Source: a virus
Reading direction: 5' to 3' (one strand)
DNA: 64,000 nucleotides
Virus record (IMG/VR): IMGVR_UViG_3300043570_002257
Location: 1 to 64,000 of that record
Position 1 is the stretch's first letter; each line of letters begins with the position of its first letter. The translations under genes were made by a program, and so were the position numbers. The notes beneath the pieces were generated by a model. That model was not told the DNA's origin and did no database searches. It was given only the letters and a program-made list of their open reading frames with translations. Shown one piece after another: positions 1-64,000 of this stretch.

Positions 1-607
1 TAATGATTTCAGCACTTGTACCACCACTTGTTGTTGCAATAGTGTTACCACCCATTACAACAAGTCTTACTTCTGTAATGATTTCATTAGATTCTGAGTT
101 TAACTCAAAACTATTGTTATCTAAATGGTGAATTTCAAATGATAATAAGTTACCATCAATGCTTAATGCTTGAACTAAAATGTTTGCTGTACCTATATTG
201 TGATTTACAATATTGATTCCTGGTAAAATATTTCTTATAATACTGTATTGTCTTACATTACTACCACCTGTAAGCTTGAACATTTTTTGAGCAAGCAATA
301 CACCTTCTAACATTCCTTCAGTGTAAGTCTTTGAATTTTCTTGTACGTAGTATGAATTATGTCCCTCACAAACTAGTGCAAAATTTAACACATAAAAGTC
401 TTGAGGTAATTTACCTTTACCTTTATGTATTTCTATAGCTTTTGAACGCGAAGGGTTTACCTTAAGACCCAGTTCATAATTAACCTTCATTGCAACTTTG
501 ATAAGTTGTTGAGGATCTATTGAACTTTCTAAGTCATAAGTTCTCATGTCTATCTTGACACTTTCAAGTAGTTCATCAAATTCTTTATATTGTACTTCAG
601 TCAACAT
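1..607 (-). CDS. Partial CDS (runs off the left edge), putative tail/neck ring structural protein
   Basis: ATG at 607-605 opens a frame reading MLTEVQYKEFDELLESVKIDMRTYDLESSIDPQQLIKVA... with no stop seen before position 1. It is absent from the ORF track because it is truncated. It follows the ring-like gene in the virion operon. Confidence 0.6.
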   Translation of the reverse strand, partial: MLTEVQYKEFDELLESVKIDMRTYDLESSIDPQQLIKVAMKVNYELGLKVNPSRSKAIEIHKGKGKLPQDFYVLNFALVCEGHNSYYVQENSKTYTEGMLEGVLLAQKMFKLTGGSNVRQYSIIRNILPGINIVNHNIGTANILVQALSIDGNLLSFEIHHLDNNSFELNSESNEIITEVRLVVMGGNTIATTSGGTSAEII

Positions 608-623
608 CGTTTTTTATATTAAA

Positions 624-1295
624 TTATCTAGCAGTGTGTTTAAGATCTTGTGCAGCATCTTGTGGAATCTGCATCATTAATCCTAAATCTCTCATAGCAA
701 GTTGTTCTATTTCAGGAAATAAGTGTTCAGGAACATTATAAGGACTATCTTGAATAAACTGACAGTCATCAGCAGGATCACAGTTATAGTTAGAAATGTC
801 ACCTTCAAACACACCTTCAATTCTTACAGCATCCCATTCTAAATTAGGAAAATACAGATGACCATCTAAATACCAATAATATTTTTTCTTATTATACTTA
901 AATGTTTTTTGTCTTTCCATTTGTTGGAAAGTTGTTGGATATGTGCTTGTAAGATCTTCTGACAAATCTAATGATGTAACAGCTCTAATTAAAGGTCCCC
1001 AATATCCATCATATAACTCAGGTAGTTTATCTTTTGTTCTTTTAAAATAACAACCTGTGTCAATACCATGACATTGAGCTTGTGCTCTGTCTACTTCAAT
1101 CAGTTCCACAAAATCTAAAGTTTGAAATACTGATTGATATTTCATAATGCGATTCAAGTTATCTTGTCTACGCATCATTAGTTTTGCATGCTTGTTAACA
1201 AGAGAGTACAAGAAACGGTCAGTTAAGAAAGCGTCTTGCTTAACTGCTTTTACTTGGTTACGCACCCTTGATAATACTTCACCTATTGTAATCAT
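624..1295 (-). CDS. Putative tail tubular/ring (head-tail connector) protein, crAss-like
   Basis: 223 aa; N-terminus MITIGEVLSRVRNQVK..DAFLTDRFLYSL and YYWYLDGHLYFPN resemble crAss-like ring proteins; position in the virion module. Confidence 0.55.
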   Translation of the reverse strand: MITIGEVLSRVRNQVKAVKQDAFLTDRFLYSLVNKHAKLMMRRQDNLNRIMKYQSVFQTLDFVELIEVDRAQAQCHGIDTGCYFKRTKDKLPELYDGYWGPLIRAVTSLDLSEDLTSTYPTTFQQMERQKTFKYNKKKYYWYLDGHLYFPNLEWDAVRIEGVFEGDISNYNCDPADDCQFIQDSPYNVPEHLFPEIEQLAMRDLGLMMQIPQDAAQDLKHTAR

Positions 1296-1298
1296 TTG

Positions 1299-1877
1299 TT
1301 ATAATTCAAATTCGTTATACATTGATATGTCTTGTTCAACCTGTTCTTTAAAAGATTCATAACCTTTAGTTCTGAACATACTTGATATTTTTATCTTAGG
1401 ATCAATTTCTACATATAACTTCCATTTTTCAGGATATGTTTTACTGACCATTCTTTTAAATGCTCTTGTAGGTTTGAATCCCCAAAGCTCATGATTTTTA
1501 AATCTATACTTTGTACCATAAGTAGTATAGAAAATCTTTGCTAAATGTTGATCACTTTCCCAGTTGCGAAATTCTATGACTTTCATATATTCAGCACTGG
1601 TCTTGTAGTCAACATTTGGACTACGCCTTGGTTGACAAGTTCCTATGAATAGATGTCCAATTTGTTCTGGAATCTCAACACCATCTCTATTCTCAATCAC
1701 AGTAGACCAAAGGTTTGTGTTGAATGTGTGAATTATCTTCTTTACATCAGCAGCACTAAGGTCTTTTGCAGAAGGAACTTTTTGTTTAAGTAACTCAATA
1801 AATTCTGAGTTTAAAGTTCCTTCAGCACTGGGTCTAAAACGAGGTGCATTAAGATTTGGTTTTCTTGCATCTTTCAT
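1299..1877 (-). CDS. IHF/HU-like DNA-binding protein
   Basis: DVKKIIHTFN..WSTVIENRDGVEIPEQIGHLFI and FKPTRAFKR match the HU/IHF pattern; IHF-like genes are typical of crAss-like virion modules. Confidence 0.65.
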   Translation of the reverse strand: MKDARKPNLNAPRFRPSAEGTLNSEFIELLKQKVPSAKDLSAADVKKIIHTFNTNLWSTVIENRDGVEIPEQIGHLFIGTCQPRRSPNVDYKTSAEYMKVIEFRNWESDQHLAKIFYTTYGTKYRFKNHELWGFKPTRAFKRMVSKTYPEKWKLYVEIDPKIKISSMFRTKGYESFKEQVEQDISMYNEFEL

Positions 1878-1939
1878 ATGTTACCTACAATAAGAATTTA
1901 CTAAATTTTTGGGACATTATAAAGAACTTCTTTGATTAA

Positions 1940-3286
1940 TTAGACTGTATATGTGAATTCACTTATAAGTCCCTTGCTAGAGTCATGTATATGAATGATT
2001 GCAGAACGTGAGTTTCCAACGTATTTGTTATGATAATGGTAGTAATCTGAAGATGTCAATGCTGGAATTATTCTTGTTACAAAACCATTTTGTTCATTCT
2101 CAGTTACAAATTGAGTTGTTTTACGTCCATGATAATGACCTGTGTAAAGCATTCTATATTTAGAAAAACCCCATTCACTAGCAAATTCCACAGCATATAC
2201 TAATGGATTGTTTTTTGCTGTTACATCACCATGTTCAAAACATAACATGTTTAAACCATATGTAACAACCTTTCTCTCAGCGTAGGTTACATTAAATTCT
2301 ATGTCTTCCCAACTCTTAAATGCTTGAGATACAGCATGTAACAAATGAAATGAACTTAATCTGTCATGATTACCAGGTATAAACAATACTTCTAATTTCT
2401 CACAGAACTGTTTAGCTATACCAATTGCTTGGCATATTCCATCAAATGCTTTTATGTAAGCTTCAGTTGCCATCTCAGAATTCTCAACTGGAGTTCCTTT
2501 TGTAGTTGTACCACCAAAGGTATCCATGTTAAGCGTATCTGGGCCTATTACAAACACTATCTTCTCTAAGACATAGTTTGTATGAGCTTTCTCAATTAAG
2601 TAGCTTACAGAGGCTCTGAGGATCTCTGCCATGTCTTCATTACCTACTTTGCCAAAGTGCAAGTCTTGTAATGATAAAACCCCACATACTTTTTCTTTAG
2701 AACTAGTGTTCTGCCAAAAAGCTGCAGGGTCAAGTGGTGTTATTTGAGGTATCTGATAAGTTTCAAGTAACTCAAGAAAAGTACTTTGTATTTTTTCTTC
2801 TTGTGGTACTCTACTTACTAATGCTGATACTAACCATTTTGTACCTTTCTCTTTATTCCAATACTGAGAAAGTTTCCAAATTTTTGTGTCAATTTTTAGA
2901 AGTGAGATAATCTCTTCTGCACTACGTGGTTCTGTTGCAGAAAGACCTACAATTTTACTAGTGCCTGATTCTAAGTCTTCATGAATTTCAATTCTTTTAG
3001 AATCTTCATCTCTGTTGTGAAACCTGTCTTTGGCGTCAACACCAAGTTGTTGTTCTAGTTCAAATAATATTTCTTCATTTGAAATTGATTCAGATTTTTT
3101 TGTTAAATTTGCTTCTACCATTTGGATGATTACAGAATCTATTCTGGAACCTGCATCATTTAAAACTTTAATGACTTCTTCTTTTATCTTTTGGTAATAA
3201 GATATTGAAATACCTAGTCTTTGAGATTCAGCTTCTGCTGACTTCTTTCTTTTTAAGCTATGGTATACTGCTGCAATAATATTCAT
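1940..3286 (-). CDS. Calcineurin-like metallophosphoesterase with N-terminal HTH-like region
   Basis: Motifs DLHFG, GPD, PGNHD, EHGD, GHYH. Confidence 0.8.
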   Translation of the reverse strand: MNIIAAVYHSLKRKKSAEAESQRLGISISYYQKIKEEVIKVLNDAGSRIDSVIIQMVEANLTKKSESISNEEILFELEQQLGVDAKDRFHNRDEDSKRIEIHEDLESGTSKIVGLSATEPRSAEEIISLLKIDTKIWKLSQYWNKEKGTKWLVSALVSRVPQEEKIQSTFLELLETYQIPQITPLDPAAFWQNTSSKEKVCGVLSLQDLHFGKVGNEDMAEILRASVSYLIEKAHTNYVLEKIVFVIGPDTLNMDTFGGTTTKGTPVENSEMATEAYIKAFDGICQAIGIAKQFCEKLEVLFIPGNHDRLSSFHLLHAVSQAFKSWEDIEFNVTYAERKVVTYGLNMLCFEHGDVTAKNNPLVYAVEFASEWGFSKYRMLYTGHYHGRKTTQFVTENEQNGFVTRIIPALTSSDYYHYHNKYVGNSRSAIIHIHDSSKGLISEFTYTV

Positions 3287-3450
3287 AGGTTATTTTTATT
3301 ATGGTTAAACTTTAGCAAAAATAAGAAATTAATTAACAATTTCTTATAAATGCAATGGTTTTTAAAAAGATACCCCCAGCTCTCGCCAGGGGCACTTCTA
3401 TCAAAACAATAGGAAAACCAACAAACCTAAAGTCAGATTATTTTTGAATA

Positions 3451-5211
3451 TTAACCATTTATAAGTGCAAAACATTCTGCACTAGCAGTACAAGGACCTC
3501 CCATTACAATTGAGATAACATTAATAGGTTGATCTTGTCCAGCAACACCATATCTAAATACAGGTGCTCCACTTATACTGCATATTGCAAATTGAAGTCC
3601 TGAACCAGTATCTAGAGTAGGTAACATTGTAGTATTAATCAATACATATCCTGCAGTAATATCAGTGTAATGGAAATATAACATTTCACCACCAACCATT
3701 AACTCTTCATATGGTACAACTACAGTGTAACAAGTAGGTTCAGTTTGGTTTTCTTCACATGCTTCACCTTCTGCAAGATTTACTTCAGGAGAATTTGTTA
3801 CTGAGTCACTTAAAGCACAAAAGACATGAGTATCAAGACCACCAATACCACCTATTCCAAATTGTTGTGGAACTCCATTACAATCTGTATAGTTTACAGT
3901 TTGAATTTCAGCTGCTGTTGTTGTTGCAGTATAAGATATACATGGTGTAGGAGGAGGAGTACAAGCAAGTACTGTAACACTTGATGTTGTTTGAACCTCA
4001 CAACTTCCAGATGCACTAATTTTGTAAACTTTTATATAATATGTACCAGCAGTTACTCCTGTAAATGTGTGAGTATATGTTGAGGCTGTGCCTGTTACAA
4101 TAAAATCATGATATTGTAAAGGAACAGTAGGTGCACTTGTACTAACTAATTCTACAGTTAAGTTTGTTGCTGCTCCTATAGCAGCGTCATTAAATGTTAA
4201 TTCAACAGTTTCACAATCTACAGAATCACTATAAAATTCTGTTACAGGTACACATATTGGTGAAGTACAAGCTTCTGTTTCTATTAAAACAGGACAAACT
4301 GTTCCACCGCATGATGCTGGTGTAACCACAGTTCTAGTTCTAGTTCTTGTATCTGCTTCACAAGCTGACCATTCGCTCCATGCGGAAACTACACAATCAA
4401 CAGGAACACAACATGCTTGAGTCTCAGTTAAAGTTGGGCATACTGTACCACCACAAGATGCGGGTGTTACAACTGTCCTTGTTCTTGTTTGAAAACCACC
4501 AACACATGACGACCAAGCACTCCATCCAGATACTACACAATCAACTGGTGTACAGCATGATCTAGTTTCAATTAATGTTGGACATGCAACACCACCATTT
4601 GATGCAGGTGTAGTTACAGTTCTAGTCCTTGTTTCAATACCATCAATACATGATGACCATGATGACCACGCTGAAACTACACAATCCACAGGAACTGTAC
4701 AACTTTGTGTATCTGTTAATGTAGGGCATGCTGTTCCACCACCACTAGTTGGTGTTATAATAGTACGTGTTCTTGTTTGTATTCCATCTGTACAAGTAGA
4801 CCAACTAGACCAAGCTGAAACCACACAATCTACAGGAACTGTACATGCTTGAGTTTCTGTTAGTGTAGGACAAGCAGTACCACCATTTTGAGGTGCTTGT
4901 ATAACTGTTCTTGTTCTTGTTTGCACACCATCAACACAAGTTGACCATGCTGACCAATCAGACACAACGCAGTTAACAACTGGAAGTGTACCATCGCAAC
5001 AATCACAAATTCTTGCAGCAAGAGTTTGAATTACTTGGTTAATATTTACACCAGGTAAAATTCCTAAACAAGGAATGGCAGGTCCAGTATATCTTACGCA
5101 TGTGTCAAGAACAATCTCTTCACATGGTTCACCTATACAATCTGGTGGTGGTGGAGCTGGAACACATGGTGTTGGCTCTGTACAAGGTTGACAATATTGA
5201 TTAGGATACAT
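3451..5211 (-). CDS. Cys-rich putative virion surface protein with 5 thrombospondin type-1 (spondin-like) repeats and an FN3/Ig-like region
   Basis: Five (D/N)CVVSxWSxWSxC..(T)RTRTV..P..GG..CP.L.ET..C units; N-terminal CVRYTGPAIPCLGI motif shared with the neighbouring gene. Confidence 0.8.
   Translation of the reverse strand: MYPNQYCQPCTEPTPCVPAPPPPDCIGEPCEEIVLDTCVRYTGPAIPCLGILPGVNINQVIQTLAARICDCCDGTLPVVNCVVSDWSAWSTCVDGVQTRTRTVIQAPQNGGTACPTLTETQACTVPVDCVVSAWSSWSTCTDGIQTRTRTIITPTSGGGTACPTLTDTQSCTVPVDCVVSAWSSWSSCIDGIETRTRTVTTPASNGGVACPTLIETRSCCTPVDCVVSGWSAWSSCVGGFQTRTRTVVTPASCGGTVCPTLTETQACCVPVDCVVSAWSEWSACEADTRTRTRTVVTPASCGGTVCPVLIETEACTSPICVPVTEFYSDSVDCETVELTFNDAAIGAATNLTVELVSTSAPTVPLQYHDFIVTGTASTYTHTFTGVTAGTYYIKVYKISASGSCEVQTTSSVTVLACTPPPTPCISYTATTTAAEIQTVNYTDCNGVPQQFGIGGIGGLDTHVFCALSDSVTNSPEVNLAEGEACEENQTEPTCYTVVVPYEELMVGGEMLYFHYTDITAGYVLINTTMLPTLDTGSGLQFAICSISGAPVFRYGVAGQDQPINVISIVMGGPCTASAECFALING
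4267..4974 (-). repeat. Five tandem 144-nt (48-aa) TSP1-encoding repeats
   Basis: Direct comparison of the translated units; 4x48+44 aa = 708 nt. Confidence 0.9.
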
Positions 5212-5237
5212 TATATTTAAATTTTATTTGTTTATTA

Positions 5238-6806
5238 TTATGAACAGATTATTTCACCAGCACATGCTATAGCTCTATTAGTTGATATTGTTCCTAAGCA
5301 GTTATAAGTTTTAATCTTAGGTGTACAAGGATCATCTATACCACATTTTACATATTTTTGTGATTCATAAATGTGTTCTACTGTAGACACACCTGTTGCA
5401 AATGTTTTTGTAATAGATTCTAATACAAACATACTACAATCACCATCTACATCATAATTTAATACTGCTGTAAAAGGAGCAATTGTATTTGCTACAGTAT
5501 TACCTGTTGATATGTCTTTTAATGTTAGTATTGTTTTTCTTCTTTTTGTCAAATATGTATCACCATCACATATTGCGTTAAACTCATCATGCACAATATC
5601 TTCAACACTAATACAATAAAGCACTGCAGATAATGCAATTATACCAACTGTTGTTGTAACTGTTGAATCATCACATGAATATTGAGCAATAACTTGTATT
5701 TGATAATTTTTAGTAGGGTCTGGCACAATTGTAATTGTGTGACTATTTGTACCAAATGGTTTAGTTACATTTAATATTGGTGAACCAACAATAGATGTTC
5801 CATTCCACTCATATGCTTTTACTAGATAACTTAATGGTGCTTCTGATACAGATCCTGTATTAGGTGCAGACCATGTAATTGTTGATCCTGAAGTAGTTAA
5901 ATTAGTTATTTGAAGATTTGAAACAGGAACAGGAATACATGGTAATGTACCATTTGAACAACAATTACTAACTGCTGTTCTCATATCACAGATTGTCAAC
6001 CACATATTTACTATAGTTTCTGACAAAGTAGTTGGATTTGCAACCCAACCAGCAATTTGTGACATTGTATTTGCAGGAGTAGTTAATTGTGCAGCAGCAT
6101 CTAAGCCAGCACATTCTTTTCCTATTGCTGTTGATAAAGCTGCGTTAGTTCCTAACAATGTTGTTAATTGACAAAACTTACTTTCAAATGCTGAAAAAGC
6201 TTGTCCAATAGGAATAACTGCTCCTGGTGTTGCACTACTTGCACATTGAGATACAACAGATATTGTTGTTCCTGTACCACCACCACCTGTATTTGATTCT
6301 AATACAGTAACTCTATTTTGTAAATTTGTAATTGTTAAGTTAATACTTGTTATTTCATCTATGATTTCACATATTTTAGATGCCAAGTATGCACTATAAT
6401 CATTTGGAAGTAATGCAGTTATTTCATCTCCATCTTCTGTAAAATACAAACATGCAGGTAATGAAATTGGTAATACTGTACCACCACCTCCAGAACCCTC
6501 ATCACAACAATTATCTTCAAAATAACATTGCTTATCAATAATCAATTGCAATGCTTGAACAATTGTAGTAGGTTCAACAGCACCTGTAGGTACTAAACAT
6601 TTGAAATCTAAAGTAGTAAGATCAATAACTCCAGAAGCTATCTCACATAACTTTATTGCTAACTCATAAACAACATCTGTAATTGAGTCTCCTTTGCAAA
6701 GTTCAATGCAAGGAATATCTGGACCTTGCCAAATAACGCATGAAGATGATATTTTTGTACATCCATCTTCAGGTTTTAAATTTAAGTTGCTGTTTATAGG
6801 TTTCAT
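5238..6806 (-). CDS. Cys-rich putative virion/fiber protein with short coiled coil and FN3 domain
   Basis: SCVIWQGPDIPCIELCKGDSITDVV motif; coiled coil ITSINLTITNLQNRVTVLE; FN3 pattern PVSNLQITNLTTSGSTITWSAP..SYLVKAY..NYQIQVIA. Confidence 0.65.
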   Translation of the reverse strand: MKPINSNLNLKPEDGCTKISSSCVIWQGPDIPCIELCKGDSITDVVYELAIKLCEIASGVIDLTTLDFKCLVPTGAVEPTTIVQALQLIIDKQCYFEDNCCDEGSGGGGTVLPISLPACLYFTEDGDEITALLPNDYSAYLASKICEIIDEITSINLTITNLQNRVTVLESNTGGGGTGTTISVVSQCASSATPGAVIPIGQAFSAFESKFCQLTTLLGTNAALSTAIGKECAGLDAAAQLTTPANTMSQIAGWVANPTTLSETIVNMWLTICDMRTAVSNCCSNGTLPCIPVPVSNLQITNLTTSGSTITWSAPNTGSVSEAPLSYLVKAYEWNGTSIVGSPILNVTKPFGTNSHTITIVPDPTKNYQIQVIAQYSCDDSTVTTTVGIIALSAVLYCISVEDIVHDEFNAICDGDTYLTKRRKTILTLKDISTGNTVANTIAPFTAVLNYDVDGDCSMFVLESITKTFATGVSTVEHIYESQKYVKCGIDDPCTPKIKTYNCLGTISTNRAIACAGEIICS

Positions 6807-7030
6807 TATATTGTCTTGATTTTTTCTTCAATACTAATTTTTGAACAACTTCCACCAAATGTTAACCCACAAGTATTCAATTCAAGAGTTCTTAAATAAA
6901 GTTCTCTCATATCACTTGCATATTCAGCATTAACAGTTGTCTTACAAGATTTTAAACCATAACGCGTTTTCTTGTAGGAAACAAATACTGCATCTGCAAA
7001 TACTTCACTTATGCGTTCTAATGGATCCAT
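6806..7030 (-). CDS. Small hypothetical protein (virion operon)
   Basis: 74 aa, stop overlaps the next ATG. Confidence 0.65.
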   Translation of the reverse strand: MDPLERISEVFADAVFVSYKKTRYGLKSCKTTVNAEYASDMRELYLRTLELNTCGLTFGGSCSKISIEEKIKTI

Positions 7031-7031
7031 A

Positions 7032-7220
7032 TTATGTGTTGTTTGTTTTATTTTGATCTGTACTCAAAGAAGGTTTAACCACTTGATTCTCAGATTGTGT
7101 TTTCAGTTTAAGTTGATTCTCAAAGTTTGTAACACATGTGCCACATACTTCTCTACCATTTGATGCAATTCTTTTTTGACATCCACATGATAATTTTGAT
7201 CCACAGTTTTGACAATTCAT
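7032..7220 (-). CDS. Small Cys-rich (CxxC/CxC/CxxC) protein
   Basis: MNCQNCGSKLSCGCQKR..VCGTC; tightly packed in the operon. Confidence 0.7.
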   Translation of the reverse strand: MNCQNCGSKLSCGCQKRIASNGREVCGTCVTNFENQLKLKTQSENQVVKPSLSTDQNKTNNT

Positions 7221-7244
7221 CTTTTTAGGTTTTAATTTTTTATA

Positions 7245-7808
7245 TTAAGGGCATGTTACACAGCAACCTGTCATATATTTTTTAAGCAACTTGTCAGCAT
7301 ATGCTAACATTTCAACACCTTGCTTAGGTGCGTGACAATATTCTGTCTTAGCTTTTGCAGCATCAATGTACATTTTTATATAACGTAAGTCATGTAATTT
7401 TTGATGTTGCTGTGGTGAAGGCTCACAAGGTTCTAATTGTACTTTACAAAGTTCTTTGTAATAAGCATTCATAATTGTTGTTGTTCTTAAATGATAATAT
7501 TCAACAAACACTTTTTCGTTTGGTGAAACACTATATTTAATTGTGTATAGTCCATCAGGCAAAGAAATTAAAGTCTCTGCTAGAGGATGTTGTAAACTAA
7601 AGTCTTTTGCATTTAAATTAATTGCAAAACCAGGAGCAATCTTGGGTTCTGTAATATATAAAGGTTCTGTAAATCCAGGAAAGAATATGTCTAACCTAGG
7701 ACAGTCTACAGGTAATGTCTCAGCATAACTAGAACTATCCCATATTTTGAGAATAGTATCACAAGCTGTATCTGGGATATCTAACGCCAGAATATGTTTT
7801 ATTGCCAT
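7245..7808 (-). CDS. Hypothetical structural protein
   Basis: 187 aa; LPDGLYTIKYSVSPN motif; first gene after a putative late promoter. Confidence 0.6.
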   Translation of the reverse strand: MAIKHILALDIPDTACDTILKIWDSSSYAETLPVDCPRLDIFFPGFTEPLYITEPKIAPGFAINLNAKDFSLQHPLAETLISLPDGLYTIKYSVSPNEKVFVEYYHLRTTTIMNAYYKELCKVQLEPCEPSPQQHQKLHDLRYIKMYIDAAKAKTEYCHAPKQGVEMLAYADKLLKKYMTGCCVTCP

Positions 7809-7876
7809 GGTTTGAATTTATTATAATAGAATCTCTACACTTAGAATTTACAAAAAAAAACTAACATAAACAAAAA

Positions 7877-7909
7877 AAGGAGGGAAGAGTTGCACCCTTC
7901 TCCTCCTTC
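7877..7909 (-). terminator. Intrinsic terminator after the 384-aa gene
   Basis: Imperfect inverted repeat AAGGAGGGAAG/CTTCTCCTCCTT with an A-run on the left (U-tail on the minus strand). Confidence 0.6.
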
Positions 7910-7939
7910 TTTGCAATGTATGGAAAGCAAGATCAGTTA

Positions 7940-9094
7940 TTACAACTGAACTTGAAGTTGTACATGATTACCAGAACTTAACAACAATGTGTTAAAGTAA
8001 GTTTCAAATGCAGCAACACGAGCATCAACAATAACTTTTACCAAGTATTGATCAGCATCCATCATACCAGTAGGGTTGCTCTTACGAGGAACACTATGTA
8101 AAATGTGATAAGTGTAGTACTTAGCGTTACGAGACAACTCAGTAAGAGTAGTATCATCTAACACTTCACGTAAACGTGAATCTTGAGTCCAAGGCTCTTG
8201 TTGATATCTTTTAGCTAAGATTAACTCTCTAACTAAAGTTTCACCATAACCTTTTCCTTGGTAAGCAACAGTAACTTCTGCAACTGAGAAACAAGACTCA
8301 GAACAAGGATCACCAGTTGAATCAACTGCAGATGCATAGATATAAACTGGCTCAATTTCAAAATGATCTTTAGGATCAAAAGAACAGTTACCAAATTTAG
8401 TGTCTACATAAGCACCAGTCAACTTCAATTGTACCCATTTTTCATCTAAAGCAATAGTTGCCCAGTTTACAGGTTTTGTAGTTGTGATTACTGGAGTACC
8501 AGTTGAGTTGTCAGTGTACAATAAAGAAGCAGAAACAAAGTTACTAACAATAGCATCTTCTGCAATTGCAGTAGCCCATGCTTCGTAAACAATTGCTGAA
8601 TCAACTAAAGTTCCAGCAACATCACCTGCGCAACATCCTGTGAAAGCATCAACAGTTTTGTAAACGTTGTGAGTTAAAAAACGTAATGCAGCAGAACCTT
8701 TAACATCTACACGTAGACGGTAAGTTGTGTTACAAGTAATATCACAAGGAGCAGCAGCACCAACAGTGATTACGTGATTTACAGCGTTAGCTGGTTCAGT
8801 TACGTAGAATGCACTAACGTACTTAGGGTTGATACCTTTTGACTTTACAGTCTCTTTGTATCCACCGTGGAAAGGACCAATCTTGTCATTAGCGTGGAAG
8901 CTACCTTGAGCAAGATAAATTAATGGAGTTGCAGCATATGTAGGTGCAGCAGCGATGTCTTGGATAATGTTATCTTGTGCAGATACAACACCAATTTCAC
9001 CAGCAACCAATGCTAATGTGTTTTGCCCATCTTTAGTAGAGATACCATCTGTTCCTACTAAGACTTTTTGAAAGGCGTGTGGAAAATAAGCCAT
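7940..9094 (-). CDS. Putative auxiliary capsid/decoration protein
   Basis: 384 aa, strongly biased codon usage, downstream of the MCP as in crAss-like capsid modules. Confidence 0.55.
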   Translation of the reverse strand: MAYFPHAFQKVLVGTDGISTKDGQNTLALVAGEIGVVSAQDNIIQDIAAAPTYAATPLIYLAQGSFHANDKIGPFHGGYKETVKSKGINPKYVSAFYVTEPANAVNHVITVGAAAPCDITCNTTYRLRVDVKGSAALRFLTHNVYKTVDAFTGCCAGDVAGTLVDSAIVYEAWATAIAEDAIVSNFVSASLLYTDNSTGTPVITTTKPVNWATIALDEKWVQLKLTGAYVDTKFGNCSFDPKDHFEIEPVYIYASAVDSTGDPCSESCFSVAEVTVAYQGKGYGETLVRELILAKRYQQEPWTQDSRLREVLDDTTLTELSRNAKYYTYHILHSVPRKSNPTGMMDADQYLVKVIVDARVAAFETYFNTLLLSSGNHVQLQVQL

Positions 9095-9144
9095 AATTTT
9101 TATAATATTTAAAGGTTAAAAGAATTTATTTTTTTGTTTTTGTT

Positions 9145-9588
9145 TTATTTTAAGAATAACAATTTATACTTAATAGAGTTGATAGTACTTTTAACGTTAT
9201 CTAAATCATTAACAACTTCACTGTAAGGTGTCATTGTTTGTAATCCAGATACCATTTCTTTCATCTCTCTTAAATAAGATAATGCTTCTTCTACAGAATT
9301 CAAAATTCTTGGAGCAGAATCTTCATAATTTAGCAATTTTTCTGATGCTCCTTGAAATCCTTCAGCTATAGCGTCAGCGTGACCTGGTAAAGAATCATAT
9401 AATTCATTCAATGCTTTATGTGCAGAAAATGAACCTATACCTGTAACTTTCAAATGTAATTTGTGAAAGCTAACAGATGCATTCATTAGTTCATTAACAC
9501 ATGCTGCAGTTTGAGCTTCACATGAAGTAGCTGCAGGATATCCAGCAGTTGTTCTTTTCAAAGTTTTATATTGTCCTGCAAAGTCCAT
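9145..9588 (-). CDS. Ferritin/Dps-like four-helix bundle protein
   Basis: FHKLHLKVTG.GSFSAHKALNELYD..HADAIAEGFQG..KYKLLFLK; likely start is the ATG at 9588 (MDFAGQ), just after the upstream stop at 9593. Confidence 0.75.
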   Translation of the reverse strand: MDFAGQYKTLKRTTAGYPAATSCEAQTAACVNELMNASVSFHKLHLKVTGIGSFSAHKALNELYDSLPGHADAIAEGFQGASEKLLNYEDSAPRILNSVEEALSYLREMKEMVSGLQTMTPYSEVVNDLDNVKSTINSIKYKLLFLK

Positions 9589-9592
9589 ATTC

Positions 9593-10291
9593 TTAATTAT
9601 TAATTGTTGCTTGTTGTTTGTTTCTTGAATATTGGTTAAACAATTCAATATCTCCAGCTATAATAGAACATGTTTCATCAACAACCATTTCTATAATATC
9701 ATCTTTTAATTCACACTCAACATCAATATCTGTTGTTCCAGTTGAAGGATTTATACATCCCAAGAATGAAATATTTCTTGGTTTTCTATAATAAACTAAC
9801 TGTGGTACAGAAAGATCAAAGTCACCATTTGTGTAAATTCTAAACTTATTACCTTGAACTGTTGAAAATGTCTCACCCCATTTAGCACTTGGTGATCTAA
9901 AGTCATCTCCTAAAAGTGAATCAACATCAGCAACTTGTGCCAAGTAAACAATTAAAGGTCTTTCAGGACAACACTCTGTTATAGCATTTACAGATATTCT
10001 TTTGTAAAACATGTAGTTAGTAGGAATAACAGCTGTTTCATAATACAAAGGAAATTTTGTAGTTGTTAAATTTTGCTCTACAATAAGTACTTGCAAATCA
10101 TCAATGTTCATGATTGTTTGCTCACTACCCTCTTTTCCTTGGTTATGACCATGAACTTGCCTACGTACCCATTCAAGTTGAGCTTTATTAAAAGCCTCAA
10201 CAATCTGCCAACATTCAATGCTGTCATAGTCCTGAGAAGAAAGTTTATTCAATCTTTCTCTAACTTTAATTTGTAGTAGGTTGTTATTCAT
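9593..10291 (-). CDS. Putative head-tail ring protein, crAss-like
   Basis: LNKLSSQDY..IVEAFNKAQLEWV and LVYYRKP..CEL resemble crAss-like ring proteins. Confidence 0.55.
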   Translation of the reverse strand: MNNNLLQIKVRERLNKLSSQDYDSIECWQIVEAFNKAQLEWVRRQVHGHNQGKEGSEQTIMNIDDLQVLIVEQNLTTTKFPLYYETAVIPTNYMFYKRISVNAITECCPERPLIVYLAQVADVDSLLGDDFRSPSAKWGETFSTVQGNKFRIYTNGDFDLSVPQLVYYRKPRNISFLGCINPSTGTTDIDVECELKDDIIEMVVDETCSIIAGDIELFNQYSRNKQQATINN

Positions 10292-11307
10292 TAGTTATTC
10301 CAGTATTTCTCTACATTTTTTGTTACATCAACTAAGGTCTCCTCGTTTAAAGGATTCTTCAAATGTTCTACAACATCAGAAGAGTTTTTACCTAATAAGC
10401 TACTGCTCTTTATGTGATAGATAAATCCATCAGCTCTAGTTGCAATAATCTTATAGAAGTTTGCATCTTTAACAAGTGATCTCAATTTCAATGTTTCCAT
10501 GTCCATTGAACATACATCCAAGAATCTTTCTGCAGTTTTACGTTTGTCTTTATCTACAGTTTCACCATTGATGTATTTATCCATGTTGTCATAAAGTATG
10601 TCAAGTGGTGTAGATTTTTTGTACTGCGTTGAGTTACCATCTACTACTTTACATACGTAGAACAACTTGTTTGTGTTCTTATCAAATAACTTCTGTAACT
10701 CAGCCAATGCTTTGTTACGTAATTTTTTAACTTCAGTTCTTACAGAAGCAGTTTCTTCATACTTATCTAAGTAAAACTTAGGAGGTACTGGAGCTGTTCT
10801 AGCAGTTTCTAGATTTCTTACAACTGCAGAAAAACCACCAGCTTCAATAGCTTTTAGTTTAATCAAGTCATAAGGATCATTAGCAGGATCTAAATAGATT
10901 GGTTCATTACCAAATCTCATAATAATCTTACTCCAAAATGCATCATTATCTGGTCTAAGTAATGTTACTTTATTCCAGAACTGTTCATCATTAGGATCAA
11001 TTACATTAGAAGCAAGTTCTTTTTCAAGTTGAGCAACTGTAGCACGTATTTGTTTAACTGCTGCTTCTCTGTCTTCTTCAGGTAATTGTTTAATCTCAGG
11101 AGCAAATTCATTTAATCCTGTTACATACCTTCTGATACCATTGTTTTCTAAACATGCTAACTGTTCCTCGTGAAACACTCCTTCAAAAAGTACCATGTCA
11201 TACTTTTCAAGACCCATGTTAGAATTCATTGTGTCAATGAACGGGCGTACTGTTAAGGTACTAGACCTCTTAAAGGTCTGATGTTTTTCAATCATTGTTA
11301 CTTCCAT
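10291..11307 (-). CDS. Conserved capsid-module protein immediately downstream of the MCP
   Basis: Long ORF; likely start is the ATG at 11307 (MEVTMIEK) after an A-rich leader. Confidence 0.65.
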   Translation of the reverse strand: MEVTMIEKHQTFKRSSTLTVRPFIDTMNSNMGLEKYDMVLFEGVFHEEQLACLENNGIRRYVTGLNEFAPEIKQLPEEDREAAVKQIRATVAQLEKELASNVIDPNDEQFWNKVTLLRPDNDAFWSKIIMRFGNEPIYLDPANDPYDLIKLKAIEAGGFSAVVRNLETARTAPVPPKFYLDKYEETASVRTEVKKLRNKALAELQKLFDKNTNKLFYVCKVVDGNSTQYKKSTPLDILYDNMDKYINGETVDKDKRKTAERFLDVCSMDMETLKLRSLVKDANFYKIIATRADGFIYHIKSSSLLGKNSSDVVEHLKNPLNEETLVDVTKNVEKYWNN

Positions 11308-11375
11308 AATTTTTTTTTGTTGGTTAAATAATTTTCTTCTTTTTCTTTCTGTTTTTAGCAACTTCTAGTTTAAAG

Positions 11376-11513
11376 CTCCTGAACCACGTCAAGGTAGTTG
11401 CTTCTCAGGAGAACCTGGGATTAACCCAGGCAAGTATTTGTCAAGTTTTACCCTGACGTGAGGAGGTGGAGTCTTGTAAAAGCAGGGACCTAGAGGCTAT
11501 TACACCTCTAGGT
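11376..11513 (-). ncRNA. Candidate pseudoknotted cis-regulatory RNA downstream of the MCP stop
   Basis: Pairings 11376-82/11405-11, 11385-96/11449-60 (crossing; G-U only on the minus strand), 11414-19/11425-30 and 11488-96/11505-13; GC-rich relative to the flanks. Confidence 0.55.
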
Positions 11514-11536
11514 TTACTTAGTGTCTTCAAGGATCC

Positions 11537-13186
11537 TTAGAATGATCCTCCAGTAATTGGATTTCTCATAACAATTTTGAGAACTTTAGTAGGGTCTTTA
11601 ACCCAGATAGAAGGCATGGTTTGAGTCATGAATACTCTGTAACCATTGAAATTACCTGAAGATGCAAAACCTTGACTTCTTCCCATGTAATCCATAGTTC
11701 CATTTTGGTAGAACCATTTCATTTCACTATCCCACTTCAATTTCAACAAGTAAATGTTGTCATTTGTGTTGTCAGTGATGTCAAATACGATGAAGTTATA
11801 AGAAGACAATGGGAAACCATCAATGATTGGGTTTTCAATGTCATTAGTATGAACGTTATCAAAAGCTGGGTTCAACACAAACTTAACGTTAGCTAAGAAA
11901 GGAATAGTGTAGCTAGTGAAAGCAAATCCAAAATTCAAATCCATTGCATTAGTACCAGAGATAGCACCTAAACCAGACTTGCTCATGTCAGCAAATAAAG
12001 AAGTACCAGATCCAGCTGTGCTGAATGCTTCTTTCTTAATTGCCTCATTCACCATCTTCATACCAGCCATACCAGTTTGAACAATGATTTGACGGTTAGG
12101 ATCAGGTCCTTTAAAATCAACTTTACCATTGTAGAAGTTGAAGATCTCAGAACGGAACAACTCTAAGTTGAATGAACCTTTGTTGTAGATACGTTTGAAA
12201 GAGTTGTCTAATTGTGACCAAAGACCAGTTGATAATCTGATATCATCAGGACCATCTTGCTTAATACGTCCACCTTGTCCCCACATTAAGTAGGTTTCAA
12301 TGTCGTTAGCAATTTTGCTTAAGTGTGCAGATTCCATTTTAGTTACAAATGAACGAGTCAATGTACCATTGTCATAAGCTTTCTTAATGTAGTCTTTACC
12401 CATTTTAGCTACCATTGCATCAATGTTAGTTAAAGAAGGATCTTTTGCAATGTTAGAATCAAATGACTTCCAGATCTCAGTTACAGGAACTGTACCATCT
12501 GCATTCATTCCACCTTTCATCATCATTTCTGCGCGAGAAGAAACTGAATAGTGTACGTGAGCTTCAGCACCACCAACATAGTTGTAGTACTCACGGAAAC
12601 CTGCGCTCAATTCTCCAATGTCAGAGAAACGCTCACCGTATTCACCACGAGCAGAACCTTTTCTGAAGAATTTAGTACCTGGCTTTAAGAATCTTTTGTC
12701 AAGAGCTTTTGTGTTATCATTGTTCACTAATTGAACAGTGTAAACAAAACCATCACCTGAAGGAAGAATATCTTCTGCAGTGATATAAAGTTCAGCACCT
12801 TTGTATTTATCATAAGTGATAATATCACCATGTCCAAATACACGCTTGTTAATTTTGATTTTGAAGGTAGTACCATCTTGTCCTAAAACAGCAACGCCTG
12901 GCTCAACATCTTCTACAACGTAAGGAAGATCCTGTACGATAGGAGTTTGCCATTTGTACTCACCACGAGGGTTGTCTACAAGAATAGTGTTTTTACCACC
13001 AAAAGATGCCATCTGATAAAGAGGCATTTCTACCTTTTGGGTCTGTGCCCATAAGTCAACTGGTCCTAAATCCATAGGATCAGTACTCTTAAGCATGTTT
13101 ACCAAATGGTAAGAATCTATGTGAGAACCAACTTTGTAGTTAGTATCACGTAGAAACAGTCCATTGTTTAATACGGGTGTACTCAT
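11537..13186 (-). CDS. Major capsid protein (crAss-like)
   Basis: 549 aa; gene order terminase-portal-scaffold-MCP; IETYLMWGQGG..STGLWSQL and IWVKDPTKVLKI resemble crAss-like MCPs; biased codon usage. Confidence 0.85.
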   Translation of the reverse strand: MSTPVLNNGLFLRDTNYKVGSHIDSYHLVNMLKSTDPMDLGPVDLWAQTQKVEMPLYQMASFGGKNTILVDNPRGEYKWQTPIVQDLPYVVEDVEPGVAVLGQDGTTFKIKINKRVFGHGDIITYDKYKGAELYITAEDILPSGDGFVYTVQLVNNDNTKALDKRFLKPGTKFFRKGSARGEYGERFSDIGELSAGFREYYNYVGGAEAHVHYSVSSRAEMMMKGGMNADGTVPVTEIWKSFDSNIAKDPSLTNIDAMVAKMGKDYIKKAYDNGTLTRSFVTKMESAHLSKIANDIETYLMWGQGGRIKQDGPDDIRLSTGLWSQLDNSFKRIYNKGSFNLELFRSEIFNFYNGKVDFKGPDPNRQIIVQTGMAGMKMVNEAIKKEAFSTAGSGTSLFADMSKSGLGAISGTNAMDLNFGFAFTSYTIPFLANVKFVLNPAFDNVHTNDIENPIIDGFPLSSYNFIVFDITDNTNDNIYLLKLKWDSEMKWFYQNGTMDYMGRSQGFASSGNFNGYRVFMTQTMPSIWVKDPTKVLKIVMRNPITGGSF

Positions 13187-13226
13187 TTTTTTTTAAATTA
13201 AAGTTTAAAGTTATAAATTATATTTG

Positions 13227-14480
13227 TTATTGTCTTTTAAAAATATTAGCTGCTTGGCGAGGTATTTTTCTTGCAGCAGGTTTGTCTTCATCCTCATTAC
13301 TTACAGTTGAAGAAATTTTACGTGCTTCTTCTGTTTTAAGTTTTCTAACAGTATCCTGTGTTACCTCATTTTTTGCTTGTTTTCTGATGTTTTCTTTATA
13401 ATCATCTGGATCAGAAAGCAACCATAATGTTTCAGCAATCAAGTCATAACGTGGTTCTTTTCCAAATTGATGGTCTTCTAAAAGTTTACCAAGCAAATTT
13501 GTAGGACGTCCAGTCATACTTTCATACTTAACAGTTGTTAATTCATCCCACAAGAACTTCTGACGCTTACCATCAATCTTTACACCATTTAGTTCAGCAG
13601 GTTTTAAAGTATTATATATGTTATCCATATACTCTTCTTTTTTCTTATGCTGCTCTGCACGGAATTGTTCCTGCTGTGCAATTTTTGATTGGACTACTTC
13701 TTCTTGCATCTGATCCAATTTTGGTTTGAACTGTTGTGCTTTTTTTGCAATTGTACCAGATTCAACCCATTCTTGTAACTGATCTTCTAATAGTTCATTA
13801 TCTCCATTACCAAAGTTTGTAGCTTGTAGGTATTGACGAGCAATCATTTCTTGATGCTCAGCATTTGTTGGATCCAATGACTTTATCTCTTCAGTTTGAG
13901 ATAGTGCACGAAATAATCCTTTTATGTCAGTGCCACCTTTTGCAACGTATTCTGCTGCATATTGTAGTTCTGATGGAAGTGATTCAAAGAACTCTTTTGG
14001 AGTTTGCTCTCTTAAAGCTTTTTCTTTCTCATCAAAGTTGGCTTGAATTAAATCTTTCCAATCCTTGATAGAGTATTCCTCCATTGGTTTTTCATCTTCA
14101 AATGGAACTAATAAACCTTCCTCAATTAATTTTGAGAATGTTTCTACCATTCCACTCTTATCAATCTTTTTGCGTCCTTGTTTTTTATCAGCGTCTTCTA
14201 GACCATCTGTATCTTCCAAGTCTGCGTCTAACTCAGCTATTGCTTCATTAGTTTCAGTAGATGTTACTACTTTCTTTTTGTTTAGATCTTCTGTTCCATT
14301 ATCCTCTAAGAAGGACATGTCTACAGGTTTTCCTGTTGAGAATATTGAAGGTTTCTCATCACCTTCTTCTCCATCAGATGTAACAATGCTTTCAGCTCCA
14401 GGCATTGGTAAAAAGTCATCAATACTTTCTATTGTTACATTGCTAACAGATGTTTGTTGGTTGTTGTCTGTTGTACTCAT
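13227..14480 (-). CDS. Acidic scaffold-like protein between portal and MCP
   Basis: 417 aa, acidic N-terminus, helical/coiled-coil composition, syntenic position. Confidence 0.6.
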   Translation of the reverse strand: MSTTDNNQQTSVSNVTIESIDDFLPMPGAESIVTSDGEEGDEKPSIFSTGKPVDMSFLEDNGTEDLNKKKVVTSTETNEAIAELDADLEDTDGLEDADKKQGRKKIDKSGMVETFSKLIEEGLLVPFEDEKPMEEYSIKDWKDLIQANFDEKEKALREQTPKEFFESLPSELQYAAEYVAKGGTDIKGLFRALSQTEEIKSLDPTNAEHQEMIARQYLQATNFGNGDNELLEDQLQEWVESGTIAKKAQQFKPKLDQMQEEVVQSKIAQQEQFRAEQHKKKEEYMDNIYNTLKPAELNGVKIDGKRQKFLWDELTTVKYESMTGRPTNLLGKLLEDHQFGKEPRYDLIAETLWLLSDPDDYKENIRKQAKNEVTQDTVRKLKTEEARKISSTVSNEDEDKPAARKIPRQAANIFKRQ

Positions 14481-14606
14481 ACTTTTTTCTGTTTAGTTGG
14501 TATTATTTACTGTTCTTCTTCATATATAATCTACAAATAAACTTTGAAGATTTACACCCTCAAAGTGTATAGGCTACACATTTTTTGTATTATATAGCTA
14601 TGACAA

Positions 14607-17336
14607 TTATTTTTGGTCATATTTATTTTTATTTGTTTGTGCAACTTGTAATTCTTTTTGTGCAATTCTTTCTTTTGAAAGTATTTCTTGACGTTTCAAC
14701 TCAAGTTTTGCTTGATCAGATGTTTGTTTGTTTATCTCTCTTTCTCTAGATATAGACTGGTCTGCCTGTTTAGCATTCTTTTTATCAAGATATTCCAAGG
14801 TATCAATATAGTCATTCTGAGCATTTGCATCTCTATCTTGCATTGCAGTGTAACCTGCAGAGCGTATCTCAGCAACTCTTTCATCAGACTCTCTATCAAG
14901 TGCTTTCTGTTCAGCGTCAAATCTAAGTTTAGCTTCAAGACGTTTGCTTTCACCTTCTTGCTTCATCTTCTCAGTTTCTTGCATTGCTTGCATTTCTTGT
15001 TGTTTAGACATAGATGTTTTCTCTTCAATAGACTTCATAACATGTGTAATCTCAGCCATAGAATCAGCTTTAATAATGTTACCTAAATCATAAATAGAAG
15101 CACCTGATGTATTGTTAGAAATTGCAAGTGAACGTATTTGTTCAATTACTTGTTTCTGATTAACCTTTGTTGAGATAAAAATGTTCAAGTCTCTAGCCAA
15201 TAATTCAGTACCATTAATTTCAAAGTTAACCTTTTCATCCATAGTAGTTAAGTATTGTAATCTTAAACTAGGTTTATTAGAATGATAGTACTGTGACAAA
15301 TCTGTACGCATCTGATGCACACGTGGCATAAGATACTCTGAGTGTTGTGTGAAGTAAGGTTCTGTTTGAGAATAACTCATGTTTATTGCTTGTTCTACAC
15401 CCTGTGCAGTTTCTTGTGCATTTACAGCACCCATACGCTGAGGTGATAAACCAATTGCTTCAAAACATTGATTCTTAAAGTAATTTGATAATTGTATACG
15501 CGACATCAAACGATTAGTCTGCTCAAGATTTAATACTTGATAATGATTAAAGTTTGTTGCATTTTCAGTATTTGAAATAGAAGTATCTAAAGGCAACATC
15601 TGGAAATTCTTCATTGCCACATATGCTTTAGAGAAATTGTTTTGTCCCCAATCTTCACCCATTGAGTGACGTGGTAAAGCATTTTGATCTAACATAATAA
15701 CTGTTCCTAATTCATCTACAAGGATATCAGCTATCTGGTTATTAACCAAGTTGTAACCAACTTGATATGGTTTCATCTTATCTACAAGAGACATAGACTT
15801 TGTGTTTCTATCAGAGAACACAGCTCCTTCAACAGGAAGTTTACAACCATAAATTGTAAAGTCTCCTTTAAATTGAAAACGTATAGGTTTTACATCAAGA
15901 TACATTGGAGAAAATCCAAATATATCATGATTGCCATAGTAAGCTGGTCTATTAGGACCAATCTTGACACCACCCCAAGTTTCATTAATCCAAATCCAAT
16001 CAATGTGTTCACCATAAACTAATGTTTCTCTATTTTTGTTTTTCATGACTGTAGTGTCATAGATTGGTTTATCTGTAACTTTATAAGTTTCATCAACAAT
16101 CATGTCTATCAGTATTCCTTTTTCATCTATTCTTGACAAGTGACCAATCATACGTTGTGACTTCCAGTATACTGTAGTTGCACGTAACATACCCATATCT
16201 TTAAATTCTTGTAAGTCTTCTGACTCATTTAGAATTTGGAAAATAATATCATCCCCAGTATTCATATGCATTTCACTTGCACTTAAAAACTGACGCATTC
16301 CTAAAGAAGGACCATTTGTATTCCAGTCATGTGATTTTGTAGGATCATAGAATGAACCATCATTCTGAACACCTTGTATATTATAGCCAGCAGATTTTAC
16401 AGGATATATTGCTTCAAGACTGTGCATTTGATCTTCATCCATCATATAACCATACTTATCAATAACATCTGCAAGAGTAAGTAAGTCTATTCTGCCAACC
16501 CAGTTAGATTGTGAGATGTATCTTGCTTCTGGAGATTTATGATAAAATGTTAAAAGAGGATTCCATAATTCAACTTCATAGTCATCTTCTGTCATTTTAA
16601 AATGCCAGAATTCTCTATCTGTAATAAGCATGTCTCTGAAGGCCATATTCTCTAATTCTTTCATAGAGAATCTTTCTTCATCTACATTATGTTGGTGAGT
16701 AGCCCATTGCTCTACAAGTGATCTATAGTCCTTTTTAAAGAAACCTTCAATCTCAGGTAAAGTTTTAAGTGTCTCAGGAGACATCATCTGTTGTGCTTGA
16801 GCAGCTTGTTTTTCGTCTTCTAAATTTAAACCCATCTTTTCAATGGTCTCTTGCATTTTTTGCTCTGCTCTTGAAACAAGTACTTCCTCAACCATAGAAC
16901 GTTTAGCTTCAATCATTTCATTGTATGAAACATCATCCACTGCACGATATGTGATTTTGTCATTTCTTTTTGCAAACTCACCTGTCAAAACATTGATGAC
17001 GTTTGGTACAATAGGAAAGAACTTTAGTTCAAATGCACTCTGATCTTCTTTTGTCAGAACATCAATAAGTTCTGCAACTTCATTGTCTTCTTCAACAATG
17101 TAGTCTGTTTTGTCAATAATACCGTTTGCAAGTTTGTAGTTTTTCAACAACCTTCTTGCATTTCTGCGTATTTGCTTAAGACCTTGCATTTCAAACCAGT
17201 CAAGATTCCATGCTCCCCATGATTCATCTTTATCTTTTCTACGCAGGAATTGGATAGGCTGAGTTAGAGTACCCATTTTATTGTTCTCTACCTTAGCTCC
17301 ATTTTTAAGCTGCATTGCGTTAACTACTGTTGGCAT
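14607..17336 (-). CDS. Portal protein (crAss-like)
   Basis: 909 aa after the terminase; FFPIVPNVINVLTGEFAKR and SLVDKMKPYQVGYNLV; C-terminal coiled coil. Confidence 0.85.
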   Translation of the reverse strand: MPTVVNAMQLKNGAKVENNKMGTLTQPIQFLRRKDKDESWGAWNLDWFEMQGLKQIRRNARRLLKNYKLANGIIDKTDYIVEEDNEVAELIDVLTKEDQSAFELKFFPIVPNVINVLTGEFAKRNDKITYRAVDDVSYNEMIEAKRSMVEEVLVSRAEQKMQETIEKMGLNLEDEKQAAQAQQMMSPETLKTLPEIEGFFKKDYRSLVEQWATHQHNVDEERFSMKELENMAFRDMLITDREFWHFKMTEDDYEVELWNPLLTFYHKSPEARYISQSNWVGRIDLLTLADVIDKYGYMMDEDQMHSLEAIYPVKSAGYNIQGVQNDGSFYDPTKSHDWNTNGPSLGMRQFLSASEMHMNTGDDIIFQILNESEDLQEFKDMGMLRATTVYWKSQRMIGHLSRIDEKGILIDMIVDETYKVTDKPIYDTTVMKNKNRETLVYGEHIDWIWINETWGGVKIGPNRPAYYGNHDIFGFSPMYLDVKPIRFQFKGDFTIYGCKLPVEGAVFSDRNTKSMSLVDKMKPYQVGYNLVNNQIADILVDELGTVIMLDQNALPRHSMGEDWGQNNFSKAYVAMKNFQMLPLDTSISNTENATNFNHYQVLNLEQTNRLMSRIQLSNYFKNQCFEAIGLSPQRMGAVNAQETAQGVEQAINMSYSQTEPYFTQHSEYLMPRVHQMRTDLSQYYHSNKPSLRLQYLTTMDEKVNFEINGTELLARDLNIFISTKVNQKQVIEQIRSLAISNNTSGASIYDLGNIIKADSMAEITHVMKSIEEKTSMSKQQEMQAMQETEKMKQEGESKRLEAKLRFDAEQKALDRESDERVAEIRSAGYTAMQDRDANAQNDYIDTLEYLDKKNAKQADQSISREREINKQTSDQAKLELKRQEILSKERIAQKELQVAQTNKNKYDQK

Positions 17337-17357
17337 AACCTTATGTATTTATTTTGT

Positions 17358-19556
17358 TTATCTAATGTTTTTGAAAGGATTCCTAGGCTTTCTCAACGCT
17401 GTAGATGATGAGTTCTCATTCCCCATGTGACGAAAAGGACTCACTCTTAATTTAGTATTTTTATTTGATTTATCCAAATTAGAATCATCTCTTTCAATGC
17501 GTTTTGAGTATCCTCTATTTGATTCTTGAACTTTGGCAAATGCTACTAAAGCACAGAATGCCACTAGTCTATCCACGTTAAGTCCTTCTCTATATGCTGC
17601 CATTTCCTTTAACAGCATAATATCAGGTATTCTTTCTATACCATATGTTTGTTTTACAATAGTTCCATCTGCCATTGTTTCTTGGTCCAACTCTTCTTCT
17701 AGGAATTGGATAGCATATGATATAAGATTGGTTTTAAATAGTGTTCCAACGTTTCTCCAACCATATTCTTGAAACACATTTGTGTTACTAGACAGTTCTT
17801 TAAGAAATAATATCTGGCTTTTTGGAACCAGGTACTTTTGCTTTCTTCTTGATATCATGTATTGAATAAACAAACTTATGTTATTTTCTACAATTGTCCA
17901 AGCATTGTACCATTCAATTATCATTTCAAGACGTTCATGTGTTTTGTTCAAGTCATCAAAACGTCCACACCATGCTGCAACAATCTTATCTCTTTCAATA
18001 TGTTGTTCAATTGTACCGTCAGCTTTGTGTTTTGTGACTTCCTGTGCTGTCTTGTATACAAAGATAGAACATAATGAATCAGACGTAGTAGTCTTTCCTT
18101 CAGACACAGGGTCAATGGAAGCATAGTAAGTTCCAAACTGAGGATCTTTACAGGGCTTTTCATAAATTACTACAACTCCTTCTTTATCAACTGTCTTAGG
18201 TGATATAGGAAATTCTGATATTGGAAGTTTACGTGATTCTTTTGAAACAATTTTACCATGCTCATCTCTTGATAAATCTACAAATTCTCTAAAGTATTCT
18301 TGATCTTCAATTCTTCTAATCTGTTTTGTCAAAAGATGTAAAGGAAATTTAGATACTTTTCTGTAGGCAAAAGCTTCTTCAATGTTAATTGGTTTCTGAG
18401 AAATACGTAACTGATAGTCTTCAGGTTTAAGATTCTTTTTCCATTCTAATCTTTCTTCAACAATCATTGCCAATGCTTTCTCTACCAAAGAGTTACCATA
18501 CTCATCTATGCAAGGTAGCATTGACCATTGTTCTGGAATAAATAAACCACACTTAGCAATCTCTCCTTCAGCATTAACAAGATTTGTTTCTACTGCAAGT
18601 ACATCTTTAGAGATAGGATTCATGATCATTTCTTTCAATGGTTCACATTGTTCCAAATCTCCCACTGATCCTGCAGCTACAAACATACCTGTATATGTCA
18701 TACCAGATTTCATTGCTGGTAGCAAGTACTCCACTGTCTCATTCATCTTTGGTGCAATCCCTGCCTCCTCATGATAGAAGAATGTACAAGGACCCCCTAC
18801 ACCATTTGTTGGATCTTTTTCAAGGGCAAGTCCAAATATTACAGACTTTAATCCAACATCACGTTTTTTTCCTCCTTGATTAACTTCAATTTTTTGTTCC
18901 CAGTTTAAAACTTTATCTGGATTACAAGGTCTATACCATGCAGTATGTGTATTTAAGAAGTTTCTATATTCTTCTAAAAAACGCCAAGTACCTTTTTCAT
19001 TTATGTAATCCTTTAGGGAACCAGCCATTTTGTTTATAGCACCTTCCTCAAAGTAAAATAAGTTAATCATTTTTCCTGCGTGGAAATAAGAGGATGCTAT
19101 CTGACGTTTCTTTAATATAGCAGCATGTTGAGAAGAATGCTTTGCAATTTCTTCATACAGTGCCATATGGTATTGGGCGTCCCTTACATCTGCAAAGGTA
19201 AACTTTGCCACCTCCTTATTGTAAATAGGTAAAAAATTTATCCACATGTAATAGTCTCTTGCCAAGAGCCATGTGTTTTTCTCACCTTTATAAATTACTC
19301 CTTTTCTACATTTTTCTTTTTGGTCATCCCAATATTGTATGTAGTCTTTTGTTCTTAGTGGAGCTGTACAAAATAATTTGTATTTATTAAATCTTCTAGC
19401 TTCCTGATTAAACAACAATGATGTTTCATCAAACTCGTATTTTCCTGGCTCTTTAAAAATTGACCATAAAAATTCTACATATAATTCTTTTGTTTCAAAG
19501 TCAGTATATGACCATGATTCAGTTTTAACATCATATGTTGGTACACTTAAATACAT
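17358..19556 (-). CDS. terL: Terminase large subunit
   Basis: ATPase region LKKRQIASSY, Walker B-like FFYHEEAG, nuclease motifs ASIDPV and NVDRLVA. Confidence 0.9.
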   Translation of the reverse strand: MYLSVPTYDVKTESWSYTDFETKELYVEFLWSIFKEPGKYEFDETSLLFNQEARRFNKYKLFCTAPLRTKDYIQYWDDQKEKCRKGVIYKGEKNTWLLARDYYMWINFLPIYNKEVAKFTFADVRDAQYHMALYEEIAKHSSQHAAILKKRQIASSYFHAGKMINLFYFEEGAINKMAGSLKDYINEKGTWRFLEEYRNFLNTHTAWYRPCNPDKVLNWEQKIEVNQGGKKRDVGLKSVIFGLALEKDPTNGVGGPCTFFYHEEAGIAPKMNETVEYLLPAMKSGMTYTGMFVAAGSVGDLEQCEPLKEMIMNPISKDVLAVETNLVNAEGEIAKCGLFIPEQWSMLPCIDEYGNSLVEKALAMIVEERLEWKKNLKPEDYQLRISQKPINIEEAFAYRKVSKFPLHLLTKQIRRIEDQEYFREFVDLSRDEHGKIVSKESRKLPISEFPISPKTVDKEGVVVIYEKPCKDPQFGTYYASIDPVSEGKTTTSDSLCSIFVYKTAQEVTKHKADGTIEQHIERDKIVAAWCGRFDDLNKTHERLEMIIEWYNAWTIVENNISLFIQYMISRRKQKYLVPKSQILFLKELSSNTNVFQEYGWRNVGTLFKTNLISYAIQFLEEELDQETMADGTIVKQTYGIERIPDIMLLKEMAAYREGLNVDRLVAFCALVAFAKVQESNRGYSKRIERDDSNLDKSNKNTKLRVSPFRHMGNENSSSTALRKPRNPFKNIR

Positions 19557-19558
19557 AA

Positions 19559-19774
19559 TTATTCTTTAGGGTCTTCTACAATTAACTTGAGTGTTTGTCC
19601 ATCACTATAGTTCCAGATTCTTTGTTTGACAACATACGTTTCTGAACCAATAGCAATCCAATCACCTTTTGATGGTGTATTTTTTACAACTCTTGTTGTA
19701 ATGTACCCATCAGATACATGTACTACTTCCACTCTAGTAGTTCTGTTTGTTTCCAGTTCTTTGTGTAAGCTCAT
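19559..19774 (-). CDS. Hypothetical protein
   Basis: 71-aa ORF filling the gap before terL. Confidence 0.5.
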   Translation of the reverse strand: MSLHKELETNRTTRVEVVHVSDGYITTRVVKNTPSKGDWIAIGSETYVVKQRIWNYSDGQTLKLIVEDPKE

Positions 19775-19964
19775 CTAATAGTATTTTGTTACCTTCTGTT
19801 TTCTTAATGATCTCTTGTACTGTTTCAATTTTACTTGATCTTATAATAGCGTATTTTGATTCACTACCATTCCAATAAGCAAGACTGTCATCTCTATGGA
19901 AACCTGTCCAAGTAGAGTTGTACCCATTGTAATGAAAAATCCAATCATAGCATGATATGTCCAT
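19734..19964 (-). CDS. Hypothetical protein
   Basis: 3' part of track ORF 19734..20339; plausible start ATG at 19964 (MDISCYDWIFHYNGY), since the upstream part overlaps the 171-aa gene. Confidence 0.55.
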   Translation of the reverse strand: MDISCYDWIFHYNGYNSTWTGFHRDDSLAYWNGSESKYAIIRSSKIETVQEIIKKTEGNKILLDELTQRTGNKQNY

Positions 19965-19989
19965 ATGTTGTGTTTGTTGTTTAAAATGT

Positions 19990-20505
19990 TTAACCTTGGT
20001 CATACGCAAGGTGTTGGCCTCCTCGTACCTGGCTTTTCTGCTCTTCCATGAGATCCTTATACGCCCCTTTGAACGATAGACGTATTTGCTCAAACTTTGC
20101 TGCAGCATTAACCAAAGAATTGATGTTACCATCCCTGCCGTGCTCAATGGTAGTCGTTTCCATATATTTTGCCAAGCCATCAAGCATGTGTTTAATACCC
20201 ATAAAAGCCCTGTATGTAGGAGTTTCATAAAGTTTTTTGCATAATTCAATAGCAGCGACAATTGAGTCATCTTCTGTAGAAAAGTCTGCATTAATTTGTG
20301 TAAGTATAAGTTCTTCTTTTTCATTTTCAGGTGTGTCAAAAAAGGGATTTAAATCAGGATTAGGACAGGTCATGTAGAATAAGTATGAATATACATTCAT
20401 GTAACTATCAGGATATTCTACCATGATTCTTTTTAAAAATGCTAATGTGTAACAATGTTCTGTTGGAACAAGTACACCATTATCTAAGTCAAATAATTTT
20501 ACCAT
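19990..20505 (-). CDS. Conserved hypothetical protein, possible terminase small subunit
   Basis: 171 aa, helical, upstream of terL; the TerS role is positional inference only. Confidence 0.5.
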   Translation of the reverse strand: MVKLFDLDNGVLVPTEHCYTLAFLKRIMVEYPDSYMNVYSYLFYMTCPNPDLNPFFDTPENEKEELILTQINADFSTEDDSIVAAIELCKKLYETPTYRAFMGIKHMLDGLAKYMETTTIEHGRDGNINSLVNAAAKFEQIRLSFKGAYKDLMEEQKSQVRGGQHLAYDQG

Positions 20506-21350
20506 TAGTGTTTCTTTTTAATTATTTTTTCTGCATTATTCTTATACCATGTCATAATTGCAAGTACCTCATCCTTTAAGTAAGGAAGTTCATAAGGTAC
20601 TATTTCTTTTATAATAGGTTCTCCTTCTGCATTCAACTTAGAAACTGGATAACCAAAGTCATCTTTCTCATCTTCTTCTTCAAAAGAGATATGGTGTATG
20701 ATTAGTTTACCAGCTTTTAAGTTAGGATTATGTTTAAGAATCATGTACATGTAAATTGACAACTGTAAATTATAATGATTTAAGTTACAATCGTCAAGAT
20801 GTGATACTGGTGCATTCATTCTTTGAGATACACCTTCCCAATTCTTAAAGGATTCTGTTTTAATTTCTTTATTTGTTTTGTAATCTGTAATGTGAACATG
20901 CCCATCAGCCACTTCTACCAAATCACTTTGACCACATATTCCAGCAGATTTCATGTAGACCATGTGTTCTGGATAAATACCATCCATAAGTTTTTGAGAA
21001 GATGCTACCTTTAAACCATGCTCATCCTGCATTGGTCTTATAACAGGTAATACTTTCTCATAGCGAACTATGGTATCACAATTTGTGATGTCTTGTTCTC
21101 TTTGGTCATGATACCAGTTTCCTAGTGTACATGCTCTTTCAGATTCTTTTTTCCATACTCCCTGTATCTGGTCTACTGTCATTCCAAACCACTTACTCTT
21201 TTTACTTGTAGATGATTTCTTTGCAATGTTTGTAGAATCAAATGGTTGCTTTAACGCACCAATTAATGTTGTTACACTTATCCATCGTGTGTTATCAGAA
21301 GGATCTACTGAAGTGTAACTGTGGGTTTTTGGTTCAAATACTAAACTCAT
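20505..21350 (-). CDS. PD-(D/E)XK (Cas4/RecB-like) nuclease
   Basis: SVTTLIG, GNWYH, ICGQSDLV..HITDYKTN, YNLQLSIY. Confidence 0.8.
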   Translation of the reverse strand: MSLVFEPKTHSYTSVDPSDNTRWISVTTLIGALKQPFDSTNIAKKSSTSKKSKWFGMTVDQIQGVWKKESERACTLGNWYHDQREQDITNCDTIVRYEKVLPVIRPMQDEHGLKVASSQKLMDGIYPEHMVYMKSAGICGQSDLVEVADGHVHITDYKTNKEIKTESFKNWEGVSQRMNAPVSHLDDCNLNHYNLQLSIYMYMILKHNPNLKAGKLIIHHISFEEEDEKDDFGYPVSKLNAEGEPIIKEIVPYELPYLKDEVLAIMTWYKNNAEKIIKKKH

Positions 21351-21352
21351 AA

Positions 21353-21670
21353 TTAGCTTATTTTGTTAATACTCTGTCTTATTAAGTCTTCCTCCTGTTC
21401 TGTTGTTACAGCACTCCAAAATTCTTTAGGACATGATGATGCCAAAGATCTAGTTTTCAATCTTAATGAACAACCACATTCAGAACAACATGGTTGTGTA
21501 CCAATGACAGCACACTTGTCTCCTTTAACATCAAGGTAAGGACACTTTACGCAAATCTCATTTCTAGAGAAAGCAATCTCTTCAATGTGTTCTTTTTTAA
21601 ATATGTTATTTCTAACACCTTCAAAAATCTTGTTGCGTTCTTTCCAAATTTTAATTGTATTATTCAACAT
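21353..21670 (-). CDS. Small Zn-binding protein
   Basis: RNEICVKCP..CCSECGCSL..KTRSL.SSCPKEFW. Confidence 0.7.
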   Translation of the reverse strand: MLNNTIKIWKERNKIFEGVRNNIFKKEHIEEIAFSRNEICVKCPYLDVKGDKCAVIGTQPCCSECGCSLRLKTRSLASSCPKEFWSAVTTEQEEDLIRQSINKIS

Positions 21671-22043
21671 TGTCTAAGTAGTTTTCTTTTAATTTGGTTA
21701 CTTCTTTTTTTCTCTGTTGTTCTAGATCCATCTTTTGTAGTATTGCTGTATAGTTTTCTATATCAGTTTTTACTTGTAGTGATGTTTCATACATTCTAAT
21801 AGACTCAGAAGGATCTATTTTATTTAAAAAATTAATATACTTTTCCAGTTTGTTTTCAACACGTTTCCTCATAAGCACAAAAGTTCCCATGTTAGGAACG
21901 TTTATGGATGGAGCATTTACAGAACTTAATTTCTTTTGAGTTGTTCTATAAAAAAATGCTACTACATCATCTACCATAAGATGATCTAAACCTAAAGACT
22001 CTGCTGTCTTCTTAGTTATTTCCTTACGCTTTATTGGATTCAA
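21660..22043 (-). CDS. HU/IHF-like protein
   Basis: KEITKKTAESLGL..VDDVVAFFY..INVPNMGTFV. Confidence 0.6.
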   Translation of the reverse strand: MNPIKRKEITKKTAESLGLDHLMVDDVVAFFYRTTQKKLSSVNAPSINVPNMGTFVLMRKRVENKLEKYINFLNKIDPSESIRMYETSLQVKTDIENYTAILQKMDLEQQRKKEVTKLKENYLDNVE

Positions 22044-22419
22044 CTGCTAATATGTTATAGTCTAACAATACATTCCCTTTGCCATAAATGTTTAATGAAG
22101 AAGATATTTGTATTTGTCTCTTCTTATCATTAATCTTTTGTACAATACCACGCTTCTCTAGCTTAGCCATTCTGTTACGTACGTTTTGTGCACGCACAGA
22201 AAACTCTTCCATTTCAATATTCTTGTACAATCTTTTGGCAGCAGCATTACAGAATTTACCCAGTTCAATAGGTCCCCATAATGCAAGTAATGTTAATAGT
22301 TCAATATCAGATGGTATTAAATGCTCCTTCTTAAAGAAGATTAATTCTGTAATAATCTGATACTTAACCAATTCATAAGAGCTAACTCTAATCTTTTTTT
22401 GAACTCTGTTTACTTCCAT
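22024..22419 (-). CDS. Putative winged-helix DNA-binding protein
   Basis: QNVRNRMAKLEKRGIVQKI wHTH-like pattern; likely start is the ATG at 22419. Confidence 0.55.
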   Translation of the reverse strand: MEVNRVQKKIRVSSYELVKYQIITELIFFKKEHLIPSDIELLTLLALWGPIELGKFCNAAAKRLYKNIEMEEFSVRAQNVRNRMAKLEKRGIVQKINDKKRQIQISSSLNIYGKGNVLLDYNILAVESNKA

Positions 22420-22592
22420 GGTTTTTAATATTTTAATTTTATGTACCATTCACTCAGGATTTTCACCTGAACAACCCTCTCATTATAGACTTGTGAGTCT
22501 TAACTGTTCTATTCCACCAAATAGAATGGGTATGCTTTTTTTACACTTACATCAGTGCGGTACTGGCTAGTCCTGCATGGCATTCACCGTTG

Positions 22593-22667
22593 TTGCGGGG
22601 GTGGGATTTGAACCCACGTGGTTTGGCTTATGAGACCAAGCTGGAACCAACTCCAGTCTACCCCGCG
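22593..22667 (-). tRNA. tRNA-Met (CAU) with initiator-like C1xA72 mismatch; CCA not encoded
   Basis: Minus strand CGCGGGG-TA-GACTGGAGTTGGTTCCAGC-TTGGT CTCATAA GCCAA-ACCAC-GTGGG TTCAAAT CCCAC-CCCCGCA-A. Confidence 0.9.
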
Positions 22668-22672
22668 ATATA

Positions 22673-22960
22673 TTACCAAATAATTGCGATGTCTCTTTCT
22701 GCAATCATAAGTTTTAAGTCTTCACCAATAGAAACAACTCCTGCACCTTGCAAAGAATAAGTTTCTACAAATACTTTGTCACCTGCTACTACAGTTGTTA
22801 CTTCATCACCAATAGCATACACTTCTAGTGCAGTCCATTTAGCCATCATTTCAGCTTCCATTTGAGCTTCAGCGATAGGATCTAACATGATTTTAGATTC
22901 TGGTTTTACAGGTTTGCTAAGTAATACTCTAGTACCTATTAGTTTTTTAAATTCTGCCAT
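22673..22960 (-). CDS. groES: GroES/Cpn10-like co-chaperonin
   Basis: KLIGTRVLL..SKIML..EVYAIGDEVTTVVAGDKVFV..LMIAERDIAII. Confidence 0.75.
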   Translation of the reverse strand: MAEFKKLIGTRVLLSKPVKPESKIMLDPIAEAQMEAEMMAKWTALEVYAIGDEVTTVVAGDKVFVETYSLQGAGVVSIGEDLKLMIAERDIAIIW

Positions 22961-23098
22961 TTTGATTTTTATTTATTTGTGTTAGTATTTACAATGTTTT
23001 GATGATTCAGTGTTTGTGGGACTATTTTAACCCCACAAACACAAATCAAATTTCAAATAACAATACAAGTTAGTTTAAACTTGTAAGGTTTAGTTTTT

Positions 23099-23323
23099 TC
23101 ATTCTGACTTCTCAGCTCCACCTGGTACATCAGTTCCCTCCTCATGGTCAGGGGTTGTCATGTTAGCTATCATTATAGTAGCTTGAATACGCTTAGCTTC
23201 TTCTGTTACAGCCTTGGCTTGTAACTCAGCAAGTTGAGCACGTAGAGAGGCAAGTTCTATCTGGCTGTTATACCAGGCAATAACTTCATCTCTTGTTGGT
23301 TCTTTGGTTTCTTCTGTTGCCAT
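23099..23323 (-). CDS. Small coiled-coil hypothetical protein
   Basis: 74 aa, preceded by a TATATTTG box on the minus strand. Confidence 0.65.
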   Translation of the reverse strand: MATEETKEPTRDEVIAWYNSQIELASLRAQLAELQAKAVTEEAKRIQATIMIANMTTPDHEEGTDVPGGAEKSE

Positions 23324-23363
23324 TTCTTAATTTTTAAAGTTTAGTTTAATAGTAACCTCAATA

Positions 23364-23412
23364 CAAATATACTTCAAAAGTTTAACTTTTACAAATTTTT
23401 TTATTATTTTTG
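23364..23412. promoter_or_regulatory. Divergent Bacteroidota-type -7 promoter boxes (TAnnTTTG)
   Basis: TATATTTG on minus at 23371-23364 and TATTTTTG on plus at 23405-23412. Similar boxes precede genes at 3316-23(-), 46158-65(-), 46942-49(+), 50414-21(+) and 51442-49(+). Confidence 0.65.
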
Positions 23413-23416
23413 TTGT

Positions 23417-23830
23417 ATGGAAGGAATGGTACTTATAACAACCCACCCAATAAAGAAGTCTGATTTAGGGTTTCATGGTAATTTATTTGGTGGTAAGCTT
23501 TTAGCTTGGATGGATGCTGCTGCAGCTGGATATGCTATGGAAGAATGTGATACTCCACGGATGGTCACTGTTCTCATAGACAAATGTGTATTTAAAAAGC
23601 CTGCCAAGGAAGGTCAGCTAGTTAAAATCTATGGGAAGATAATACTTATAGGTCAAACATCTGCAACTTTGTACATGGAAGCTAGGGCACACAATGTATA
23701 TTCAGGTACTCAATCTGTAATCTTACATACAAATATGAGATTTGTCAGAATAGATGAAGCTGGGGATCCTCTTCCTATAGGAGATAGAACAAGAAATAAA
23801 TATAAAAATAATGCAGAAAGCAATCTTTAA
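23417..23830 (+). CDS. Hotdog-fold acyl-CoA thioesterase (YciA-like)
   Basis: DLGFHGNLFGGKLLAWMDAAA..MVTVLID..FKKPAKEGQLV..FVRIDEAGDP. Confidence 0.85.
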   Translation: MEGMVLITTHPIKKSDLGFHGNLFGGKLLAWMDAAAAGYAMEECDTPRMVTVLIDKCVFKKPAKEGQLVKIYGKIILIGQTSATLYMEARAHNVYSGTQSVILHTNMRFVRIDEAGDPLPIGDRTRNKYKNNAESNL

Positions 23831-24281
23831 ATTTAACGGGGGGCAAGGAGCCCTCTTATGTTCCAAATGCAGAGGGATAATTAAGACAGGGGCTACCATG
23901 TCACAATTTGAAAAAGATGCGATGCTAGGCAAGCAGGAGATGCTTGGTCAAGAATGTTTAGTATGTAGAACAGGTGTTAAGTATTCTTTAACAAGAGTAG
24001 AAGATGGCAAGATCATTATGGGTAAATCTGTTAAGTGGATTAAATGGAAAAAGAATGGAACATTTAAAAAGATATTTGCACGACCACAGGTTGGGTTTTC
24101 CTGTATAATAGATTCTGAACATGGTTTATCATACACATGGTTAACCACTTCAGTTGAAAGTTTTGAAAAGGTATCTGCAAATGAGTTACGCTTCAAGACT
24201 AAGAACTCAACATATATACTGAATAAAATCAAAGTAAACCCTTCTAAGATCTACTATGTAGATGAACCTTTTCAAGATTAA
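23811..24281 (+). CDS. Hypothetical protein
   Basis: 156 aa; KFNGGQGALLCSKC N-terminus and RFKTKNSTY. Confidence 0.65.
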   Translation: MQKAIFKFNGGQGALLCSKCRGIIKTGATMSQFEKDAMLGKQEMLGQECLVCRTGVKYSLTRVEDGKIIMGKSVKWIKWKKNGTFKKIFARPQVGFSCIIDSEHGLSYTWLTTSVESFEKVSANELRFKTKNSTYILNKIKVNPSKIYYVDEPFQD

Positions 24282-24294
24282 ACTAGAAACTTAT

Positions 24295-24501
24295 AGCATG
24301 CATATACATAATAAATTTCAGATTGGTGCTATTGTCTATCTTAAGACTGACATTGAACAACTACCTCGCATTGTAATTGGTATTCTAATTTCTGGAGATG
24401 GAGCTTTAATTTATAAATGTTGTCAAAGCACAGATGACAATTGGCACTATGAAGTTGAACTCTCAGACACAGTAGACATTCTCCTTAAAACTTCTAACTA
24501 A
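24295..24501 (+). CDS. Small hypothetical protein
   Basis: NKFQIGAIVYLKTDIEQLPRIV; exact start uncertain (ATG near 24298). Confidence 0.55.
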   Translation, partial: SMHIHNKFQIGAIVYLKTDIEQLPRIVIGILISGDGALIYKCCQSTDDNWHYEVELSDTVDILLKTSN

Positions 24502-24504
24502 AAA

Positions 24505-24527
24505 AACCCAGGCTATTGACCTGGGTT
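24505..24527. terminator. Bidirectional terminator between convergent genes
   Basis: AACCCAGG/CCTGGGTT inverted repeat with A-run on the left and T-rich tract on the right. Confidence 0.7.
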
Positions 24528-24547
24528 CTTTGTTTTAATGTGTTTCT

Positions 24548-24943
24548 TTAGTCAATTATAAAGTTGATGAAAGGTTCATTAACTGTACCTACAAAACTTC
24601 TTACAATAAACAAGTCATCTCCAATAAACTTGAACTCAAGCATTTTACCAAACTTAGCGTTTATGCTTGTTAAAAAAGATTGCTTGGTTAATCTAGAACC
24701 ATGGTAAACATATCCCAGTCTCATACTAAAAGTATAAGGATCTGAACTTATGTAAAAGTTCAATCTGTAGCTGTCAACTTCTGGATAGCTATCACCTTCA
24801 TTAGGGAAAGAAGGAGTTACTTGAACAAGACAATCTTCTCCTAAGAAGATAGGAACACTCTTGCCCCCTTTTGGTTTCTTACCTTGTATAGGACTTCCTA
24901 ATACAGGTTTGCCATTTTTTGTGAACGCATAATAATTTGCCAT
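24548..24943 (-). CDS. Hypothetical protein
   Basis: 131 aa with its own putative late-type promoter motif at 24978-24987. Confidence 0.6.
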   Translation of the reverse strand: MANYYAFTKNGKPVLGSPIQGKKPKGGKSVPIFLGEDCLVQVTPSFPNEGDSYPEVDSYRLNFYISSDPYTFSMRLGYVYHGSRLTKQSFLTSINAKFGKMLEFKFIGDDLFIVRSFVGTVNEPFINFIID

Positions 24944-25195
24944 AGTATATATTTTTTAAATGTCTAACAATCTCACTTATAATATAGGAAATTCTTCTGA
25001 ATATATAGCTCACTGCTGTAACATTTATAGATCAAATTTGTGACAAAATGAGCTATAACAAATATTTTTTTGAACTCTACTGGAACTACCCCCCATGCAA
25101 GGATTAGAGAGTGAGTACTCCCTATAGTAACAACCCCCCACCATAAAACACAACACCTATACCCCCATGTGATTCAGCACATTAAATTATAACTT

Positions 25196-25297
25196 ATGTA
25201 TCATTGGTATCTAATTTCTGGACACTCAATCCTTGCAAAGTCATGCAGAGAAGCGTACCAGTACTTCATTGAGTACTGCAGGGAAGACAGACACTGA
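25196..25297 (+). CDS. 33-aa small ORF not in the track
   Basis: MYHWYLISGHSILAKSCREAYQYFIEYCREDRH*; lies between the motif copy at 25151 and the hairpin at 25322-25355. Confidence 0.5.
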   Translation: MYHWYLISGHSILAKSCREAYQYFIEYCREDRH

Positions 25298-25430
25298 GAC
25301 AGTGTCACCAGAACAGAACACACACAGAGATATTCTACACGAGTGTCTCTGTGTTTACTGTATATAAGACCTATGATACAACACCTTAATCCCCATTACA
25401 AATAGTAATTCATCACTCTAAATAAATCAT

Positions 25431-25661
25431 ATGAAGCATCCTTTAAAAAGAATGATTATGCCTGTACAGATAGTTGCATGGCTTGTAATCCCTGTTGTCA
25501 TGGTGACAATTGTAACTGCTGCCTTTGCTGGTAGTATCTCTCTATTAACTTCACTAACCTTTAGTGAGGTAAGTAACTCTACGCCAATGTGGATATTCAA
25601 TGTCTTTACTGGTATTGGTTACATAATAGCTACTGGCTCATGGTTGTGGGAAGAGGCATAA
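25431..25661 (+). CDS. Small membrane protein (2 TM)
   Basis: Two hydrophobic stretches; flanked by a motif copy and a hairpin at 25644-25672. Confidence 0.7.
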   Translation: MKHPLKRMIMPVQIVAWLVIPVVMVTIVTAAFAGSISLLTSLTFSEVSNSTPMWIFNVFTGIGYIIATGSWLWEEA

Positions 25662-25740
25662 CTCTCCCACAATCTTCAACACCTTAAATCCCTTATTATT
25701 CACTCACAATTTATCATTTAACCCTTTAATCAAATCAATT

Positions 25741-26232
25741 ATGAACAAAGTTCAAATTAAACCAACTGAAACTGGTGCTTTAGTAAACACCTACAAGAAC
25801 AATCCTGCTTATGGATACGTAACTCTTCAATCTGAAGAAATGAGCGTAGAAGGTGGCTGGGTTAGAAACTCAACACGCACTGCATTACTTAGAGCTGAGA
25901 CAAGCTTATTAGAAAAGTTTGTTAACACCTTTGGTAAATCTGGAAGTGTTACTGGACGTATTGTAGTAAGAGAATTTGCAGAGTCTCAACTACCTGAGAA
26001 CTTTCAATCACGCTTGAACAAGAACGTAGACTATGAAGATGCTATTGCACCTTACGTTAAACGTGCTGGTAAAGACGGTATTGAATTAACTATTGGTGGT
26101 GAGCGTATCTTGCGCTTTGCAGACTATGATGCATCTGGTGTAGACCAAGATGTACGCGTTGCACATGACAATGTTAGTGCTATTGCTGCATCACGCATTG
26201 TAAATGTAAATGCTGCTGCATTACCTGCTTAA
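25741..26232 (+). CDS. Hypothetical protein, paralog A
   Basis: 163 aa, aligned end to end with 26435..26926. Confidence 0.85.
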   Translation: MNKVQIKPTETGALVNTYKNNPAYGYVTLQSEEMSVEGGWVRNSTRTALLRAETSLLEKFVNTFGKSGSVTGRIVVREFAESQLPENFQSRLNKNVDYEDAIAPYVKRAGKDGIELTIGGERILRFADYDASGVDQDVRVAHDNVSAIAASRIVNVNAAALPA

Positions 26233-26239
26233 TTAACAA

Positions 26240-26280
26240 GACTGCTGGCTGGGGAATAAACTCCTCAGCCACAGTTTTTT
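26240..26280 (+). terminator. Intrinsic terminator
   Basis: ACTGCTGGCTGGGGA/TCCTCAGCCACAGT followed by a T-run. Confidence 0.75.
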
Positions 26281-26434
26281 CCAAATAAACACACTGAGGT
26301 GACTGCTTAACATGAAGACAAAAACAACAGAACAGTTTTTTCCTCAAGTCCTACTCAACGCCTTAATTACCCTTGAATACAACAACACCTAAACCCCCTC
26401 TTTATTTTAGTATTAACAATTTAAAAAACAGATT

Positions 26435-26926
26435 ATGTCTCAAGTACAAATCATCCCTAACTCAAAAACTGGCAGTGTAATCACAGCCTACAAAAACAAT
26501 GCTGACTATGGTTATGTTCAGCTTCAACAAACTGCTATCACCGTTGATGGTGGTTGGGTAAGAGAGAGCAACCGCTCTACTCTATTACGCGCAAAAATGG
26601 ACTTGTTAACCAAGTTTGTTAGCGCTTACAAAACTTTGCAATTGCCAGGTGCAATTGTAGTAAAAGAATATCTTGAGTCAGAAGTGCCTCAAGCTATTAG
26701 TGATAAATTCTTTAACAAAGAGTTAGCTTATGAAGATGCAATTGCACAGTATGTAAAACGTGCAGGTGCAGATGGTCAAGAGTTAACTGTTGGTGGAGAA
26801 CGCATTCTACGCTTCACAAGTTATGATGCTAACGGTTCTGATACAGACGTTAAAGTAGCACATGACAACGTAGTTGTAAAGGCAGAAGGTAAAATACAAC
26901 CTGCTCTTACAGCAAATTTAGGATAA
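26435..26926 (+). CDS. Hypothetical protein, paralog B
   Basis: 163 aa; shares GGWVR, YEDAIA.YVKRAG.DG.ELT.GGERILRF and VAHDNV with paralog A. Confidence 0.85.
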   Translation: MSQVQIIPNSKTGSVITAYKNNADYGYVQLQQTAITVDGGWVRESNRSTLLRAKMDLLTKFVSAYKTLQLPGAIVVKEYLESEVPQAISDKFFNKELAYEDAIAQYVKRAGADGQELTVGGERILRFTSYDANGSDTDVKVAHDNVVVKAEGKIQPALTANLG

Positions 26927-26936
26927 TTGGTTTATA

Positions 26937-26985
26937 ACTGTGGTAGGTATAGAGTGTAATGCTCTGTACTTACTGCAGTTTTTTT
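26937..26985 (+). terminator. Intrinsic terminator
   Basis: ACTGTGGTAGGTATAGAG/CTCTGTACTTACTGCAGT (G-U pairs on the plus strand) followed by a T-run. Confidence 0.75.
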
Positions 26986-27339
26986 CTTATCATTCTTTAA
27001 AACAATAGGTGTTGTGCGACAAACTCACAAAGATGTACAAAACTTCTTTGTAACTCATTGATTATAAAAGATTTATGTGCGTGAAAGGAGGTGGCTAATC
27101 TCCTCTCCCACATATATTAGTCAAAAAATATTCTCTCAAAAACATGTTGTAGTGTATAGTAAATAGCTATAACAGACAGATATGCTTACACAGTGAGCAA
27201 CAAAGTGATATGTTTCTTTCAAAGTTTCATATGTTCTTTCTTATGTTTCTTCTATAGTAAGTTTAAGATAATTAGTGTTATCTCTCTCTATAGCATAAGA
27301 GCATCCGCAATCTTTAAAAAACCCTCAAATCAAGTAATT

Positions 27340-27720
27340 ATGGAATCAATGAAGAACTTTCTTATTCAAGTTACATTGCCTGATGGGCAAGTTTACAAAG
27401 AATCTGTTTATGCTCATACAAAATGGCATGCTATTGATAAAGCATATACAAAGATGTATAAGTATCAAAACAACCGCAAGATGTACAAATTATACAAACC
27501 CTCAAAATTAGGACATTTGTATGACAAGTACTTAGTTATTAACAATCTATGGAGCTTAGTAAACTTATTAAATGATGATAAGGTATTGTTTTACATAAGA
27601 GATGAGTCAGATAATTTTATTAATTATCCTCTTGACAACATCATAAATGCAGAACAACCTTACTTAGTCAAACTAATAAGACAGAAAAGGTTCTATTATT
27701 GCTATAAGACCATAGCATAA
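27340..27720 (+). CDS. Hypothetical protein
   Basis: Likely start is the ATG at 27340 (MESMKNFLIQV) rather than the GTG at 27193. Confidence 0.55.
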   Translation: MESMKNFLIQVTLPDGQVYKESVYAHTKWHAIDKAYTKMYKYQNNRKMYKLYKPSKLGHLYDKYLVINNLWSLVNLLNDDKVLFYIRDESDNFINYPLDNIINAEQPYLVKLIRQKRFYYCYKTIA

Positions 27721-27792
27721 GTGGTGATGAAACAATGCAGTTTATATGTTAGCTAACAACATACGCATACACTGAAGAAGGTGTATAACAAT

Positions 27793-27845
27793 GGTCAAGT
27801 GGAGGGATATGTGCTCCCGCATAGGTTCAAGTCCTATCTTGACCA
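27793..27845 (+). ncRNA. 53-nt tRNA-like element lacking an anticodon arm
   Basis: Acceptor GGTCAAG/CTTGACC-A, T arm ATAGG-TTCAAGT-CCTAT, only one small hairpin (GGAG/CTCC) between them. Confidence 0.7.
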
Positions 27846-28062
27846 CGCGATTTGGCTCATTACCAAATAGTATGTCCAATATGATGAGAAGTGAGGTGAT
27901 TCCTCATGTGGAACTTCTGATAGGGAAAGGCTCTATTTAGATTGACTATCTGCGGAAAATATCAAAGAGAAGTAAAGAATAACGTACTCTCATAAGTCTA
28001 TTCCTAACCTAGCAATAGGGACAGCCATAACACTTGTAGTTGGATAAAATAGAGTGTTATAT

Positions 28063-28143
28063 AGTCAGGTATTGCGTAATGTGAAAGAGGTGATCACATC
28101 CTTAATGGTTGCAACGTCACAGGTTCGAATCCTGTCCTGACTA
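28063..28143 (+). ncRNA. 81-nt tRNA-like element with a non-canonical core (no anticodon arm)
   Basis: Acceptor AGTCAGG/CCTGACT-A, T arm ACAGG-TTCGAAT-CCTGT, TTGC/GCAA stem enclosing an ATGTGA/TCACAT hairpin. Confidence 0.7.
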
Positions 28144-28149
28144 CATATT

Positions 28150-28320
28150 TTGTGCTGAAGGAGTAATCATGTTGGTAAGTCAAAGCAGTTTATTAGAGTG
28201 AACTGCTTGCTTTTAAATTCATACACACATACTCAAATAAGAAGTATGTTGTGAAGTGAAGCCAGTATGGTTACAAAAAGACTTTGTTTCAGGTAATAAA
28301 AAGCTCCCTTGGGAACAAAG
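28150..28320 (+). ncRNA. Candidate multi-stem structured ncRNA
   Basis: Nested pairings 28160-64/28303-07, 28177-81/28280-84, 28183-92/28199-208, 28218-23/28250-55 and 28227-33/28243-49; no ORF in the track. Confidence 0.45.
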
Positions 28321-28416
28321 CAAAAAACAATCAGGTTCTGACAAGATAGATAAAACGTTATCTTCAAGGTCCCTGTATTAATATTTAAATTATTGTTTCA
28401 CATAAATTCTCAGAAA

Positions 28417-28968
28417 ATGATTTACAAATTCAACAAAGATTCCCTCAAGTATGAAGGTGTGTTTCTTAAACTAAGTCTCTTCATTGTGCTTGCAATTGTG
28501 TTTGCATCATTAACATCTTATGTCGTTGGACATTATAGAGGTTATTATGATTATGAACATGCCGTTGTAACACCAGAAGAACGCATGATGGTTATTCAAG
28601 AGAATGACAAATTCTCAAAAGAAAAGTTTAAAGAGTATCTCTTACAACTGAACATTAAGTTTCCTCACATAGTATATGCTCAAGCAATACTTGAAACAGG
28701 TAACTTTAATTCAAAAATCTTTACTCTTAACCACAACCTATTTGGTATGAAGCAAGCACGTGTTCGTGCTACTACAAACCTTGGAAGTGAATTAGGTCAT
28801 GCTATGTATGGTCATTGGCGTGAAAGCGTTGTTGATTATGCTTTGTTTCAATGTGCCTTCCTAACAAGTATAAAAACTGAAGAAGGTTATTATCAATACT
28901 TAAAAGAAAATTATGCAGAAGCTCCAAATTATGTCACAAAAGTTAGAGAACTCTCTCAGAACTTTTAG
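28417..28968 (+). CDS. GH73 glucosaminidase (peptidoglycan hydrolase) with N-terminal TM anchor
   Basis: VYAQAILETGNF..HNLFGMK..WRESVVDY..YAEAPNY; hydrophobic LSLFIVLAIVFASL; likely start is the ATG at 28417. Confidence 0.8.
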   Translation: MIYKFNKDSLKYEGVFLKLSLFIVLAIVFASLTSYVVGHYRGYYDYEHAVVTPEERMMVIQENDKFSKEKFKEYLLQLNIKFPHIVYAQAILETGNFNSKIFTLNHNLFGMKQARVRATTNLGSELGHAMYGHWRESVVDYALFQCAFLTSIKTEEGYYQYLKENYAEAPNYVTKVRELSQNF

Positions 28969-29210
28969 TAATGGTGTATCAGAATTTATCAAATCTGTTA
29001 AAGAAATTGATACTCCACCAAAAACAAGGTATGAAATTCTTGTTTTAAACAGACAATCTCGCAATTGTAGAAGACAAAGTTTCTTTCAAATGAAAGATGC
29101 AATGTCATCTGTACATCCTGAGTATTTGTTTGACACAGAGAATGAATACTTTCTGATCAACACCTGTACCCCAGAACAAAAATGTATTAAGCTAAACAAA
29201 TTAGATACAC

Positions 29211-29390
29211 ATGGGAAAAATGAAAGAAGTATTCATGCTAATGCGTGAAGAAGAATCAATTCAAAACAAACATCTTGACGATGCTTATTGGTATGATAAA
29301 TACCTAAAAGAACAAGAACAAATTCAAAAACCAGTTGTACAAGATTCTGTACAGGATTCTGTACAACAAAAACCAAAAGAACAATGCTAG
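29211..29390 (+). CDS. 59-aa small ORF not in the track
   Basis: MGKMKEVFMLMREEESIQNKHLDDAYWYDKY...; fills the gap between neighbouring ORFs. Confidence 0.55.
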   Translation: MGKMKEVFMLMREEESIQNKHLDDAYWYDKYLKEQEQIQKPVVQDSVQDSVQQKPKEQC

Positions 29391-29584
29391 CACTACAGAT
29401 TTATTTGTTATTCTCTTACTTAGGAGGAACAATTTTTTCAATTATGACATTATCTCAAGCACGTATGTTAACTGTTGCTGACATTTTAATGTTACTATTG
29501 TCTCCATTTGCAATTATGCCTATTATATTGGTTCAAATCATATCTCAATGCGTAGATATAGATACACCAGTAATTAAACTTTAA
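29384..29584 (+). CDS. Small membrane protein
   Basis: Two hydrophobic segments; followed by a terminator hairpin at 29604-29633. Confidence 0.6.
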   Translation: MLALQIYLLFSYLGGTIFSIMTLSQARMLTVADILMLLLSPFAIMPIILVQIISQCVDIDTPVIKL

Positions 29585-29683
29585 ACATTTAACTTTAACT
29601 TATAGGACTTGTAGAAATACAGGTCCTTTTTTTCTGACAATCATATCACTTAACTGTGATGGTATCCATTATTTACTCTAAAA

Positions 29684-30223
29684 ATGACAAAAATGAAGAA
29701 TCAAATTACAGCTACGGCACAAGGTCTATTGACCTATGACAACAACGGTAAACCTCAACTTGAGCGTTACACTCACAAATTTCAATCTAAATCAGATTAC
29801 AAACCAAAGCACATTCAACAAACAAGTGTTGATTTAGAAAAAATTCATTTGAACATGGTTCAACGCCAAATGTTCAGAAGATTAATGTATGGATTGAAAG
29901 AGTATACGCCAGAACAAATGGCAACGTTGTCACCTTCTGCAATCAGCAAAATTGTTGAAGACTACAAAAAAGCTAAAAGAGCTTTGCACATTATGAAAGC
30001 TAAAAAGTATTATTACGCTGAAACAAAGCTAATGAATGCTATTTTTCCAACATTTGATTTAGGTTCAAAAGATCATGATTGGTTTTTAGAATTACCTAAA
30101 ACTGCAACTTTAAGAAGCCTTAGTATCTCTACAAAAGAAGTAATTCAAGAGTTTGTAAAACGCAAATTACTTCCTAAAAATTTCTTTAGTATTACAATGC
30201 AAAATGTTTCATTAAATGGCTAA
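29684..30223 (+). CDS. Hypothetical protein
   Basis: 179-aa ORF, overlapping translational coupling with the next gene. Confidence 0.7.
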   Translation: MTKMKNQITATAQGLLTYDNNGKPQLERYTHKFQSKSDYKPKHIQQTSVDLEKIHLNMVQRQMFRRLMYGLKEYTPEQMATLSPSAISKIVEDYKKAKRALHIMKAKKYYYAETKLMNAIFPTFDLGSKDHDWFLELPKTATLRSLSISTKEVIQEFVKRKLLPKNFFSITMQNVSLNG

Positions 30224-30539
30224 AGCAACACAAACAGATGAGTCCATCAAGTATGGTGGACTCTCTAACGCTGAAATCATGCTTGTTTACCATCGTTTTA
30301 AAATGTACGTAGACAAACTTGATGAAAACTTAAACAAGAATCAAATCACAAAGACAGTAAAGACTCCAATGGGTGAAGGCACAGCAGTTATACAAGTTTC
30401 TGATGAGCATATTGCCAAATTTAAAGCTACAGAATATTACATTCTAGCAAAATCTGTAGTCAAAAAGCTGGGACCAATTGTTGAACTGTTAGAAAGTTGT
30501 GATGACACTTTTAAACAGTTATCAAATGAACTACGGTAG
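30216..30539 (+). CDS. Hypothetical protein
   Basis: 107-aa ORF in an operon. Confidence 0.65.
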   Translation: MAKATQTDESIKYGGLSNAEIMLVYHRFKMYVDKLDENLNKNQITKTVKTPMGEGTAVIQVSDEHIAKFKATEYYILAKSVVKKLGPIVELLESCDDTFKQLSNELR

Positions 30540-30801
30540 AGTAAACAATGTTGTGTCCTATTCTGAGTTAATTTCTTTAGAAGCTAAAGGGCTATATGCA
30601 ATTGTTTGTTCTTTATGTGGTAACAAAGATTACTGTTATCCTGCAATTTCAACTTTATGTAAGATGTCTGGTAAAAGTAAATCTACCATACAAAGACTTC
30701 TTAAAGAATTAGTTCAAACGGGTGTTATACAAAGGTTGTATGACCCAACTCAAAGGAAAACCATCACCTACAATCTGATGGATAAAAGTAAAAAATCTTA
30801 A
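30526..30801 (+). CDS. Winged HTH protein (phage replication-initiator N-terminal-like)
   Basis: ISLEAKGLYAIVCSLCG..CYPAISTLCKMSGKSKSTIQRLLKELVQTGVIQR; likely start MNYGRV at 30526. Confidence 0.7.
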   Translation: MNYGRVNNVVSYSELISLEAKGLYAIVCSLCGNKDYCYPAISTLCKMSGKSKSTIQRLLKELVQTGVIQRLYDPTQRKTITYNLMDKSKKS

Positions 30802-30812
30802 ATTTATAAATC

Positions 30813-31256
30813 ATGTCAAAAAAATCATTTTTATCACAAATTCAAGAAATTGAAAACAAAGAATTAGAATACAACGACCATGTGTTGATTTGTATTGAAG
30901 CAGATGACAACGGTATTCCTTTAGGAAGTGCTGTAAAAATTAAAGGTACTCCTTTTCAAACATTAGGAATGCTTGATCTTGCAATAAGAAAACTTGAAGA
31001 AGCTCGTGAGTCTATTCATGAAAAATTTCAAAATGTTGAAAGTGCATCACGTGCATTGGATAGCATGCCAAAAGAAATTGTTGACAAAATCAGAAGATTT
31101 GAAGAAGAAGCACGTCAAGCATTGAAAGATGGTGACATTTCTAAATTAGAGGAACTTAAAGACAAAGTCAGAAATGAACTTGGAATTACAGACAATGAAG
31201 ATGACAGCTCAAGTCCAGATGATTTCAATATTGATGACTTTAAAGGAAGATTTTAA
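30813..31256 (+). CDS. Hypothetical acidic/coiled-coil protein
   Basis: 147-aa ORF. Confidence 0.7.
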   Translation: MSKKSFLSQIQEIENKELEYNDHVLICIEADDNGIPLGSAVKIKGTPFQTLGMLDLAIRKLEEARESIHEKFQNVESASRALDSMPKEIVDKIRRFEEEARQALKDGDISKLEELKDKVRNELGITDNEDDSSSPDDFNIDDFKGRF

Positions 31257-31265
31257 AGAGTGACG

Positions 31266-31369
31266 AGTGTCATGGGTGACACCCATGAAATTTCTTCCCT
31301 TTCTCTTTATATTCTTCTCTTTACTTACTATTCACTGGTGAATACCATCAAGTGTCACCAGTGAATACC
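31266..31369. repeat. Cluster of related palindromes/inverted repeats
   Basis: TCATGGGT-gac-ACCCATGA (31270-88); 13-bp IR TATTCACTGGTGA/TCACCAGTGAATA (31329-41/31355-67). Confidence 0.75.
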
Positions 31370-31409
31370 TTTACATTAAAAAACCCTTTAAAAATAACAC
31401 TTTTCAATC

Positions 31410-31985
31410 ATGGGAGTAGACATTTATGGAATCAGTCCAAAGTTGACTGAAACTAAACCAGAAGTACCAGATAATTATGAAGAATTATCTCAAGAACAAG
31501 TCCAAGCTTATTGGAAAATGCGTGAAGAATGGGAGCAATCCAATCCAGGTTTCTACTTTAGAAACAATTGGTGGCACTGGCGTCCATTGCAAATGCTAAT
31601 TTCAGTATTTAATGAAACAGAAGAACTTCTTATACCAGAAGAAAACCTAAAGCAATTAGGTGAAAATAGTGGTGGAGGAATTGATGACAAAGGTACATGT
31701 GAACAATTAGCAAAATGCTTTAAAGATTATGCTGCGCACATGAAATCAAAAGACATTAATGCTGTCTACTTAAATACAGGTTGGTGGAATGTAAAAGATT
31801 CAAATACCTTCTCTTTAAAAGATGAAGCAATTATTGAGGCATTAAATGCTAAGTACCCAGGTATTTTCTTTGAACAAGCTGAACTAGATGGTGTACTCTA
31901 TGAGCCATCACACGCAACAAATATTGACAATATAGAAGAATTTGCAATCTTCTTAGAAAACTGTAATGGTTTTCAAATCTACTAA
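31410..31985 (+). CDS. Hypothetical phage protein
   Basis: MGVDIYG..YFRNNWWHWRPL..EEFAIFLENCNGFQIY. Confidence 0.75.
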   Translation: MGVDIYGISPKLTETKPEVPDNYEELSQEQVQAYWKMREEWEQSNPGFYFRNNWWHWRPLQMLISVFNETEELLIPEENLKQLGENSGGGIDDKGTCEQLAKCFKDYAAHMKSKDINAVYLNTGWWNVKDSNTFSLKDEAIIEALNAKYPGIFFEQAELDGVLYEPSHATNIDNIEEFAIFLENCNGFQIY

Positions 31986-32009
31986 TTCACAAAATAAAAC
32001 TTAAAAGAA

Positions 32010-33296
32010 ATGATCTTATTACAATCAATTATCGAAGGCACAAGTTACCAAGTTAAAACTCTACCTAAACAATCTTTTGAAAAAACTTTGACACGTCACA
32101 TTTGTGACTTCAAAATTACTTCTCCAATTGCAGAGTTTGCAAAATATCCATTAGGAACAATATTCATCACAGATGGATATGATTTTCCAGAAGATGACCA
32201 TTTACACATTCGTAAAGAGAATGTTGTTGCTATGTTTTATGATAGCACAGTTTTTCCATTAGCACATTTAGAAAAAACTCGTTTGCAAGAAATGGCTGAA
32301 TTTACTGTTAATTATATGATTGACAGTGAGTTCTATGGTATTGAAAAAGCAAAAGCAATGGCAGAACAATTTGCATCTTATGGTTATGAATATGACTGGG
32401 ATACAATGATAGCTCCAAAACCTACAACAATAGGTGAATTACCTTCTGGTACAAATCTTAAACGTACTATTGCAGCAAACTACCCTGTACCTTCTGTTAA
32501 TGATTGTGGTTTCCACATTGATCCAGATATGTGGTTCTTGCTTGTGAGAAATGTACTCAGAGGAGAAAACACTTTGTTAGTAGGACCAACAGGTTCTGGT
32601 AAAACAGAAATTGTATCTCACCTTGCACTTGCAATGGAAAAACACATGTACATTCAAGACATGGGAACTGTTCAAGATGCTCAATCAGCATTACTTGGTG
32701 TTCACCGTTTGAATAAAGAAGGTCACTCATCTTTTGAGTTTGCACCTTTTGTACATAACATTCAAGCAGGTGGTATCATGTTGTTAGATGAGTTGAATCG
32801 TTCACCTCTTGCTGCAAATAATATCTTGTTTCCATGTTTGGACAAAAGACGTTACTTGCCAGTAGATATTGCATGTGAAGATTGTGATCGTAGAATTGCT
32901 GTTAATGAGAACACTGTGTTCTTTGCAACTGCAAACCTTGGTTCTGAGTATTCAGGTACACATTCTATTGACCGTGCATTACTAGACAGATTCTTTCCTA
33001 TAGAACTTGATTACCCAATGGAAAAAGATGAGGTAAACATTATCAAATTACGCACTGGTATTGATGAAAAGTTTGCAACTGCAATTGTACGTGTATCTAA
33101 TGAGATACGCAAGCAATACAAAGAGCAAGAACTTTCAACTGCAGTTTCTGTTCGTCACACACTTCAAGCTGCAAGTCTTATTGCAGATGGTTTTGATGTA
33201 GACAAAGCATTACTTGCTACAATCATGCCTTTGTTTGAAGATGGTATTGGTGTTTCAGAACGTTCTAAAGTACTTTCTATTGTATCTGCATTTTAA
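32010..33296 (+). CDS. MoxR/CbbQ-NirQ-NorQ-type AAA+ ATPase
   Basis: Walker A GPTGSGKT, Walker B MLLDELNR, FFATAN, DRALLDRF, SVR sensor. Confidence 0.9.
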   Translation: MILLQSIIEGTSYQVKTLPKQSFEKTLTRHICDFKITSPIAEFAKYPLGTIFITDGYDFPEDDHLHIRKENVVAMFYDSTVFPLAHLEKTRLQEMAEFTVNYMIDSEFYGIEKAKAMAEQFASYGYEYDWDTMIAPKPTTIGELPSGTNLKRTIAANYPVPSVNDCGFHIDPDMWFLLVRNVLRGENTLLVGPTGSGKTEIVSHLALAMEKHMYIQDMGTVQDAQSALLGVHRLNKEGHSSFEFAPFVHNIQAGGIMLLDELNRSPLAANNILFPCLDKRRYLPVDIACEDCDRRIAVNENTVFFATANLGSEYSGTHSIDRALLDRFFPIELDYPMEKDEVNIIKLRTGIDEKFATAIVRVSNEIRKQYKEQELSTAVSVRHTLQAASLIADGFDVDKALLATIMPLFEDGIGVSERSKVLSIVSAF

Positions 33297-33351
33297 GTTA
33301 AACAAAAATATAAAGAGGGATGAAATACTCCCTCTTTTTAAATAAATTCTC

Positions 33352-35229
33352 ATGAGCAAATTAATAAAAGATTGGTTTAACAGAAGAGCTGAAGACGCGT
33401 ACACATTCAATGATGAATCAAAACGTTTCTTCAACTGGGATAAAGATAGGAGTTCATACTCTTCATACTTTATCAGAAATGACGACTCACTAAAGGAAGC
33501 TTCTAAGATGATTGGCTCTATGTTTAGAGTGATTGGTGTACCTAAAACATTTAAGTACTCTAATGACATCCAAACAGGTAAAAGAGGCTATCGTGATGCT
33601 AAGGTTCAAGTACCTTTAAGCATGTTAAGAGATGAAGAAGGAAATTATCTTGACAGAGATGAAAAACTATTAGACGCTTTTTATGGTGCTGCTATTCAAA
33701 ATGCTGCTCTTGCAACTATGCAAACAACAAAAGAATATGAGAAAACCATGTTAATGCGTGATACTTCAAGTGGAGTAAGTGTAAAAGACTTGCTTGCAAG
33801 TGTACTAAACACAGAACGTATTGACAAAAAACTTGCAGACCGTCTTCCTGGTTATTTAAAGTTTGTTCAAAAATACAAAGAACATAGATTTGAAAACTAT
33901 GAAGGCCCTGGTGTAGAAGCACCAAAACAAAAACGCTTACTTGATCTTGTGGTAAAGATGTTACGCTATCCAGCTAACATTTCTGAAGAAGACATGGAAG
34001 ATTTTGGTGAACCTCTAAAAGCAATGGAGCGTATTCTTAAAAAACATGGTGGTATACCAAGTGACTTTGATAGTTGTGGCAGTATGGCAACAAGTTTGTC
34101 AAACATTGTATACAAATACACTGAAAAAGAAGAAGAACCTCCTGCAGGTGGTGGATCTGGTGAAGATGAATCTGATGATGGTGAATCTGAAGGTACAGGC
34201 ACTCCTACAAAAGCAACTCCTGAAATGAGTAAGGGAGAACTTAACGATTTTGCCAAAGAAATGATGGGTGCGTTAATTAATCCTGAAGAAGGTCCTTCTG
34301 GTAGTGATGACTTTAAGAATGAGTTTGAAGAATTTGTAGATGATATGTCTGAAACAACTCCAACTCCTCCAAGTTCTGATATTAACTGGGATGATGAAGG
34401 TGAAACCTCTCAAGGAAAACTTAACTGGAAAAAAGCTGTAGTAAATGAACATTCTAAAATTAGATACAGAAATGCTATAACAAAAATTGACACAACAAAA
34501 GCTGCTGTGTTACAAAAGTTGTTTGCTCGCAAGAGTAAAAACTATGAATTTAGCATGAAGTCTATGCGTTCAGGACGTTTGGATACAAATAAAATTGCAG
34601 AAGCTGCTCAACAAGTTCCTACTATATATGAAAGATTTGGTCAAGTAACAACAAGCAAAGTTTGCGTTGGTGTTCTTATTGATGAATCTGGATCTATGGG
34701 AGGTACTAAAATAGAAAAAGCAAGAGAAGCTGCAATTTTTATTAATGAAGTATTCAAGAAAATGCCTGATGTAGAACTATTTATTTATGGTCACACTGCA
34801 GATTTAAAAAGTGGAGAGTCTGTTGACATGACAGTGTATCGTGAGAAAGGATTCATCACTGATTCATTTTCTCTTGGTTCTGTTATACAACAAGCTAATA
34901 ATAGAGATGGTGATGCTATATTTGCAACAGCAAAACGTATGCGTAGTCAAACAGAAAATCAAGGATTACTTATTGTAATATCAGATGGTGCTCCAAGTGC
35001 TGTGGGTTATGGAGGACGTAGTGCAATTGAAGATACACGTAAAAAAGTTACGCGTGCTCAATCATTAGGTTTTCAAGTAATTCAGATTGCAATTGAAGAA
35101 CATGTTCCTTCTAAAGAGATGTTTGATTACTATATTCAAATGACAGATATTAGAAATCTTCCAAAAGATTTAGTAAATTACATGTCTAAGAAAGTAGATA
35201 AGCTTATCAAAGAAAAGATTACTATTTAA
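33352..35229 (+). CDS. vWA-domain protein (CobT/NorD/CbbO-like partner of the AAA+)
   Basis: SGRLD, MIDAS VLIDESGSM, NRDG, VISDGAP; acidic linker. Confidence 0.85.
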   Translation: MSKLIKDWFNRRAEDAYTFNDESKRFFNWDKDRSSYSSYFIRNDDSLKEASKMIGSMFRVIGVPKTFKYSNDIQTGKRGYRDAKVQVPLSMLRDEEGNYLDRDEKLLDAFYGAAIQNAALATMQTTKEYEKTMLMRDTSSGVSVKDLLASVLNTERIDKKLADRLPGYLKFVQKYKEHRFENYEGPGVEAPKQKRLLDLVVKMLRYPANISEEDMEDFGEPLKAMERILKKHGGIPSDFDSCGSMATSLSNIVYKYTEKEEEPPAGGGSGEDESDDGESEGTGTPTKATPEMSKGELNDFAKEMMGALINPEEGPSGSDDFKNEFEEFVDDMSETTPTPPSSDINWDDEGETSQGKLNWKKAVVNEHSKIRYRNAITKIDTTKAAVLQKLFARKSKNYEFSMKSMRSGRLDTNKIAEAAQQVPTIYERFGQVTTSKVCVGVLIDESGSMGGTKIEKAREAAIFINEVFKKMPDVELFIYGHTADLKSGESVDMTVYREKGFITDSFSLGSVIQQANNRDGDAIFATAKRMRSQTENQGLLIVISDGAPSAVGYGGRSAIEDTRKKVTRAQSLGFQVIQIAIEEHVPSKEMFDYYIQMTDIRNLPKDLVNYMSKKVDKLIKEKITI

Positions 35230-35651
35230 CATTATTCCAGGTGGTAGAAATATCACCTGGATTTACTTAACTTAAAATCATGGCAAAGTCAAAAAAAGAA
35301 GAATCATCAGAAGTTGAGTACACAGTTGGACAAATTGTAAGGCACACTAAGTTTGGTAAAGGAGAAGTACTAAATGTTACAGCAGATGAATCTATCAAGG
35401 TACAATTTGGTAGACGTCAAGTAACACTATTGTTAAAGTACAATAAAACCACATTGTCATTTTAAAACCAATAAGTAAAAATGATAGAAGCCAATGACAA
35501 TCAAGGTTTTATGAGCATAAAAGTCCAGTTTTTTAAGGAATAAACTGGACAAAGTGCATGAAACGTTACTAAAAATTTATACAAACATTTAACAAGCACC
35601 AATAAAACATTTAACAAAACCTTTCGGTGGTAGGTAAACCCAATTAAAACT

Positions 35652-36068
35652 ATGAAAACAGAAATCAAAATCACAGACTTAGAAAATGTTGAATTTCCTA
35701 TTATTATCAAGGATAAAAGAGGGAATATAATTTATAAACAATATGAAAATGGTGGTTGGTATAAATACACCTACGATAAAAATGGTAATGAATTAACCTT
35801 TAAAGATTCAAATGGTGATTGGTATGAATGTACATACAATGAAAATGGTAATGAATTAACCTTTAAAAATTCAGATGGTTTTTGGAGGGAATCTACTTAT
35901 GATGATGAAGGTAAAGAATTAACTTGTAAAAATTCATTGGGTTATTACAAAATTAAAGGCAAAGAGGTTACCAAAGAGGAATTTGAAGCTTTTGTAAATG
36001 GTACTACTGAATACACAATGGAAGAACTGGTTGCTAAACTTGGACACAACTTTAAAATTAAGAAGTAA
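35652..36068 (+). CDS. Protein with three (Y)TYDxNGNELTFKxSxG.W repeats
   Basis: About 21-aa internal repeats visible in the translation. Confidence 0.75.
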   Translation: MKTEIKITDLENVEFPIIIKDKRGNIIYKQYENGGWYKYTYDKNGNELTFKDSNGDWYECTYNENGNELTFKNSDGFWRESTYDDEGKELTCKNSLGYYKIKGKEVTKEEFEAFVNGTTEYTMEELVAKLGHNFKIKK

Positions 36069-36081
36069 TTAAACTAAAAAT

Positions 36082-36349
36082 CTTTAAACAACAAACAAAA
36101 TGACACCAAAAGAAAAAGCAAAAGAATTAGTTGATAAGTTTTATCAAAGATTTCCATTAAAAATGAATGTAATTACAAGAAAAGGAGATTTATCTTGGGA
36201 ATATGATAATTGGGAAGAAGCCAAACAATGTGCATTAATAGCAGTTGATGAAATAATAGAAGCAGGTAAAGATGTTGATGAATTTGCAAATGCATATTGG
36301 TATAAAGTTAAAGCAGAAATTGATAACCTTTAAACAACAAACAAAATGA
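36082..36349 (+). repeat. 22-bp exact direct repeat CTTTAAACAACAAACAAAATGA flanking a 77-aa gene
   Basis: Copies at 36082-36103 and 36328-36349, each containing the ATG of the next gene. Confidence 0.85.
36100..36333 (+). CDS. Small hypothetical protein (MTPKEKAKEL type)
   Basis: 77-aa ORF bounded by the direct repeats. Confidence 0.7.
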   Translation: MTPKEKAKELVDKFYQRFPLKMNVITRKGDLSWEYDNWEEAKQCALIAVDEIIEAGKDVDEFANAYWYKVKAEIDNL

Positions 36350-36570
36350 AAGAATTAGAAATTCAAGAGACAAAAGCAACTGAAATTGCAATACCAAATA
36401 AAATAACATTGTATTGTTGTGTTTACTTCAATGACAATGGTATATTGTTTGCCAATTCACCTACAGAAGATAAAAGATATCAAGAGCAATACGCATTTAG
36501 TATGGGTAAAAATGTAGGAACATTAAGTATTTATAAGTTTGAAGTAGATGCACCTAAAATTAATTCTTGA
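36346..36570 (+). CDS. Small hypothetical protein
   Basis: 74-aa ORF starting within the repeat. Confidence 0.65.
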   Translation: MKELEIQETKATEIAIPNKITLYCCVYFNDNGILFANSPTEDKRYQEQYAFSMGKNVGTLSIYKFEVDAPKINS

Positions 36571-36602
36571 ACAATACTACAACAAAACATTTGGAGGTAA
36601 AG

Positions 36603-36809
36603 ATGAGCAATAAACAAACAGCAGTAGAATGGATAGAAGATAAAATACAATCTGATATGACATTTATTGAAATTCTTGGGTTAATAAGACAAGCCAAAGA
36701 AATGCACAAACAAGAGGTAACTGATGCTTGGGAAGATGGACATGATTCTTTCTCAACAAGGAATGCAGAACAATATTACAAAGAAACATTTAATGTAGAA
36801 CCAACATGA
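36603..36809 (+). CDS. Small hypothetical protein (KQTAVEW...AEQYYKETF type)
   Basis: Likely start MSNKQTAVEW at 36603. Confidence 0.65.
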   Translation: MSNKQTAVEWIEDKIQSDMTFIEILGLIRQAKEMHKQEVTDAWEDGHDSFSTRNAEQYYKETFNVEPT

Positions 36810-37237
36810 TAACATTTTTATTAATAGTATTGGTATTGTACTTAGTTTCAATCCATAACACACTTCAAAAATTTAAAAAATAAACAATGACAAAAGAACT
36901 AAGATTGTGGTTAACATCTTTGTTAATCAAATGGGCTATGAATATATGTCCTGAAGGTAGTTTTAAAAGTGCACCTTATCTATTTGTAAAATACAACATA
37001 ACTAATTTAAAATAGTAATATTATGAATTTACATCAAGTTAAAGCAAATGAACAGTTTTTTAACACTATTTTAAATAGTGTTGATGAGTATGGAATTTGG
37101 TGTTGGAAAGATAAAAATCTTATCTATAAAAAAGTAGGTAACAAACTTACAGCCAACTCAGAAGATTTAGCATACATAAAAGAACTTGTTTCAAATGAAT
37201 ATTTTGAGAATAATTTTGTAACATCAACCTAAAAGAA

Positions 37238-37633
37238 ATGGAAGAAATAAAACAATTAGTTTACAACTCTGTGACTTGTCAAGAGTGTAATGAAACTATT
37301 GTAAGTTACAATAGACATGACTACAAAACATGTTCTTGTCCTAATGAAGCAATGGTAGATGGTGGCACTGACTATCTTAGGTATGGTGCAGCAGATATGA
37401 CAAAAATTAAAATCTTTGCTGTTTATACAGATGATGATTTTGAACTTGTACGCAAGTACGCTACACGTGGAGGAAGAGGTATTGATGGTAAACAACCATT
37501 AACTTATGTTCCTTTATGTGAAATGAATGATGACTGGTTAGAAGCTGTATTAGATTACGGTGGTGCTAACTGGCATGTTGATCTTATTAAAAAAGAAATT
37601 AAATACAGAAAAGACCATGGCAGAACTGCATGA
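37238..37633 (+). CDS. Zn-ribbon hypothetical protein
   Basis: CQECNETIVSYNRHDYKTCSC..VDGGTDYLR. Confidence 0.7.
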   Translation: MEEIKQLVYNSVTCQECNETIVSYNRHDYKTCSCPNEAMVDGGTDYLRYGAADMTKIKIFAVYTDDDFELVRKYATRGGRGIDGKQPLTYVPLCEMNDDWLEAVLDYGGANWHVDLIKKEIKYRKDHGRTA

Positions 37634-37849
37634 AACATTGATGGGAAGAAAACTTATTGAGCAAGTAATTCCAGATATTGCTGACAATCTTGCTAAGATT
37701 GCAACAGCAATGGAACAACAAACAAAAATCTTTACAGAAAGTGCTATCCAAGTATCTATTTGTTTCTATGAAGATGATGATGGCAAAAAAGTCTATGATA
37801 TTGATCATATGGAAGAAGAATTTTATCAAAAGTTAAAAGAACTTGAATC

Positions 37850-38296
37850 ATGAAAAAAGTATTAATTGGACATGTTGGTGTTGACTCAGGTCAGTTACTA
37901 TTATGTGATCCCTGCAACATTGATTCTCAATGGAAAGAAGAAGAGTTTATAGATATCAGAATCTATGAACATGTGACAACAAAAGAAAAGCTACAATATA
38001 GAGTAGACTTTCCTCATTATGAACAAGAAATACCAAAATATGGTAAAACAATGAATGAGTTGATTAGTACAGGTGAATGGAAACAATTTGACGTAAGTGA
38101 TTCAGCACAACATTCATTTAGTTACAACTCTTGTTGTCTTGCTACTTTGTCTGAAAAACGCAATGGTCAGTTACACAATGAATTTGGTCATGAAGTTGGA
38201 GTGGCTTTTTCAACAGCATGTGGTGATGGTGCGTATCCTGTATATGCAATGTATAGCAATGACGGAATTTTAAAATCTGTAACTGTAGAATTCTAA
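37850..38296 (+). CDS. Hypothetical protein
   Basis: GVDSGQLLLCDP..STACGDGAYPVYA motif pair. Confidence 0.7.
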   Translation: MKKVLIGHVGVDSGQLLLCDPCNIDSQWKEEEFIDIRIYEHVTTKEKLQYRVDFPHYEQEIPKYGKTMNELISTGEWKQFDVSDSAQHSFSYNSCCLATLSEKRNGQLHNEFGHEVGVAFSTACGDGAYPVYAMYSNDGILKSVTVEF

Positions 38297-38556
38297 CTTA
38301 TGAAAGATTTAAAAATAAACAAAAAACCATTCAGCGAAACAAAACATTATTCTGGTACTTACACTTGTGACTGTTCTCAGTGGGAAGATGAATTACAAGA
38401 AGATGTTTATGAATTTACTCTTATAGTAAACATTGACAATGAAAATGAATCAACATCAATAGAAGAAATCATATGGGTTGGTAAACAACCACGTGATTTA
38501 GATGGAGCTGAAGATTATGTAAAAGAAAACTTTTTTGAACTTATTAATTAATTATT

Positions 38557-38874
38557 ATGGAACCTTTAGATGAATTTTTAGAGAAAATAGATTCTCCAGT
38601 ACAACAAGAACTAATTGAAGAAAGATACAGATTTGCTCATCCATACATTGATCATGAAGGAAGAGAACAAACTTCTAGTGTAGAATTACATATAGACTTT
38701 GAAGCTCAAACTTTTAAAGTATATCCAGGTGATGGTAGAGGTGAATTTGGTTTTGTTTCAGGTTCTCACAGATTTAATATGTGGCTTGCAACTACAAAAT
38801 GTTTAACAGCTGCTATTGAATTTGCAGTAAAATCTTTAAATCTTGTAACAGATGAGTCATCCTTTACATCATAG
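38557..38874 (+). CDS. Hypothetical protein
   Basis: 105-aa ORF in a dense operon. Confidence 0.6.
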   Translation: MEPLDEFLEKIDSPVQQELIEERYRFAHPYIDHEGREQTSSVELHIDFEAQTFKVYPGDGRGEFGFVSGSHRFNMWLATTKCLTAAIEFAVKSLNLVTDESSFTS

Positions 38875-39250
38875 TATTTCAAGCCAAAAGAAATGGGGTG
38901 GGCATGTAGATGACTACTTGCCTATCCATAATTGGTTTGATGAAACTAAAATGCACTATCCTGATATGAGGCATAGAGCATTAAGACATCACTCAGAAGG
39001 AATCTTCTGGTGTGAACATGAATTTGGCACATATATCACTAACTCAGAAGGACGTATGGTTCCTGTAAGAGCAATTGGTGAACAACATTGTATGGAAGAC
39101 CTTGGTTGGATTCCAACAATTAAAGATTATCTAGATCACATGGAGGTTCAAGGTTGGATGTTTAAACCAGGTGATGGAAGAAAAATGTTAAAAGAAATGT
39201 CAAAAGACAAATCTGATTTTGTAAAAAAAGATAAATCAAAAGAATCATGA
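38852..39250 (+). CDS. His-rich conserved hypothetical protein (recalled as DUF6915-like)
   Basis: HPLHHS.SS.KKWGG..DYLPIHNWFD..HRALRHHSEG..GEQHCMED; family name unverified. Confidence 0.7.
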   Translation: MSHPLHHSISSQKKWGGHVDDYLPIHNWFDETKMHYPDMRHRALRHHSEGIFWCEHEFGTYITNSEGRMVPVRAIGEQHCMEDLGWIPTIKDYLDHMEVQGWMFKPGDGRKMLKEMSKDKSDFVKKDKSKES

Positions 39251-39933
39251 GTGAAGAAAAAGAAATCACAATCAAACAAATCCTTGACTGGTGTTTAAAG
39301 AAAACACAAGAAGGTTCTGAAGTTATCCTAAAATGGGATGGTGGAGGAGATTCAGGATGGGTTCATCTTGAAGTAGATGAAGAAGACAGTAGTGATCCTG
39401 AAGCAGAAAAGCTTATAGACATGATGTATGACCAACTTGACTATGGTTCATGGGCTGGTGAATTCTCTGCATCTGGTGAAGCTTCGTTTGATCCTGAAAC
39501 ACAAATGTTTCAAGGTACTGACTATTACACAGAAAATGATTCACAAAGTGTAGAAACAAATATTGAAATTAGAATTCCAAAACACATTCATTTTAGTGAT
39601 TTAGAAATTCATACAGAAGATCTAGACTGTACTGTTACTGTTACTTTTGGTATTAGAAATGGTTTTGACCATCCTGATGCAAAAGATTTAGCTACACAAT
39701 TAGAAGAAAGACTTTCAACAGAATTTATAGAAGCTGCTAAGGATGACGTAGATGATGAAAGTAATATTGAAGGATTCTATGAAACATATAATTTATTTAG
39801 ATCTGATTTTACAGAAGACGGTGATGACCTTGTATATATTATGAAAGAAATATTATATAATAAAAGTTTTACCACTGAAAACTATGTAGAGATTAATTTA
39901 CAAGAACTTTTAGAAGAAGAAGAAGCTGAATAA
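39247..39933 (+). CDS. Highly acidic protein with a WDGGGDSG motif
   Basis: 228 aa, ATGA overlap with the previous gene. Confidence 0.7.
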   Translation: MSEEKEITIKQILDWCLKKTQEGSEVILKWDGGGDSGWVHLEVDEEDSSDPEAEKLIDMMYDQLDYGSWAGEFSASGEASFDPETQMFQGTDYYTENDSQSVETNIEIRIPKHIHFSDLEIHTEDLDCTVTVTFGIRNGFDHPDAKDLATQLEERLSTEFIEAAKDDVDDESNIEGFYETYNLFRSDFTEDGDDLVYIMKEILYNKSFTTENYVEINLQELLEEEEAE

Positions 39934-39935
39934 CC

Positions 39936-40637
39936 ATGAACTATCAAGAACTAAAGTACACAGTAGAGAACCAATCTGGTGTCTCTTATGAAAATGCATT
40001 GATTCTATGGAAAACAATGTACAAAGACTTCAATGATTTTTTGACAAATGTAATCATTTATGATTCTATGAAAGATTTTGGTGATCATTGTGCATCAGTC
40101 TGGAAAAACGTAGAAGTTGCAACAGCTCAAGATGCTTTTAGCCAAGAAAATCTAGAAATACGTAGGTTATTCTTCAGAGCTATTGGTATTGAAAAAATGT
40201 TTCAAGAACTTGACCCTGAACTTATTGCTGAAGAAACTATTGTATTTAACAATTCTGTTTGGAATGATAAAGACAAAAGTATGGATGTAAAAATTATTCA
40301 TGATAAGTATGAATTATACAAAATCAAAGGTGATAAGTTATTTCCAGAAGAAAAGTCTGAATGGCGTAGAGCTAATGCAGATATCTATGCTGTACGTTGC
40401 TGGTGTACAACCACAGGACGTGAGTATTGGATTTATGTACCAAAAAATGTTGGTGAAAAGAAAGATGCAATTGAAGCAATTGCTTGGACTTTTCAGTTAA
40501 ACATCTCTGACCCTGAAGCATTGTATCGTCAAGGTGATATCATTATTGCTCAAGCAGGTGTTAATTCAAAAGAATTATCGCGTCCTTATCATTTGGATAA
40601 AGATACATACTTAAAACTTTTAAAAGTACAATCATAA
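39936..40637 (+). CDS. Conserved hypothetical protein (NLEIRR / CTTTGREY / AIAWTF / RQGD motifs)
   Basis: 233 aa; motifs read from the translation. Confidence 0.7.
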   Translation: MNYQELKYTVENQSGVSYENALILWKTMYKDFNDFLTNVIIYDSMKDFGDHCASVWKNVEVATAQDAFSQENLEIRRLFFRAIGIEKMFQELDPELIAEETIVFNNSVWNDKDKSMDVKIIHDKYELYKIKGDKLFPEEKSEWRRANADIYAVRCWCTTTGREYWIYVPKNVGEKKDAIEAIAWTFQLNISDPEALYRQGDIIIAQAGVNSKELSRPYHLDKDTYLKLLKVQS

Positions 40638-40882
40638 TGGCAAAAACAAATTGTCATGACTGCATTCACTCAAGAAGTAATTCATTCATGAACTCTGCAC
40701 ACATACACTGTGCTATGTACTGGAAGTATTATAAGAAAAACAAATCATCTCATCCTAAAGGTACAGAACATGCTGTAAAAAATGGATGGTGGGATTTTCC
40801 TTATGATTTTGACCCAGTATGGATGACAGAAGACTGTAGAGAGTATAAAGAAAAAGAACAAGTACCTGAATCAAAATTGTAA
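40637..40882 (+). CDS. Small Cys/His protein
   Basis: CHDCIH..AHIHC..GWWDFPYDFDPVW..C. Confidence 0.65.
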   Translation: MAKTNCHDCIHSRSNSFMNSAHIHCAMYWKYYKKNKSSHPKGTEHAVKNGWWDFPYDFDPVWMTEDCREYKEKEQVPESKL

Positions 40883-40883
40883 C

Positions 40884-41135
40884 ATGAAAACAAAATCAGC
40901 AAAACGTGTGGTATTAGCCACAGGAGAAGGAGCAAATACTCATGCTATATCAAGCAATGAGCGTATAATCTATGAAGATTTGGGAAACCAAACTTTAAAA
41001 CTTATATTAGCAGAAAAAGCTTTGATAACACATGAAGAGCATGGTCCAATCATGCTCAATCCTGGTTTTTATTATAAGACAAATCAAGTGGAGTTCAATC
41101 CATTTAATAATACAGTTTCTTACGTTTTTGACTAA
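40884..41135 (+). CDS. Small GE..H/HEEH protein
   Basis: LATGEGANTHAI..ITHEEHGPIMLNPGFY..QVEFNPF. Confidence 0.7.
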   Translation: MKTKSAKRVVLATGEGANTHAISSNERIIYEDLGNQTLKLILAEKALITHEEHGPIMLNPGFYYKTNQVEFNPFNNTVSYVFD

Positions 41136-41246
41136 GAAATTGTGAAAAATTCACAAAAACAAGGGTTTAAGGTTGCAATTTGTGATCTTAGACCTTGTTT
41201 TGTGTATTAAAATATTTTTTGTAATATTGCATTTAAAACCAAACTA

Positions 41247-41822
41247 ATGAAAAACTGGACAATCTTTCCAGGTAGAAAATACAATTACATTCATACAATG
41301 AACATTACCATTGATGATATAAGAGCTGTATTTTTTCCTAAAACTTTCTCTGAGAAATATAGTTATCTTGGTTTAATACCAGGATGGAAAAAGAATGAAG
41401 CTATGACAATGCTCAAGGCCCTTGTTATTGCAATGGACTATGAAGCAAAACCTTGGTGGTGTCCAAGATGGTTTTTGCGTTTCTTAAACTTATTTGGTTC
41501 TGATAATTCTATTGTTAGAGTTAGAAATAGACGTCTTCACAATCTTGAAAAGAAACTTACAAAAGGTATTATGATGTGGGACCACAAAACAAAGTGGACG
41601 CATTATGACTTAAGAATTAGTATATCAGCTCCAAGATATCTTCAAGATTTAGCTGATGCTATTGAGTACAAAGTGTATAGTCTTGGTAGACAAGATGAAC
41701 TTGTTGAAGAGATTCTTTCTTTAGACCCAAATGCTTCAATAATAAGAGGTAGTGCTACAAGACTGGGAGAACAACTAATTGAATTAAAAAAATCTTTAAA
41801 CTTATATATACATGAAGATTGA
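41247..41822 (+). CDS. Hypothetical protein
   Basis: 191-aa ORF. Confidence 0.65.
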   Translation: MKNWTIFPGRKYNYIHTMNITIDDIRAVFFPKTFSEKYSYLGLIPGWKKNEAMTMLKALVIAMDYEAKPWWCPRWFLRFLNLFGSDNSIVRVRNRRLHNLEKKLTKGIMMWDHKTKWTHYDLRISISAPRYLQDLADAIEYKVYSLGRQDELVEEILSLDPNASIIRGSATRLGEQLIELKKSLNLYIHED

Positions 41823-42167
41823 AATTACAATGACAGAACTTTTACTCATAGTTGATATGATTAAAAATGGTGTTGAAAAAACTGAACCAAGTACTTCAGA
41901 TGAAGACTTTTTAAATAACTATGTTGCTGAAAAAAAACCAGAACAAAATGACACATTTTGACACTCCTCCTCCAATAATTCTTACTATAAAACATTATGG
42001 TAAAACACTTACTGCTGAACTTCCATGGGATTCACCATTAGATGATGTCTATTTAGCAATACAAGGATTACTTGTAGCTGATGGTTTTCACAATGATGGT
42101 ATTGAAAATTTCATTATTGAACAAGGAGAAGAACTTAAAGAACTAAAACACAAAAATAAAGAATATT

Positions 42168-42590
42168 ATGAAAGTGAAGATTAAACTCTTAAATAAAAAT
42201 GCTGTAGTTCCAGTTTATGCAAAACCAGGTGATGCTGGGTTAGACCTTGTTGCTACACACATTATTAGTTATGACAAAGAACAAGTAGTATATGGAACTG
42301 GACTTGCAATAGAGATACCAGAAGGATATGTAGGACTTGTATTTCCACGCAGCTCAATACGTAAGTATGAACAATACCTCAGCAATTCTGTTGGTGTTAT
42401 TGATTCAGGATACCGTGGAGAAATTCAAGCAACTTTTAACTCACGTTTTTACGCAGATGTAAAATACAAAGCAGGTGAAAAGATTGCACAATTAATTATA
42501 ATGCCTTATCCTCAAATTGAGTTTGAAGAAGTTACTGAACTATCAGAAACTGAAAGAGCTGATGGAGGTCATGGTTCAACAGGTAAATAA
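42168..42590 (+). CDS. dut: dUTPase (trimeric)
   Basis: GDAGLDL, PRSS, GVIDSGYRGEI, IAQLI, RADGGHGSTG. Confidence 0.95.
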   Translation: MKVKIKLLNKNAVVPVYAKPGDAGLDLVATHIISYDKEQVVYGTGLAIEIPEGYVGLVFPRSSIRKYEQYLSNSVGVIDSGYRGEIQATFNSRFYADVKYKAGEKIAQLIIMPYPQIEFEEVTELSETERADGGHGSTGK

Positions 42591-42749
42591 TATGACTTTT
42601 AAACTATATTTAGAATTTAACTCAAGAAGATTTGGATTTGCTTTAATACATGAGAAGCAATTTGTTTCTTCTGAATTTAAACATAAGTTGTTTATACATT
42701 TCTTATGGTTTGAAATTGGAGTTAAATTTCTACAGTAAAACTTTTATTT

Positions 42750-43118
42750 ATGATTGTAAATAAAAACAGTGGTCAGGTTATAATAATTGGACCATATGGT
42801 AGTGTATTTCTATATACACATGATACAGCAGATACACTTATCAAAGATGTACATGACGCATTGAAAGTAGGTACAAGATGGAATGATCCTGATTACTTAT
42901 CTAAAATGATTTTCTGTAGAATGTTACCTATAGAATGTTGGTTAGAAGACAAAGGTTTTGGAATTGGTACTCAAATGTACAATGACGTAAACCTACTTAT
43001 ATCAGTTAACACTATCAATCAGACTATAACAATCCATTCTATGGAAGATAAATATAACAAAACTTTGCTTACTTTTCAAGAATTTGTTGACTCTTATGCC
43101 AACAATGCCAGTTTATAA
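42750..43118 (+). CDS. Hypothetical protein
   Basis: VFLYTH..RWNDPDYLSKMIF. Confidence 0.65.
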   Translation: MIVNKNSGQVIIIGPYGSVFLYTHDTADTLIKDVHDALKVGTRWNDPDYLSKMIFCRMLPIECWLEDKGFGIGTQMYNDVNLLISVNTINQTITIHSMEDKYNKTLLTFQEFVDSYANNASL

Positions 43119-43229
43119 TAAAATCATAGCAATATAGTACAGTTATAATTTTAAATGCGTATATTTACATATTCAATGTTCTGAGAATAATAGTATTTTA
43201 GTGCCAGAATATAAAACACTGAAACTCAA

Positions 43230-43520
43230 ATGCTATATCAATTGCCAAATGGTAAATGTATAGAAATCTCAATAGAGCAATACTTGAGAATGACAGATGA
43301 TGAATTGACCATGTATGTGGCTTTCAACTATGGTGAAGAAATTAATGATCCTTTTGCTTTAAGCGTTTTGAAATATGGAAACGTCACAGAAAAAGAAGAA
43401 ATTATTGATGAAGACTCAATCACAGTAGAAGAAGAATACATTGAAGATTTAACAGATGTTCTTCCTGAAGAAAAACTTTATGATGATGAATACATTGACT
43501 ACGACAACTTAGAACAGTAA
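43230..43520 (+). CDS. Small very acidic protein
   Basis: 96 aa, D/E-rich C-terminal half. Confidence 0.7.
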   Translation: MLYQLPNGKCIEISIEQYLRMTDDELTMYVAFNYGEEINDPFALSVLKYGNVTEKEEIIDEDSITVEEEYIEDLTDVLPEEKLYDDEYIDYDNLEQ

Positions 43521-43535
43521 CCTTATTAGATAAGA

Positions 43536-43952
43536 ATGCTGCAATCAAAATTAAAAACATGCTCAGCTTGTGGTGAAGACAAAGTAATATGGAAAAATCA
43601 TGAGGGTGAAAAGTTCTGCAAAGACTGCTGGAACAGAAAATCACCTGTGAAATTTCCTAAGAAGACAGGAATATTAAAACTGACTTCTGATAAAAGAAAA
43701 CCTTTGGATTTACTTTACACAAAAATGAGGAAGGACTTCTTGTCTAAATCTGAAAACGCTACATGTTTTGCTAAACTTCCTGGATGCCTTAATTCCATGG
43801 CTGAAAATCTCACAATACATCACACAAAAGGACGTGGAAGATACTATCTTGATAGTACCACATGGATTCCTTTGTGTATGACATGTCATCAATGGGTAGA
43901 AGAGCACCCTGCACAAGCAAAAGAACTCAATTTATCACAATCTAGATTATAA
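43536..43952 (+). CDS. Zn-finger/HNH-like protein
   Basis: CSAC..CKDC; TIHHTKGRG..PLCMTCHQWVEEHP. Confidence 0.7.
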   Translation: MLQSKLKTCSACGEDKVIWKNHEGEKFCKDCWNRKSPVKFPKKTGILKLTSDKRKPLDLLYTKMRKDFLSKSENATCFAKLPGCLNSMAENLTIHHTKGRGRYYLDSTTWIPLCMTCHQWVEEHPAQAKELNLSQSRL

Positions 43953-43962
43953 AAAGAAAAAA

Positions 43963-44280
43963 ATGAAAAAATTCATTGGTTATTACATTATTGGTGCAAA
44001 CACAAAAGAAGATGCACAAAATGAAAAAGGTTTAATGCTTTGGTCTCCAAATAAACCAAATGCACTTAAACGTTTGTTGAATGAAATGTTGTTGGGTATC
44101 TACTGGGTAGACAAAGACAGAGTTGTTGGTGGACAAGAAAAAGGTAAAACTATGCAATCTGAAGGTCAACCTGTAGAACTTGCAAAAGTTAAAGATGTTC
44201 CTGTAGCAGAAAAACCTAAAGTAAAAGAAGCTCCAAGAAAGCCTCGTCAAACTCCAAGGGTTAATCCTTCAAAGAACTAA
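43963..44280 (+). CDS. Hypothetical protein
   Basis: 105-aa ORF. Confidence 0.6.
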   Translation: MKKFIGYYIIGANTKEDAQNEKGLMLWSPNKPNALKRLLNEMLLGIYWVDKDRVVGGQEKGKTMQSEGQPVELAKVKDVPVAEKPKVKEAPRKPRQTPRVNPSKN

Positions 44281-44290
44281 ACACAAAGAA

Positions 44291-45406
44291 ATGGACAACT
44301 CACTTGAATTAAATAAAAGAGAGTTGATTCAACAGGAAGCCCTGACTGCATCTACCACCCATTATAGATGTGGTCTGGGTATTTCCATGGGTGTAGGTAA
44401 AACCTTAATTGGTTTACGTCACATGGAAAAAGAGTTTCCAAGTTTAAAAACTAAATTTCTGGTAGTAGCTCCAAAAGTTTCAATCTTTGAAAGCTGGAAA
44501 GATGATGCTAAAAAGTTTGGACTAGAATACTTGTTGGATCATATTGACTTCACAACGTACATATCATTAAGTAAAAAAACAAGAGAATATGATGTCATCT
44601 ATTTAGATGAGTGTCATAGTCTGTTATTTACTCATGATTATTATTTGGCTACATACACAGGTAAGATTCTTGGTTTAAGTGGTACTCCACCACGTTACAA
44701 GAACTCTGAAAAAGGTGAGATGGTTAATAGGTATTGTCCTATTGTCTACACTTACATTACAGATGACGCAGTAGAAGATAAAATTCTTAATGACTACAAA
44801 ATCATTGTTCACAGATTACCATTATCAAATGCTAAAACTCATAAGGTATCAACCAAAAAAGGTGGATTCTTTATGACTTCTGAATCTCAGAACTATGATT
44901 ATTGGTGTGGAAGACTTAATAGTGCAGCAAATCCTGCACAAACTAAAATCTTTAGAATTATGAGAATGCAGGCATTAATGCAATTTGGTTCTAAAGAAAA
45001 GTATGCCAGACAATTGTTAAACATGATGGATGACAAATGTCTTGTCTTCTGCAATACAACTGATCAAGCTGATAGAATTTCTGTACATAGTTATCATAGT
45101 AAGAATTCTAAAAGTGAAGAAAAATTGCTTGCATTTAAAGATGGTGAGATAGATGAACTTACATGTGTTCAACAATTGAATGAAGGTATTAACATTCCAA
45201 ACTTAAAGTATGGTATTATACTACATGCATATTCTAATGAAAGAAAAGCTAGTCAAAGAATAGGACGTTTATTGCGTTTGAATCCTGATGATAAAGCAAT
45301 CATTCATATACTTATGTATGGTAATACTGTAGATGAAGGCTGGGTTCAAGATGCATTAAGAGATTTAGACTCTGAAAAAATTATTTACACAGATCCTGTT
45401 TGTTAA
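44291..45406 (+). CDS. Superfamily 2 helicase
   Basis: MGVGKT, LDECH, LSGTP, LNEGINIP, QRIGRLLR. Confidence 0.9.
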   Translation: MDNSLELNKRELIQQEALTASTTHYRCGLGISMGVGKTLIGLRHMEKEFPSLKTKFLVVAPKVSIFESWKDDAKKFGLEYLLDHIDFTTYISLSKKTREYDVIYLDECHSLLFTHDYYLATYTGKILGLSGTPPRYKNSEKGEMVNRYCPIVYTYITDDAVEDKILNDYKIIVHRLPLSNAKTHKVSTKKGGFFMTSESQNYDYWCGRLNSAANPAQTKIFRIMRMQALMQFGSKEKYARQLLNMMDDKCLVFCNTTDQADRISVHSYHSKNSKSEEKLLAFKDGEIDELTCVQQLNEGINIPNLKYGIILHAYSNERKASQRIGRLLRLNPDDKAIIHILMYGNTVDEGWVQDALRDLDSEKIIYTDPVC

Positions 45407-45409
45407 ATT

Positions 45410-45802
45410 ATGCACAACACAATAGTTAAATTCACAAAAAAAGATGGACAACTTGTTCCTGCTTCAGAAGCTGATGCTGGAAAACTAAAACTTTTTGCAA
45501 TGTCTTTGAAAGAAGGCACTGAATTAGAAGTTTACATGTCCATGACAAACAACGTTGACAAAACTGCTGGACAACTTGCAAAAGTCCATGCGTTAATTAG
45601 AGAACTTGCAAGCTACACTGGTCACACCTTTGATGAAATCAAATTTGTTATAAAAGACAAAGCTGGTCTGTATAATATTACAGGAACCAGCTCATCTGAC
45701 AAACAATTAAAAAGTTTTGGTGATTGTTCTAAGGAAGAATTATCTACAGCCATTGAAACCTGCATTGAAGTAGGTCACATGTTTGGTTGTAACTTATATT
45801 AA
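45410..45802 (+). CDS. NinB/Orf-like protein (tentative)
   Basis: QLAKVHALIRELA.YTGHTFDEIK..KSFGDCSKEELS.AIE. Confidence 0.5.
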   Translation: MHNTIVKFTKKDGQLVPASEADAGKLKLFAMSLKEGTELEVYMSMTNNVDKTAGQLAKVHALIRELASYTGHTFDEIKFVIKDKAGLYNITGTSSSDKQLKSFGDCSKEELSTAIETCIEVGHMFGCNLY

Positions 45803-46137
45803 TCTTCAGATTCACCAATTAGTTTTTGTGCTTCTTCTAAAGTTACTTTTTGAACAAATCCTTGTTCTTGTGCTTTAGATTCAAATTCTCTACAAAGAAT
45901 TAAGATTGTCTCATACTGACTAACCCATTCCTCTGTAATGTTTTGGTCTTTAATTTGTGTATGAGCATTCTGCATTTCTTCTGCAGATTTACCTTGTACA
46001 AAAAAAGCAACAATTGCTTGAATTCTTTGATAGTACCCTGTACTTATCTTAATTTCAACAATTGCACTTGGCATAATAACTTCAACCGTTGACGGTTGGT
46101 TTTCTGCACTTTCATTAGTTTGATTTACTTCAGACAT
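45799..46137 (-). CDS. Hypothetical protein, lone minus-strand gene with its own host-type promoter
   Basis: Likely start ATG at 46137; TATTTTTG box at 46165-46158. Confidence 0.65.
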   Translation of the reverse strand: MSEVNQTNESAENQPSTVEVIMPSAIVEIKISTGYYQRIQAIVAFFVQGKSAEEMQNAHTQIKDQNITEEWVSQYETILILCREFESKAQEQGFVQKVTLEEAQKLIGESED

Positions 46138-46192
46138 GTCGTGTAGTTTAATTTCAACAAAAATAAACAAATAATTTAAAGTTTCAAAAAAA

Positions 46193-46918
46193 ATGACAGA
46201 AAAAATTGCTATTCATCCAAAAGACATCAGTTTAAAGTTAGCAGACCTATTGAAAGAATCAGGTTGGCACAATGTCCTTAAAGGATTTTTGCTATCTGAA
46301 GACTTTGATAAAATTATTTTTGCTTTAAAAGACCAAGTGGACAACGACAAACGTTTTACACCTCCTTTGAAGCAAGTATTCAGATCCTTTCAAGAATGTC
46401 CTACAGATGACTTAAAAGTGGTATTCATAGGGCAAGATCCCTATCCTCAAATGAATGTGGCAGATGGTATCTCTTTTTCTTGTGGTAACACCATGAAAAA
46501 AGAAGCATCACTGCGTTATATTCATAATGCAATTGCAAAAACTGTTTACAATGACAAAGTTCTAGCAAAAGATTTATCTGCAGACTTAACCCCATGGGCT
46601 AATCAAGGTATTCTTATGCTAAATACTTCTCTTACAACAGAAATTGGCAAAATTGGCAAACATTTTAGTATTTGGGAACCATTTACTAACTATGTACTTG
46701 ACATGATTAACTCTATGGACAAGTCAATTATTTTTGTCTTTCTAGGTAAAAAAGCTCAGGAATATGAAGATCTTATTTCTGACAAACATGTTAAACTTTA
46801 TGCGTCACACCCAGCATCTGCTGCGTATCAAAAACAACAAGAGTGGGATTGTAATGATGTTTTCAATAAGATAAATGAAAAACTTACAGAAAATAATCAA
46901 AAAATTATTGCATGGTAG
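46193..46918 (+). CDS. ung: Uracil-DNA glycosylase (family 1)
   Basis: VVFIGQDPYP, ADGISFS, WANQGILMLN, SHPAS. Confidence 0.95.
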   Translation: MTEKIAIHPKDISLKLADLLKESGWHNVLKGFLLSEDFDKIIFALKDQVDNDKRFTPPLKQVFRSFQECPTDDLKVVFIGQDPYPQMNVADGISFSCGNTMKKEASLRYIHNAIAKTVYNDKVLAKDLSADLTPWANQGILMLNTSLTTEIGKIGKHFSIWEPFTNYVLDMINSMDKSIIFVFLGKKAQEYEDLISDKHVKLYASHPASAAYQKQQEWDCNDVFNKINEKLTENNQKIIAW

Positions 46919-46983
46919 TTTGAAGTTACAAAATTTATTTTTATATTTGTAATCACAATCGCAACGCAAAAACGCAAACGTAC

Positions 46984-48096
46984 ATGTTTAATTCAAAAAT
47001 ACCTGATTCTATAGGAACTCCTATGGCCTCAGAAGGTGTCTCTGGACCACCTCCATCAAAACCATTAGTAAGCTTTGAACCTCAAAGTGTACCTGACAAA
47101 CAACCTGTTAATCATCCTCCACATTCCAAGATTTGGAAACGTTATGGAGATCTTATGATGGATGGTGTTAATTATCTTAACAACCGCGCAACAGGTAAAA
47201 CAAAATCTCTTAGAACACTATGGCCTTCTTTTAATAAGATTGGTTTAAATGGTATGGAGTGGCAATCACTTTATGTTATTGGAGCAAGACCAGGTATTGG
47301 TAAAACTCTGATTGCAGGTTCTATTACAAGAGACTTACAACAATTAAATCCTGATCAAACATTTTCTGTTTTGCATTTTCAATTTGAGATGCTTGGTAGA
47401 AATATGGCAATTAGAGAATTATCTTCTGCATCAAATCTTGATGTAAGATATTTACAGTCTGCACAAGATGAGGGAATGCCTCCTTTATCTGAAACTGATT
47501 ATAATAAACTTAGTGTATATGCTCAAAAGCAAGGACACAGAAGAGAGTATGTTGTTGATACTGCTACAACTGTAGCTCAAATGCAAGAGATTGTTGAGAA
47601 GTTTTATGCTGAAACAAGATTACCATTTGTGGTAACACTTGACCATACTTTATTAGTAAAGAAAGGTGCTTCAGAAACAAGTAAACAACAAACATTAGAG
47701 TTACTTGCAATTTCAATGACAAACTTGAAGAATAAGTATCCTGTTATTTTTATTGTATTGACACAACTTAATCGTGAGATTGACAATACAGAACGTCATT
47801 CACCTGGAAAACTATCACAGTATCCATCTGAGTCAGATGTTTTTGGTTCAGATTCATTATTGCAATGTTCTGATGTTATGATAGCAGTAAACAAGCCTTC
47901 AAAACAACAAGTATCCATTTATGGGCCACAGCGATGGGTAATAGAACCACATATGAAAGACTATCTTGCTTTTCATATTCTTAAAAATCGTTTTGGTGAC
48001 ACAAGTATTCAATGGTATCATGCACATTATAAAACCATGACCCTAGAAGAAGTAACTGCACCAAAACAAGCACCACTTCCTGCAAGAAAATCATAA
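46984..48096 (+). CDS. DnaB-like replicative helicase (C-terminal domain)
   Basis: GARPGIGKT, FQFEM, TLDH, LTQLNR, ILKNRFG. Confidence 0.9.
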   Translation: MFNSKIPDSIGTPMASEGVSGPPPSKPLVSFEPQSVPDKQPVNHPPHSKIWKRYGDLMMDGVNYLNNRATGKTKSLRTLWPSFNKIGLNGMEWQSLYVIGARPGIGKTLIAGSITRDLQQLNPDQTFSVLHFQFEMLGRNMAIRELSSASNLDVRYLQSAQDEGMPPLSETDYNKLSVYAQKQGHRREYVVDTATTVAQMQEIVEKFYAETRLPFVVTLDHTLLVKKGASETSKQQTLELLAISMTNLKNKYPVIFIVLTQLNREIDNTERHSPGKLSQYPSESDVFGSDSLLQCSDVMIAVNKPSKQQVSIYGPQRWVIEPHMKDYLAFHILKNRFGDTSIQWYHAHYKTMTLEEVTAPKQAPLPARKS

Positions 48097-48124
48097 TAAT
48101 TAAATTAGTAAAAACGTAAACGCA

Positions 48125-48769
48125 ATGAGCAACGCAAACGACAAACCTAAAAAGCATATCTCTGAGATCACTGCTGACTTCAAGCCTTTTTGGCAACCTC
48201 TCTTTACAGAGATGAAACTTGACTCACCAACTTTTGGTGCTAAACTTTGCTATATGGGTAAAGAATTTAGCACAGATGGTTCACGTGAAGCATGTGTAAG
48301 ATTCTTTCCTAGTGAATTAAACAGTGGTAATGATTATTACACTGAACTATTTGATTGGGATCAGTATTACTTTACACCAAATCACAGAACATTGTACAAA
48401 CTTCCTCAGAATCCTCATTGGAAAAGTGAACCAGAAAAGTATGTTGAAATTCCATCTGACAAATTACCAACATCAACCTTTGCAGTAAGATTATCTGATC
48501 TTGAAATTGTAAATAAATCTGATGTTAAATCCTTGGTTCCTGTTATGAATAATGGCAAACCAATTCAAGGTACAATAAATGCTTCATTGTTTGATAGTTT
48601 AACTACACAAGTTGATCCATTCAATGAAGAGTCTTTTGACGAGGCATTAGCAGAAAAAGAAGACAACCACTATACATCACTGACAATAAGAGATATTTAT
48701 TGTATGATACAAAATGTGCCAATGTCTAATAAAAAATGGTTAAATCAATTAATTTCTAAAAACAAGTAA
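48125..48769 (+). CDS. Conserved hypothetical replication-module protein
   Basis: 214 aa; C-terminal TIRDIYC..PMSNKKWLNQLI. Confidence 0.7.
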   Translation: MSNANDKPKKHISEITADFKPFWQPLFTEMKLDSPTFGAKLCYMGKEFSTDGSREACVRFFPSELNSGNDYYTELFDWDQYYFTPNHRTLYKLPQNPHWKSEPEKYVEIPSDKLPTSTFAVRLSDLEIVNKSDVKSLVPVMNNGKPIQGTINASLFDSLTTQVDPFNEESFDEALAEKEDNHYTSLTIRDIYCMIQNVPMSNKKWLNQLISKNK

Positions 48770-48772
48770 AAA

Positions 48773-49528
48773 ATGGCAGAAACAACTGAGTTTGCCCTTC
48801 CAACTAAAATTGTGAAGGCAACAACAAAAAGTCCCAAGAACATGATTATCTTCAGTAAGCCCAAGGTTGGTAAAACAACTTTGTTAGCACAACTAGATAA
48901 TTGTCTTATTATTGACTTGGAGAATGGTACTGACTATGTAGATGCAATGAAAGTTAAAGCAAACAGCGTTGCTGATATTGCTAAGATTGGAAAAGCAATT
49001 ACAGACGCAGGAAAACCTTACAAGTTTATTGCAATAGATACAATTACAGCACTAGAAGAAATGTGTATTCCATACGCAGAAGAACTTTATTCTAAAAGTG
49101 CAATGGGTAAGTCATGGTTTACAAAAGGTAAAGCAGAGTATGGCTCTATCTTGAACATGGCAAATGGTGCAGGTTATCCATGGTTACGTCAAGCATTTGA
49201 AAAAATTCTTGGTTACATCAAAACTCTTGCTCCACATGTTATTCTTGTAGGACACATTAAAGATACACTTCTTGAAAAGAATGGTGCAGAATTTAATTCT
49301 TTAGACCTTGACTTAACAGGTAAGTTGAAACGTATCACAACTTCAAACTCAGATGCTATTGGATATTTATATCGCAAAGGAAATCAGAATATTTTAAGCT
49401 TTAAAACAAATGATGAGATTGCTTGTGGTGCACGTCCAGAACATTTAAGAAACGCAGAGATTGTTGTTTCTGAAGTAAATGCTGATGGTTCTATCACAAC
49501 CTCATGGGATAAAGTATTCATTGACTAA
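48773..49528 (+). CDS. AAA_24/Sak4-like NTPase (recombinase-like)
   Basis: SKPKVGKTT, IIDLENG, IAIDTIT, LVGH, DAIGYL. Confidence 0.8.
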   Translation: MAETTEFALPTKIVKATTKSPKNMIIFSKPKVGKTTLLAQLDNCLIIDLENGTDYVDAMKVKANSVADIAKIGKAITDAGKPYKFIAIDTITALEEMCIPYAEELYSKSAMGKSWFTKGKAEYGSILNMANGAGYPWLRQAFEKILGYIKTLAPHVILVGHIKDTLLEKNGAEFNSLDLDLTGKLKRITTSNSDAIGYLYRKGNQNILSFKTNDEIACGARPEHLRNAEIVVSEVNADGSITTSWDKVFID

Positions 49529-49564
49529 TTAACACAAATAATAAACAATTAAAAATCAAATAAC

Positions 49565-50353
49565 ATGTTCAAATCTAGTAATTTCAACCCAAACGCAGGT
49601 GCAAATGCACCAAAAATCCTAACTCCAGGTACACACGTATGTCGCGTAGCAGACATTAAGCTTGACGCACCAGCTTACAAAAAAGATGCATACTTTGTAG
49701 TGGTAACACTTGAAGGTCCTGAACGTCCTGAATTTGTAGGATTACCTATTGACAAAACAAATCCTTCTTTAGGAAATTACAAAGGTCAAATTGGTAATGT
49801 ACGTAATGGACGTTATCCTTTTAGTGACTACACTTACAATGGTACAGAAATCAAACGTGATGATCAAATCTATCGTTGGATTAACAACTTAGCAAAACAA
49901 CTTAATTTGTTCAACGCAATGAATGCTGGTAACGGTATTTCTGGTGGAACAATTGAAGAGTATGTTGATGCTGTACGTAACTTTATTGTAAAGAACTCTC
50001 CATTTGCAAGTTTTACTTTTGGTGGTCAAGAATACTTTACTGAAGGTTATGACAAAGCTAATTACCGTTTATTCTTCCCTAAACAAGAAGGTGCTAATTT
50101 CCCTTACTCTGTATTGGAAGATGCTGAAGGTAACATGGTAAACTTTATTCAATTTGATGCTGCAAAACACATCATTGTAAAAACTGAAGAAGCTGCAGCT
50201 ACTGTAACAGAATTTGGTGGACAAACACAAACAAATGACATGTTTGCTGTAACAGGAACAATAACAACAGATCATTTTGCTAGTGGTATTACTACAAATT
50301 CATCAACATTAACAGCTGGAACAATTTCAATTCCTGAAGGATTAAACTTGTAA
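49565..50353 (+). CDS. Putative single-stranded DNA-binding protein
   Basis: ILTPGTHVCRVADI N-terminus; follows the Sak4-like gene; biased codons; terminator at 50382-50412. Confidence 0.45.
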   Translation: MFKSSNFNPNAGANAPKILTPGTHVCRVADIKLDAPAYKKDAYFVVVTLEGPERPEFVGLPIDKTNPSLGNYKGQIGNVRNGRYPFSDYTYNGTEIKRDDQIYRWINNLAKQLNLFNAMNAGNGISGGTIEEYVDAVRNFIVKNSPFASFTFGGQEYFTEGYDKANYRLFFPKQEGANFPYSVLEDAEGNMVNFIQFDAAKHIIVKTEEAAATVTEFGGQTQTNDMFAVTGTITTDHFASGITTNSSTLTAGTISIPEGLNL

Positions 50354-50427
50354 TTTCTTATTTGTTTTGTTCATATAATTAAGGGGAGGACTTTGGTTCT
50401 CCCTTTTTTTTTATACTTTTGTAAACT

Positions 50428-51435
50428 ATGTTTTCATCCAAACACTACATAACAGATATCAATACAATACCATCTGCTTGGATATTTGAAAACTATCTTG
50501 GTTTGCCACAAAAATTAACAGGTCAAAGTGTTAGAATTAATAGTCTTTTCAATTTAAATGATAAGACACCTTCAATGTACATATATTACAATGCTGAGCA
50601 TCAAGTGTATAAGTATAAGTGCTTTTCTACTGGAAAAGGAGGAGGTGCAATTGATTTAATGATGCATATGTGGAGTTTTAGCTTTACTGATGCTTCTCAC
50701 AGAGTGATTAAAGATTATGTTGACTACCTAAGAACTGGTAAAATCTGTGAAACAAACATTACTCAACATTCTAAATGGAAAGTTGATAGCTGGAAAACCA
50801 GGGGATGGAGTCAAAATGATGCTAAGTTTTGGTCTGCATATAACATATCAAGTAAACTTTTAAGTAATTACAATGTAATTCCATTAGAGAGATATACTAT
50901 GCAGAAAGTATTGAATGACAATGAGATAGAAGATGAATTCACAGTAGTTAGTAAGCATATATATGGTTATTTTACAAGTGATGGTATCCTCTATAAAATC
51001 TATCAGCCAATGAATAGAGATCGCAAGTTTATTAAAATTTGTGACTACATTCAAGGTTATGATCAGTTAGAGAAGAAACCAATTATTGTAATTGCTTCTT
51101 CACTAAAAGATTGTATGGCAATTAAAAGCATGGGCTTAAACATTGACGTTATAGCACCTGATAGTGAGAATAGTATGCTGCACCCAGATGTCATCTTTGA
51201 ATTAAAAGAAGAATATGAGGCAGTTGTGACAATTTTTGATAGCGATGACGCTGGAATTAAAGGTATGAAAGCTTATGAAGAAAAATATAAGCTGCCCTTT
51301 TGTTATTTACCATTAGAAAAAGACATTGCTGATATTGTCAAACAACATGGTATAAAGAAGGCATTGTATGAGTTTGTTCCAAAACTTAATAATGCTTGTG
51401 ACAAATATGCAAAATTGCATTCAAGTGATGATTAA
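50428..51435 (+). CDS. DNA primase (DnaG/TOPRIM)
   Basis: DKTPSM..YKCFSTGKGG, SSLKD, FDSDDAG, EKDIAD. Confidence 0.85.
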   Translation: MFSSKHYITDINTIPSAWIFENYLGLPQKLTGQSVRINSLFNLNDKTPSMYIYYNAEHQVYKYKCFSTGKGGGAIDLMMHMWSFSFTDASHRVIKDYVDYLRTGKICETNITQHSKWKVDSWKTRGWSQNDAKFWSAYNISSKLLSNYNVIPLERYTMQKVLNDNEIEDEFTVVSKHIYGYFTSDGILYKIYQPMNRDRKFIKICDYIQGYDQLEKKPIIVIASSLKDCMAIKSMGLNIDVIAPDSENSMLHPDVIFELKEEYEAVVTIFDSDDAGIKGMKAYEEKYKLPFCYLPLEKDIADIVKQHGIKKALYEFVPKLNNACDKYAKLHSSDD

Positions 51436-51470
51436 TTTCATTATTTTTGTAGAACTTAACAAATTATTTT

Positions 51471-51926
51471 ATGACAAACTGGTATTACCCTTCTATTAAG
51501 AAGAAGATATTAGAAGTTGAAGACATCCCCAATCATGAGGAAGTCATTGGCTTTATATACAGAATAACCAACTTAAAAACTGGTAAGTTTTACATTGGCC
51601 AAAAAAGTCTTTACCACAAGCGTAAGACTAGAATCTCCAAAAGAGAAAAAACACAGACAGGTACTAGAAAAATATTTAAGCAAACAATTAAAGAATCTGA
51701 TTGGATGAGCTATTATGGTTCATCTGTAGATTTAAAAAATGATGTTGTAAAAATGGGTCCTGAAAATTTCAAAAGAGAAATCTTGGAAGTATGTTGTACC
51801 AAAAAGTATTTAAATTATTGTGAACTTTCACATCAAGTAAAAAATGATGTTCTAAAAGGAAACACATACAATGGTAATATTTTAGGTAGATACTTTGCAA
51901 GAGATATGGAAAATTGTAAATGTTAA
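51471..51926 (+). CDS. GIY-YIG endonuclease (Seg-like, free-standing)
   Basis: GFIYRITNLKTGKFYIGQK..YYGSS..FKREIL..YN. Confidence 0.85.
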   Translation: MTNWYYPSIKKKILEVEDIPNHEEVIGFIYRITNLKTGKFYIGQKSLYHKRKTRISKREKTQTGTRKIFKQTIKESDWMSYYGSSVDLKNDVVKMGPENFKREILEVCCTKKYLNYCELSHQVKNDVLKGNTYNGNILGRYFARDMENCKC

Positions 51927-51932
51927 AAAAAA

Positions 51933-52979
51933 ATGGCAGTAGCTAAATTTACCACAGATGTTGCATTTGCTGAACGCATGCAAAAAGAAGAAACGTTTTT
52001 CTCAAAGCCTTTCTTATTATCCTATTCAGGACTTAACAAATTATTGTTTAGCCCTGCTTTATTTTACAGTCACTATGTTTTAGGTCAAAGAGATGACACT
52101 GAAAATCCAGGCATGGTGGAAGGTAAACTTATTCATTGTCTATTACTTAAACCTGAATCATTTGATACAGAGTTTATTCTAAGTGCAGTAAATACACCAA
52201 GTGATAATCCTAAAAAGTTATTGCAAACGTTATTTGCACATCATAAAGAACTAAAGCGTTCTGGTGATACAAGAGAAGAATTGCATGAATACAATGATGC
52301 TATTATTGATATTCTTACAGATATGAATCTGTATCAATCTTTGAAGACTGATGCTCAACGTCTTGACAAAATTATTACAGAAGATCATGTTGCCTATTGG
52401 GATTACATGAAAAAAGCTGAAGGACGCACCGTGATTGATCATGAGATGCATTCTTTTGCAACTTCTGTAGTTGAAAAGATTCAAAGCAAACCTAACATTA
52501 TGGATGTTATGGGATTCTTTGGTGACAGCTTTAATGGTGTTACAAAACAAAATGAGATTGAACTTGCAATGTTTGATGAAAACTTCTTGTTTGGTCTTAG
52601 AGGATTTATTGACAATCTTGTATTTGATTCTAATGCAAAAGAAATCAGAATTAATGACTTGAAGAAAACTTCAAAAGACATTGGTTCTTTTACAGACAGC
52701 ATTGAATACTTTCGTTACTGGATGCAAGCAGCAATATACTATAAGATGGTTGAACATGTGTACTTAAGTAAACCTGAGTATGCAGACTATAAAATATCTT
52801 TTAGATTTATTGTTGTAGATCCTTATATGCAAATTGCACCAATCAAAGTTTCTTATGTAACCATGAAAGAGTGGTTAGTTAAAACAGATGAGATGATTCT
52901 AAGAGCTAATTTTCACTTTGAAAATAAATCTTTTGAACTTCCATATGAATTTTTAGTAAACGGTGAAATAGTACTATGA
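51933..52979 (+). CDS. PD-(D/E)XK exonuclease (RecE/ExoVIII-like)
   Basis: LSYSGL, GKLIHCLLL, RGFIDNL..INDLKKT, YWMQAAIY. Confidence 0.8.
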   Translation: MAVAKFTTDVAFAERMQKEETFFSKPFLLSYSGLNKLLFSPALFYSHYVLGQRDDTENPGMVEGKLIHCLLLKPESFDTEFILSAVNTPSDNPKKLLQTLFAHHKELKRSGDTREELHEYNDAIIDILTDMNLYQSLKTDAQRLDKIITEDHVAYWDYMKKAEGRTVIDHEMHSFATSVVEKIQSKPNIMDVMGFFGDSFNGVTKQNEIELAMFDENFLFGLRGFIDNLVFDSNAKEIRINDLKKTSKDIGSFTDSIEYFRYWMQAAIYYKMVEHVYLSKPEYADYKISFRFIVVDPYMQIAPIKVSYVTMKEWLVKTDEMILRANFHFENKSFELPYEFLVNGEIVL

Positions 52980-53536
52980 TCTCACAGATATACAACAAGT
53001 ATTTCCAAAAGTCTATGACCTTCTTATATCCACTTTTAGGATTCAAGAAAGATAAGCATCAGCGTCCTCTCCAGACATATTTGTCCTGGAGTGGGACCAC
53101 TTATAATTCTTTTTCAAGAAAACTAATTTGTGTATATGAAATAAAAAACACAGAAGATTGGAAAGTATTTGAAAGAGAATATTTAATTACACACAAAATG
53201 TTAGACATGTGTGTGCCTCTTGACAATAACAAGATTGTATATATCTTTGATTTTAATTCCATGGCAAGTGATTATGATGCTTTTCTTGCAGGAAAGTATT
53301 CTGAACTTTCTCCTTTTGTAAAGAAAACACTTACTGATTACTATGGAGTACATACCCCTGAGTGGGTTTACATTGAGTCTTTTTTATTTCCTACAAAATA
53401 CTTTAAACAATATTCTCAGATACTTGATGTTGAAGAGGATTTTCTTAAAAGTGTTGGTGAACTATGTGATCACCATGATAAGGAAAAAGAATGCTTTATG
53501 GAAGAATGCCCTGATGGGTTAGAATGGATTAATTAA
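52976..53536 (+). CDS. Conserved hypothetical protein
   Basis: KSMTFLYPLLG..DYDAFLAGKYSEL. Confidence 0.7.
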   Translation: MISQIYNKYFQKSMTFLYPLLGFKKDKHQRPLQTYLSWSGTTYNSFSRKLICVYEIKNTEDWKVFEREYLITHKMLDMCVPLDNNKIVYIFDFNSMASDYDAFLAGKYSELSPFVKKTLTDYYGVHTPEWVYIESFLFPTKYFKQYSQILDVEEDFLKSVGELCDHHDKEKECFMEECPDGLEWIN

Positions 53537-53560
53537 CAATTTAAAAATAACAAAAACTAA

Positions 53561-53953
53561 ATGCAAAAAGAAACCAAATGTATGTTTGTGTATAGCACAG
53601 ACTGGTATGGACGCAAGAGCTTCCGTATGATGCCAATGTCACATGAATGCCCATTCAATGAGGTAATTTATGATCCCAACACTAGAGTACTTGCTGTAAT
53701 CAGTAAAGACAAGAAAGACAAACCTCAAATGCTACCTAAGTTATCTGAGAAAGGTCAAGTAATGCAACTAAAAGGCGTTGAAGGTCAACAAATTATTGAG
53801 GAGCGTAGAATCATGGAAACATACTATGAATACTACATTGATAACAAATCTGACATTGAAAGATTTATTCAGATGTTTGCAATGAACAGTGATCATGAAT
53901 CTTTAAACATTATCAATGAACCTATTGATTTAACTAAAGGAACCAACATGTAA
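53561..53953 (+). CDS. Conserved hypothetical protein upstream of PolB
   Basis: 130 aa, stop overlaps the PolB ATG. Confidence 0.7.
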   Translation: MQKETKCMFVYSTDWYGRKSFRMMPMSHECPFNEVIYDPNTRVLAVISKDKKDKPQMLPKLSEKGQVMQLKGVEGQQIIEERRIMETYYEYYIDNKSDIERFIQMFAMNSDHESLNIINEPIDLTKGTNM

Positions 53954-55920
53954 TGATTAGACAGCGTAAATTTTGGATAATGGACTATGAAACCATTGTC
54001 AATTGTTTTATTGCTGTTTTTCGCTCTTATGATTCTGATGAACAACATATTTTTGTTATTGGTAAACACCGTAATGATATTCACTTGTACATCCAGTTTT
54101 TGTTAGAGAATCAACAGAATAAAGATTGGCATTTTGGTTACAACAATTTAGCGTTTGACGCGCAGATTACAGAGCACATACTTGAAAACTTAGAATTCTA
54201 TTCTGCCAGAGATGGTGAAGAGATTGCTGGTAGAATATATGCTTATGTAAAGACTATTATTGACAAATCAAACAAAGGTGAATTTCTTGATTATCCAGAA
54301 TTTAGACTGACTATTCCTTGTCTTGACATTTTTAAGTTGAATCATTGGGACAGTAATGCAAAACGTACTTCTCTTAAATGGGTTCAGTTCTCTATGGACT
54401 GGCACAATGTAGAAGAAATGCCTCATCCTCACGGGGAGAGAGTTGAAGACTTATCTACTTTAGATATGGTAATCAACTATTGTATTAATGACGTGTTATC
54501 TACCAAACAGATTTTTACACTTAGAAATCCTAAAGGTGAACAGATAATGGCCAGTCAGATAAACTTAAGAGCTGAGTTAAGTTCTGAATATGAATTATCC
54601 TTACACAGTGCTAGTGAGCCAAGAATTAGCAAAGAGATGTTTTTGCACTTCTTAAGCGAAAAGCTAAGTAAGAATAAAAAGGAAATCAGAACTATGAAAA
54701 CTGAAAGAGAAAATGTTATTGTTAGAGATATCATTTTACCTTCTGTAAAGTTTCATACACCTGAGTTTAATGCAGTACATAACTGGTTTAAAAGTCTTGT
54801 TGTAGATACAGCAATTGAATCTGAAAAAGAAGAAGGTCCTAAGTATAGGATGAACTTTAAGAACACACCAACTGATTATGGTTTAGGTGGTTTGCATGGC
54901 TGTACTAATTCTGGTATTTATGTAGCAGGTAATGGAAAGAAAATATTAAGTGCAGATGTTACTTCATTTTATCCTAACCTGGCAATTAAAAATGGATGGT
55001 CTCCAGCTCACATACCTAAAGATGACTTCTGTGAACTTTATGAATGGTTCTTTGAAGAACGTAAGAAGTATCCTAAATCTTCTCCACTAAACTACCTGTT
55101 TAAGATTATTCTAAATTCCACTTATGGTTTAAGTAAGAATAAATATTCTTTTCTTTATGATCCAGAGTTTACATTTAGAATTACTATCAATGGTCAGTTA
55201 CTGTTAAGTATGCTTTATGAAATGATTGCTACCAGAATTCCTGGAGCAATTCCTTTAATGCAGAATACAGATGGTTTAGAATTTCTTGTAGATGATGAGC
55301 ATGAAGCTAAATTCTATGAGATTTGTAAAGAATGGGAAGTACTTACGCATCTTCAACTTGAAACTGTAGAGTATCAGAAAATGATTATTGGTGATGTAAA
55401 CAATTACATTGCAGTTTATAAAGATGGTAAGACAAAATGCAAAGGACGTTTTGAATTTGAAGAATTACCTCTTCATAAAAACAAATCTTTGTTGATTATA
55501 TCTAAAGCTTGGTTTGCATATTTTGTAAATGGAAAAGATCCTGCAGAGTTCTTGAAAGAGAATCGTAACATCTTTGACTATTGTGCTGGTGCAAAACTAA
55601 AAGGTAATTGGTACTTTGAAGAAAGAGGTATTAAAAACAATGAGTATGTAGTTACAAAACTGCAGAAACTTGTACGTTATTATATCTCTGAGAAAGGTAT
55701 TAAGATAATCAAATGTAACCCAGATGGCAGGGAAATTCAACTGGAAAGTGGTAAAACACTCCAGACACTCTTCAATAAATTTGAAGATAAAGAATGGGAA
55801 GACTACAATGTAGATGAAAAGTTCTACTTAGATAAGATCTATGAAGAAATTAAAAAAATAGAAAGCACATCACTTGTACTTCCTTCTTATAACCAAGTTA
55901 ATCAACTATCACTCTTTTAA
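53953..55920 (+). CDS. Family B DNA polymerase with 3'-5' exonuclease (crAss-like)
   Basis: Exo DYET, GYNNLAFD, YCINDV; Pol SADVTSFYPN, KIILNSTYG, NTDG, DVNNY. Confidence 0.92.
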   Translation: MIRQRKFWIMDYETIVNCFIAVFRSYDSDEQHIFVIGKHRNDIHLYIQFLLENQQNKDWHFGYNNLAFDAQITEHILENLEFYSARDGEEIAGRIYAYVKTIIDKSNKGEFLDYPEFRLTIPCLDIFKLNHWDSNAKRTSLKWVQFSMDWHNVEEMPHPHGERVEDLSTLDMVINYCINDVLSTKQIFTLRNPKGEQIMASQINLRAELSSEYELSLHSASEPRISKEMFLHFLSEKLSKNKKEIRTMKTERENVIVRDIILPSVKFHTPEFNAVHNWFKSLVVDTAIESEKEEGPKYRMNFKNTPTDYGLGGLHGCTNSGIYVAGNGKKILSADVTSFYPNLAIKNGWSPAHIPKDDFCELYEWFFEERKKYPKSSPLNYLFKIILNSTYGLSKNKYSFLYDPEFTFRITINGQLLLSMLYEMIATRIPGAIPLMQNTDGLEFLVDDEHEAKFYEICKEWEVLTHLQLETVEYQKMIIGDVNNYIAVYKDGKTKCKGRFEFEELPLHKNKSLLIISKAWFAYFVNGKDPAEFLKENRNIFDYCAGAKLKGNWYFEERGIKNNEYVVTKLQKLVRYYISEKGIKIIKCNPDGREIQLESGKTLQTLFNKFEDKEWEDYNVDEKFYLDKIYEEIKKIESTSLVLPSYNQVNQLSLF

Positions 55921-55921
55921 A

Positions 55922-56737
55922 ATGAAAAGAACAATAAATGGAATGAATGCTTATTCCAAAATCATTGGAGCAGCTTTGCCTGCTAAAACTGACACTTACA
56001 CACCCATTGCTCACAGTAATGTGATCCATAGGGTGCGTTCTGAAATCACAAATGCTGGTTTCATTATTACAGGTGAAGAGTATCGTTGTTCTAACGATGC
56101 TCAGGTAGCCATAGGAACCTTCAGAATGAATTATAAAGCTGATCCAGACATTGAGTTGTCTGCCAACTTTTTAAACTCTTACAACAAGCAATACGCCTTT
56201 CGTTTTAACCTTGGTGGTTTAGTGAAAGTATGTAACAATGGTATGATACTAAACAACAATAAGTTTGGTGCGTACAAACGCGTGCATAAAGGTGCAGCTG
56301 ACCTGTTAGCTGAAGGTAAAATTGCAGACTTTATCAAAGATTCTGAAGTATACTGGGAAAACCTAGTAGAACATAAGGATAAAATGAAGGATGTACTATT
56401 GACAAGCACAACTCAACATGATTTATTAGGTGAATTGTTTTTTAAACGAGATATTTTAAATACCTTGCAGCTTAATCAAATACGTTCTGAGATGAAAAAA
56501 CCAAGTTTTGATTATAAGGTTGACAATGATTCTGCTTGGGCACTGTATAATCACATTACATTGTCTCTAAAAGATTCACATCCAGCAACATGGATGGACG
56601 ATCAAACTATAGTACATGAGGTTTTTGCCAACATGTTAGGATTAGAAACTGAAGATGCATTGACTGCAGTTTGGAGTACTTTGCAAACAGTACAAGACGC
56701 ACTGGTTGAAGAATTAGTAGAAATACCTATTTTTTAA
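55922..56737 (+). CDS. DUF932-like protein
   Basis: TYTPIAH, NSYNKQ..F..G..VCNNGM..H, SAWALYNHIT; likely start ATG at 55922. Confidence 0.7.
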   Translation: MKRTINGMNAYSKIIGAALPAKTDTYTPIAHSNVIHRVRSEITNAGFIITGEEYRCSNDAQVAIGTFRMNYKADPDIELSANFLNSYNKQYAFRFNLGGLVKVCNNGMILNNNKFGAYKRVHKGAADLLAEGKIADFIKDSEVYWENLVEHKDKMKDVLLTSTTQHDLLGELFFKRDILNTLQLNQIRSEMKKPSFDYKVDNDSAWALYNHITLSLKDSHPATWMDDQTIVHEVFANMLGLETEDALTAVWSTLQTVQDALVEELVEIPIF

Positions 56738-56969
56738 AAGTTACAGCAATAGCAGGGGCCTAAAAACCCCTGTTTTATTGTTCACAATAAACTATAAACC
56801 ATAAACACATGATTGACATTATTAAAGAAGCCTATTTAAAAGTCAAAGACAAAGAAACTGGCGTAAACAAAGTATTACTTCTGAGAAGATATTTAAAAAT
56901 TAAATATCACCTTCAGATTTCAAGAACAAGCTTAATTAGTAGACTTAAAACCTGGAAAAAAGAAAGAAT

Positions 56970-57647
56970 ATGACAAGATTAATTGGCATCTCTGGCAAAA
57001 TAGGATCTGGTAAAGACACTTTTGCAGAAATTATTAGGTTGCTTGTTACAGCACCCTTTATGACAAATGAAACCATTGAACATTATTTGAAAAACCCTAA
57101 TCCTTACATCACAAAAACAGAATGGGCTGTCAAAAAGTTTGCTGGTAAACTTAAAGAAGTAGCTTCTTTGCTTACAGGTATCCCTGTATACAAATTTGAA
57201 GACCAAGACTTCAAGAAAACTAATTTACCAGAAGAATGGAACAACTGGTATCCTAACCAGGATCGCTCTGAACCTATGACAGTAAGAGAACTATTGCAAA
57301 AGCTTGGTACTGAGGCCATGAGAAATGGTCTTCATACAAATGCTTGGGTAAACGCCACATTTGCAAACTTTAAATCTTCATCAAGATGGTTAGTTACAGA
57401 TGTACGTTTTCCAAATGAGGCTACTGCCATCATAGAAAAAGGTGGTATTTTAATACGCCTTGAAAGAAATTCTGACACAGGAGATCATCCTTCTGAAACA
57501 GCACTTGACAATTATGACTTTAACATTGTCATTAAAAACACAGGAACATTATCTGAACTTATTGATAGTGCCAGGTTACTCTGTGGTGAATTAAATTTAT
57601 TAAATAACAATGAGGATTATCCTCCTCACTTTGAAGGTTTTTTTTAA
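56970..57647 (+). CDS. Deoxynucleoside monophosphate kinase
   Basis: ISGKIGSGKDT, FAGKLK, RELLQKLGTE, TDVRFPNE, HPSE. Confidence 0.9.
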   Translation: MTRLIGISGKIGSGKDTFAEIIRLLVTAPFMTNETIEHYLKNPNPYITKTEWAVKKFAGKLKEVASLLTGIPVYKFEDQDFKKTNLPEEWNNWYPNQDRSEPMTVRELLQKLGTEAMRNGLHTNAWVNATFANFKSSSRWLVTDVRFPNEATAIIEKGGILIRLERNSDTGDHPSETALDNYDFNIVIKNTGTLSELIDSARLLCGELNLLNNNEDYPPHFEGFF

Positions 57648-57659
57648 AAATATAAAATT

Positions 57660-57989
57660 ATGATAAATGAAGATAAATTGTTCCTTGTTTTAGATGAAAC
57701 AGGACACAATGTAGAATACACAATTGAAATGCCTTCTGAGGAAGATGCTTACTTTATGAGAAGGTCTAGATCAGAATGTTGGTCTGAATCTGCAAGAGGC
57801 GAACTTATCCTTACAGTTTTAGACTCTGGAGAAGGTTATAGAATCAAGTGGGAAACAAAGCCAAATAAGACCCTAGATTACGCTCAAACTGTTGAGTTGA
57901 CCATTATGCTCAATTTCTTAAATAACATGTCCAGAATGCCTAATAGGTACTCTGTTGTGAATGCTGAGTTGATTGTTGATATTGTATAA
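57660..57989 (+). CDS. Hypothetical protein
   Basis: 109-aa ORF followed by a hairpin at 57992-58018. Confidence 0.65.
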   Translation: MINEDKLFLVLDETGHNVEYTIEMPSEEDAYFMRRSRSECWSESARGELILTVLDSGEGYRIKWETKPNKTLDYAQTVELTIMLNFLNNMSRMPNRYSVVNAELIVDIV

Positions 57990-58069
57990 ATGAAAATCCC
58001 CCTGAAAAGGGGGACTTTCTAACAGAAGAAGAAACCAACTAAACTATGAAGTATAGCTTTTTTTATATT

Positions 58070-58723
58070 TTATGATAAGCTTTTCAGCATCTCAATCATT
58101 TTAGGGTGTGGATAAATGTCTACTTTATCCTTTCTCACAGAATTGTGAGTATAAACTCCTGGTTCACCAGCCAAAGCTCTTTTACTAATGTCCCAAATGT
58201 CTTCATTATAAGATAAGGGAATTTTGTAAGTTTCTTTCCATAAAAGTAATAATTCTTTTACACTGGCAATCTGAGCATCTGTGTAGTTGTGGTAGTATTT
58301 GAATCCTTTGTAAGGTTTTTCAAGTGTACAAACTTCACTAGCAGGTACTTCTCTATTGACATAGTTAAAGTATTTACCATCTTTTAAAGTCAACTGACCC
58401 CAGTTACAGATTTCAATACCAATTGATATCTTATCTATGCTCTGATACTTAACGCCAGCTTTTGTAAATGTGTCTTGTTTTAATCCTAGGTGATAAGCCC
58501 AGTATTTAGACCTAAAACCTTGAACAATTTCACCATCCCTAGCTCCTATTCCTTTACCAGAAATAGAAACACATGTTCCAATCTTTTCTGAATTAGCTGC
58601 CCATCCTGCAAACACTTGTTCAGCATTTGCGTTACCTGCAGTGTGATGCAAATAGATTTGTTTTTTTGGGTGTTCTTCTTGAAAGTATTGACTTGTTGGA
58701 AATGCAACTTGTTTTATATTCAT
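58070..58723 (-). CDS. N-acetylmuramoyl-L-alanine amidase (endolysin)
   Basis: IYLHHTAG, WAYHLG, SIGIEICN, YTDAQI, THNSVRKDKVD. Confidence 0.88.
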   Translation of the reverse strand: MNIKQVAFPTSQYFQEEHPKKQIYLHHTAGNANAEQVFAGWAANSEKIGTCVSISGKGIGARDGEIVQGFRSKYWAYHLGLKQDTFTKAGVKYQSIDKISIGIEICNWGQLTLKDGKYFNYVNREVPASEVCTLEKPYKGFKYYHNYTDAQIASVKELLLLWKETYKIPLSYNEDIWDISKRALAGEPGVYTHNSVRKDKVDIYPHPKMIEMLKSLS

Positions 58724-58749
58724 GACATTTAAATTTTAGCAAGACTAGA

Positions 58750-59028
58750 CTAGTCTAAGTCATATTCTCTATTTATATTTATTAATTGTTCTGCATACTT
58801 ATCTCTCTGTACAATCAGATACTCACATCTTTCTATTAATCTTACTCTTTCTTCCTCTGTAAGTTTAAGAATAAGAGCTTCTTTTTGGTCTATCATTTTT
58901 TTATACTCTTCTAAATTCTGAGTATAAGTACTGTTTTGATACCACAAAATTGCAACCAAAAGAATAATTGTAAAAGATTGTTCTTTTAATTTACCAAAAA
59001 ATGTATCAGACATAGATTTGTTTTCCAT
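58750..59028 (-). CDS. Single-TM coiled-coil lysis-cassette protein
   Basis: FTIILLVAILWY followed by a coiled coil. Confidence 0.55.
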   Translation of the reverse strand: MENKSMSDTFFGKLKEQSFTIILLVAILWYQNSTYTQNLEEYKKMIDQKEALILKLTEEERVRLIERCEYLIVQRDKYAEQLININREYDLD

Positions 59029-59285
59029 TAGATTTGATCCTCAGATGATTTGTCTTTATTAAATGTAAACTTATCTAAACTTGTAAGACCTAAACAGCCA
59101 AACGCTAACAAAGCTACACTCTCTACTAATATAGATGAAGGTGCAACATCAACAGAAGAAAAGCTATTATGATACATTGTAACACAAAGTGTAATAGAAC
59201 ACATAATTCCTACAACACGCTTAGAACTAACTGAACCTCTTTCGTCAGTTAGCATACACTTAAGATAACCTAGTAATTTTTTCAT
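59028..59285 (-). CDS. Putative holin (2 TM)
   Basis: SSKRVVGIMC..TM..LAFGCLGLTSLDKF; next to the endolysin. Confidence 0.6.
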   Translation of the reverse strand: MKKLLGYLKCMLTDERGSVSSKRVVGIMCSITLCVTMYHNSFSSVDVAPSSILVESVALLAFGCLGLTSLDKFTFNKDKSSEDQI

Positions 59286-59881
59286 TTTAGTTTGATTTTC
59301 CAGTATGAAGAAATGCCAATATAAGGTTGCAGATTTTGTGATATGCCAGTTTGCACACCAAAAATCTGATCCTTTTTGTTTTTGTATAATAAACCTACTT
59401 GAAGATTAGCTAACTCAAGACTTTTGTTTATAGAAATTCCACCTCCTATATACAACTGCCTGCGTTGTTCTTGTTTTACATAACCTGTAACTGTAGGTAT
59501 TTTGTAATTACGCAAATATGATCTTGACTTTAATAGATTGTATTGCACTGTATCAGTTACAATAACATAACCAAGATTGTCCAATTGTAATGAATCACGA
59601 TAGATATTTCTAGCTCCATAATTATTTGCAAGTTTTAAGTATTGTGATTTAAGTTTGTTATAACTACTATCTGGTACAAAAACTGTATCTCCTGGTAAAG
59701 AAATTGTATCTTTTATAAATAAAGGAACTTTCTTAACCTCTTTTTTGATAACCTTATTCCAAACAGTATCATATACAACATTATCTTTACCTGGAACAAA
59801 TACTTTTTTTGTACATGATCTTTGTAAAAAAATGATTGCTACTAATACAGCAATTACAATTAAATATATACGTTGGTTCAT
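59282..59881 (-). CDS. Membrane-anchored protein with C-terminal beta strands, possible unimolecular spanin
   Basis: N-terminal TM ending QRSC; C-terminal LYIGGGI..YIGISSYWKI beta-signal-like. Confidence 0.5.
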   Translation of the reverse strand: MNQRIYLIVIAVLVAIIFLQRSCTKKVFVPGKDNVVYDTVWNKVIKKEVKKVPLFIKDTISLPGDTVFVPDSSYNKLKSQYLKLANNYGARNIYRDSLQLDNLGYVIVTDTVQYNLLKSRSYLRNYKIPTVTGYVKQEQRRQLYIGGGISINKSLELANLQVGLLYKNKKDQIFGVQTGISQNLQPYIGISSYWKIKLK

Positions 59882-59897
59882 TTGGTTTGTTTTTAAA

Positions 59898-60224
59898 TTA
59901 GCGTTTCTTTTTAAGAGTTAAATCATATCTCTCATCCTTGACAATTGCAGGACTTTTTTCTTGATTATTTGAAGGCATTGTTGGTTCTGATGAACGTTGT
60001 GGAACAAGCACATATGTCTTTAACAACTTGACGTCATCTTCAAGCTGCTCAATTTTAACTCTATCAGCACTTTGTTGCACAAGAAGCAACTTGACATCTG
60101 ATCTCATTTCTGTTATGTCTCTCCATAACAACATACCCACAAGACCAATTAGAACAGGACTAGCCCATTCTTTAAGAATGCTAATAACCTCTGCTCTAGG
60201 GTATTCTGTTTTATTTGTACTCAT
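59898..60224 (-). CDS. Single-TM coiled-coil protein (lysis cassette)
   Basis: PVLIGLVGMLLW followed by a coiled coil. Confidence 0.55.
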   Translation of the reverse strand: MSTNKTEYPRAEVISILKEWASPVLIGLVGMLLWRDITEMRSDVKLLLVQQSADRVKIEQLEDDVKLLKTYVLVPQRSSEPTMPSNNQEKSPAIVKDERYDLTLKKKR

Positions 60225-60565
60225 TTTTTGTAAGAATATAATTTTCTATAAGATAATTTATACCCCTACCTCTCTCTTATATAATATACAGAATAATTTA
60301 CAAATCACAAAAGAATCTCAAATTAATATGTCAATTTTCAAATATTTTTACCATCTTTGTAGCTTATGAAAAATCAAAATAACATTAAAACTTAACACTC
60401 TTATTTTTGGTAAAGAAGGGTGATTTTTGTATCTTATCTAAGTGAAGTCAAAATATGATTTCATTAGACACAACCTGGGAAGTAATAACTTTGCCAGGTT
60501 TTTTTGCCAATATCAATTGGTATTCAGTAAACTAACATAATAATTAACAATAAATACAAACATCT

Positions 60566-61540
60566 ATGGGTATCTTTGACAAAAGAGTGGCTTTTAAGCC
60601 TTATGAGTATCCTGAAATTATCAAATTCAGGGATGCCATAAAACACAGTCGTTGGGATGTGGAAGAGTTCAATTTTGACTCTGATGCATTTGACTTTAAA
60701 CACAAACTAAGTCCTCATGAAAAGGAGGCAATCAAAAGAACACTTTTGGCAATTTCACAGATAGAAGTATCTGTTAAAACATTCTGGGCAAAACTTGGTG
60801 AGCATATTCCAAAACCAGAATTTAACTCAGTAGGAATCACGTTTGCAGAAAATGAAGTTGTACACTCTGAAGCATATAGCAAGTTGCTAGAAGTTTTAGG
60901 ATTAAACAATGAATTTGATATGCTATTGCAAAATCCAGTTATTGGAGGACGCGTTGATTACTTGACAAAATATCTCAAGAACAGTGGAGAAAATGCTAAG
61001 CAGGTATATACTTTAAACCTTGCTTTATTCTCTATGTTTATTGAGAACGTATCACTGTTTAGTCAGTTTGCAATTGTAAAATCTTTTATTGAAAAAAAGA
61101 ACATGTTGAAAGAAGTAGACACTGTTATTGAAGCTACAATGAAAGAAGAAATTATACACGCACAACTTGGCATGCATGTTATCAATCTTATTAAAAAAGA
61201 ATATCCAGAATGGTTTGGAGAAGATTTTTATGACAAAATCTACAGGGCTTGTAAAAAAGCATTTGAAGCAGAAGTAAAAATCATTGACTGGATATTTGAA
61301 GAAGGTGAGATTGACAGCATTTCTAAAGAAGCTGTTATTGAATTTATTAAATCAAGATTTAATGATTCATTAATTGCTATTGGTGGTAAAGAACTTTTTG
61401 AAGTTAATCAAGAAAAACTTGCAGAACTTTATTGGATGGTTGAGGCTATCTATGGTTATGTAAGAAATGACTTTTTTAATACACAAGGAACTAACTACAC
61501 TAAATTTCAAAAATCTATAACAAGTAAAGACTTATTTTAA
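60566..61540 (+). CDS. nrdB: Ribonucleotide reductase beta subunit, class Id-like
   Basis: QIE67VSVK71, E97VVH100SEAY104, IENVSLFSQF, EEIIH, C-terminal YTK..KSITSKDLF. Confidence 0.92.
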   Translation: MGIFDKRVAFKPYEYPEIIKFRDAIKHSRWDVEEFNFDSDAFDFKHKLSPHEKEAIKRTLLAISQIEVSVKTFWAKLGEHIPKPEFNSVGITFAENEVVHSEAYSKLLEVLGLNNEFDMLLQNPVIGGRVDYLTKYLKNSGENAKQVYTLNLALFSMFIENVSLFSQFAIVKSFIEKKNMLKEVDTVIEATMKEEIIHAQLGMHVINLIKKEYPEWFGEDFYDKIYRACKKAFEAEVKIIDWIFEEGEIDSISKEAVIEFIKSRFNDSLIAIGGKELFEVNQEKLAELYWMVEAIYGYVRNDFFNTQGTNYTKFQKSITSKDLF

Positions 61541-61541
61541 A

Positions 61542-63194
61542 ATGACAAAAATGGACTGGTACACACCCCTCAGTGAAGAATTCATGGGAAGAGGGTATTT
61601 TCACAACAATGAATCTATTGAAGATAGAATTAACTCTATTGCTAACTTAGTTGGTAATACATTTAAAGACGAAGAAGTAAAAGACAAAGTAAAAGATTAC
61701 ATTGAAAAAGGTTACTACGTTCTTCCATCACCTGTATGGAGCAATGTAGGTACTGGTCGTGGTTCTGGTATCTCTTGTTTTAACACACATGTTAGTGACA
61801 GTATTGAGTCTATTGTAAGGGCTAATGCTGAAGTTGGTATGCTGTGTAAAATAGGAGGAGGAACATCTGGTTACTTTGGTGAATTACGTCCAGCAGGTAG
61901 TGCTGTCTCAACAGGTGGTGAAACCTATGGAGCTGTGCACTTTATGCAAATGTTTGACACAACAAAGAATGTAATTTCTCAAGGCAATGTTAGACGTGGT
62001 GAATTTGCTGCGTACTTAGACATTGACCATGGTGATATTAAAGATTTCTTGAGAGTAAATGGTGAGGGCCACAACCTTCAACGTTTTCCTTTTGGTGTTT
62101 GTGTTTCTGACAAATGGCTTGAAGAGATGAAAGCTGGCGATATGGAAAAGCGTGAACTTTGGGCCATGGTGATTGACAGCAGAAACAGAACAGGTTTTCC
62201 TTACATCTTTTACACTGATAATGTAAACAATGGAACTGTTGATGTTTATAAAGATAGCAAGTCTGTTATAAATTCTTCTAACATGTGTACAGAGATATTA
62301 CTTCCTTCTACAGAGGAAGAATCCTTTGTATGTGACTTAGTAGGTATGAACCTTGTAAAGTTTGATGAGTGGAAGGATACAGACGCTGTACGCATTGCTG
62401 TTTATATTGCAGATGCTGTTCTTACAGAGTTTATAAACAAGTACAGAGACATGCCTTTTATTAGTAGAGCTATACGCTTTGCAGAAAGACATAGAGCTAT
62501 TGGCATTGGTGCATCTGGTTATCATTCTTACTTACAAAGTAAGATGATTCCTTTTGAGTCTATGCAATCTAAACTTGTAAATACACTCATGTTTAAAACA
62601 ATTCAAGAGCAAGCATGGGCAGCAAGCCGTGACATGGCGTCACGCTATGGTAAACCTGCAGTTCTTGCTTCTGACAAATATGATAGACGTCATACTACTC
62701 TTACTGCAATAGCTCCAAACACATCTTCTTCTTTTATTATGGGACAGCAGTCTCAAAGTATAGAACCTTACACTAGTAACTACTATATTAAAAAGACTGC
62801 AAAGGTTAAGCATTCTGTAAAGAACCCTTATCTTAAAACTCTTTTAGAAGAAAAAAACCAGGATACTTTTGAAGTTTGGCAATCAATACTTCAGAATGCA
62901 GGTAGTGTTCAACACTTATCTTTCTTGTCAGAAGATGAGAAACTTGTTTTCAGAACCTTTATGGAAATTTCCCAGATGGAGATTATTATTCAAGCGTCTA
63001 CACGTCAGAAGTATGTTGACCAAGGACAGTCTTTGAATCTTATGGTTCATCCTCAAACGCCAACAAAAGATATTAATACTTTGTTATTGAAAGCCCATGA
63101 ACTTGGCATCAAAACATTGTACTATCAATTGGGGCAAAACGCTGCTCAAGAATTTGCTAGAGATATTCTTTCTTGTGAATCTTGTGCAGGATAA
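61542..63194 (+). CDS. nrdA: Ribonucleotide reductase alpha subunit (no ATP cone)
   Basis: ISCF, GGGTS, SNMCTEI, RAIGIG, AIAPNTSSS, DQGQS, KTLYY, C-terminal CESCAG. Confidence 0.95.
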   Translation: MTKMDWYTPLSEEFMGRGYFHNNESIEDRINSIANLVGNTFKDEEVKDKVKDYIEKGYYVLPSPVWSNVGTGRGSGISCFNTHVSDSIESIVRANAEVGMLCKIGGGTSGYFGELRPAGSAVSTGGETYGAVHFMQMFDTTKNVISQGNVRRGEFAAYLDIDHGDIKDFLRVNGEGHNLQRFPFGVCVSDKWLEEMKAGDMEKRELWAMVIDSRNRTGFPYIFYTDNVNNGTVDVYKDSKSVINSSNMCTEILLPSTEEESFVCDLVGMNLVKFDEWKDTDAVRIAVYIADAVLTEFINKYRDMPFISRAIRFAERHRAIGIGASGYHSYLQSKMIPFESMQSKLVNTLMFKTIQEQAWAASRDMASRYGKPAVLASDKYDRRHTTLTAIAPNTSSSFIMGQQSQSIEPYTSNYYIKKTAKVKHSVKNPYLKTLLEEKNQDTFEVWQSILQNAGSVQHLSFLSEDEKLVFRTFMEISQMEIIIQASTRQKYVDQGQSLNLMVHPQTPTKDINTLLLKAHELGIKTLYYQLGQNAAQEFARDILSCESCAG

Positions 63195-63221
63195 TTAACT
63201 TTGTAACGTAAAACCAACAAC

Positions 63222-63845
63222 ATGAAAGATCTATATGATTACTTAGTGAAGAACAAGGTAAGTCCTAATGGATTGTTTGTATTACATTGCACCTTTAACA
63301 ATTACATGTATCCATCCTATGTAAATTTCAAGACGGAACAATACCGTCTTGAAACTACAGGACATCTTGTAAAAGAAAGTACAGGTGTAAATGATATTTA
63401 CAAAATAACCCTAACAGGAGAACACCTTTTAAAAGAGTGTGAACACATTCTAAACAAAGCAAAACGTGCTAAGAAAAATCCAATTGCTCTTGCTGAATGG
63501 GATGATAAGATTGCAGAATACAATCTATTATTTCCAGCAGGTAAGAAGTCTGGTACAAGTTTAGCATTCCGTACAAATCCTAAAGAACTTGTTGCTGCAT
63601 TTGTGTGGTTTTTTAAAGAATATCCTGAGTATACTTGGGAAGATGTCTTTACTGCAACTACCAGATATGTGGAACCATTTGAAGAATCTTCAGATTACAC
63701 ATACATGCAAACATCAAGATACTTTATTAAAAAAGATGACAAGAGTAAAAATACAATTTCAACACTTGCAGGAATATGTTATAACATATCTCAAGGAAAT
63801 GATGAAGATGTAAAAGAATCTGGTTATCATTATTTTGGCCCTTAA
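63222..63845 (+). CDS. Hypothetical protein
   Basis: 207-aa ORF. Confidence 0.7.
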   Translation: MKDLYDYLVKNKVSPNGLFVLHCTFNNYMYPSYVNFKTEQYRLETTGHLVKESTGVNDIYKITLTGEHLLKECEHILNKAKRAKKNPIALAEWDDKIAEYNLLFPAGKKSGTSLAFRTNPKELVAAFVWFFKEYPEYTWEDVFTATTRYVEPFEESSDYTYMQTSRYFIKKDDKSKNTISTLAGICYNISQGNDEDVKESGYHYFGP

Positions 63846-63855
63846 ACTTAACACA

Positions 63856-64000
63856 TTGGTAAAAGCAATTAAAATCAACGCAAAGAGTAGATGCATTGAG
63901 ATTGTGGATTTAGGTCCACAACTCAGTGACATTTATGAGTTACTTGAATGTAACATTATGACTGTTGCATATCCGCAGACAGTAGAACCTACATCAGATG
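63856..64000 (+). CDS. Partial hypothetical protein (runs off the right edge)
   Basis: TTG start; VKAIKINAKSRCIEIVDLGPQLSDIYELLEC... open to the window end. Confidence 0.45.
   Translation, partial: MVKAIKINAKSRCIEIVDLGPQLSDIYELLECNIMTVAYPQTVEPTSD

Follow-up and report, generated by a model that had tools for sequence, protein, structure and literature searches.

Thrombospondin type 1 repeats (TSRs) bind ligands in many cellular proteins, and arrays of these repeats are rod shaped. A display of tandem Ig-like domains is found on phage T4, whose Hoc protein has been proposed to mediate weak adhesion. The literature treats TSRs as a domain for adhesion in animals and apicomplexans, as far as the available text of PMC3417536 goes, and the Pfam family TSP1_spondin (PF19028) was built, according to the accessible part of its description, for a class in which the first cysteine precedes the WxxW motif, with C1-C4 connectivity (bioRxiv 10.1101/779553). 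Our full-text literature search found no paper describing TSRs in a phage. Two phage systems are relevant to the gene described here: PhicrAss001, which the available portion of its structural account presents as a precedent for disulfide-stabilized crassvirus tails (PMC10172136), and the BppU-BppA pair of Tuc2009, in which, in the text available, one baseplate protein supplies a C-terminal beta-hairpin that completes a beta-sheet in the Ig-like domain of another such protein (PMC4742702).

Results

Genomic context. The window, a 64,000-nucleotide stretch of DNA analyzed here, comes from the record of a 120,226-bp virus (CheckV completeness, 95%), an uncultured, freshwater crAss-like phage found in metagenomes of lake, freshwater, and estuary; the nearest isolate for its portal protein is Leptolyngbya phage Lbo-JY46, at 32% identity. 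A crassvirus-type major capsid protein, the portal, TerL, and ring proteins 1 and 2 are encoded in a single block, as in the structural module of the Crassvirales (Table 1). The gene under study, a minus-strand ORF that is open under code 11, shares one strand with TerL, portal, Crass_capsid, Ring 2, and Ring 1 and lies inside this block, with capsid genes on one side and tail ring proteins 2 and 1 on the other. Synteny, and synteny only, thus bears out its assignment to a phage virion module in a first-pass annotation. Ring protein 1 was assigned through the full-length orthologue of the cut ORF at the window's edge (L001:16418-17518, matching CrAss_Ring_1 at an E value of 8.5e-9), and the cut ORF is 88% identical to its counterpart in L010, L010 and L001 being two cuts of one contig. 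The 448-aa gene forms the conserved right border of a variable cassette (82-93% identity among close relatives). The 522-aa neighbor on the other side is 64-75% identical in close relatives, and its match to fn3 (E value, 3e-4) falls under the cutoff.

A metagenome protein (P0002) is 98% identical to the 586-aa product, for which a search of PHROGs returned no family and a tblastn search of GenBank phages (a 50,697-record collection) no match. In GenBank phages there was likewise no match for the 522-aa neighbor (tblastn) or for the TerL-to-MCP DNA (blastn), and phmmer comparison of the neighboring proteins of 448, 192, 384, and 522 aa with PDB sequences gave nothing useful, with no match that would identify a tail hub or an auxiliary capsid protein.

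Table 1. Features of the TSR gene and its surroundings (window coordinates)
Feature	Position	Strand	Description
Whole gene P0001, modular fiber-like protein	3451..5211	-	586 aa, 46 Cys, net charge -35
Cys-rich N-terminal domain, proposed virion anchor	4972..5211	-	Residues 1-80, 10 Cys
TSR unit 1	4828..4971	-	Residues 81-128, 4 Cys
TSR unit 2	4684..4827	-	Residues 129-176, 4 Cys
TSR unit 3	4540..4683	-	Residues 177-224; CC at end (C219, C220)
TSR unit 4	4396..4539	-	Residues 225-272; loop Cys C253; CC at end (C267, C268)
TSR unit 5	4252..4395	-	Residues 273-320; loop Cys C301
~100-aa module	3952..4251	-	Residues 321-420, all-beta by sequence pattern
Small beta domain, first tip module	3736..3951	-	Residues 421-492, starts C-I-S-Y-T
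C-terminal domain, second tip module	3454..3735	-	Residues 493-586
Upstream neighbor, 522 aa	5238..6806	-	Residues 16-61, N-terminal domain core; weak fn3 match
Downstream neighbor, 448 aa, metallophosphatase-like	1940..3286	-	phrog_704, E 5.5e-45
Tail ring protein 2	624..1295	-	Pfam CrAss_Ring_2, E 1e-20
C-terminally cut ORF	2..607	-	Full-length L001 orthologue is tail ring protein 1
Major capsid protein, crassvirus-type	11537..13186	-	Pfam Crass_capsid, E 3.6e-32
Portal protein	14607..17336	-	phrog_6547, E 1.8e-81
Terminase large subunit	17358..19556	-	phrog_6681, E 1.4e-63

Repeat array. Residues 81-320 (nt 4252-4971) consist of five 48-aa units arranged head to tail, 56-75% identical to one another in protein and 61-72% in DNA, with a TRF repeat period of 144. 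Every unit carries C-V-V-S-x-W-S-x-W-S-x-C, a T-R-T-R-T ladder, and G-G-x-x-C-P-x-L-x-E-T-x-x-C. Both profiles that had been proposed as a check matched in five stretches, TSP1_spondin with an E value of 2.1e-56 and 188.4 bits (cutoff, 41) and TSP_1 with an E value of 9.4e-22, and a six-frame search of the 120-kb record returned the same five sites, at 42.5-58.3 bits each, and no others. At the level of sequence, the match to TSP1_spondin is far beyond chance, and the description of the array as five TSP1 units stands.

The tryptophans of WxxW and the RxR ladder, which make up the CWR layers of a spondin-type TSR, are present in all five units, as is a cysteine upstream of WxxW at the spondin-type position. 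The C-S-x-T-C-G loop, reported missing in the first-pass annotation (there as CSxTCGxG, with four core cysteines), is indeed absent from all five, and the six-cysteine core with a C-x-x-C-G loop was found in 0/5 units here and in 0/36 units of the syntenic group; by pattern, that loop occurs in 93 of 111 units from other bacteria and 80 of 124 eukaryotic units. Since the loop is missing, the units are best described as a reduced variant of the spondin-type TSR family, and since the second cysteine of C-x-x-C-G is absent and the last cysteine has no counterpart, the core is one of four cysteines.

Further cysteines are added to this core as a CC at the ends of units 3 and 4 and within A-S-C-G-G in units 4 and 5. 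Among 123 distinct units from 103 relatives, the upstream and loop cysteines co-occur (both in 45 units, neither in 67, upstream only in 9, and loop only in 2; Fisher p of 5e-22, a value uncorrected for relatedness); eight of the nine "upstream only" units are first units, whose CC is part of the N-terminal domain, and the remaining one is a pattern miss. The extra cysteines do, then, arise in pairs, as had been suggested, but the accompanying idea of a newly evolved disulfide was not borne out, the pair being widespread in the family and not new here. Neither thioredoxin, glutaredoxin, nor DsbA turned up when the phage genome was searched for them, and the predicted disulfides could form only outside the reducing cytoplasm.

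N-terminal domain. An exhaustive search with this domain yielded 80 cluster representatives at E<=1e-3, of which 78 match at the protein N terminus. A Pfam scan of 55 of the representatives identified as passengers TSP1_spondin (12), fn3 (6), Fib_succ_major (3), LRR (1), and DUF11 (1), with no family in 35; conservation of the domain in front of such varied passengers fits an anchor. Its core is also found in the adjacent 522-aa protein (probability 92%, E value of 6e-7; hhalign, alignment A2), and Lbo-JY46 encodes a 156-aa homologue of the N-terminal part of that neighbor (~30% identity; E value, 3e-4) directly upstream of an annotated tail fiber gene. The AF2 model (pLDDT 80.4) has one helix (residues 57-71), the rest being a knot-like coil, and gave no PDB match in Foldseek; the best VIA match, to the receptor-binding protein (RBP) stem of Brochothrix phage NF5 (Z 3.9, rmsd 2.5 Å, 45 residues), is a likeness between a model and a structure that we treat as a lead only, and the wide VIA search listed none other above Z 2.7.

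Distal modules. The ~100-aa module that follows the repeats occurs in relatives in one to three copies interleaved with TSRs (40 local BLAST matches); Pfam has no family for it, and from its sequence pattern, it may be Ig/fn3-like. The first tip module is 42-50% identical to the middle of separate 255-260-aa tip ORFs (L008-L011 and L023), and AF2 renders it mostly beta (block-mean pLDDT 60-86), while the second is 43% identical to the C-terminal half of a separate 178-aa ORF in L010 and is modeled at low confidence (10-residue block-mean pLDDT 42-58). Because they match parts of separate small ORFs in relatives, the tip modules are separable. A fold search with the tip model returned lectins, CBMs, and pilins at Z<=4.2, with no row standing out; with residues 424-586, a single-sequence scan of viral contigs gave one weak locus and a word-based protein search found nothing. 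In the ESM Atlas, the tip matched nothing but unnamed viral clusters, at a level no better than chance (0.78-0.80).

Of 13 relatives, 8 encode the tips as separate genes; the window carries the fused form. In those eight, a strand-like tail closes the TSR protein, and the ORF that follows begins where an fn3-like strand B would, so that TSR protein and tip are joined at what looks, from the sequences, like a split fn3 domain. A C-P-x-P-T-x-L-x-A-T-like tail ends 22 of 25 homologues of the N-terminal domain, and Pfam gave one weak fn3 match (E value, 0.078, from profile position 16 of 84) among 12 "acceptor" ORFs of relatives. No such joint is present in the window protein, which ends in ...CFALING and whose gene is followed by that for the 448-aa protein. 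Readthrough or frameshifting at the split junctions was considered and rejected; the gaps are AT-rich, with several stops and then an ATG of the downstream ORF's own.

Variation among relatives and in lakes. One pattern scan for TSRs gave 57 viral-contig loci, 15 of them syntenic with the window gene, and 32 bacterial-genome loci. The comparison of repeat number across relatives that had been proposed showed one to five W-x-x-W-x-x-C motifs in the 12 distinct loci counted among the 15 syntenic ones. TSR number and distal modules differ between relatives that are otherwise 90-97% identical; in L011, identity is 74-97% for the flanking genes (90-97% for most) and only 46% for the TSR gene. In two lake runs, the dominant strain matches the window in the flanks and at nt 4853-5233 but not at nt 3445-4853; the match to a minor strain is continuous, at 40-41 differences over 3275 nt. 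Contigs from RNA libraries cover parts of the TSR gene with 0-2 differences, for which DNA carry-over is a possible source. Everything distal to the N-terminal domain is hypervariable.

Discussion

We consider it reasonably probable that this gene of a freshwater crAss-like phage specifies one chain, built of anchor, TSR stalk, and exchangeable tip, in a modular appendage, and we lean toward a tail or side fiber. The protein has a conserved N-terminal part and a variable distal part and is encoded beside tail genes, as are fibers and RBPs, its attachment being putative; from gene order, it is predicted to be present in the virion. The 80-residue cysteine-rich N-terminal domain would dock the chain on the particle, and the five phage-typical, four-cysteine, short-loop spondin-type TSRs would stack end to end into a thin, acidic, disulfide-stapled stalk, a shape predicted from known TSR structures, with units 4 and 5 each contributing one extra staple to the preceding linker. 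The distal beta module and the two small beta domains would form a ligand-binding tip. The reach of such a fiber would be set by the number of repeats and its specificity by the tip. Against this reading we count the lack of a convincing structural relative of the N-terminal domain and of an informative fold match for the tip, the ligand binding seen for TSRs in many cellular proteins, and the manufacture of a 46-cysteine protein in a reducing cytoplasm by a phage in whose genome no thioredoxin, glutaredoxin, or DsbA was detected.

The TSRs could themselves be adhesive, as the first-pass annotation proposed, forming a displayed, multivalent, lectin-like array directed at glycans, sulfated or otherwise, on biofilms, algae, or mucus. 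TSRs of the TRAP/MIC2-type adhesins and of thrombospondin bind ligands, the solved chains matched best include MIC2, tandem repetition would confer avidity, and T9SS surface proteins of Bacteroidota combine TSRs with malectin or LTD domains. The repeat block, however, has a net charge of -6, with no lysine and only the arginines of the ladder, and a net charge of at least +2 was reached by 0 of 91 phage units (median, -2) versus 41% of 124 eukaryotic units; such acidity argues against binding of sulfated glycans. In relatives, moreover, the units vary freely in copy number and position and are interleaved with spacer-like modules, and it is the distal parts that are exchanged between close strains. 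A stalk therefore fits the acidic TSRs better, and we judge adhesive repeats to be unlikely and the specific proposal of a sulfated-glycan adhesin to be unsupported. Less credible by far is a recent, direct capture of the repeats from a eukaryote or giant virus, which would mark an association with eukaryotes. Many eukaryotic proteins do match the repeats at 35-50% identity, and short-loop units occur in oomycete proteins and giant-virus-like contigs, but the best-match identity of the window units is highest to other phages (median, 69-74%), then to bacteria (56-61%), and lowest to eukaryotes (51%). The phylogeny that had been proposed was built with FastTree from 255 units; on it, the phage/other label switches 12 times, compared with 65-72 times in the five shuffles listed of 200. 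The array is also old, given the DNA identity between its units, and a Flavobacterium isolate genome contains one phage-type unit, which has 65-71% identity to those of phages. The short-loop form accounts for 89 of 91 phage units sampled, and canonical TSRs are found at the 32 bacterial loci, Bacteroidota surface proteins among them. The repeats are no one-off eukaryotic import, and their initial description as eukaryote-type and rare in prokaryotes was overstated.

The location of the protein on the particle is a separate matter. A head fiber or capsid decoration, like gp21 and gp29 of PhicrAss001 or T4 Hoc, would be compatible with the presence of two adjacent genes with a common N-terminal domain downstream of the capsid genes; PhicrAss001, in the available text, has two head fibers that dock on the capsid through short N-terminal parts and bear beta-sandwich domains distally, and its authors expect uncharacterized analogues in other crassviruses (PMC10172136). 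The genes lie directly upstream of the Ring 2/Ring 1 block, however, the Lbo-JY46 homologue of the neighbor's N-terminal part adjoins a tail fiber gene, and TSRs are fused to muzzle-type tail proteins in other crAss-like contigs, where a protein with a crAss_MUZ-matching N terminus has 4 TSRs and another of 2474 aa, similar at the N terminus, has 11; we regard a place on the head as doubtful, if somewhat less so than adhesive repeats. The unusual abundance of cysteine for a particle assembled in the cytoplasm would suit a nonvirion protein, for example, one released at lysis to act on the surfaces of host or neighboring cells, but such a product would hardly be expected from a same-strand gene inside the structural block that is syntenic in 15 viral loci, that shows no obvious signal peptide when its start is read by eye, and that has the fiber architecture of conserved N terminus and variable distal parts, and we consider this explanation very improbable.

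A broader version of the anchor-stalk-tip reading, offered as a speculation that we hold to be more doubtful than the reading itself, is that freshwater and marine crAss-like phages have domesticated a minimal, four-cysteine TSR as a strut that hardens on oxidation, adjustable in length and soft in the reducing cytoplasm, with disulfides locking it only once the cell has lysed. The strut would be combined with a universal cysteine-knot plug at the N terminus and with tips that are attached either covalently, as in the window, or through a split fn3 domain rebuilt between two proteins, the window and its relatives thus representing both states of one exchangeable-tip system, and host range in natural lake populations would vary chiefly with the number of repeats and the choice of tip.

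If the anchor-stalk-tip reading is correct, a distinct, reduced TSR subtype is a common fiber building block of uncultured crAss-like phages, and how a virion part with 46 cysteines folds becomes a concrete question. The TSR gene would also be a natural marker of host range variation, strains in one lake differing exactly distal to the first repeat, and, since canonical TSRs are present in surface proteins of Bacteroidota, discussion of the origin of TSRs would no longer be confined to animals.

The window units resemble spondin-type TSRs (PF19028) in a score far above the cutoff, in the tryptophan and arginine ladder motifs and the G-G-x-x-C-P loop, and, as far as the accessible description of the class goes, in a first cysteine before WxxW (10.1101/779553). 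They differ in their four-cysteine core, to which some units add a different extra pair, in their acidity, and in belonging to a protein of a phage structural region without an obvious signal peptide. The closest PDB sequences, at weak E values, are the TSRs of complement C8 alpha (2.4e-6), MIC2 (8e-5), C8 beta, and C9; in the alignment, the C-terminal TSR of C8 alpha resembles the window units in lacking a C-S-x-T-C-G loop, the ladder following W-S-x-C directly, but those of the complement proteins and of Toxoplasma MIC2 are single TSRs of eukaryotic pore-forming or adhesin proteins and are not in tandem. The Tuc2009 joint resembles the putative split-fn3 joint of the relatives, which would, however, donate a single strand rather than a hairpin, and it is unlike the window protein, which has no tail and whose tips are covalent. 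PhicrAss001, a virus of the same order with a disulfide-stabilized virion, offers in its gp21 and gp29 head fibers and gp22 tail fiber a similar plan, in which flexible distal beta domains follow a short docking part at the N terminus, but the docking segments are of 26-58 residues, compared with the 80-residue cysteine knot of the window protein, and the available text of that account describes no TSRs in the fibers (PMC10172136). No similarity of these fibers to the window protein was detected in sequence or fold; in the comparison with the capsid-docking segments of gp21 and gp29, the window protein gave no PHROG, no PDB sequence match outside the TSRs, and none by Foldseek, and VIA did not list those two fibers. 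T4 Hoc is alike in its tandem small domains of extracellular type and different in fold, and the conserved anchor domain and exchangeable tips of the crAss-like protein, unlike Hoc, point to a fiber with a specific ligand.

Source phage and gene neighborhood

Judged from its sequence, the source is a distant, uncultured crAss-like phage. The record comprises 120,226 bp and is 95% complete by CheckV, the window being its first 64 kb, and the G+C content of the phage DNA is 32 to 36%. By portal protein the closest isolate is Leptolyngbya phage Lbo-JY46 (32% identity), followed by Cellulophaga and gut crAss-like phages, and the 146 matching GenBank records are all below 60% identity. Cys richness is a trait of the entire part of the structural module around the gene under study. 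The metallophosphatase-like gene lies inside the structural block, between the putative fiber genes and ring protein 2, and is strongly kept in relatives. The anticodon loop of the tRNA, read by eye as CTCATAA, gives CAT (Met or Ile2), and the tRNA is not a suppressor.

Features of the window around the thrombospondin type 1 repeat (TSR) gene
Feature	Coordinates	Strand	Remark
Cut ORF	2..607	-	Full-length orthologue in a relative matches tail ring protein 1
Tail ring protein 2	624..1295	-	
Metallophosphatase-like protein, 448 aa	1940..3286	-	phrog_704 "DNA repair exonuclease," E 5.5e-45
TSR gene, 586 aa	3451..5211	-	Between capsid block and ring-protein block
Upstream neighbor, 522 aa	5238..6806	-	
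Small conserved Cys-rich neighbors: 62 aa with C-x-x-C ... C-x-C motifs; 187 aa ending G-C-C-V-T-C-P	7032..7220 / 7245..7808 pair	-	
Ferritin/Dps-like protein	9145..9648	-	DUF5856, phrog_858; among capsid-side structural genes
Major capsid protein	11537..13186	-	Crassvirus type
Portal	14607..17336	-	
Terminase large subunit	17358..19556	-	
tRNA	22592..22667	-	ARAGORN: two-base anticodon, no identity assigned

Five TSRs in a phage protein

Residues 81 to 320 of the 586-aa protein consist of five head-to-tail units of 48 aa, with pairwise identities of 56 to 75% (protein) and 61 to 72% (DNA). The first-pass annotation had recognized five TSRs here, and the Pfam TSP1_spondin model bore this out, matching five stretches with 188.4 bits (cutoff, 41; E 2.1e-56); the TSP_1 model gave 77 bits, and a search of the entire record in all six frames found TSR matches at the same five places and nowhere else. 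All five units carry the W-S-x-W-S-x-C and T-R-T-R-T motifs, and the C-S-x-T-C-G loop, whose absence had been noted at first pass, occurs in none of them. The protein contains 46 Cys residues and has a net charge of -35. A full-text literature search turned up no published description of phage TSRs, and one review treats the TSR domain as animal derived (PMC3417536).

Extra Cys residues had been read at first pass as suggesting a newly evolved disulfide. CC indeed closes units 3 and 4, and A-S-C-G-G is present in units 4 and 5. Among 123 distinct units, drawn from a set of 103 related proteins, 45 had both members of the pair, 67 neither, 9 the upstream member only, and 2 the loop member only (Fisher p 5e-22, a statistic that ignores the relatedness of the units); eight of the nine upstream-only cases were first units beside the N-terminal domain's own CC, and the ninth was a pattern miss. 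By these counts the extra Cys pair is real and widespread in the family, so that the paired occurrence noted at first pass held up, whereas its novelty in this gene did not.

Subtype and origin of the repeats

As described in the source preprint, PF19028 was built for TSRs in which the first Cys precedes WxxW and is paired with C4 (bioRxiv 10.1101/779553), and the phage units possess a Cys of this type. Scored by the pattern C-x2-3-C-G (second loop Cys), with some "absent" calls in cellular units being pattern misses, the loop was present in 0/36 units of the syntenic phage group, 0/41 of phage giant muzzle-type proteins (N terminus like that of locus L014, the one with a crAss_MUZ match), 2/14 of other phage proteins, 9/10 of Bacteroidota, 93/111 of other bacteria, 31/41 of giant-virus-like contigs, and 80/124 of eukaryotes. 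By this pattern count, phage units lack the second loop Cys or have it only rarely, and in the other groups it is common; outside phages, the short-loop form occurs in oomycete proteins, some giant-virus-like contigs, and one Flavobacterium isolate genome.

The "eukaryote-type" label given at first pass was not sustained. The best hits of syntenic-group units were 69 to 74% identical among other phage units, 56 to 61% among bacterial units, and 51% among eukaryotic ones. In a FastTree tree of 255 units, a weak tree of about 50 columns, the assignment to phage or other switches 12 times, compared with 65 to 72 times in the 5 listed of 200 shuffles. A pattern scan also located TSRs at 32 bacterial genome loci, among them T9SS-sorted surface proteins from Schleiferiaceae, Owenweeksia, and Chitinophagales. 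Together, these lines of evidence make direct recent eukaryotic capture unlikely, and we regard such a capture as very improbable. On a contig of the freshwater isolate Flavobacterium cheongpyeongense (L084, frame 1-3456) lies a gene for an LRR protein whose single TSR has the short loop of the phage type and is 65 to 71% identical to phage units, a possible hint at the host lineage or at exchange with that lineage.

Terminal domains and putative split tips

Residues 1 to 80 form a Cys-rich domain, which an exhaustive profile-free search (E <= 1e-3) found in 80 cluster representatives, at the N terminus in 78; among the 55 of these scanned, Pfam passengers were TSP1_spondin (12), fn3 (6), Fib_succ_major (3), LRR (1), and DUF11 (1), with no family in 35. 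The core of the domain is held in common with the 522-aa upstream gene (hhalign probability, 92%), and Lbo-JY46 has, immediately upstream of the gene annotated as its tail fiber, a 156-aa homologue of the N-terminal part of that neighbor (~30% identity; E 3e-4). The AF2 model of the domain (pLDDT 80) is a knot-like coil plus one helix; Foldseek returned no match to it, and the best match in a wide VIA search, the stem of a siphophage RBP, reached no more than Z 3.9. Distal to the TSRs lie a ~100-aa module that recurs in relatives and then two small beta domains, for which fold searches gave uninformative matches.

A conserved tail resembling C-P-x-P-T-x-L-x-A-T stands at the C-terminal end of 22 of 25 homologues of the N-terminal domain and, of its occurrences in the set examined, 21 were terminal and 3 internal. 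Thirteen of the 15 syntenic loci were surveyed, L013 and L043 being left out as duplicates. In eight (L010 [= L001], 6001..9580; L008, L009, L011, L012, L015, L022, and L023) the tail ends the TSR gene, and one to three small ORFs starting M-A-T-x-T-x-N-W/F-T-P come next; the remaining five, and the window, have a single long ORF without the tail. Readthrough was ruled out because the split junctions are AT rich and contain several stops and an ATG of their own. By an fn3 assignment based on the pattern and one weak Pfam match, an fn3-like domain would have its strand B beginning at the small-ORF start. Window residues 421 to 492 and 493 to 586 are homologous to parts of these small ORFs; the tips, which relatives appear to add as chains of their own, are therefore covalently part of the window protein. 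The tail and strand B start suggest a plug-and-socket joint between separate fiber proteins in relatives, with the window as the fused form.

Variation among relatives and strains

A profile scan of viral contigs found 57 TSR loci, 15 of them syntenic with the window and with one to five TSRs per gene. Four TSRs occupy the C-terminal part of a ~1787-aa protein (L014:1777-7137) whose N terminus matches the crassvirus muzzle protein, and 11 that of a 2474-aa protein (L024:1732-9153) with a similar N terminus. At the closest syntenic locus, L011, flanking genes are 74 to 97% identical (most 90 to 97%) and the TSR gene only 46%. With little change, the gene recurs in metagenomes of lake water, freshwater, and estuaries from 12 studies, 18 of 20 occurrence rows holding half or more of the words sampled; six rows may be the source itself. 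In two lake runs (X12 and X13), a minor strain matches nucleotides 3416 to 6690 with 40 to 41 differences; the dominant strain, ~5x deeper, matches the flanks and nucleotides 4853 to 5233 (N-terminal domain and first repeat) but has other sequence in place of 3445 to 4853. It is thus beyond the first repeat, in the distal part of the gene, that co-occurring strains differ.

Function and location

On balance, we think it probable that the TSR protein is a virion fiber, in which the N-terminal Cys-knot domain would be the anchor, the TSR array a stalk with its length set by copy number, and the distal end a binding tip. Four features suggest the stalk role: the units vary freely in number and position, they are acidic, muzzle-type proteins carry them C-terminally after a muzzle-like N terminus, and solved TSRs are elongated. 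That the TSRs themselves are the adhesin, as proposed at first pass, is unlikely: the median net charge of phage units is -2, with +2 or more in 0 of 91 versus 41% of 124 eukaryotic units, and this acidity counts toward a stalk instead. We lean toward a tail rather than a head location for the fiber because ring genes adjoin, the Lbo-JY46 homologue of the 522-aa neighbor lies beside a tail fiber gene, and TSRs are fused to muzzle-like proteins; a head fiber is less likely on the same evidence, and a protein absent from the virion would be a most surprising outcome. Disulfide stabilization of crassvirus tails is documented (PMC10172136); no thioredoxin, glutaredoxin, or DsbA was found in the phage genome.

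Among known proteins, the best sequence match in the PDB was complement C8 alpha, whose C-terminal TSR has the same short form as the phage units in the alignment. For the joint proposed in relatives, BppU-BppA of Tuc2009 offers a solved precedent, a beta-sandwich completed in trans within a phage adhesion device (PMC4742702).

Follow-up and report, generated by a model that had tools for sequence, protein, structure and literature searches.

A conserved double-pseudoknotted RNA between the capsid gene and the following gene of crAss-like phages resembles HDV-like ribozymes

Genes and features downstream of the capsid gene

The DNA analyzed here, called the window in the following, is a stretch of 64,000 nucleotides and forms part of a virus record of 120,226 bp with an estimated completeness of 95%. 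The stretch was present in DNA runs labelled lake water, freshwater or riverine. At least half of its sampled words were found in 14 run entries, two of which are perhaps the source of the DNA. The minus strand encodes a crAss-type major capsid protein, which was also assigned to PHROG 11589 (major head protein, E 7.8e-33). The capsid gene is followed by a conserved gene for a protein of 338 amino acids, and an RNA element is located on the same strand between the stop codon of the former and the ATG of the latter. The interval contains the following features.

11537-13186, minus strand: gene of the crAss-type major capsid protein, 549 amino acids (Pfam Crass_capsid PF23898, E 3.6e-32)
11539-11537, minus strand: stop codon of the capsid gene
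11478-11513, minus strand: first hairpin after the capsid stop codon, found by a terminator scan; stem 11513-11505 / 11496-11488, then CCCUGC, and UUUU at 11481-11478
11461-11471, minus strand: C-rich tract CUCCACCUCCU, conserved in crAss-lineage copies and located by a regular expression of tract plus core
11385-11460, minus strand: long-range helix of 12 bp, 11460-11449 with 11396-11385, which excludes hp-a and the core parts P3 and L3
11440-11457, minus strand: local hairpin hp-a, GUCAGG / CUUGAC, -8.0 kcal/mol by folding
11414-11430, minus strand: hairpin hp-b, CCUGGG-UUAAU-CCCAGG, ending 2 nt 5' of helix P1 of the core
11357-11411, minus strand: conserved core of 55 nt, with hp-b ahead of it
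11308-11356, minus strand: A-rich, unstructured leader reaching the ATG of the 338-aa gene
11307-11305, minus strand: ATG of the 338-aa gene
10291-11307, minus strand: conserved 338-aa gene 3' of the RNA element, 59-94% identity in 69 loci

The 338-aa protein matched no Pfam or PHROG family and no PDB sequence, and Foldseek gave no match at E <= 0.001. In its structure model (mean pLDDT 78.6) residues 271-337 superposed on the RecA C-terminal domain (Z 9.7, rmsd 1.8, 61 residues), and the model matched no capsid protein. An earlier note on this DNA, which was made from the sequence alone, had called this gene the next structural gene; such an identity was not confirmed by Pfam, PHROG, PDB or Foldseek. 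Between the capsid gene and the 338-aa gene no sigma-70-type promoter was found. A further gene within the structural gene block (9145-9648, minus strand) is Dps-like; its matches are DUF5856, a ferritin-like domain and a PHROG annotated as starvation-inducible regulator. The only tRNA detected by ARAGORN in the window lies at 22592-22667 on the minus strand (anticodon undetermined, Rfam tRNA score 32.7 bits), and a weaker tRNA-like match of 28.4 bits, below the Rfam gathering score, is located at 28063-28143 on the plus strand.

The pairings which the earlier note had described for the mRNA (minus) strand were all recovered. They comprise a 9-bp hairpin formed by ACCUAGAGG (11513-11505) and CCUCUAGGU (11496-11488), the upstream segment CACGUCAGGGUA (11460-11449), a CCUGGG/CCCAGG hairpin (11430-11425 / 11419-11414) and a CUCCUGA/UCAGGAG stem (11411-11405 / 11382-11376) whose loop holds UACCUUGACGUG at 11396-11385. 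The segments 11460-11449 and 11396-11385 are exactly complementary over 12 nt with one G-U pair. This wobble works on the transcribed strand only and becomes a C-A mismatch on the opposite strand. The 12-bp helix and the CUCCUGA/UCAGGAG stem do cross. The GC-rich island seen in the same place is real but modest: the G+C content was 0.41-0.49 in 100-nt windows versus approximately 0.27-0.39 nearby, and positions 12550-12649 within the capsid gene also reach 0.49.

The statement that no hairpin carries a U-tail had to be corrected for the first hairpin, for which the terminator scan lists the stem 11513-11488 with the tail CCCUGCUUUU. A hairpin is present at this place in relatives, too, and a long run of U is frequent there, as in L015, L022 and L023. 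With its G+C-rich stem and U-rich tail, which is a match to the consensus only, the first hairpin of the interval has the appearance of an ordinary intrinsic (rho-independent) terminator. In contrast, the conserved core carries no U tail and is not a terminator.

The C-rich tract at 11461-11471 resembles the anti-Shine-Dalgarno end of 16S rRNA. Besides the window, 22 of 80 loci matched the regular expression of tract plus core. Other type-A copies carry CCUCUCUCCCC in place of the tract, and the copies of unrelated phages lack it. Copies of a second RNA, type B (see below), have a C-rich tract upstream as well. A pairing of the tract with the 3' strand of P1 was considered and rejected, as the tract is unchanged where P1 changes (L015-L017). 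Downstream of the tract, the 5' arm of hp-a corresponds to most of CACGUCAGGGUA, and relatives show, when read by eye, a hairpin of different sequence at the place of hp-a.

Conservation and covariation of the RNA core

To find relatives of the locus, viral contigs were searched with the capsid protein. Among 600 matched stretches 597 were confirmed as relatives, and the best 80 of them (75-99% identity) were kept. In the kept loci the 320 nt after each capsid stop codon were read. A highly conserved block, ...ACCUUGACGUGGUUCAGGAGCU..., was found in the window and in 22 loci, and the sequence flanking this block changes in a compensatory manner.

Additional copies were collected by pattern scans. 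The scan of viral contigs yielded 67 stretches, of which 57 were distinct, including five obvious chance matches in GC-rich coding DNA. Among the 120 stretches listed for the metagenomes, 19 candidates were parsed. Four of these listed candidates are real copies (L178, L203, L224 and L238), and the remaining candidates were rejected as chance matches in GC-rich DNA. The genome scan gave six stretches with a full copy only in a contig of a Lachnospiraceae genome (L272). A looser pattern detected diverse copies in other phages, namely in L288, L290 (two), L321, L338, L350 (two) and L362. A blastn search of the phage collection gave no match. A strict script filter was passed by 42 distinct sequences; two of these are chance matches in GC-rich metagenome DNA and 40 are true copies.

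The conserved core of the window extends from 11411 to 11357 on the minus strand. Its helices P1 and P2 cross each other, P1.1 crosses P3, and the order is P1-P2-P3-P1'-(P4)-P2'. The parts of the core are the following.

11411-11412, minus strand: predicted cleavage site between U11412 (-1) and C11411 (+1), derived from the fold with HDV-like cutting assumed
11405-11411, minus strand: 5' strand of P1, CUCCUGA, pairing with 11382-11376
between the 5' strands of P1 and P2, minus strand: GA, in the window core
11396-11402, minus strand: 5' strand of P2, AGCAACU, pairing with 11363-11357
11383-11395, minus strand: P3 (ACC 11395-11393 / GGU 11385-11383) with its 7-nt loop L3, UUGACGU (11392-11386)
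11376-11382, minus strand: 3' strand of P1, UCAGGAG
11375, minus strand: P1.1, in which C11375 pairs with G11390 of L3; the next pair, U11374 with U11391, is U.U
11364-11368, minus strand: J4/2, CUAGA, with C11368 as candidate catalytic cytosine
11357-11363, minus strand: 3' strand of P2, AGUUGCU

The base of P1.1 is followed by a short linker. In many relatives a GNRA-capped hairpin, P4, is found there instead.

Two alignments were used for the analysis of covariation. In A1, the full MAFFT alignment, the 3' end could not be used. Covariance model R1 gave one copy per contig and misaligned the P4-bearing copies, and alignment A3 was not used. In alignment A2, which contains 25 copies without P4, 94.2% of the cells were paired and 10 of 18 pairs changed on both sides, a result reached by none of 500 shuffles; controls with slid partners gave 31-48% pairing. 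In alignment A4, with 20 copies that contain P4, 94.0% of the cells were paired and two-sided changes were present at 11 of 21 pairs, again a result that no shuffle in 500 reached.

These changes are distributed over the whole fold. For P1, the CUCCUGA/UCAGGAG stem of the earlier note, compensatory changes were present at three of seven pairs in A2 and at four of seven in A4. All seven pairs of P2 changed on both sides in A2. The outer pair of P3 was A-U in 15 and G-C in 5 of the 20 copies of A4, and P3 retains two C-G pairs. The P1.1 pair in A4 was G-C in 18 copies and U-A in two. Judged by these alignments, every helix of the conserved fold is backed by compensatory changes. In other phages P1 is replaced as a whole (CCAUCUA/UAGAUGG, CCCCACA/UGUGGGG, CCUCACU/AGUGGGG and CAUCAUA/UAUGAUG), and P2 is likewise replaced.

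A small number of positions did not vary. The first pair of P1, which would be the cleavage-site pair, was C-G in all 40 distinct copies and also in 36 of 36 cores. Positions 2, 6 and 7 of L3 were invariant in the 42 filtered sequences, with U at position 2 and G at position 6; this invariance is partly built in by the search, as the pattern scans fixed most of L3. The P1.1 pair was G-C in 37, U-A in two and G-U in one of the 40 distinct copies, and its second position was U.U, formed by the U at L3 position 2 and the second base after P1, in 40 of 42 sequences. The motif C[UC]RR, ending 0-3 nt before the 3' strand of P2, was detected by script in 35 of 36 distinct cores and by eye in the remaining one (L139). 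The C of J4/2 forms an invariant column in A2.

Comparison with HDV-like ribozymes

The core forms a nested double pseudoknot with the same order of helices as in HDV-like ribozymes. The dimensions of the two agree as well: P1 of the motif has 7 bp and P2 has 6-7 bp, P3 consists of 3 bp (RCC/GGY) with a 7-nt loop, P1.1 is formed between L3 and the base after P1, and P4 is dispensable. L3 of CPEB3 has the same length as L3 of the motif and differs at about one position. The invariant residues, i.e. the first P1 pair, positions 2, 6 and 7 of L3 and the C of J4/2, gather where the active site of HDV lies. J4/2 of the motif is headed by a C with purines after it, and the catalytic role of this C is that of a candidate. 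A study on theta ribozymes of gut phages describes a catalytic C as first base of J4/2 and minimal forms without P4 (PMC10879173). The G at L3 position 6 (42 of 42 sequences) corresponds to G25 in the numbering of PMC4836649 and PMC13635239. The base at position -1 of P1 was A in 21, U in 13 and C in 6 of the 40 distinct copies and in none of them G, which is the worst -1 base for the HDV ribozyme (PMC1874588). Like HDV-like and theta ribozymes, the motif occurs outside coding sequences in tailed phages and has the orientation of the adjacent gene.

Two described ribozymes share further details with the motif. For CPEB3, PMC4836649 reports a J4/2 of 4 nt, a P1.1 composed of one G-C pair and U-U, the residues U20, C22 and G25 in L3, and G1.U at the cleavage site. 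For the fast-cleaving HDV ribozyme of an Ackermannviridae phage, PMC13635239 reports a P1.1 composed of U:A and U:U, a J4/2 adenine that docks on a C:G pair of P3, and a metal ion near G25. The motif has in common with both a P1.1 of one Watson-Crick pair plus U.U and a J4/2 of about 4 nt. However, both ribozymes keep G1.U, and the sequences are otherwise unrelated to the motif.

The most prominent departure concerns the cleavage site. According to PMC1874588 the P1 helix of the HDV ribozyme has 7 bp and is closed by a G1:U37 wobble that is specifically required, with A:C as best substitute. In contrast, the corresponding pair of the motif is an invariant C-G. P1.1 is also reversed: its Watson-Crick pair reads G(L3)-C, against C(L3)-G in HDV ribozymes. 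HDV-like ribozymes have a U20.G25 pair of L3 at the base of P3; the counterpart of U20, position 1 of L3, is a U in no more than 30 of the 40 true copies (G in 9, C in 1; the scans fixed part of L3). A stable hairpin directly 5' of the motif, ending 0-5 nt before P1, is present in 48 of 49 distinct copies with varying sequence and preserved pairing, also unlike HDV-like ribozymes. Theta ribozymes cut at most 5 nt from a tRNA 3' end and have G at +1, whereas the motif has no adjacent tRNA and C at +1.

The comparison with Rfam that the earlier note had proposed gave no family for the element. Rfam 15, including its HDV-type models, produced no match at E <= 10 with 1301 nt or with the 91-nt core alone, and the element was also unmatched in the loci of 10 relatives. 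The literature on crAss phages and ribozymes and on new double-pseudoknot phage ribozymes held no description of the motif; the RAGATH-defining 2015 paper and the supplements of the theta paper were outside the scope of this search. Because of the C-G cleavage-site pair, the inverted P1.1 and the missing Rfam 15 match, we do not file the motif as a member of the HDV family. If the RNA does cleave, the C-G cleavage-site pair together with the reversed P1.1 implies that it is a new variant, distinct from the ordinary members of the family.

Genomic company and predicted function

The element accompanies the downstream gene and not the 3' end of the capsid gene: in loci with genes inserted after the capsid gene (L020, L022-L024) the motif is still located directly upstream of the 338-aa gene. 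The latter is preceded by the motif in 24 of 61 loci and by type B in at least 10; in the remainder it often has a plain hairpin only. An AACCAA-rich leader ahead of the 338-aa gene was also observed in relatives. Many relatives possess a small gene for a lysine- and glycine-rich protein (start MAGN.KTPKS) between the capsid and 338-aa genes, which directly follows the capsid gene in L033-L035, L038, L041, L043, L047, L050, L059, L061 and L076.

The phage genome of the window contains one copy of the motif. Among the 40 copies, 38 lie outside sense ORFs of at least 60 aa, and in 28 of the 33 copies having a downstream ORF in the locus a same-sense ORF starts within 150 nt. In well-resolved cases from several unrelated phages the motif is positioned 24-59 nt upstream of the ORF. 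In other phages it precedes unrelated small genes. Locus L350 contains two copies 370 nt apart that flank small genes of 79-104 aa with spacers of 27-42 nt, and L290 contains two copies 2.2 kb apart. The copy in the Lachnospiraceae genome contig (L272:7019-7090, minus strand) is almost identical to that of viral contig L097 (33.5 bits). Therefore, the motif is not confined to phages of Bacteroidota-type hosts.

Same-strand matches resembling twister-P1 were detected in four of ten other-phage loci (L097, L110, L288 and L321), all of them below the Rfam gathering scores. In L110 two such matches, of 61.8 bits (E 5.5e-13) and 39 bits, flank the motif and match the consensus core while staying below the gathering score. 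L097 also gave a hammerhead-like match, and L321 and L288 gave RAGATH-12 matches (72 and 70.8 bits), again below the gathering scores. No ribozyme-type Rfam match was found in the other six of these ten loci, in the window or in the seven crAss-lineage loci scanned. According to a review (PMC6765202), bacterial self-cleaving ribozymes occur in clusters and in the vicinity of phage genes, and the processing of polycistronic transcripts may be one of their roles. The motif resembles the twister and hammerhead ribozymes and RAGATH RNAs of phage operons in its intergenic position, its sense orientation and the occasional presence of several copies per contig, but its fold is entirely different and it has no Rfam match.

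Transcripts of the interval were inspected in RNA runs, as assembled metatranscriptome contigs of relatives (approximately 86-95% alike). Contigs of the downstream gene covered 10829-11397 (X15), 10807-11387 (X16) and 11248-11399 (X17), with X15 and X16 running into adapter. Contigs of the capsid gene reached down to 11462 (X17) and 11458 (X18) and had no loose end. No RNA contig among these assembled contigs of relatives spanned 11399-11458, and 11415-11455 was uncovered. The gap fits an RNA end near 11411, and it fits equally well assembly breaks at the hypervariable hairpins or stops of reverse transcriptase; we regard it as a weak hint.

On balance, the conserved fold and its company suggest that the RNA is probably a new self-cleaving variant of the HDV fold, which would separate the capsid mRNA from the downstream mRNA. 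In the predicted sequence of events, the first hairpin would terminate most capsid transcripts, and its leakiness would allow some to read through. Read-through transcripts would fold hp-a, hp-b and then the double pseudoknot. Self-cleavage is predicted at the 5' edge of P1, between U11412 and C11411. The upstream product would be a capsid mRNA ending in hp-a and hp-b, the latter serving as protecting hairpin, and the downstream product would be an mRNA that starts with the compact 5'-OH pseudoknot followed by the A-rich leader. The capsid message and the downstream message would be uncoupled in this way, with separate stabilities and separate translation possible. The interpretation given in the earlier note is retained in its broad form, as a structured, pseudoknotted RNA on the mRNA strand, lying between the capsid gene and its downstream neighbour, agrees with a role in processing. 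It fails for the specific structure with the 12-bp helix. For the packaging-associated RNA named there as another option, nothing pointing to a packaging role was found.

The main rival to self-cleavage is the same fold acting as a non-catalytic structure at the 5' end of the downstream mRNA. As an intact double pseudoknot in the 5' UTR, the element might protect the message from 5'-end-dependent decay, guide ribosomes to the A-rich leader or serve as a protein-binding site. Its location, in the well-resolved cases always 24-59 nt before an ORF, and the unstructured A-rich leader after it agree with such a role. The C-G pair at the would-be cleavage site, too, speaks for it, as it breaks the requirement stated for HDV in PMC1874588, and HDV-like folds in the 5' UTRs of retrotransposons are reported to aid translation initiation besides cleavage (PMC6765202). 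However, different phages have different genes downstream, which speaks against an operator for a gene-specific protein. In its helix sizes and invariant bases the motif is also very similar to a known catalytic core, and it is accompanied by twister-like ribozymes. We consider a purely structural 5' UTR element less likely than self-cleavage.

Far less probable is the proposal of the earlier note that mutually exclusive folds around the 12-bp helix act as a switch or pseudoknot which sets the ratio of capsid to downstream protein. In the window itself the helix is beyond chance, since none of 200 shuffled versions of the 110 nt upstream gave a run of 12. Its formation would make P3 and L3 inaccessible, and the minimum free energy fold of the minus strand contains it (-65.2 kcal/mol, z -4.4; plus strand z -3.4). 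Counting nested helices only, the 12-bp helix plus hp-b (-29.2 kcal/mol) is similar in energy to hp-a, hp-b, P1 and P3 of the conserved fold (-29.8 kcal/mol), with P2 (duplex -7.7) and P1.1 outside both sums. However, hp-a forms first in folds of the growing transcript. Moreover, most relatives lack the helix: a complementary run of at least 9 occurs in only 6 of 49 distinct relatives, all of them from the clade of the window, and the other 43 show runs of 4-8 between the upstream segment and the P3/L3 segment, no different from shuffles. The core motif of other phages lacks any such partner. As judged from these comparisons, the competing 12-bp fold is real in the clade of the window, and it is not what selection maintains across the family. 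Finally, the least probable reading is a riboswitch or other ligand-sensing RNA controlling the downstream gene. The location in a 5' UTR, the high conservation of the pseudoknotted core and its invariant unpaired bases would suit such a role. However, the core is followed by an unstructured leader with no expression platform, i.e. no terminator and no helix sequestering the start site. In addition, the phage genes found downstream are unrelated to one another and of unknown function, and no Rfam riboswitch family matches.

Self-cleavage by the conserved double pseudoknot would have several consequences. Cleavage would show that the G.U wobble, which mutational and structural studies treat as a requirement, is dispensable for the HDV fold, and it would make the motif a natural system for examining what the cleavage-site pair and the metal ion do. 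A ribozyme would be added to the structural-gene operon of crAss-like phages, for which the literature on crAss phages and double-pseudoknot ribozymes that we searched contained nothing similar, and its function would be to uncouple the capsid mRNA, which is very abundant, from the mRNA that follows. As the group would be missed by structure-based searches demanding G at +1, phage self-cleaving RNAs may be under-counted. If the RNA does not cleave, a catalytic fold has been reused as a plain structural element. More tentatively, the motif may represent an undescribed subclass of self-cleaving ribozymes with HDV fold in lake-water crAss-like phages and other phages, including those of the gut, and type B perhaps a further self-cleaving class that was swapped in.

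In sister phages the 338-aa gene is preceded by type B, a second conserved pseudoknotted RNA found at L042:4684-4775 and in 18 further loci (alignment A6), with short forms in L037, L040, L078 and L080. It is composed of stem I (CCUGUUG/CAACAGG), a hairpin with a UGAUCA loop, a hairpin GAGAG-CUUGCAA-CUCUC and a 3-bp pseudoknot GCR-YGC. In A6, 96.6% of the cells were paired and 8 of 19 pairs changed on both sides, which none of 500 shuffles reached. Type B could be another processing RNA. Neither type B nor a third conserved block, type C, had an Rfam match (8 loci; type C at E <= 1). Type C, CAGUACUCAG...ACCAG..CUGG.UAAAACACCC...CUGAGUCAUUU, is located upstream of type B in some relatives (L054, L056, L045, L057 and L066), approximately 90-160 nt after the capsid stop codon.
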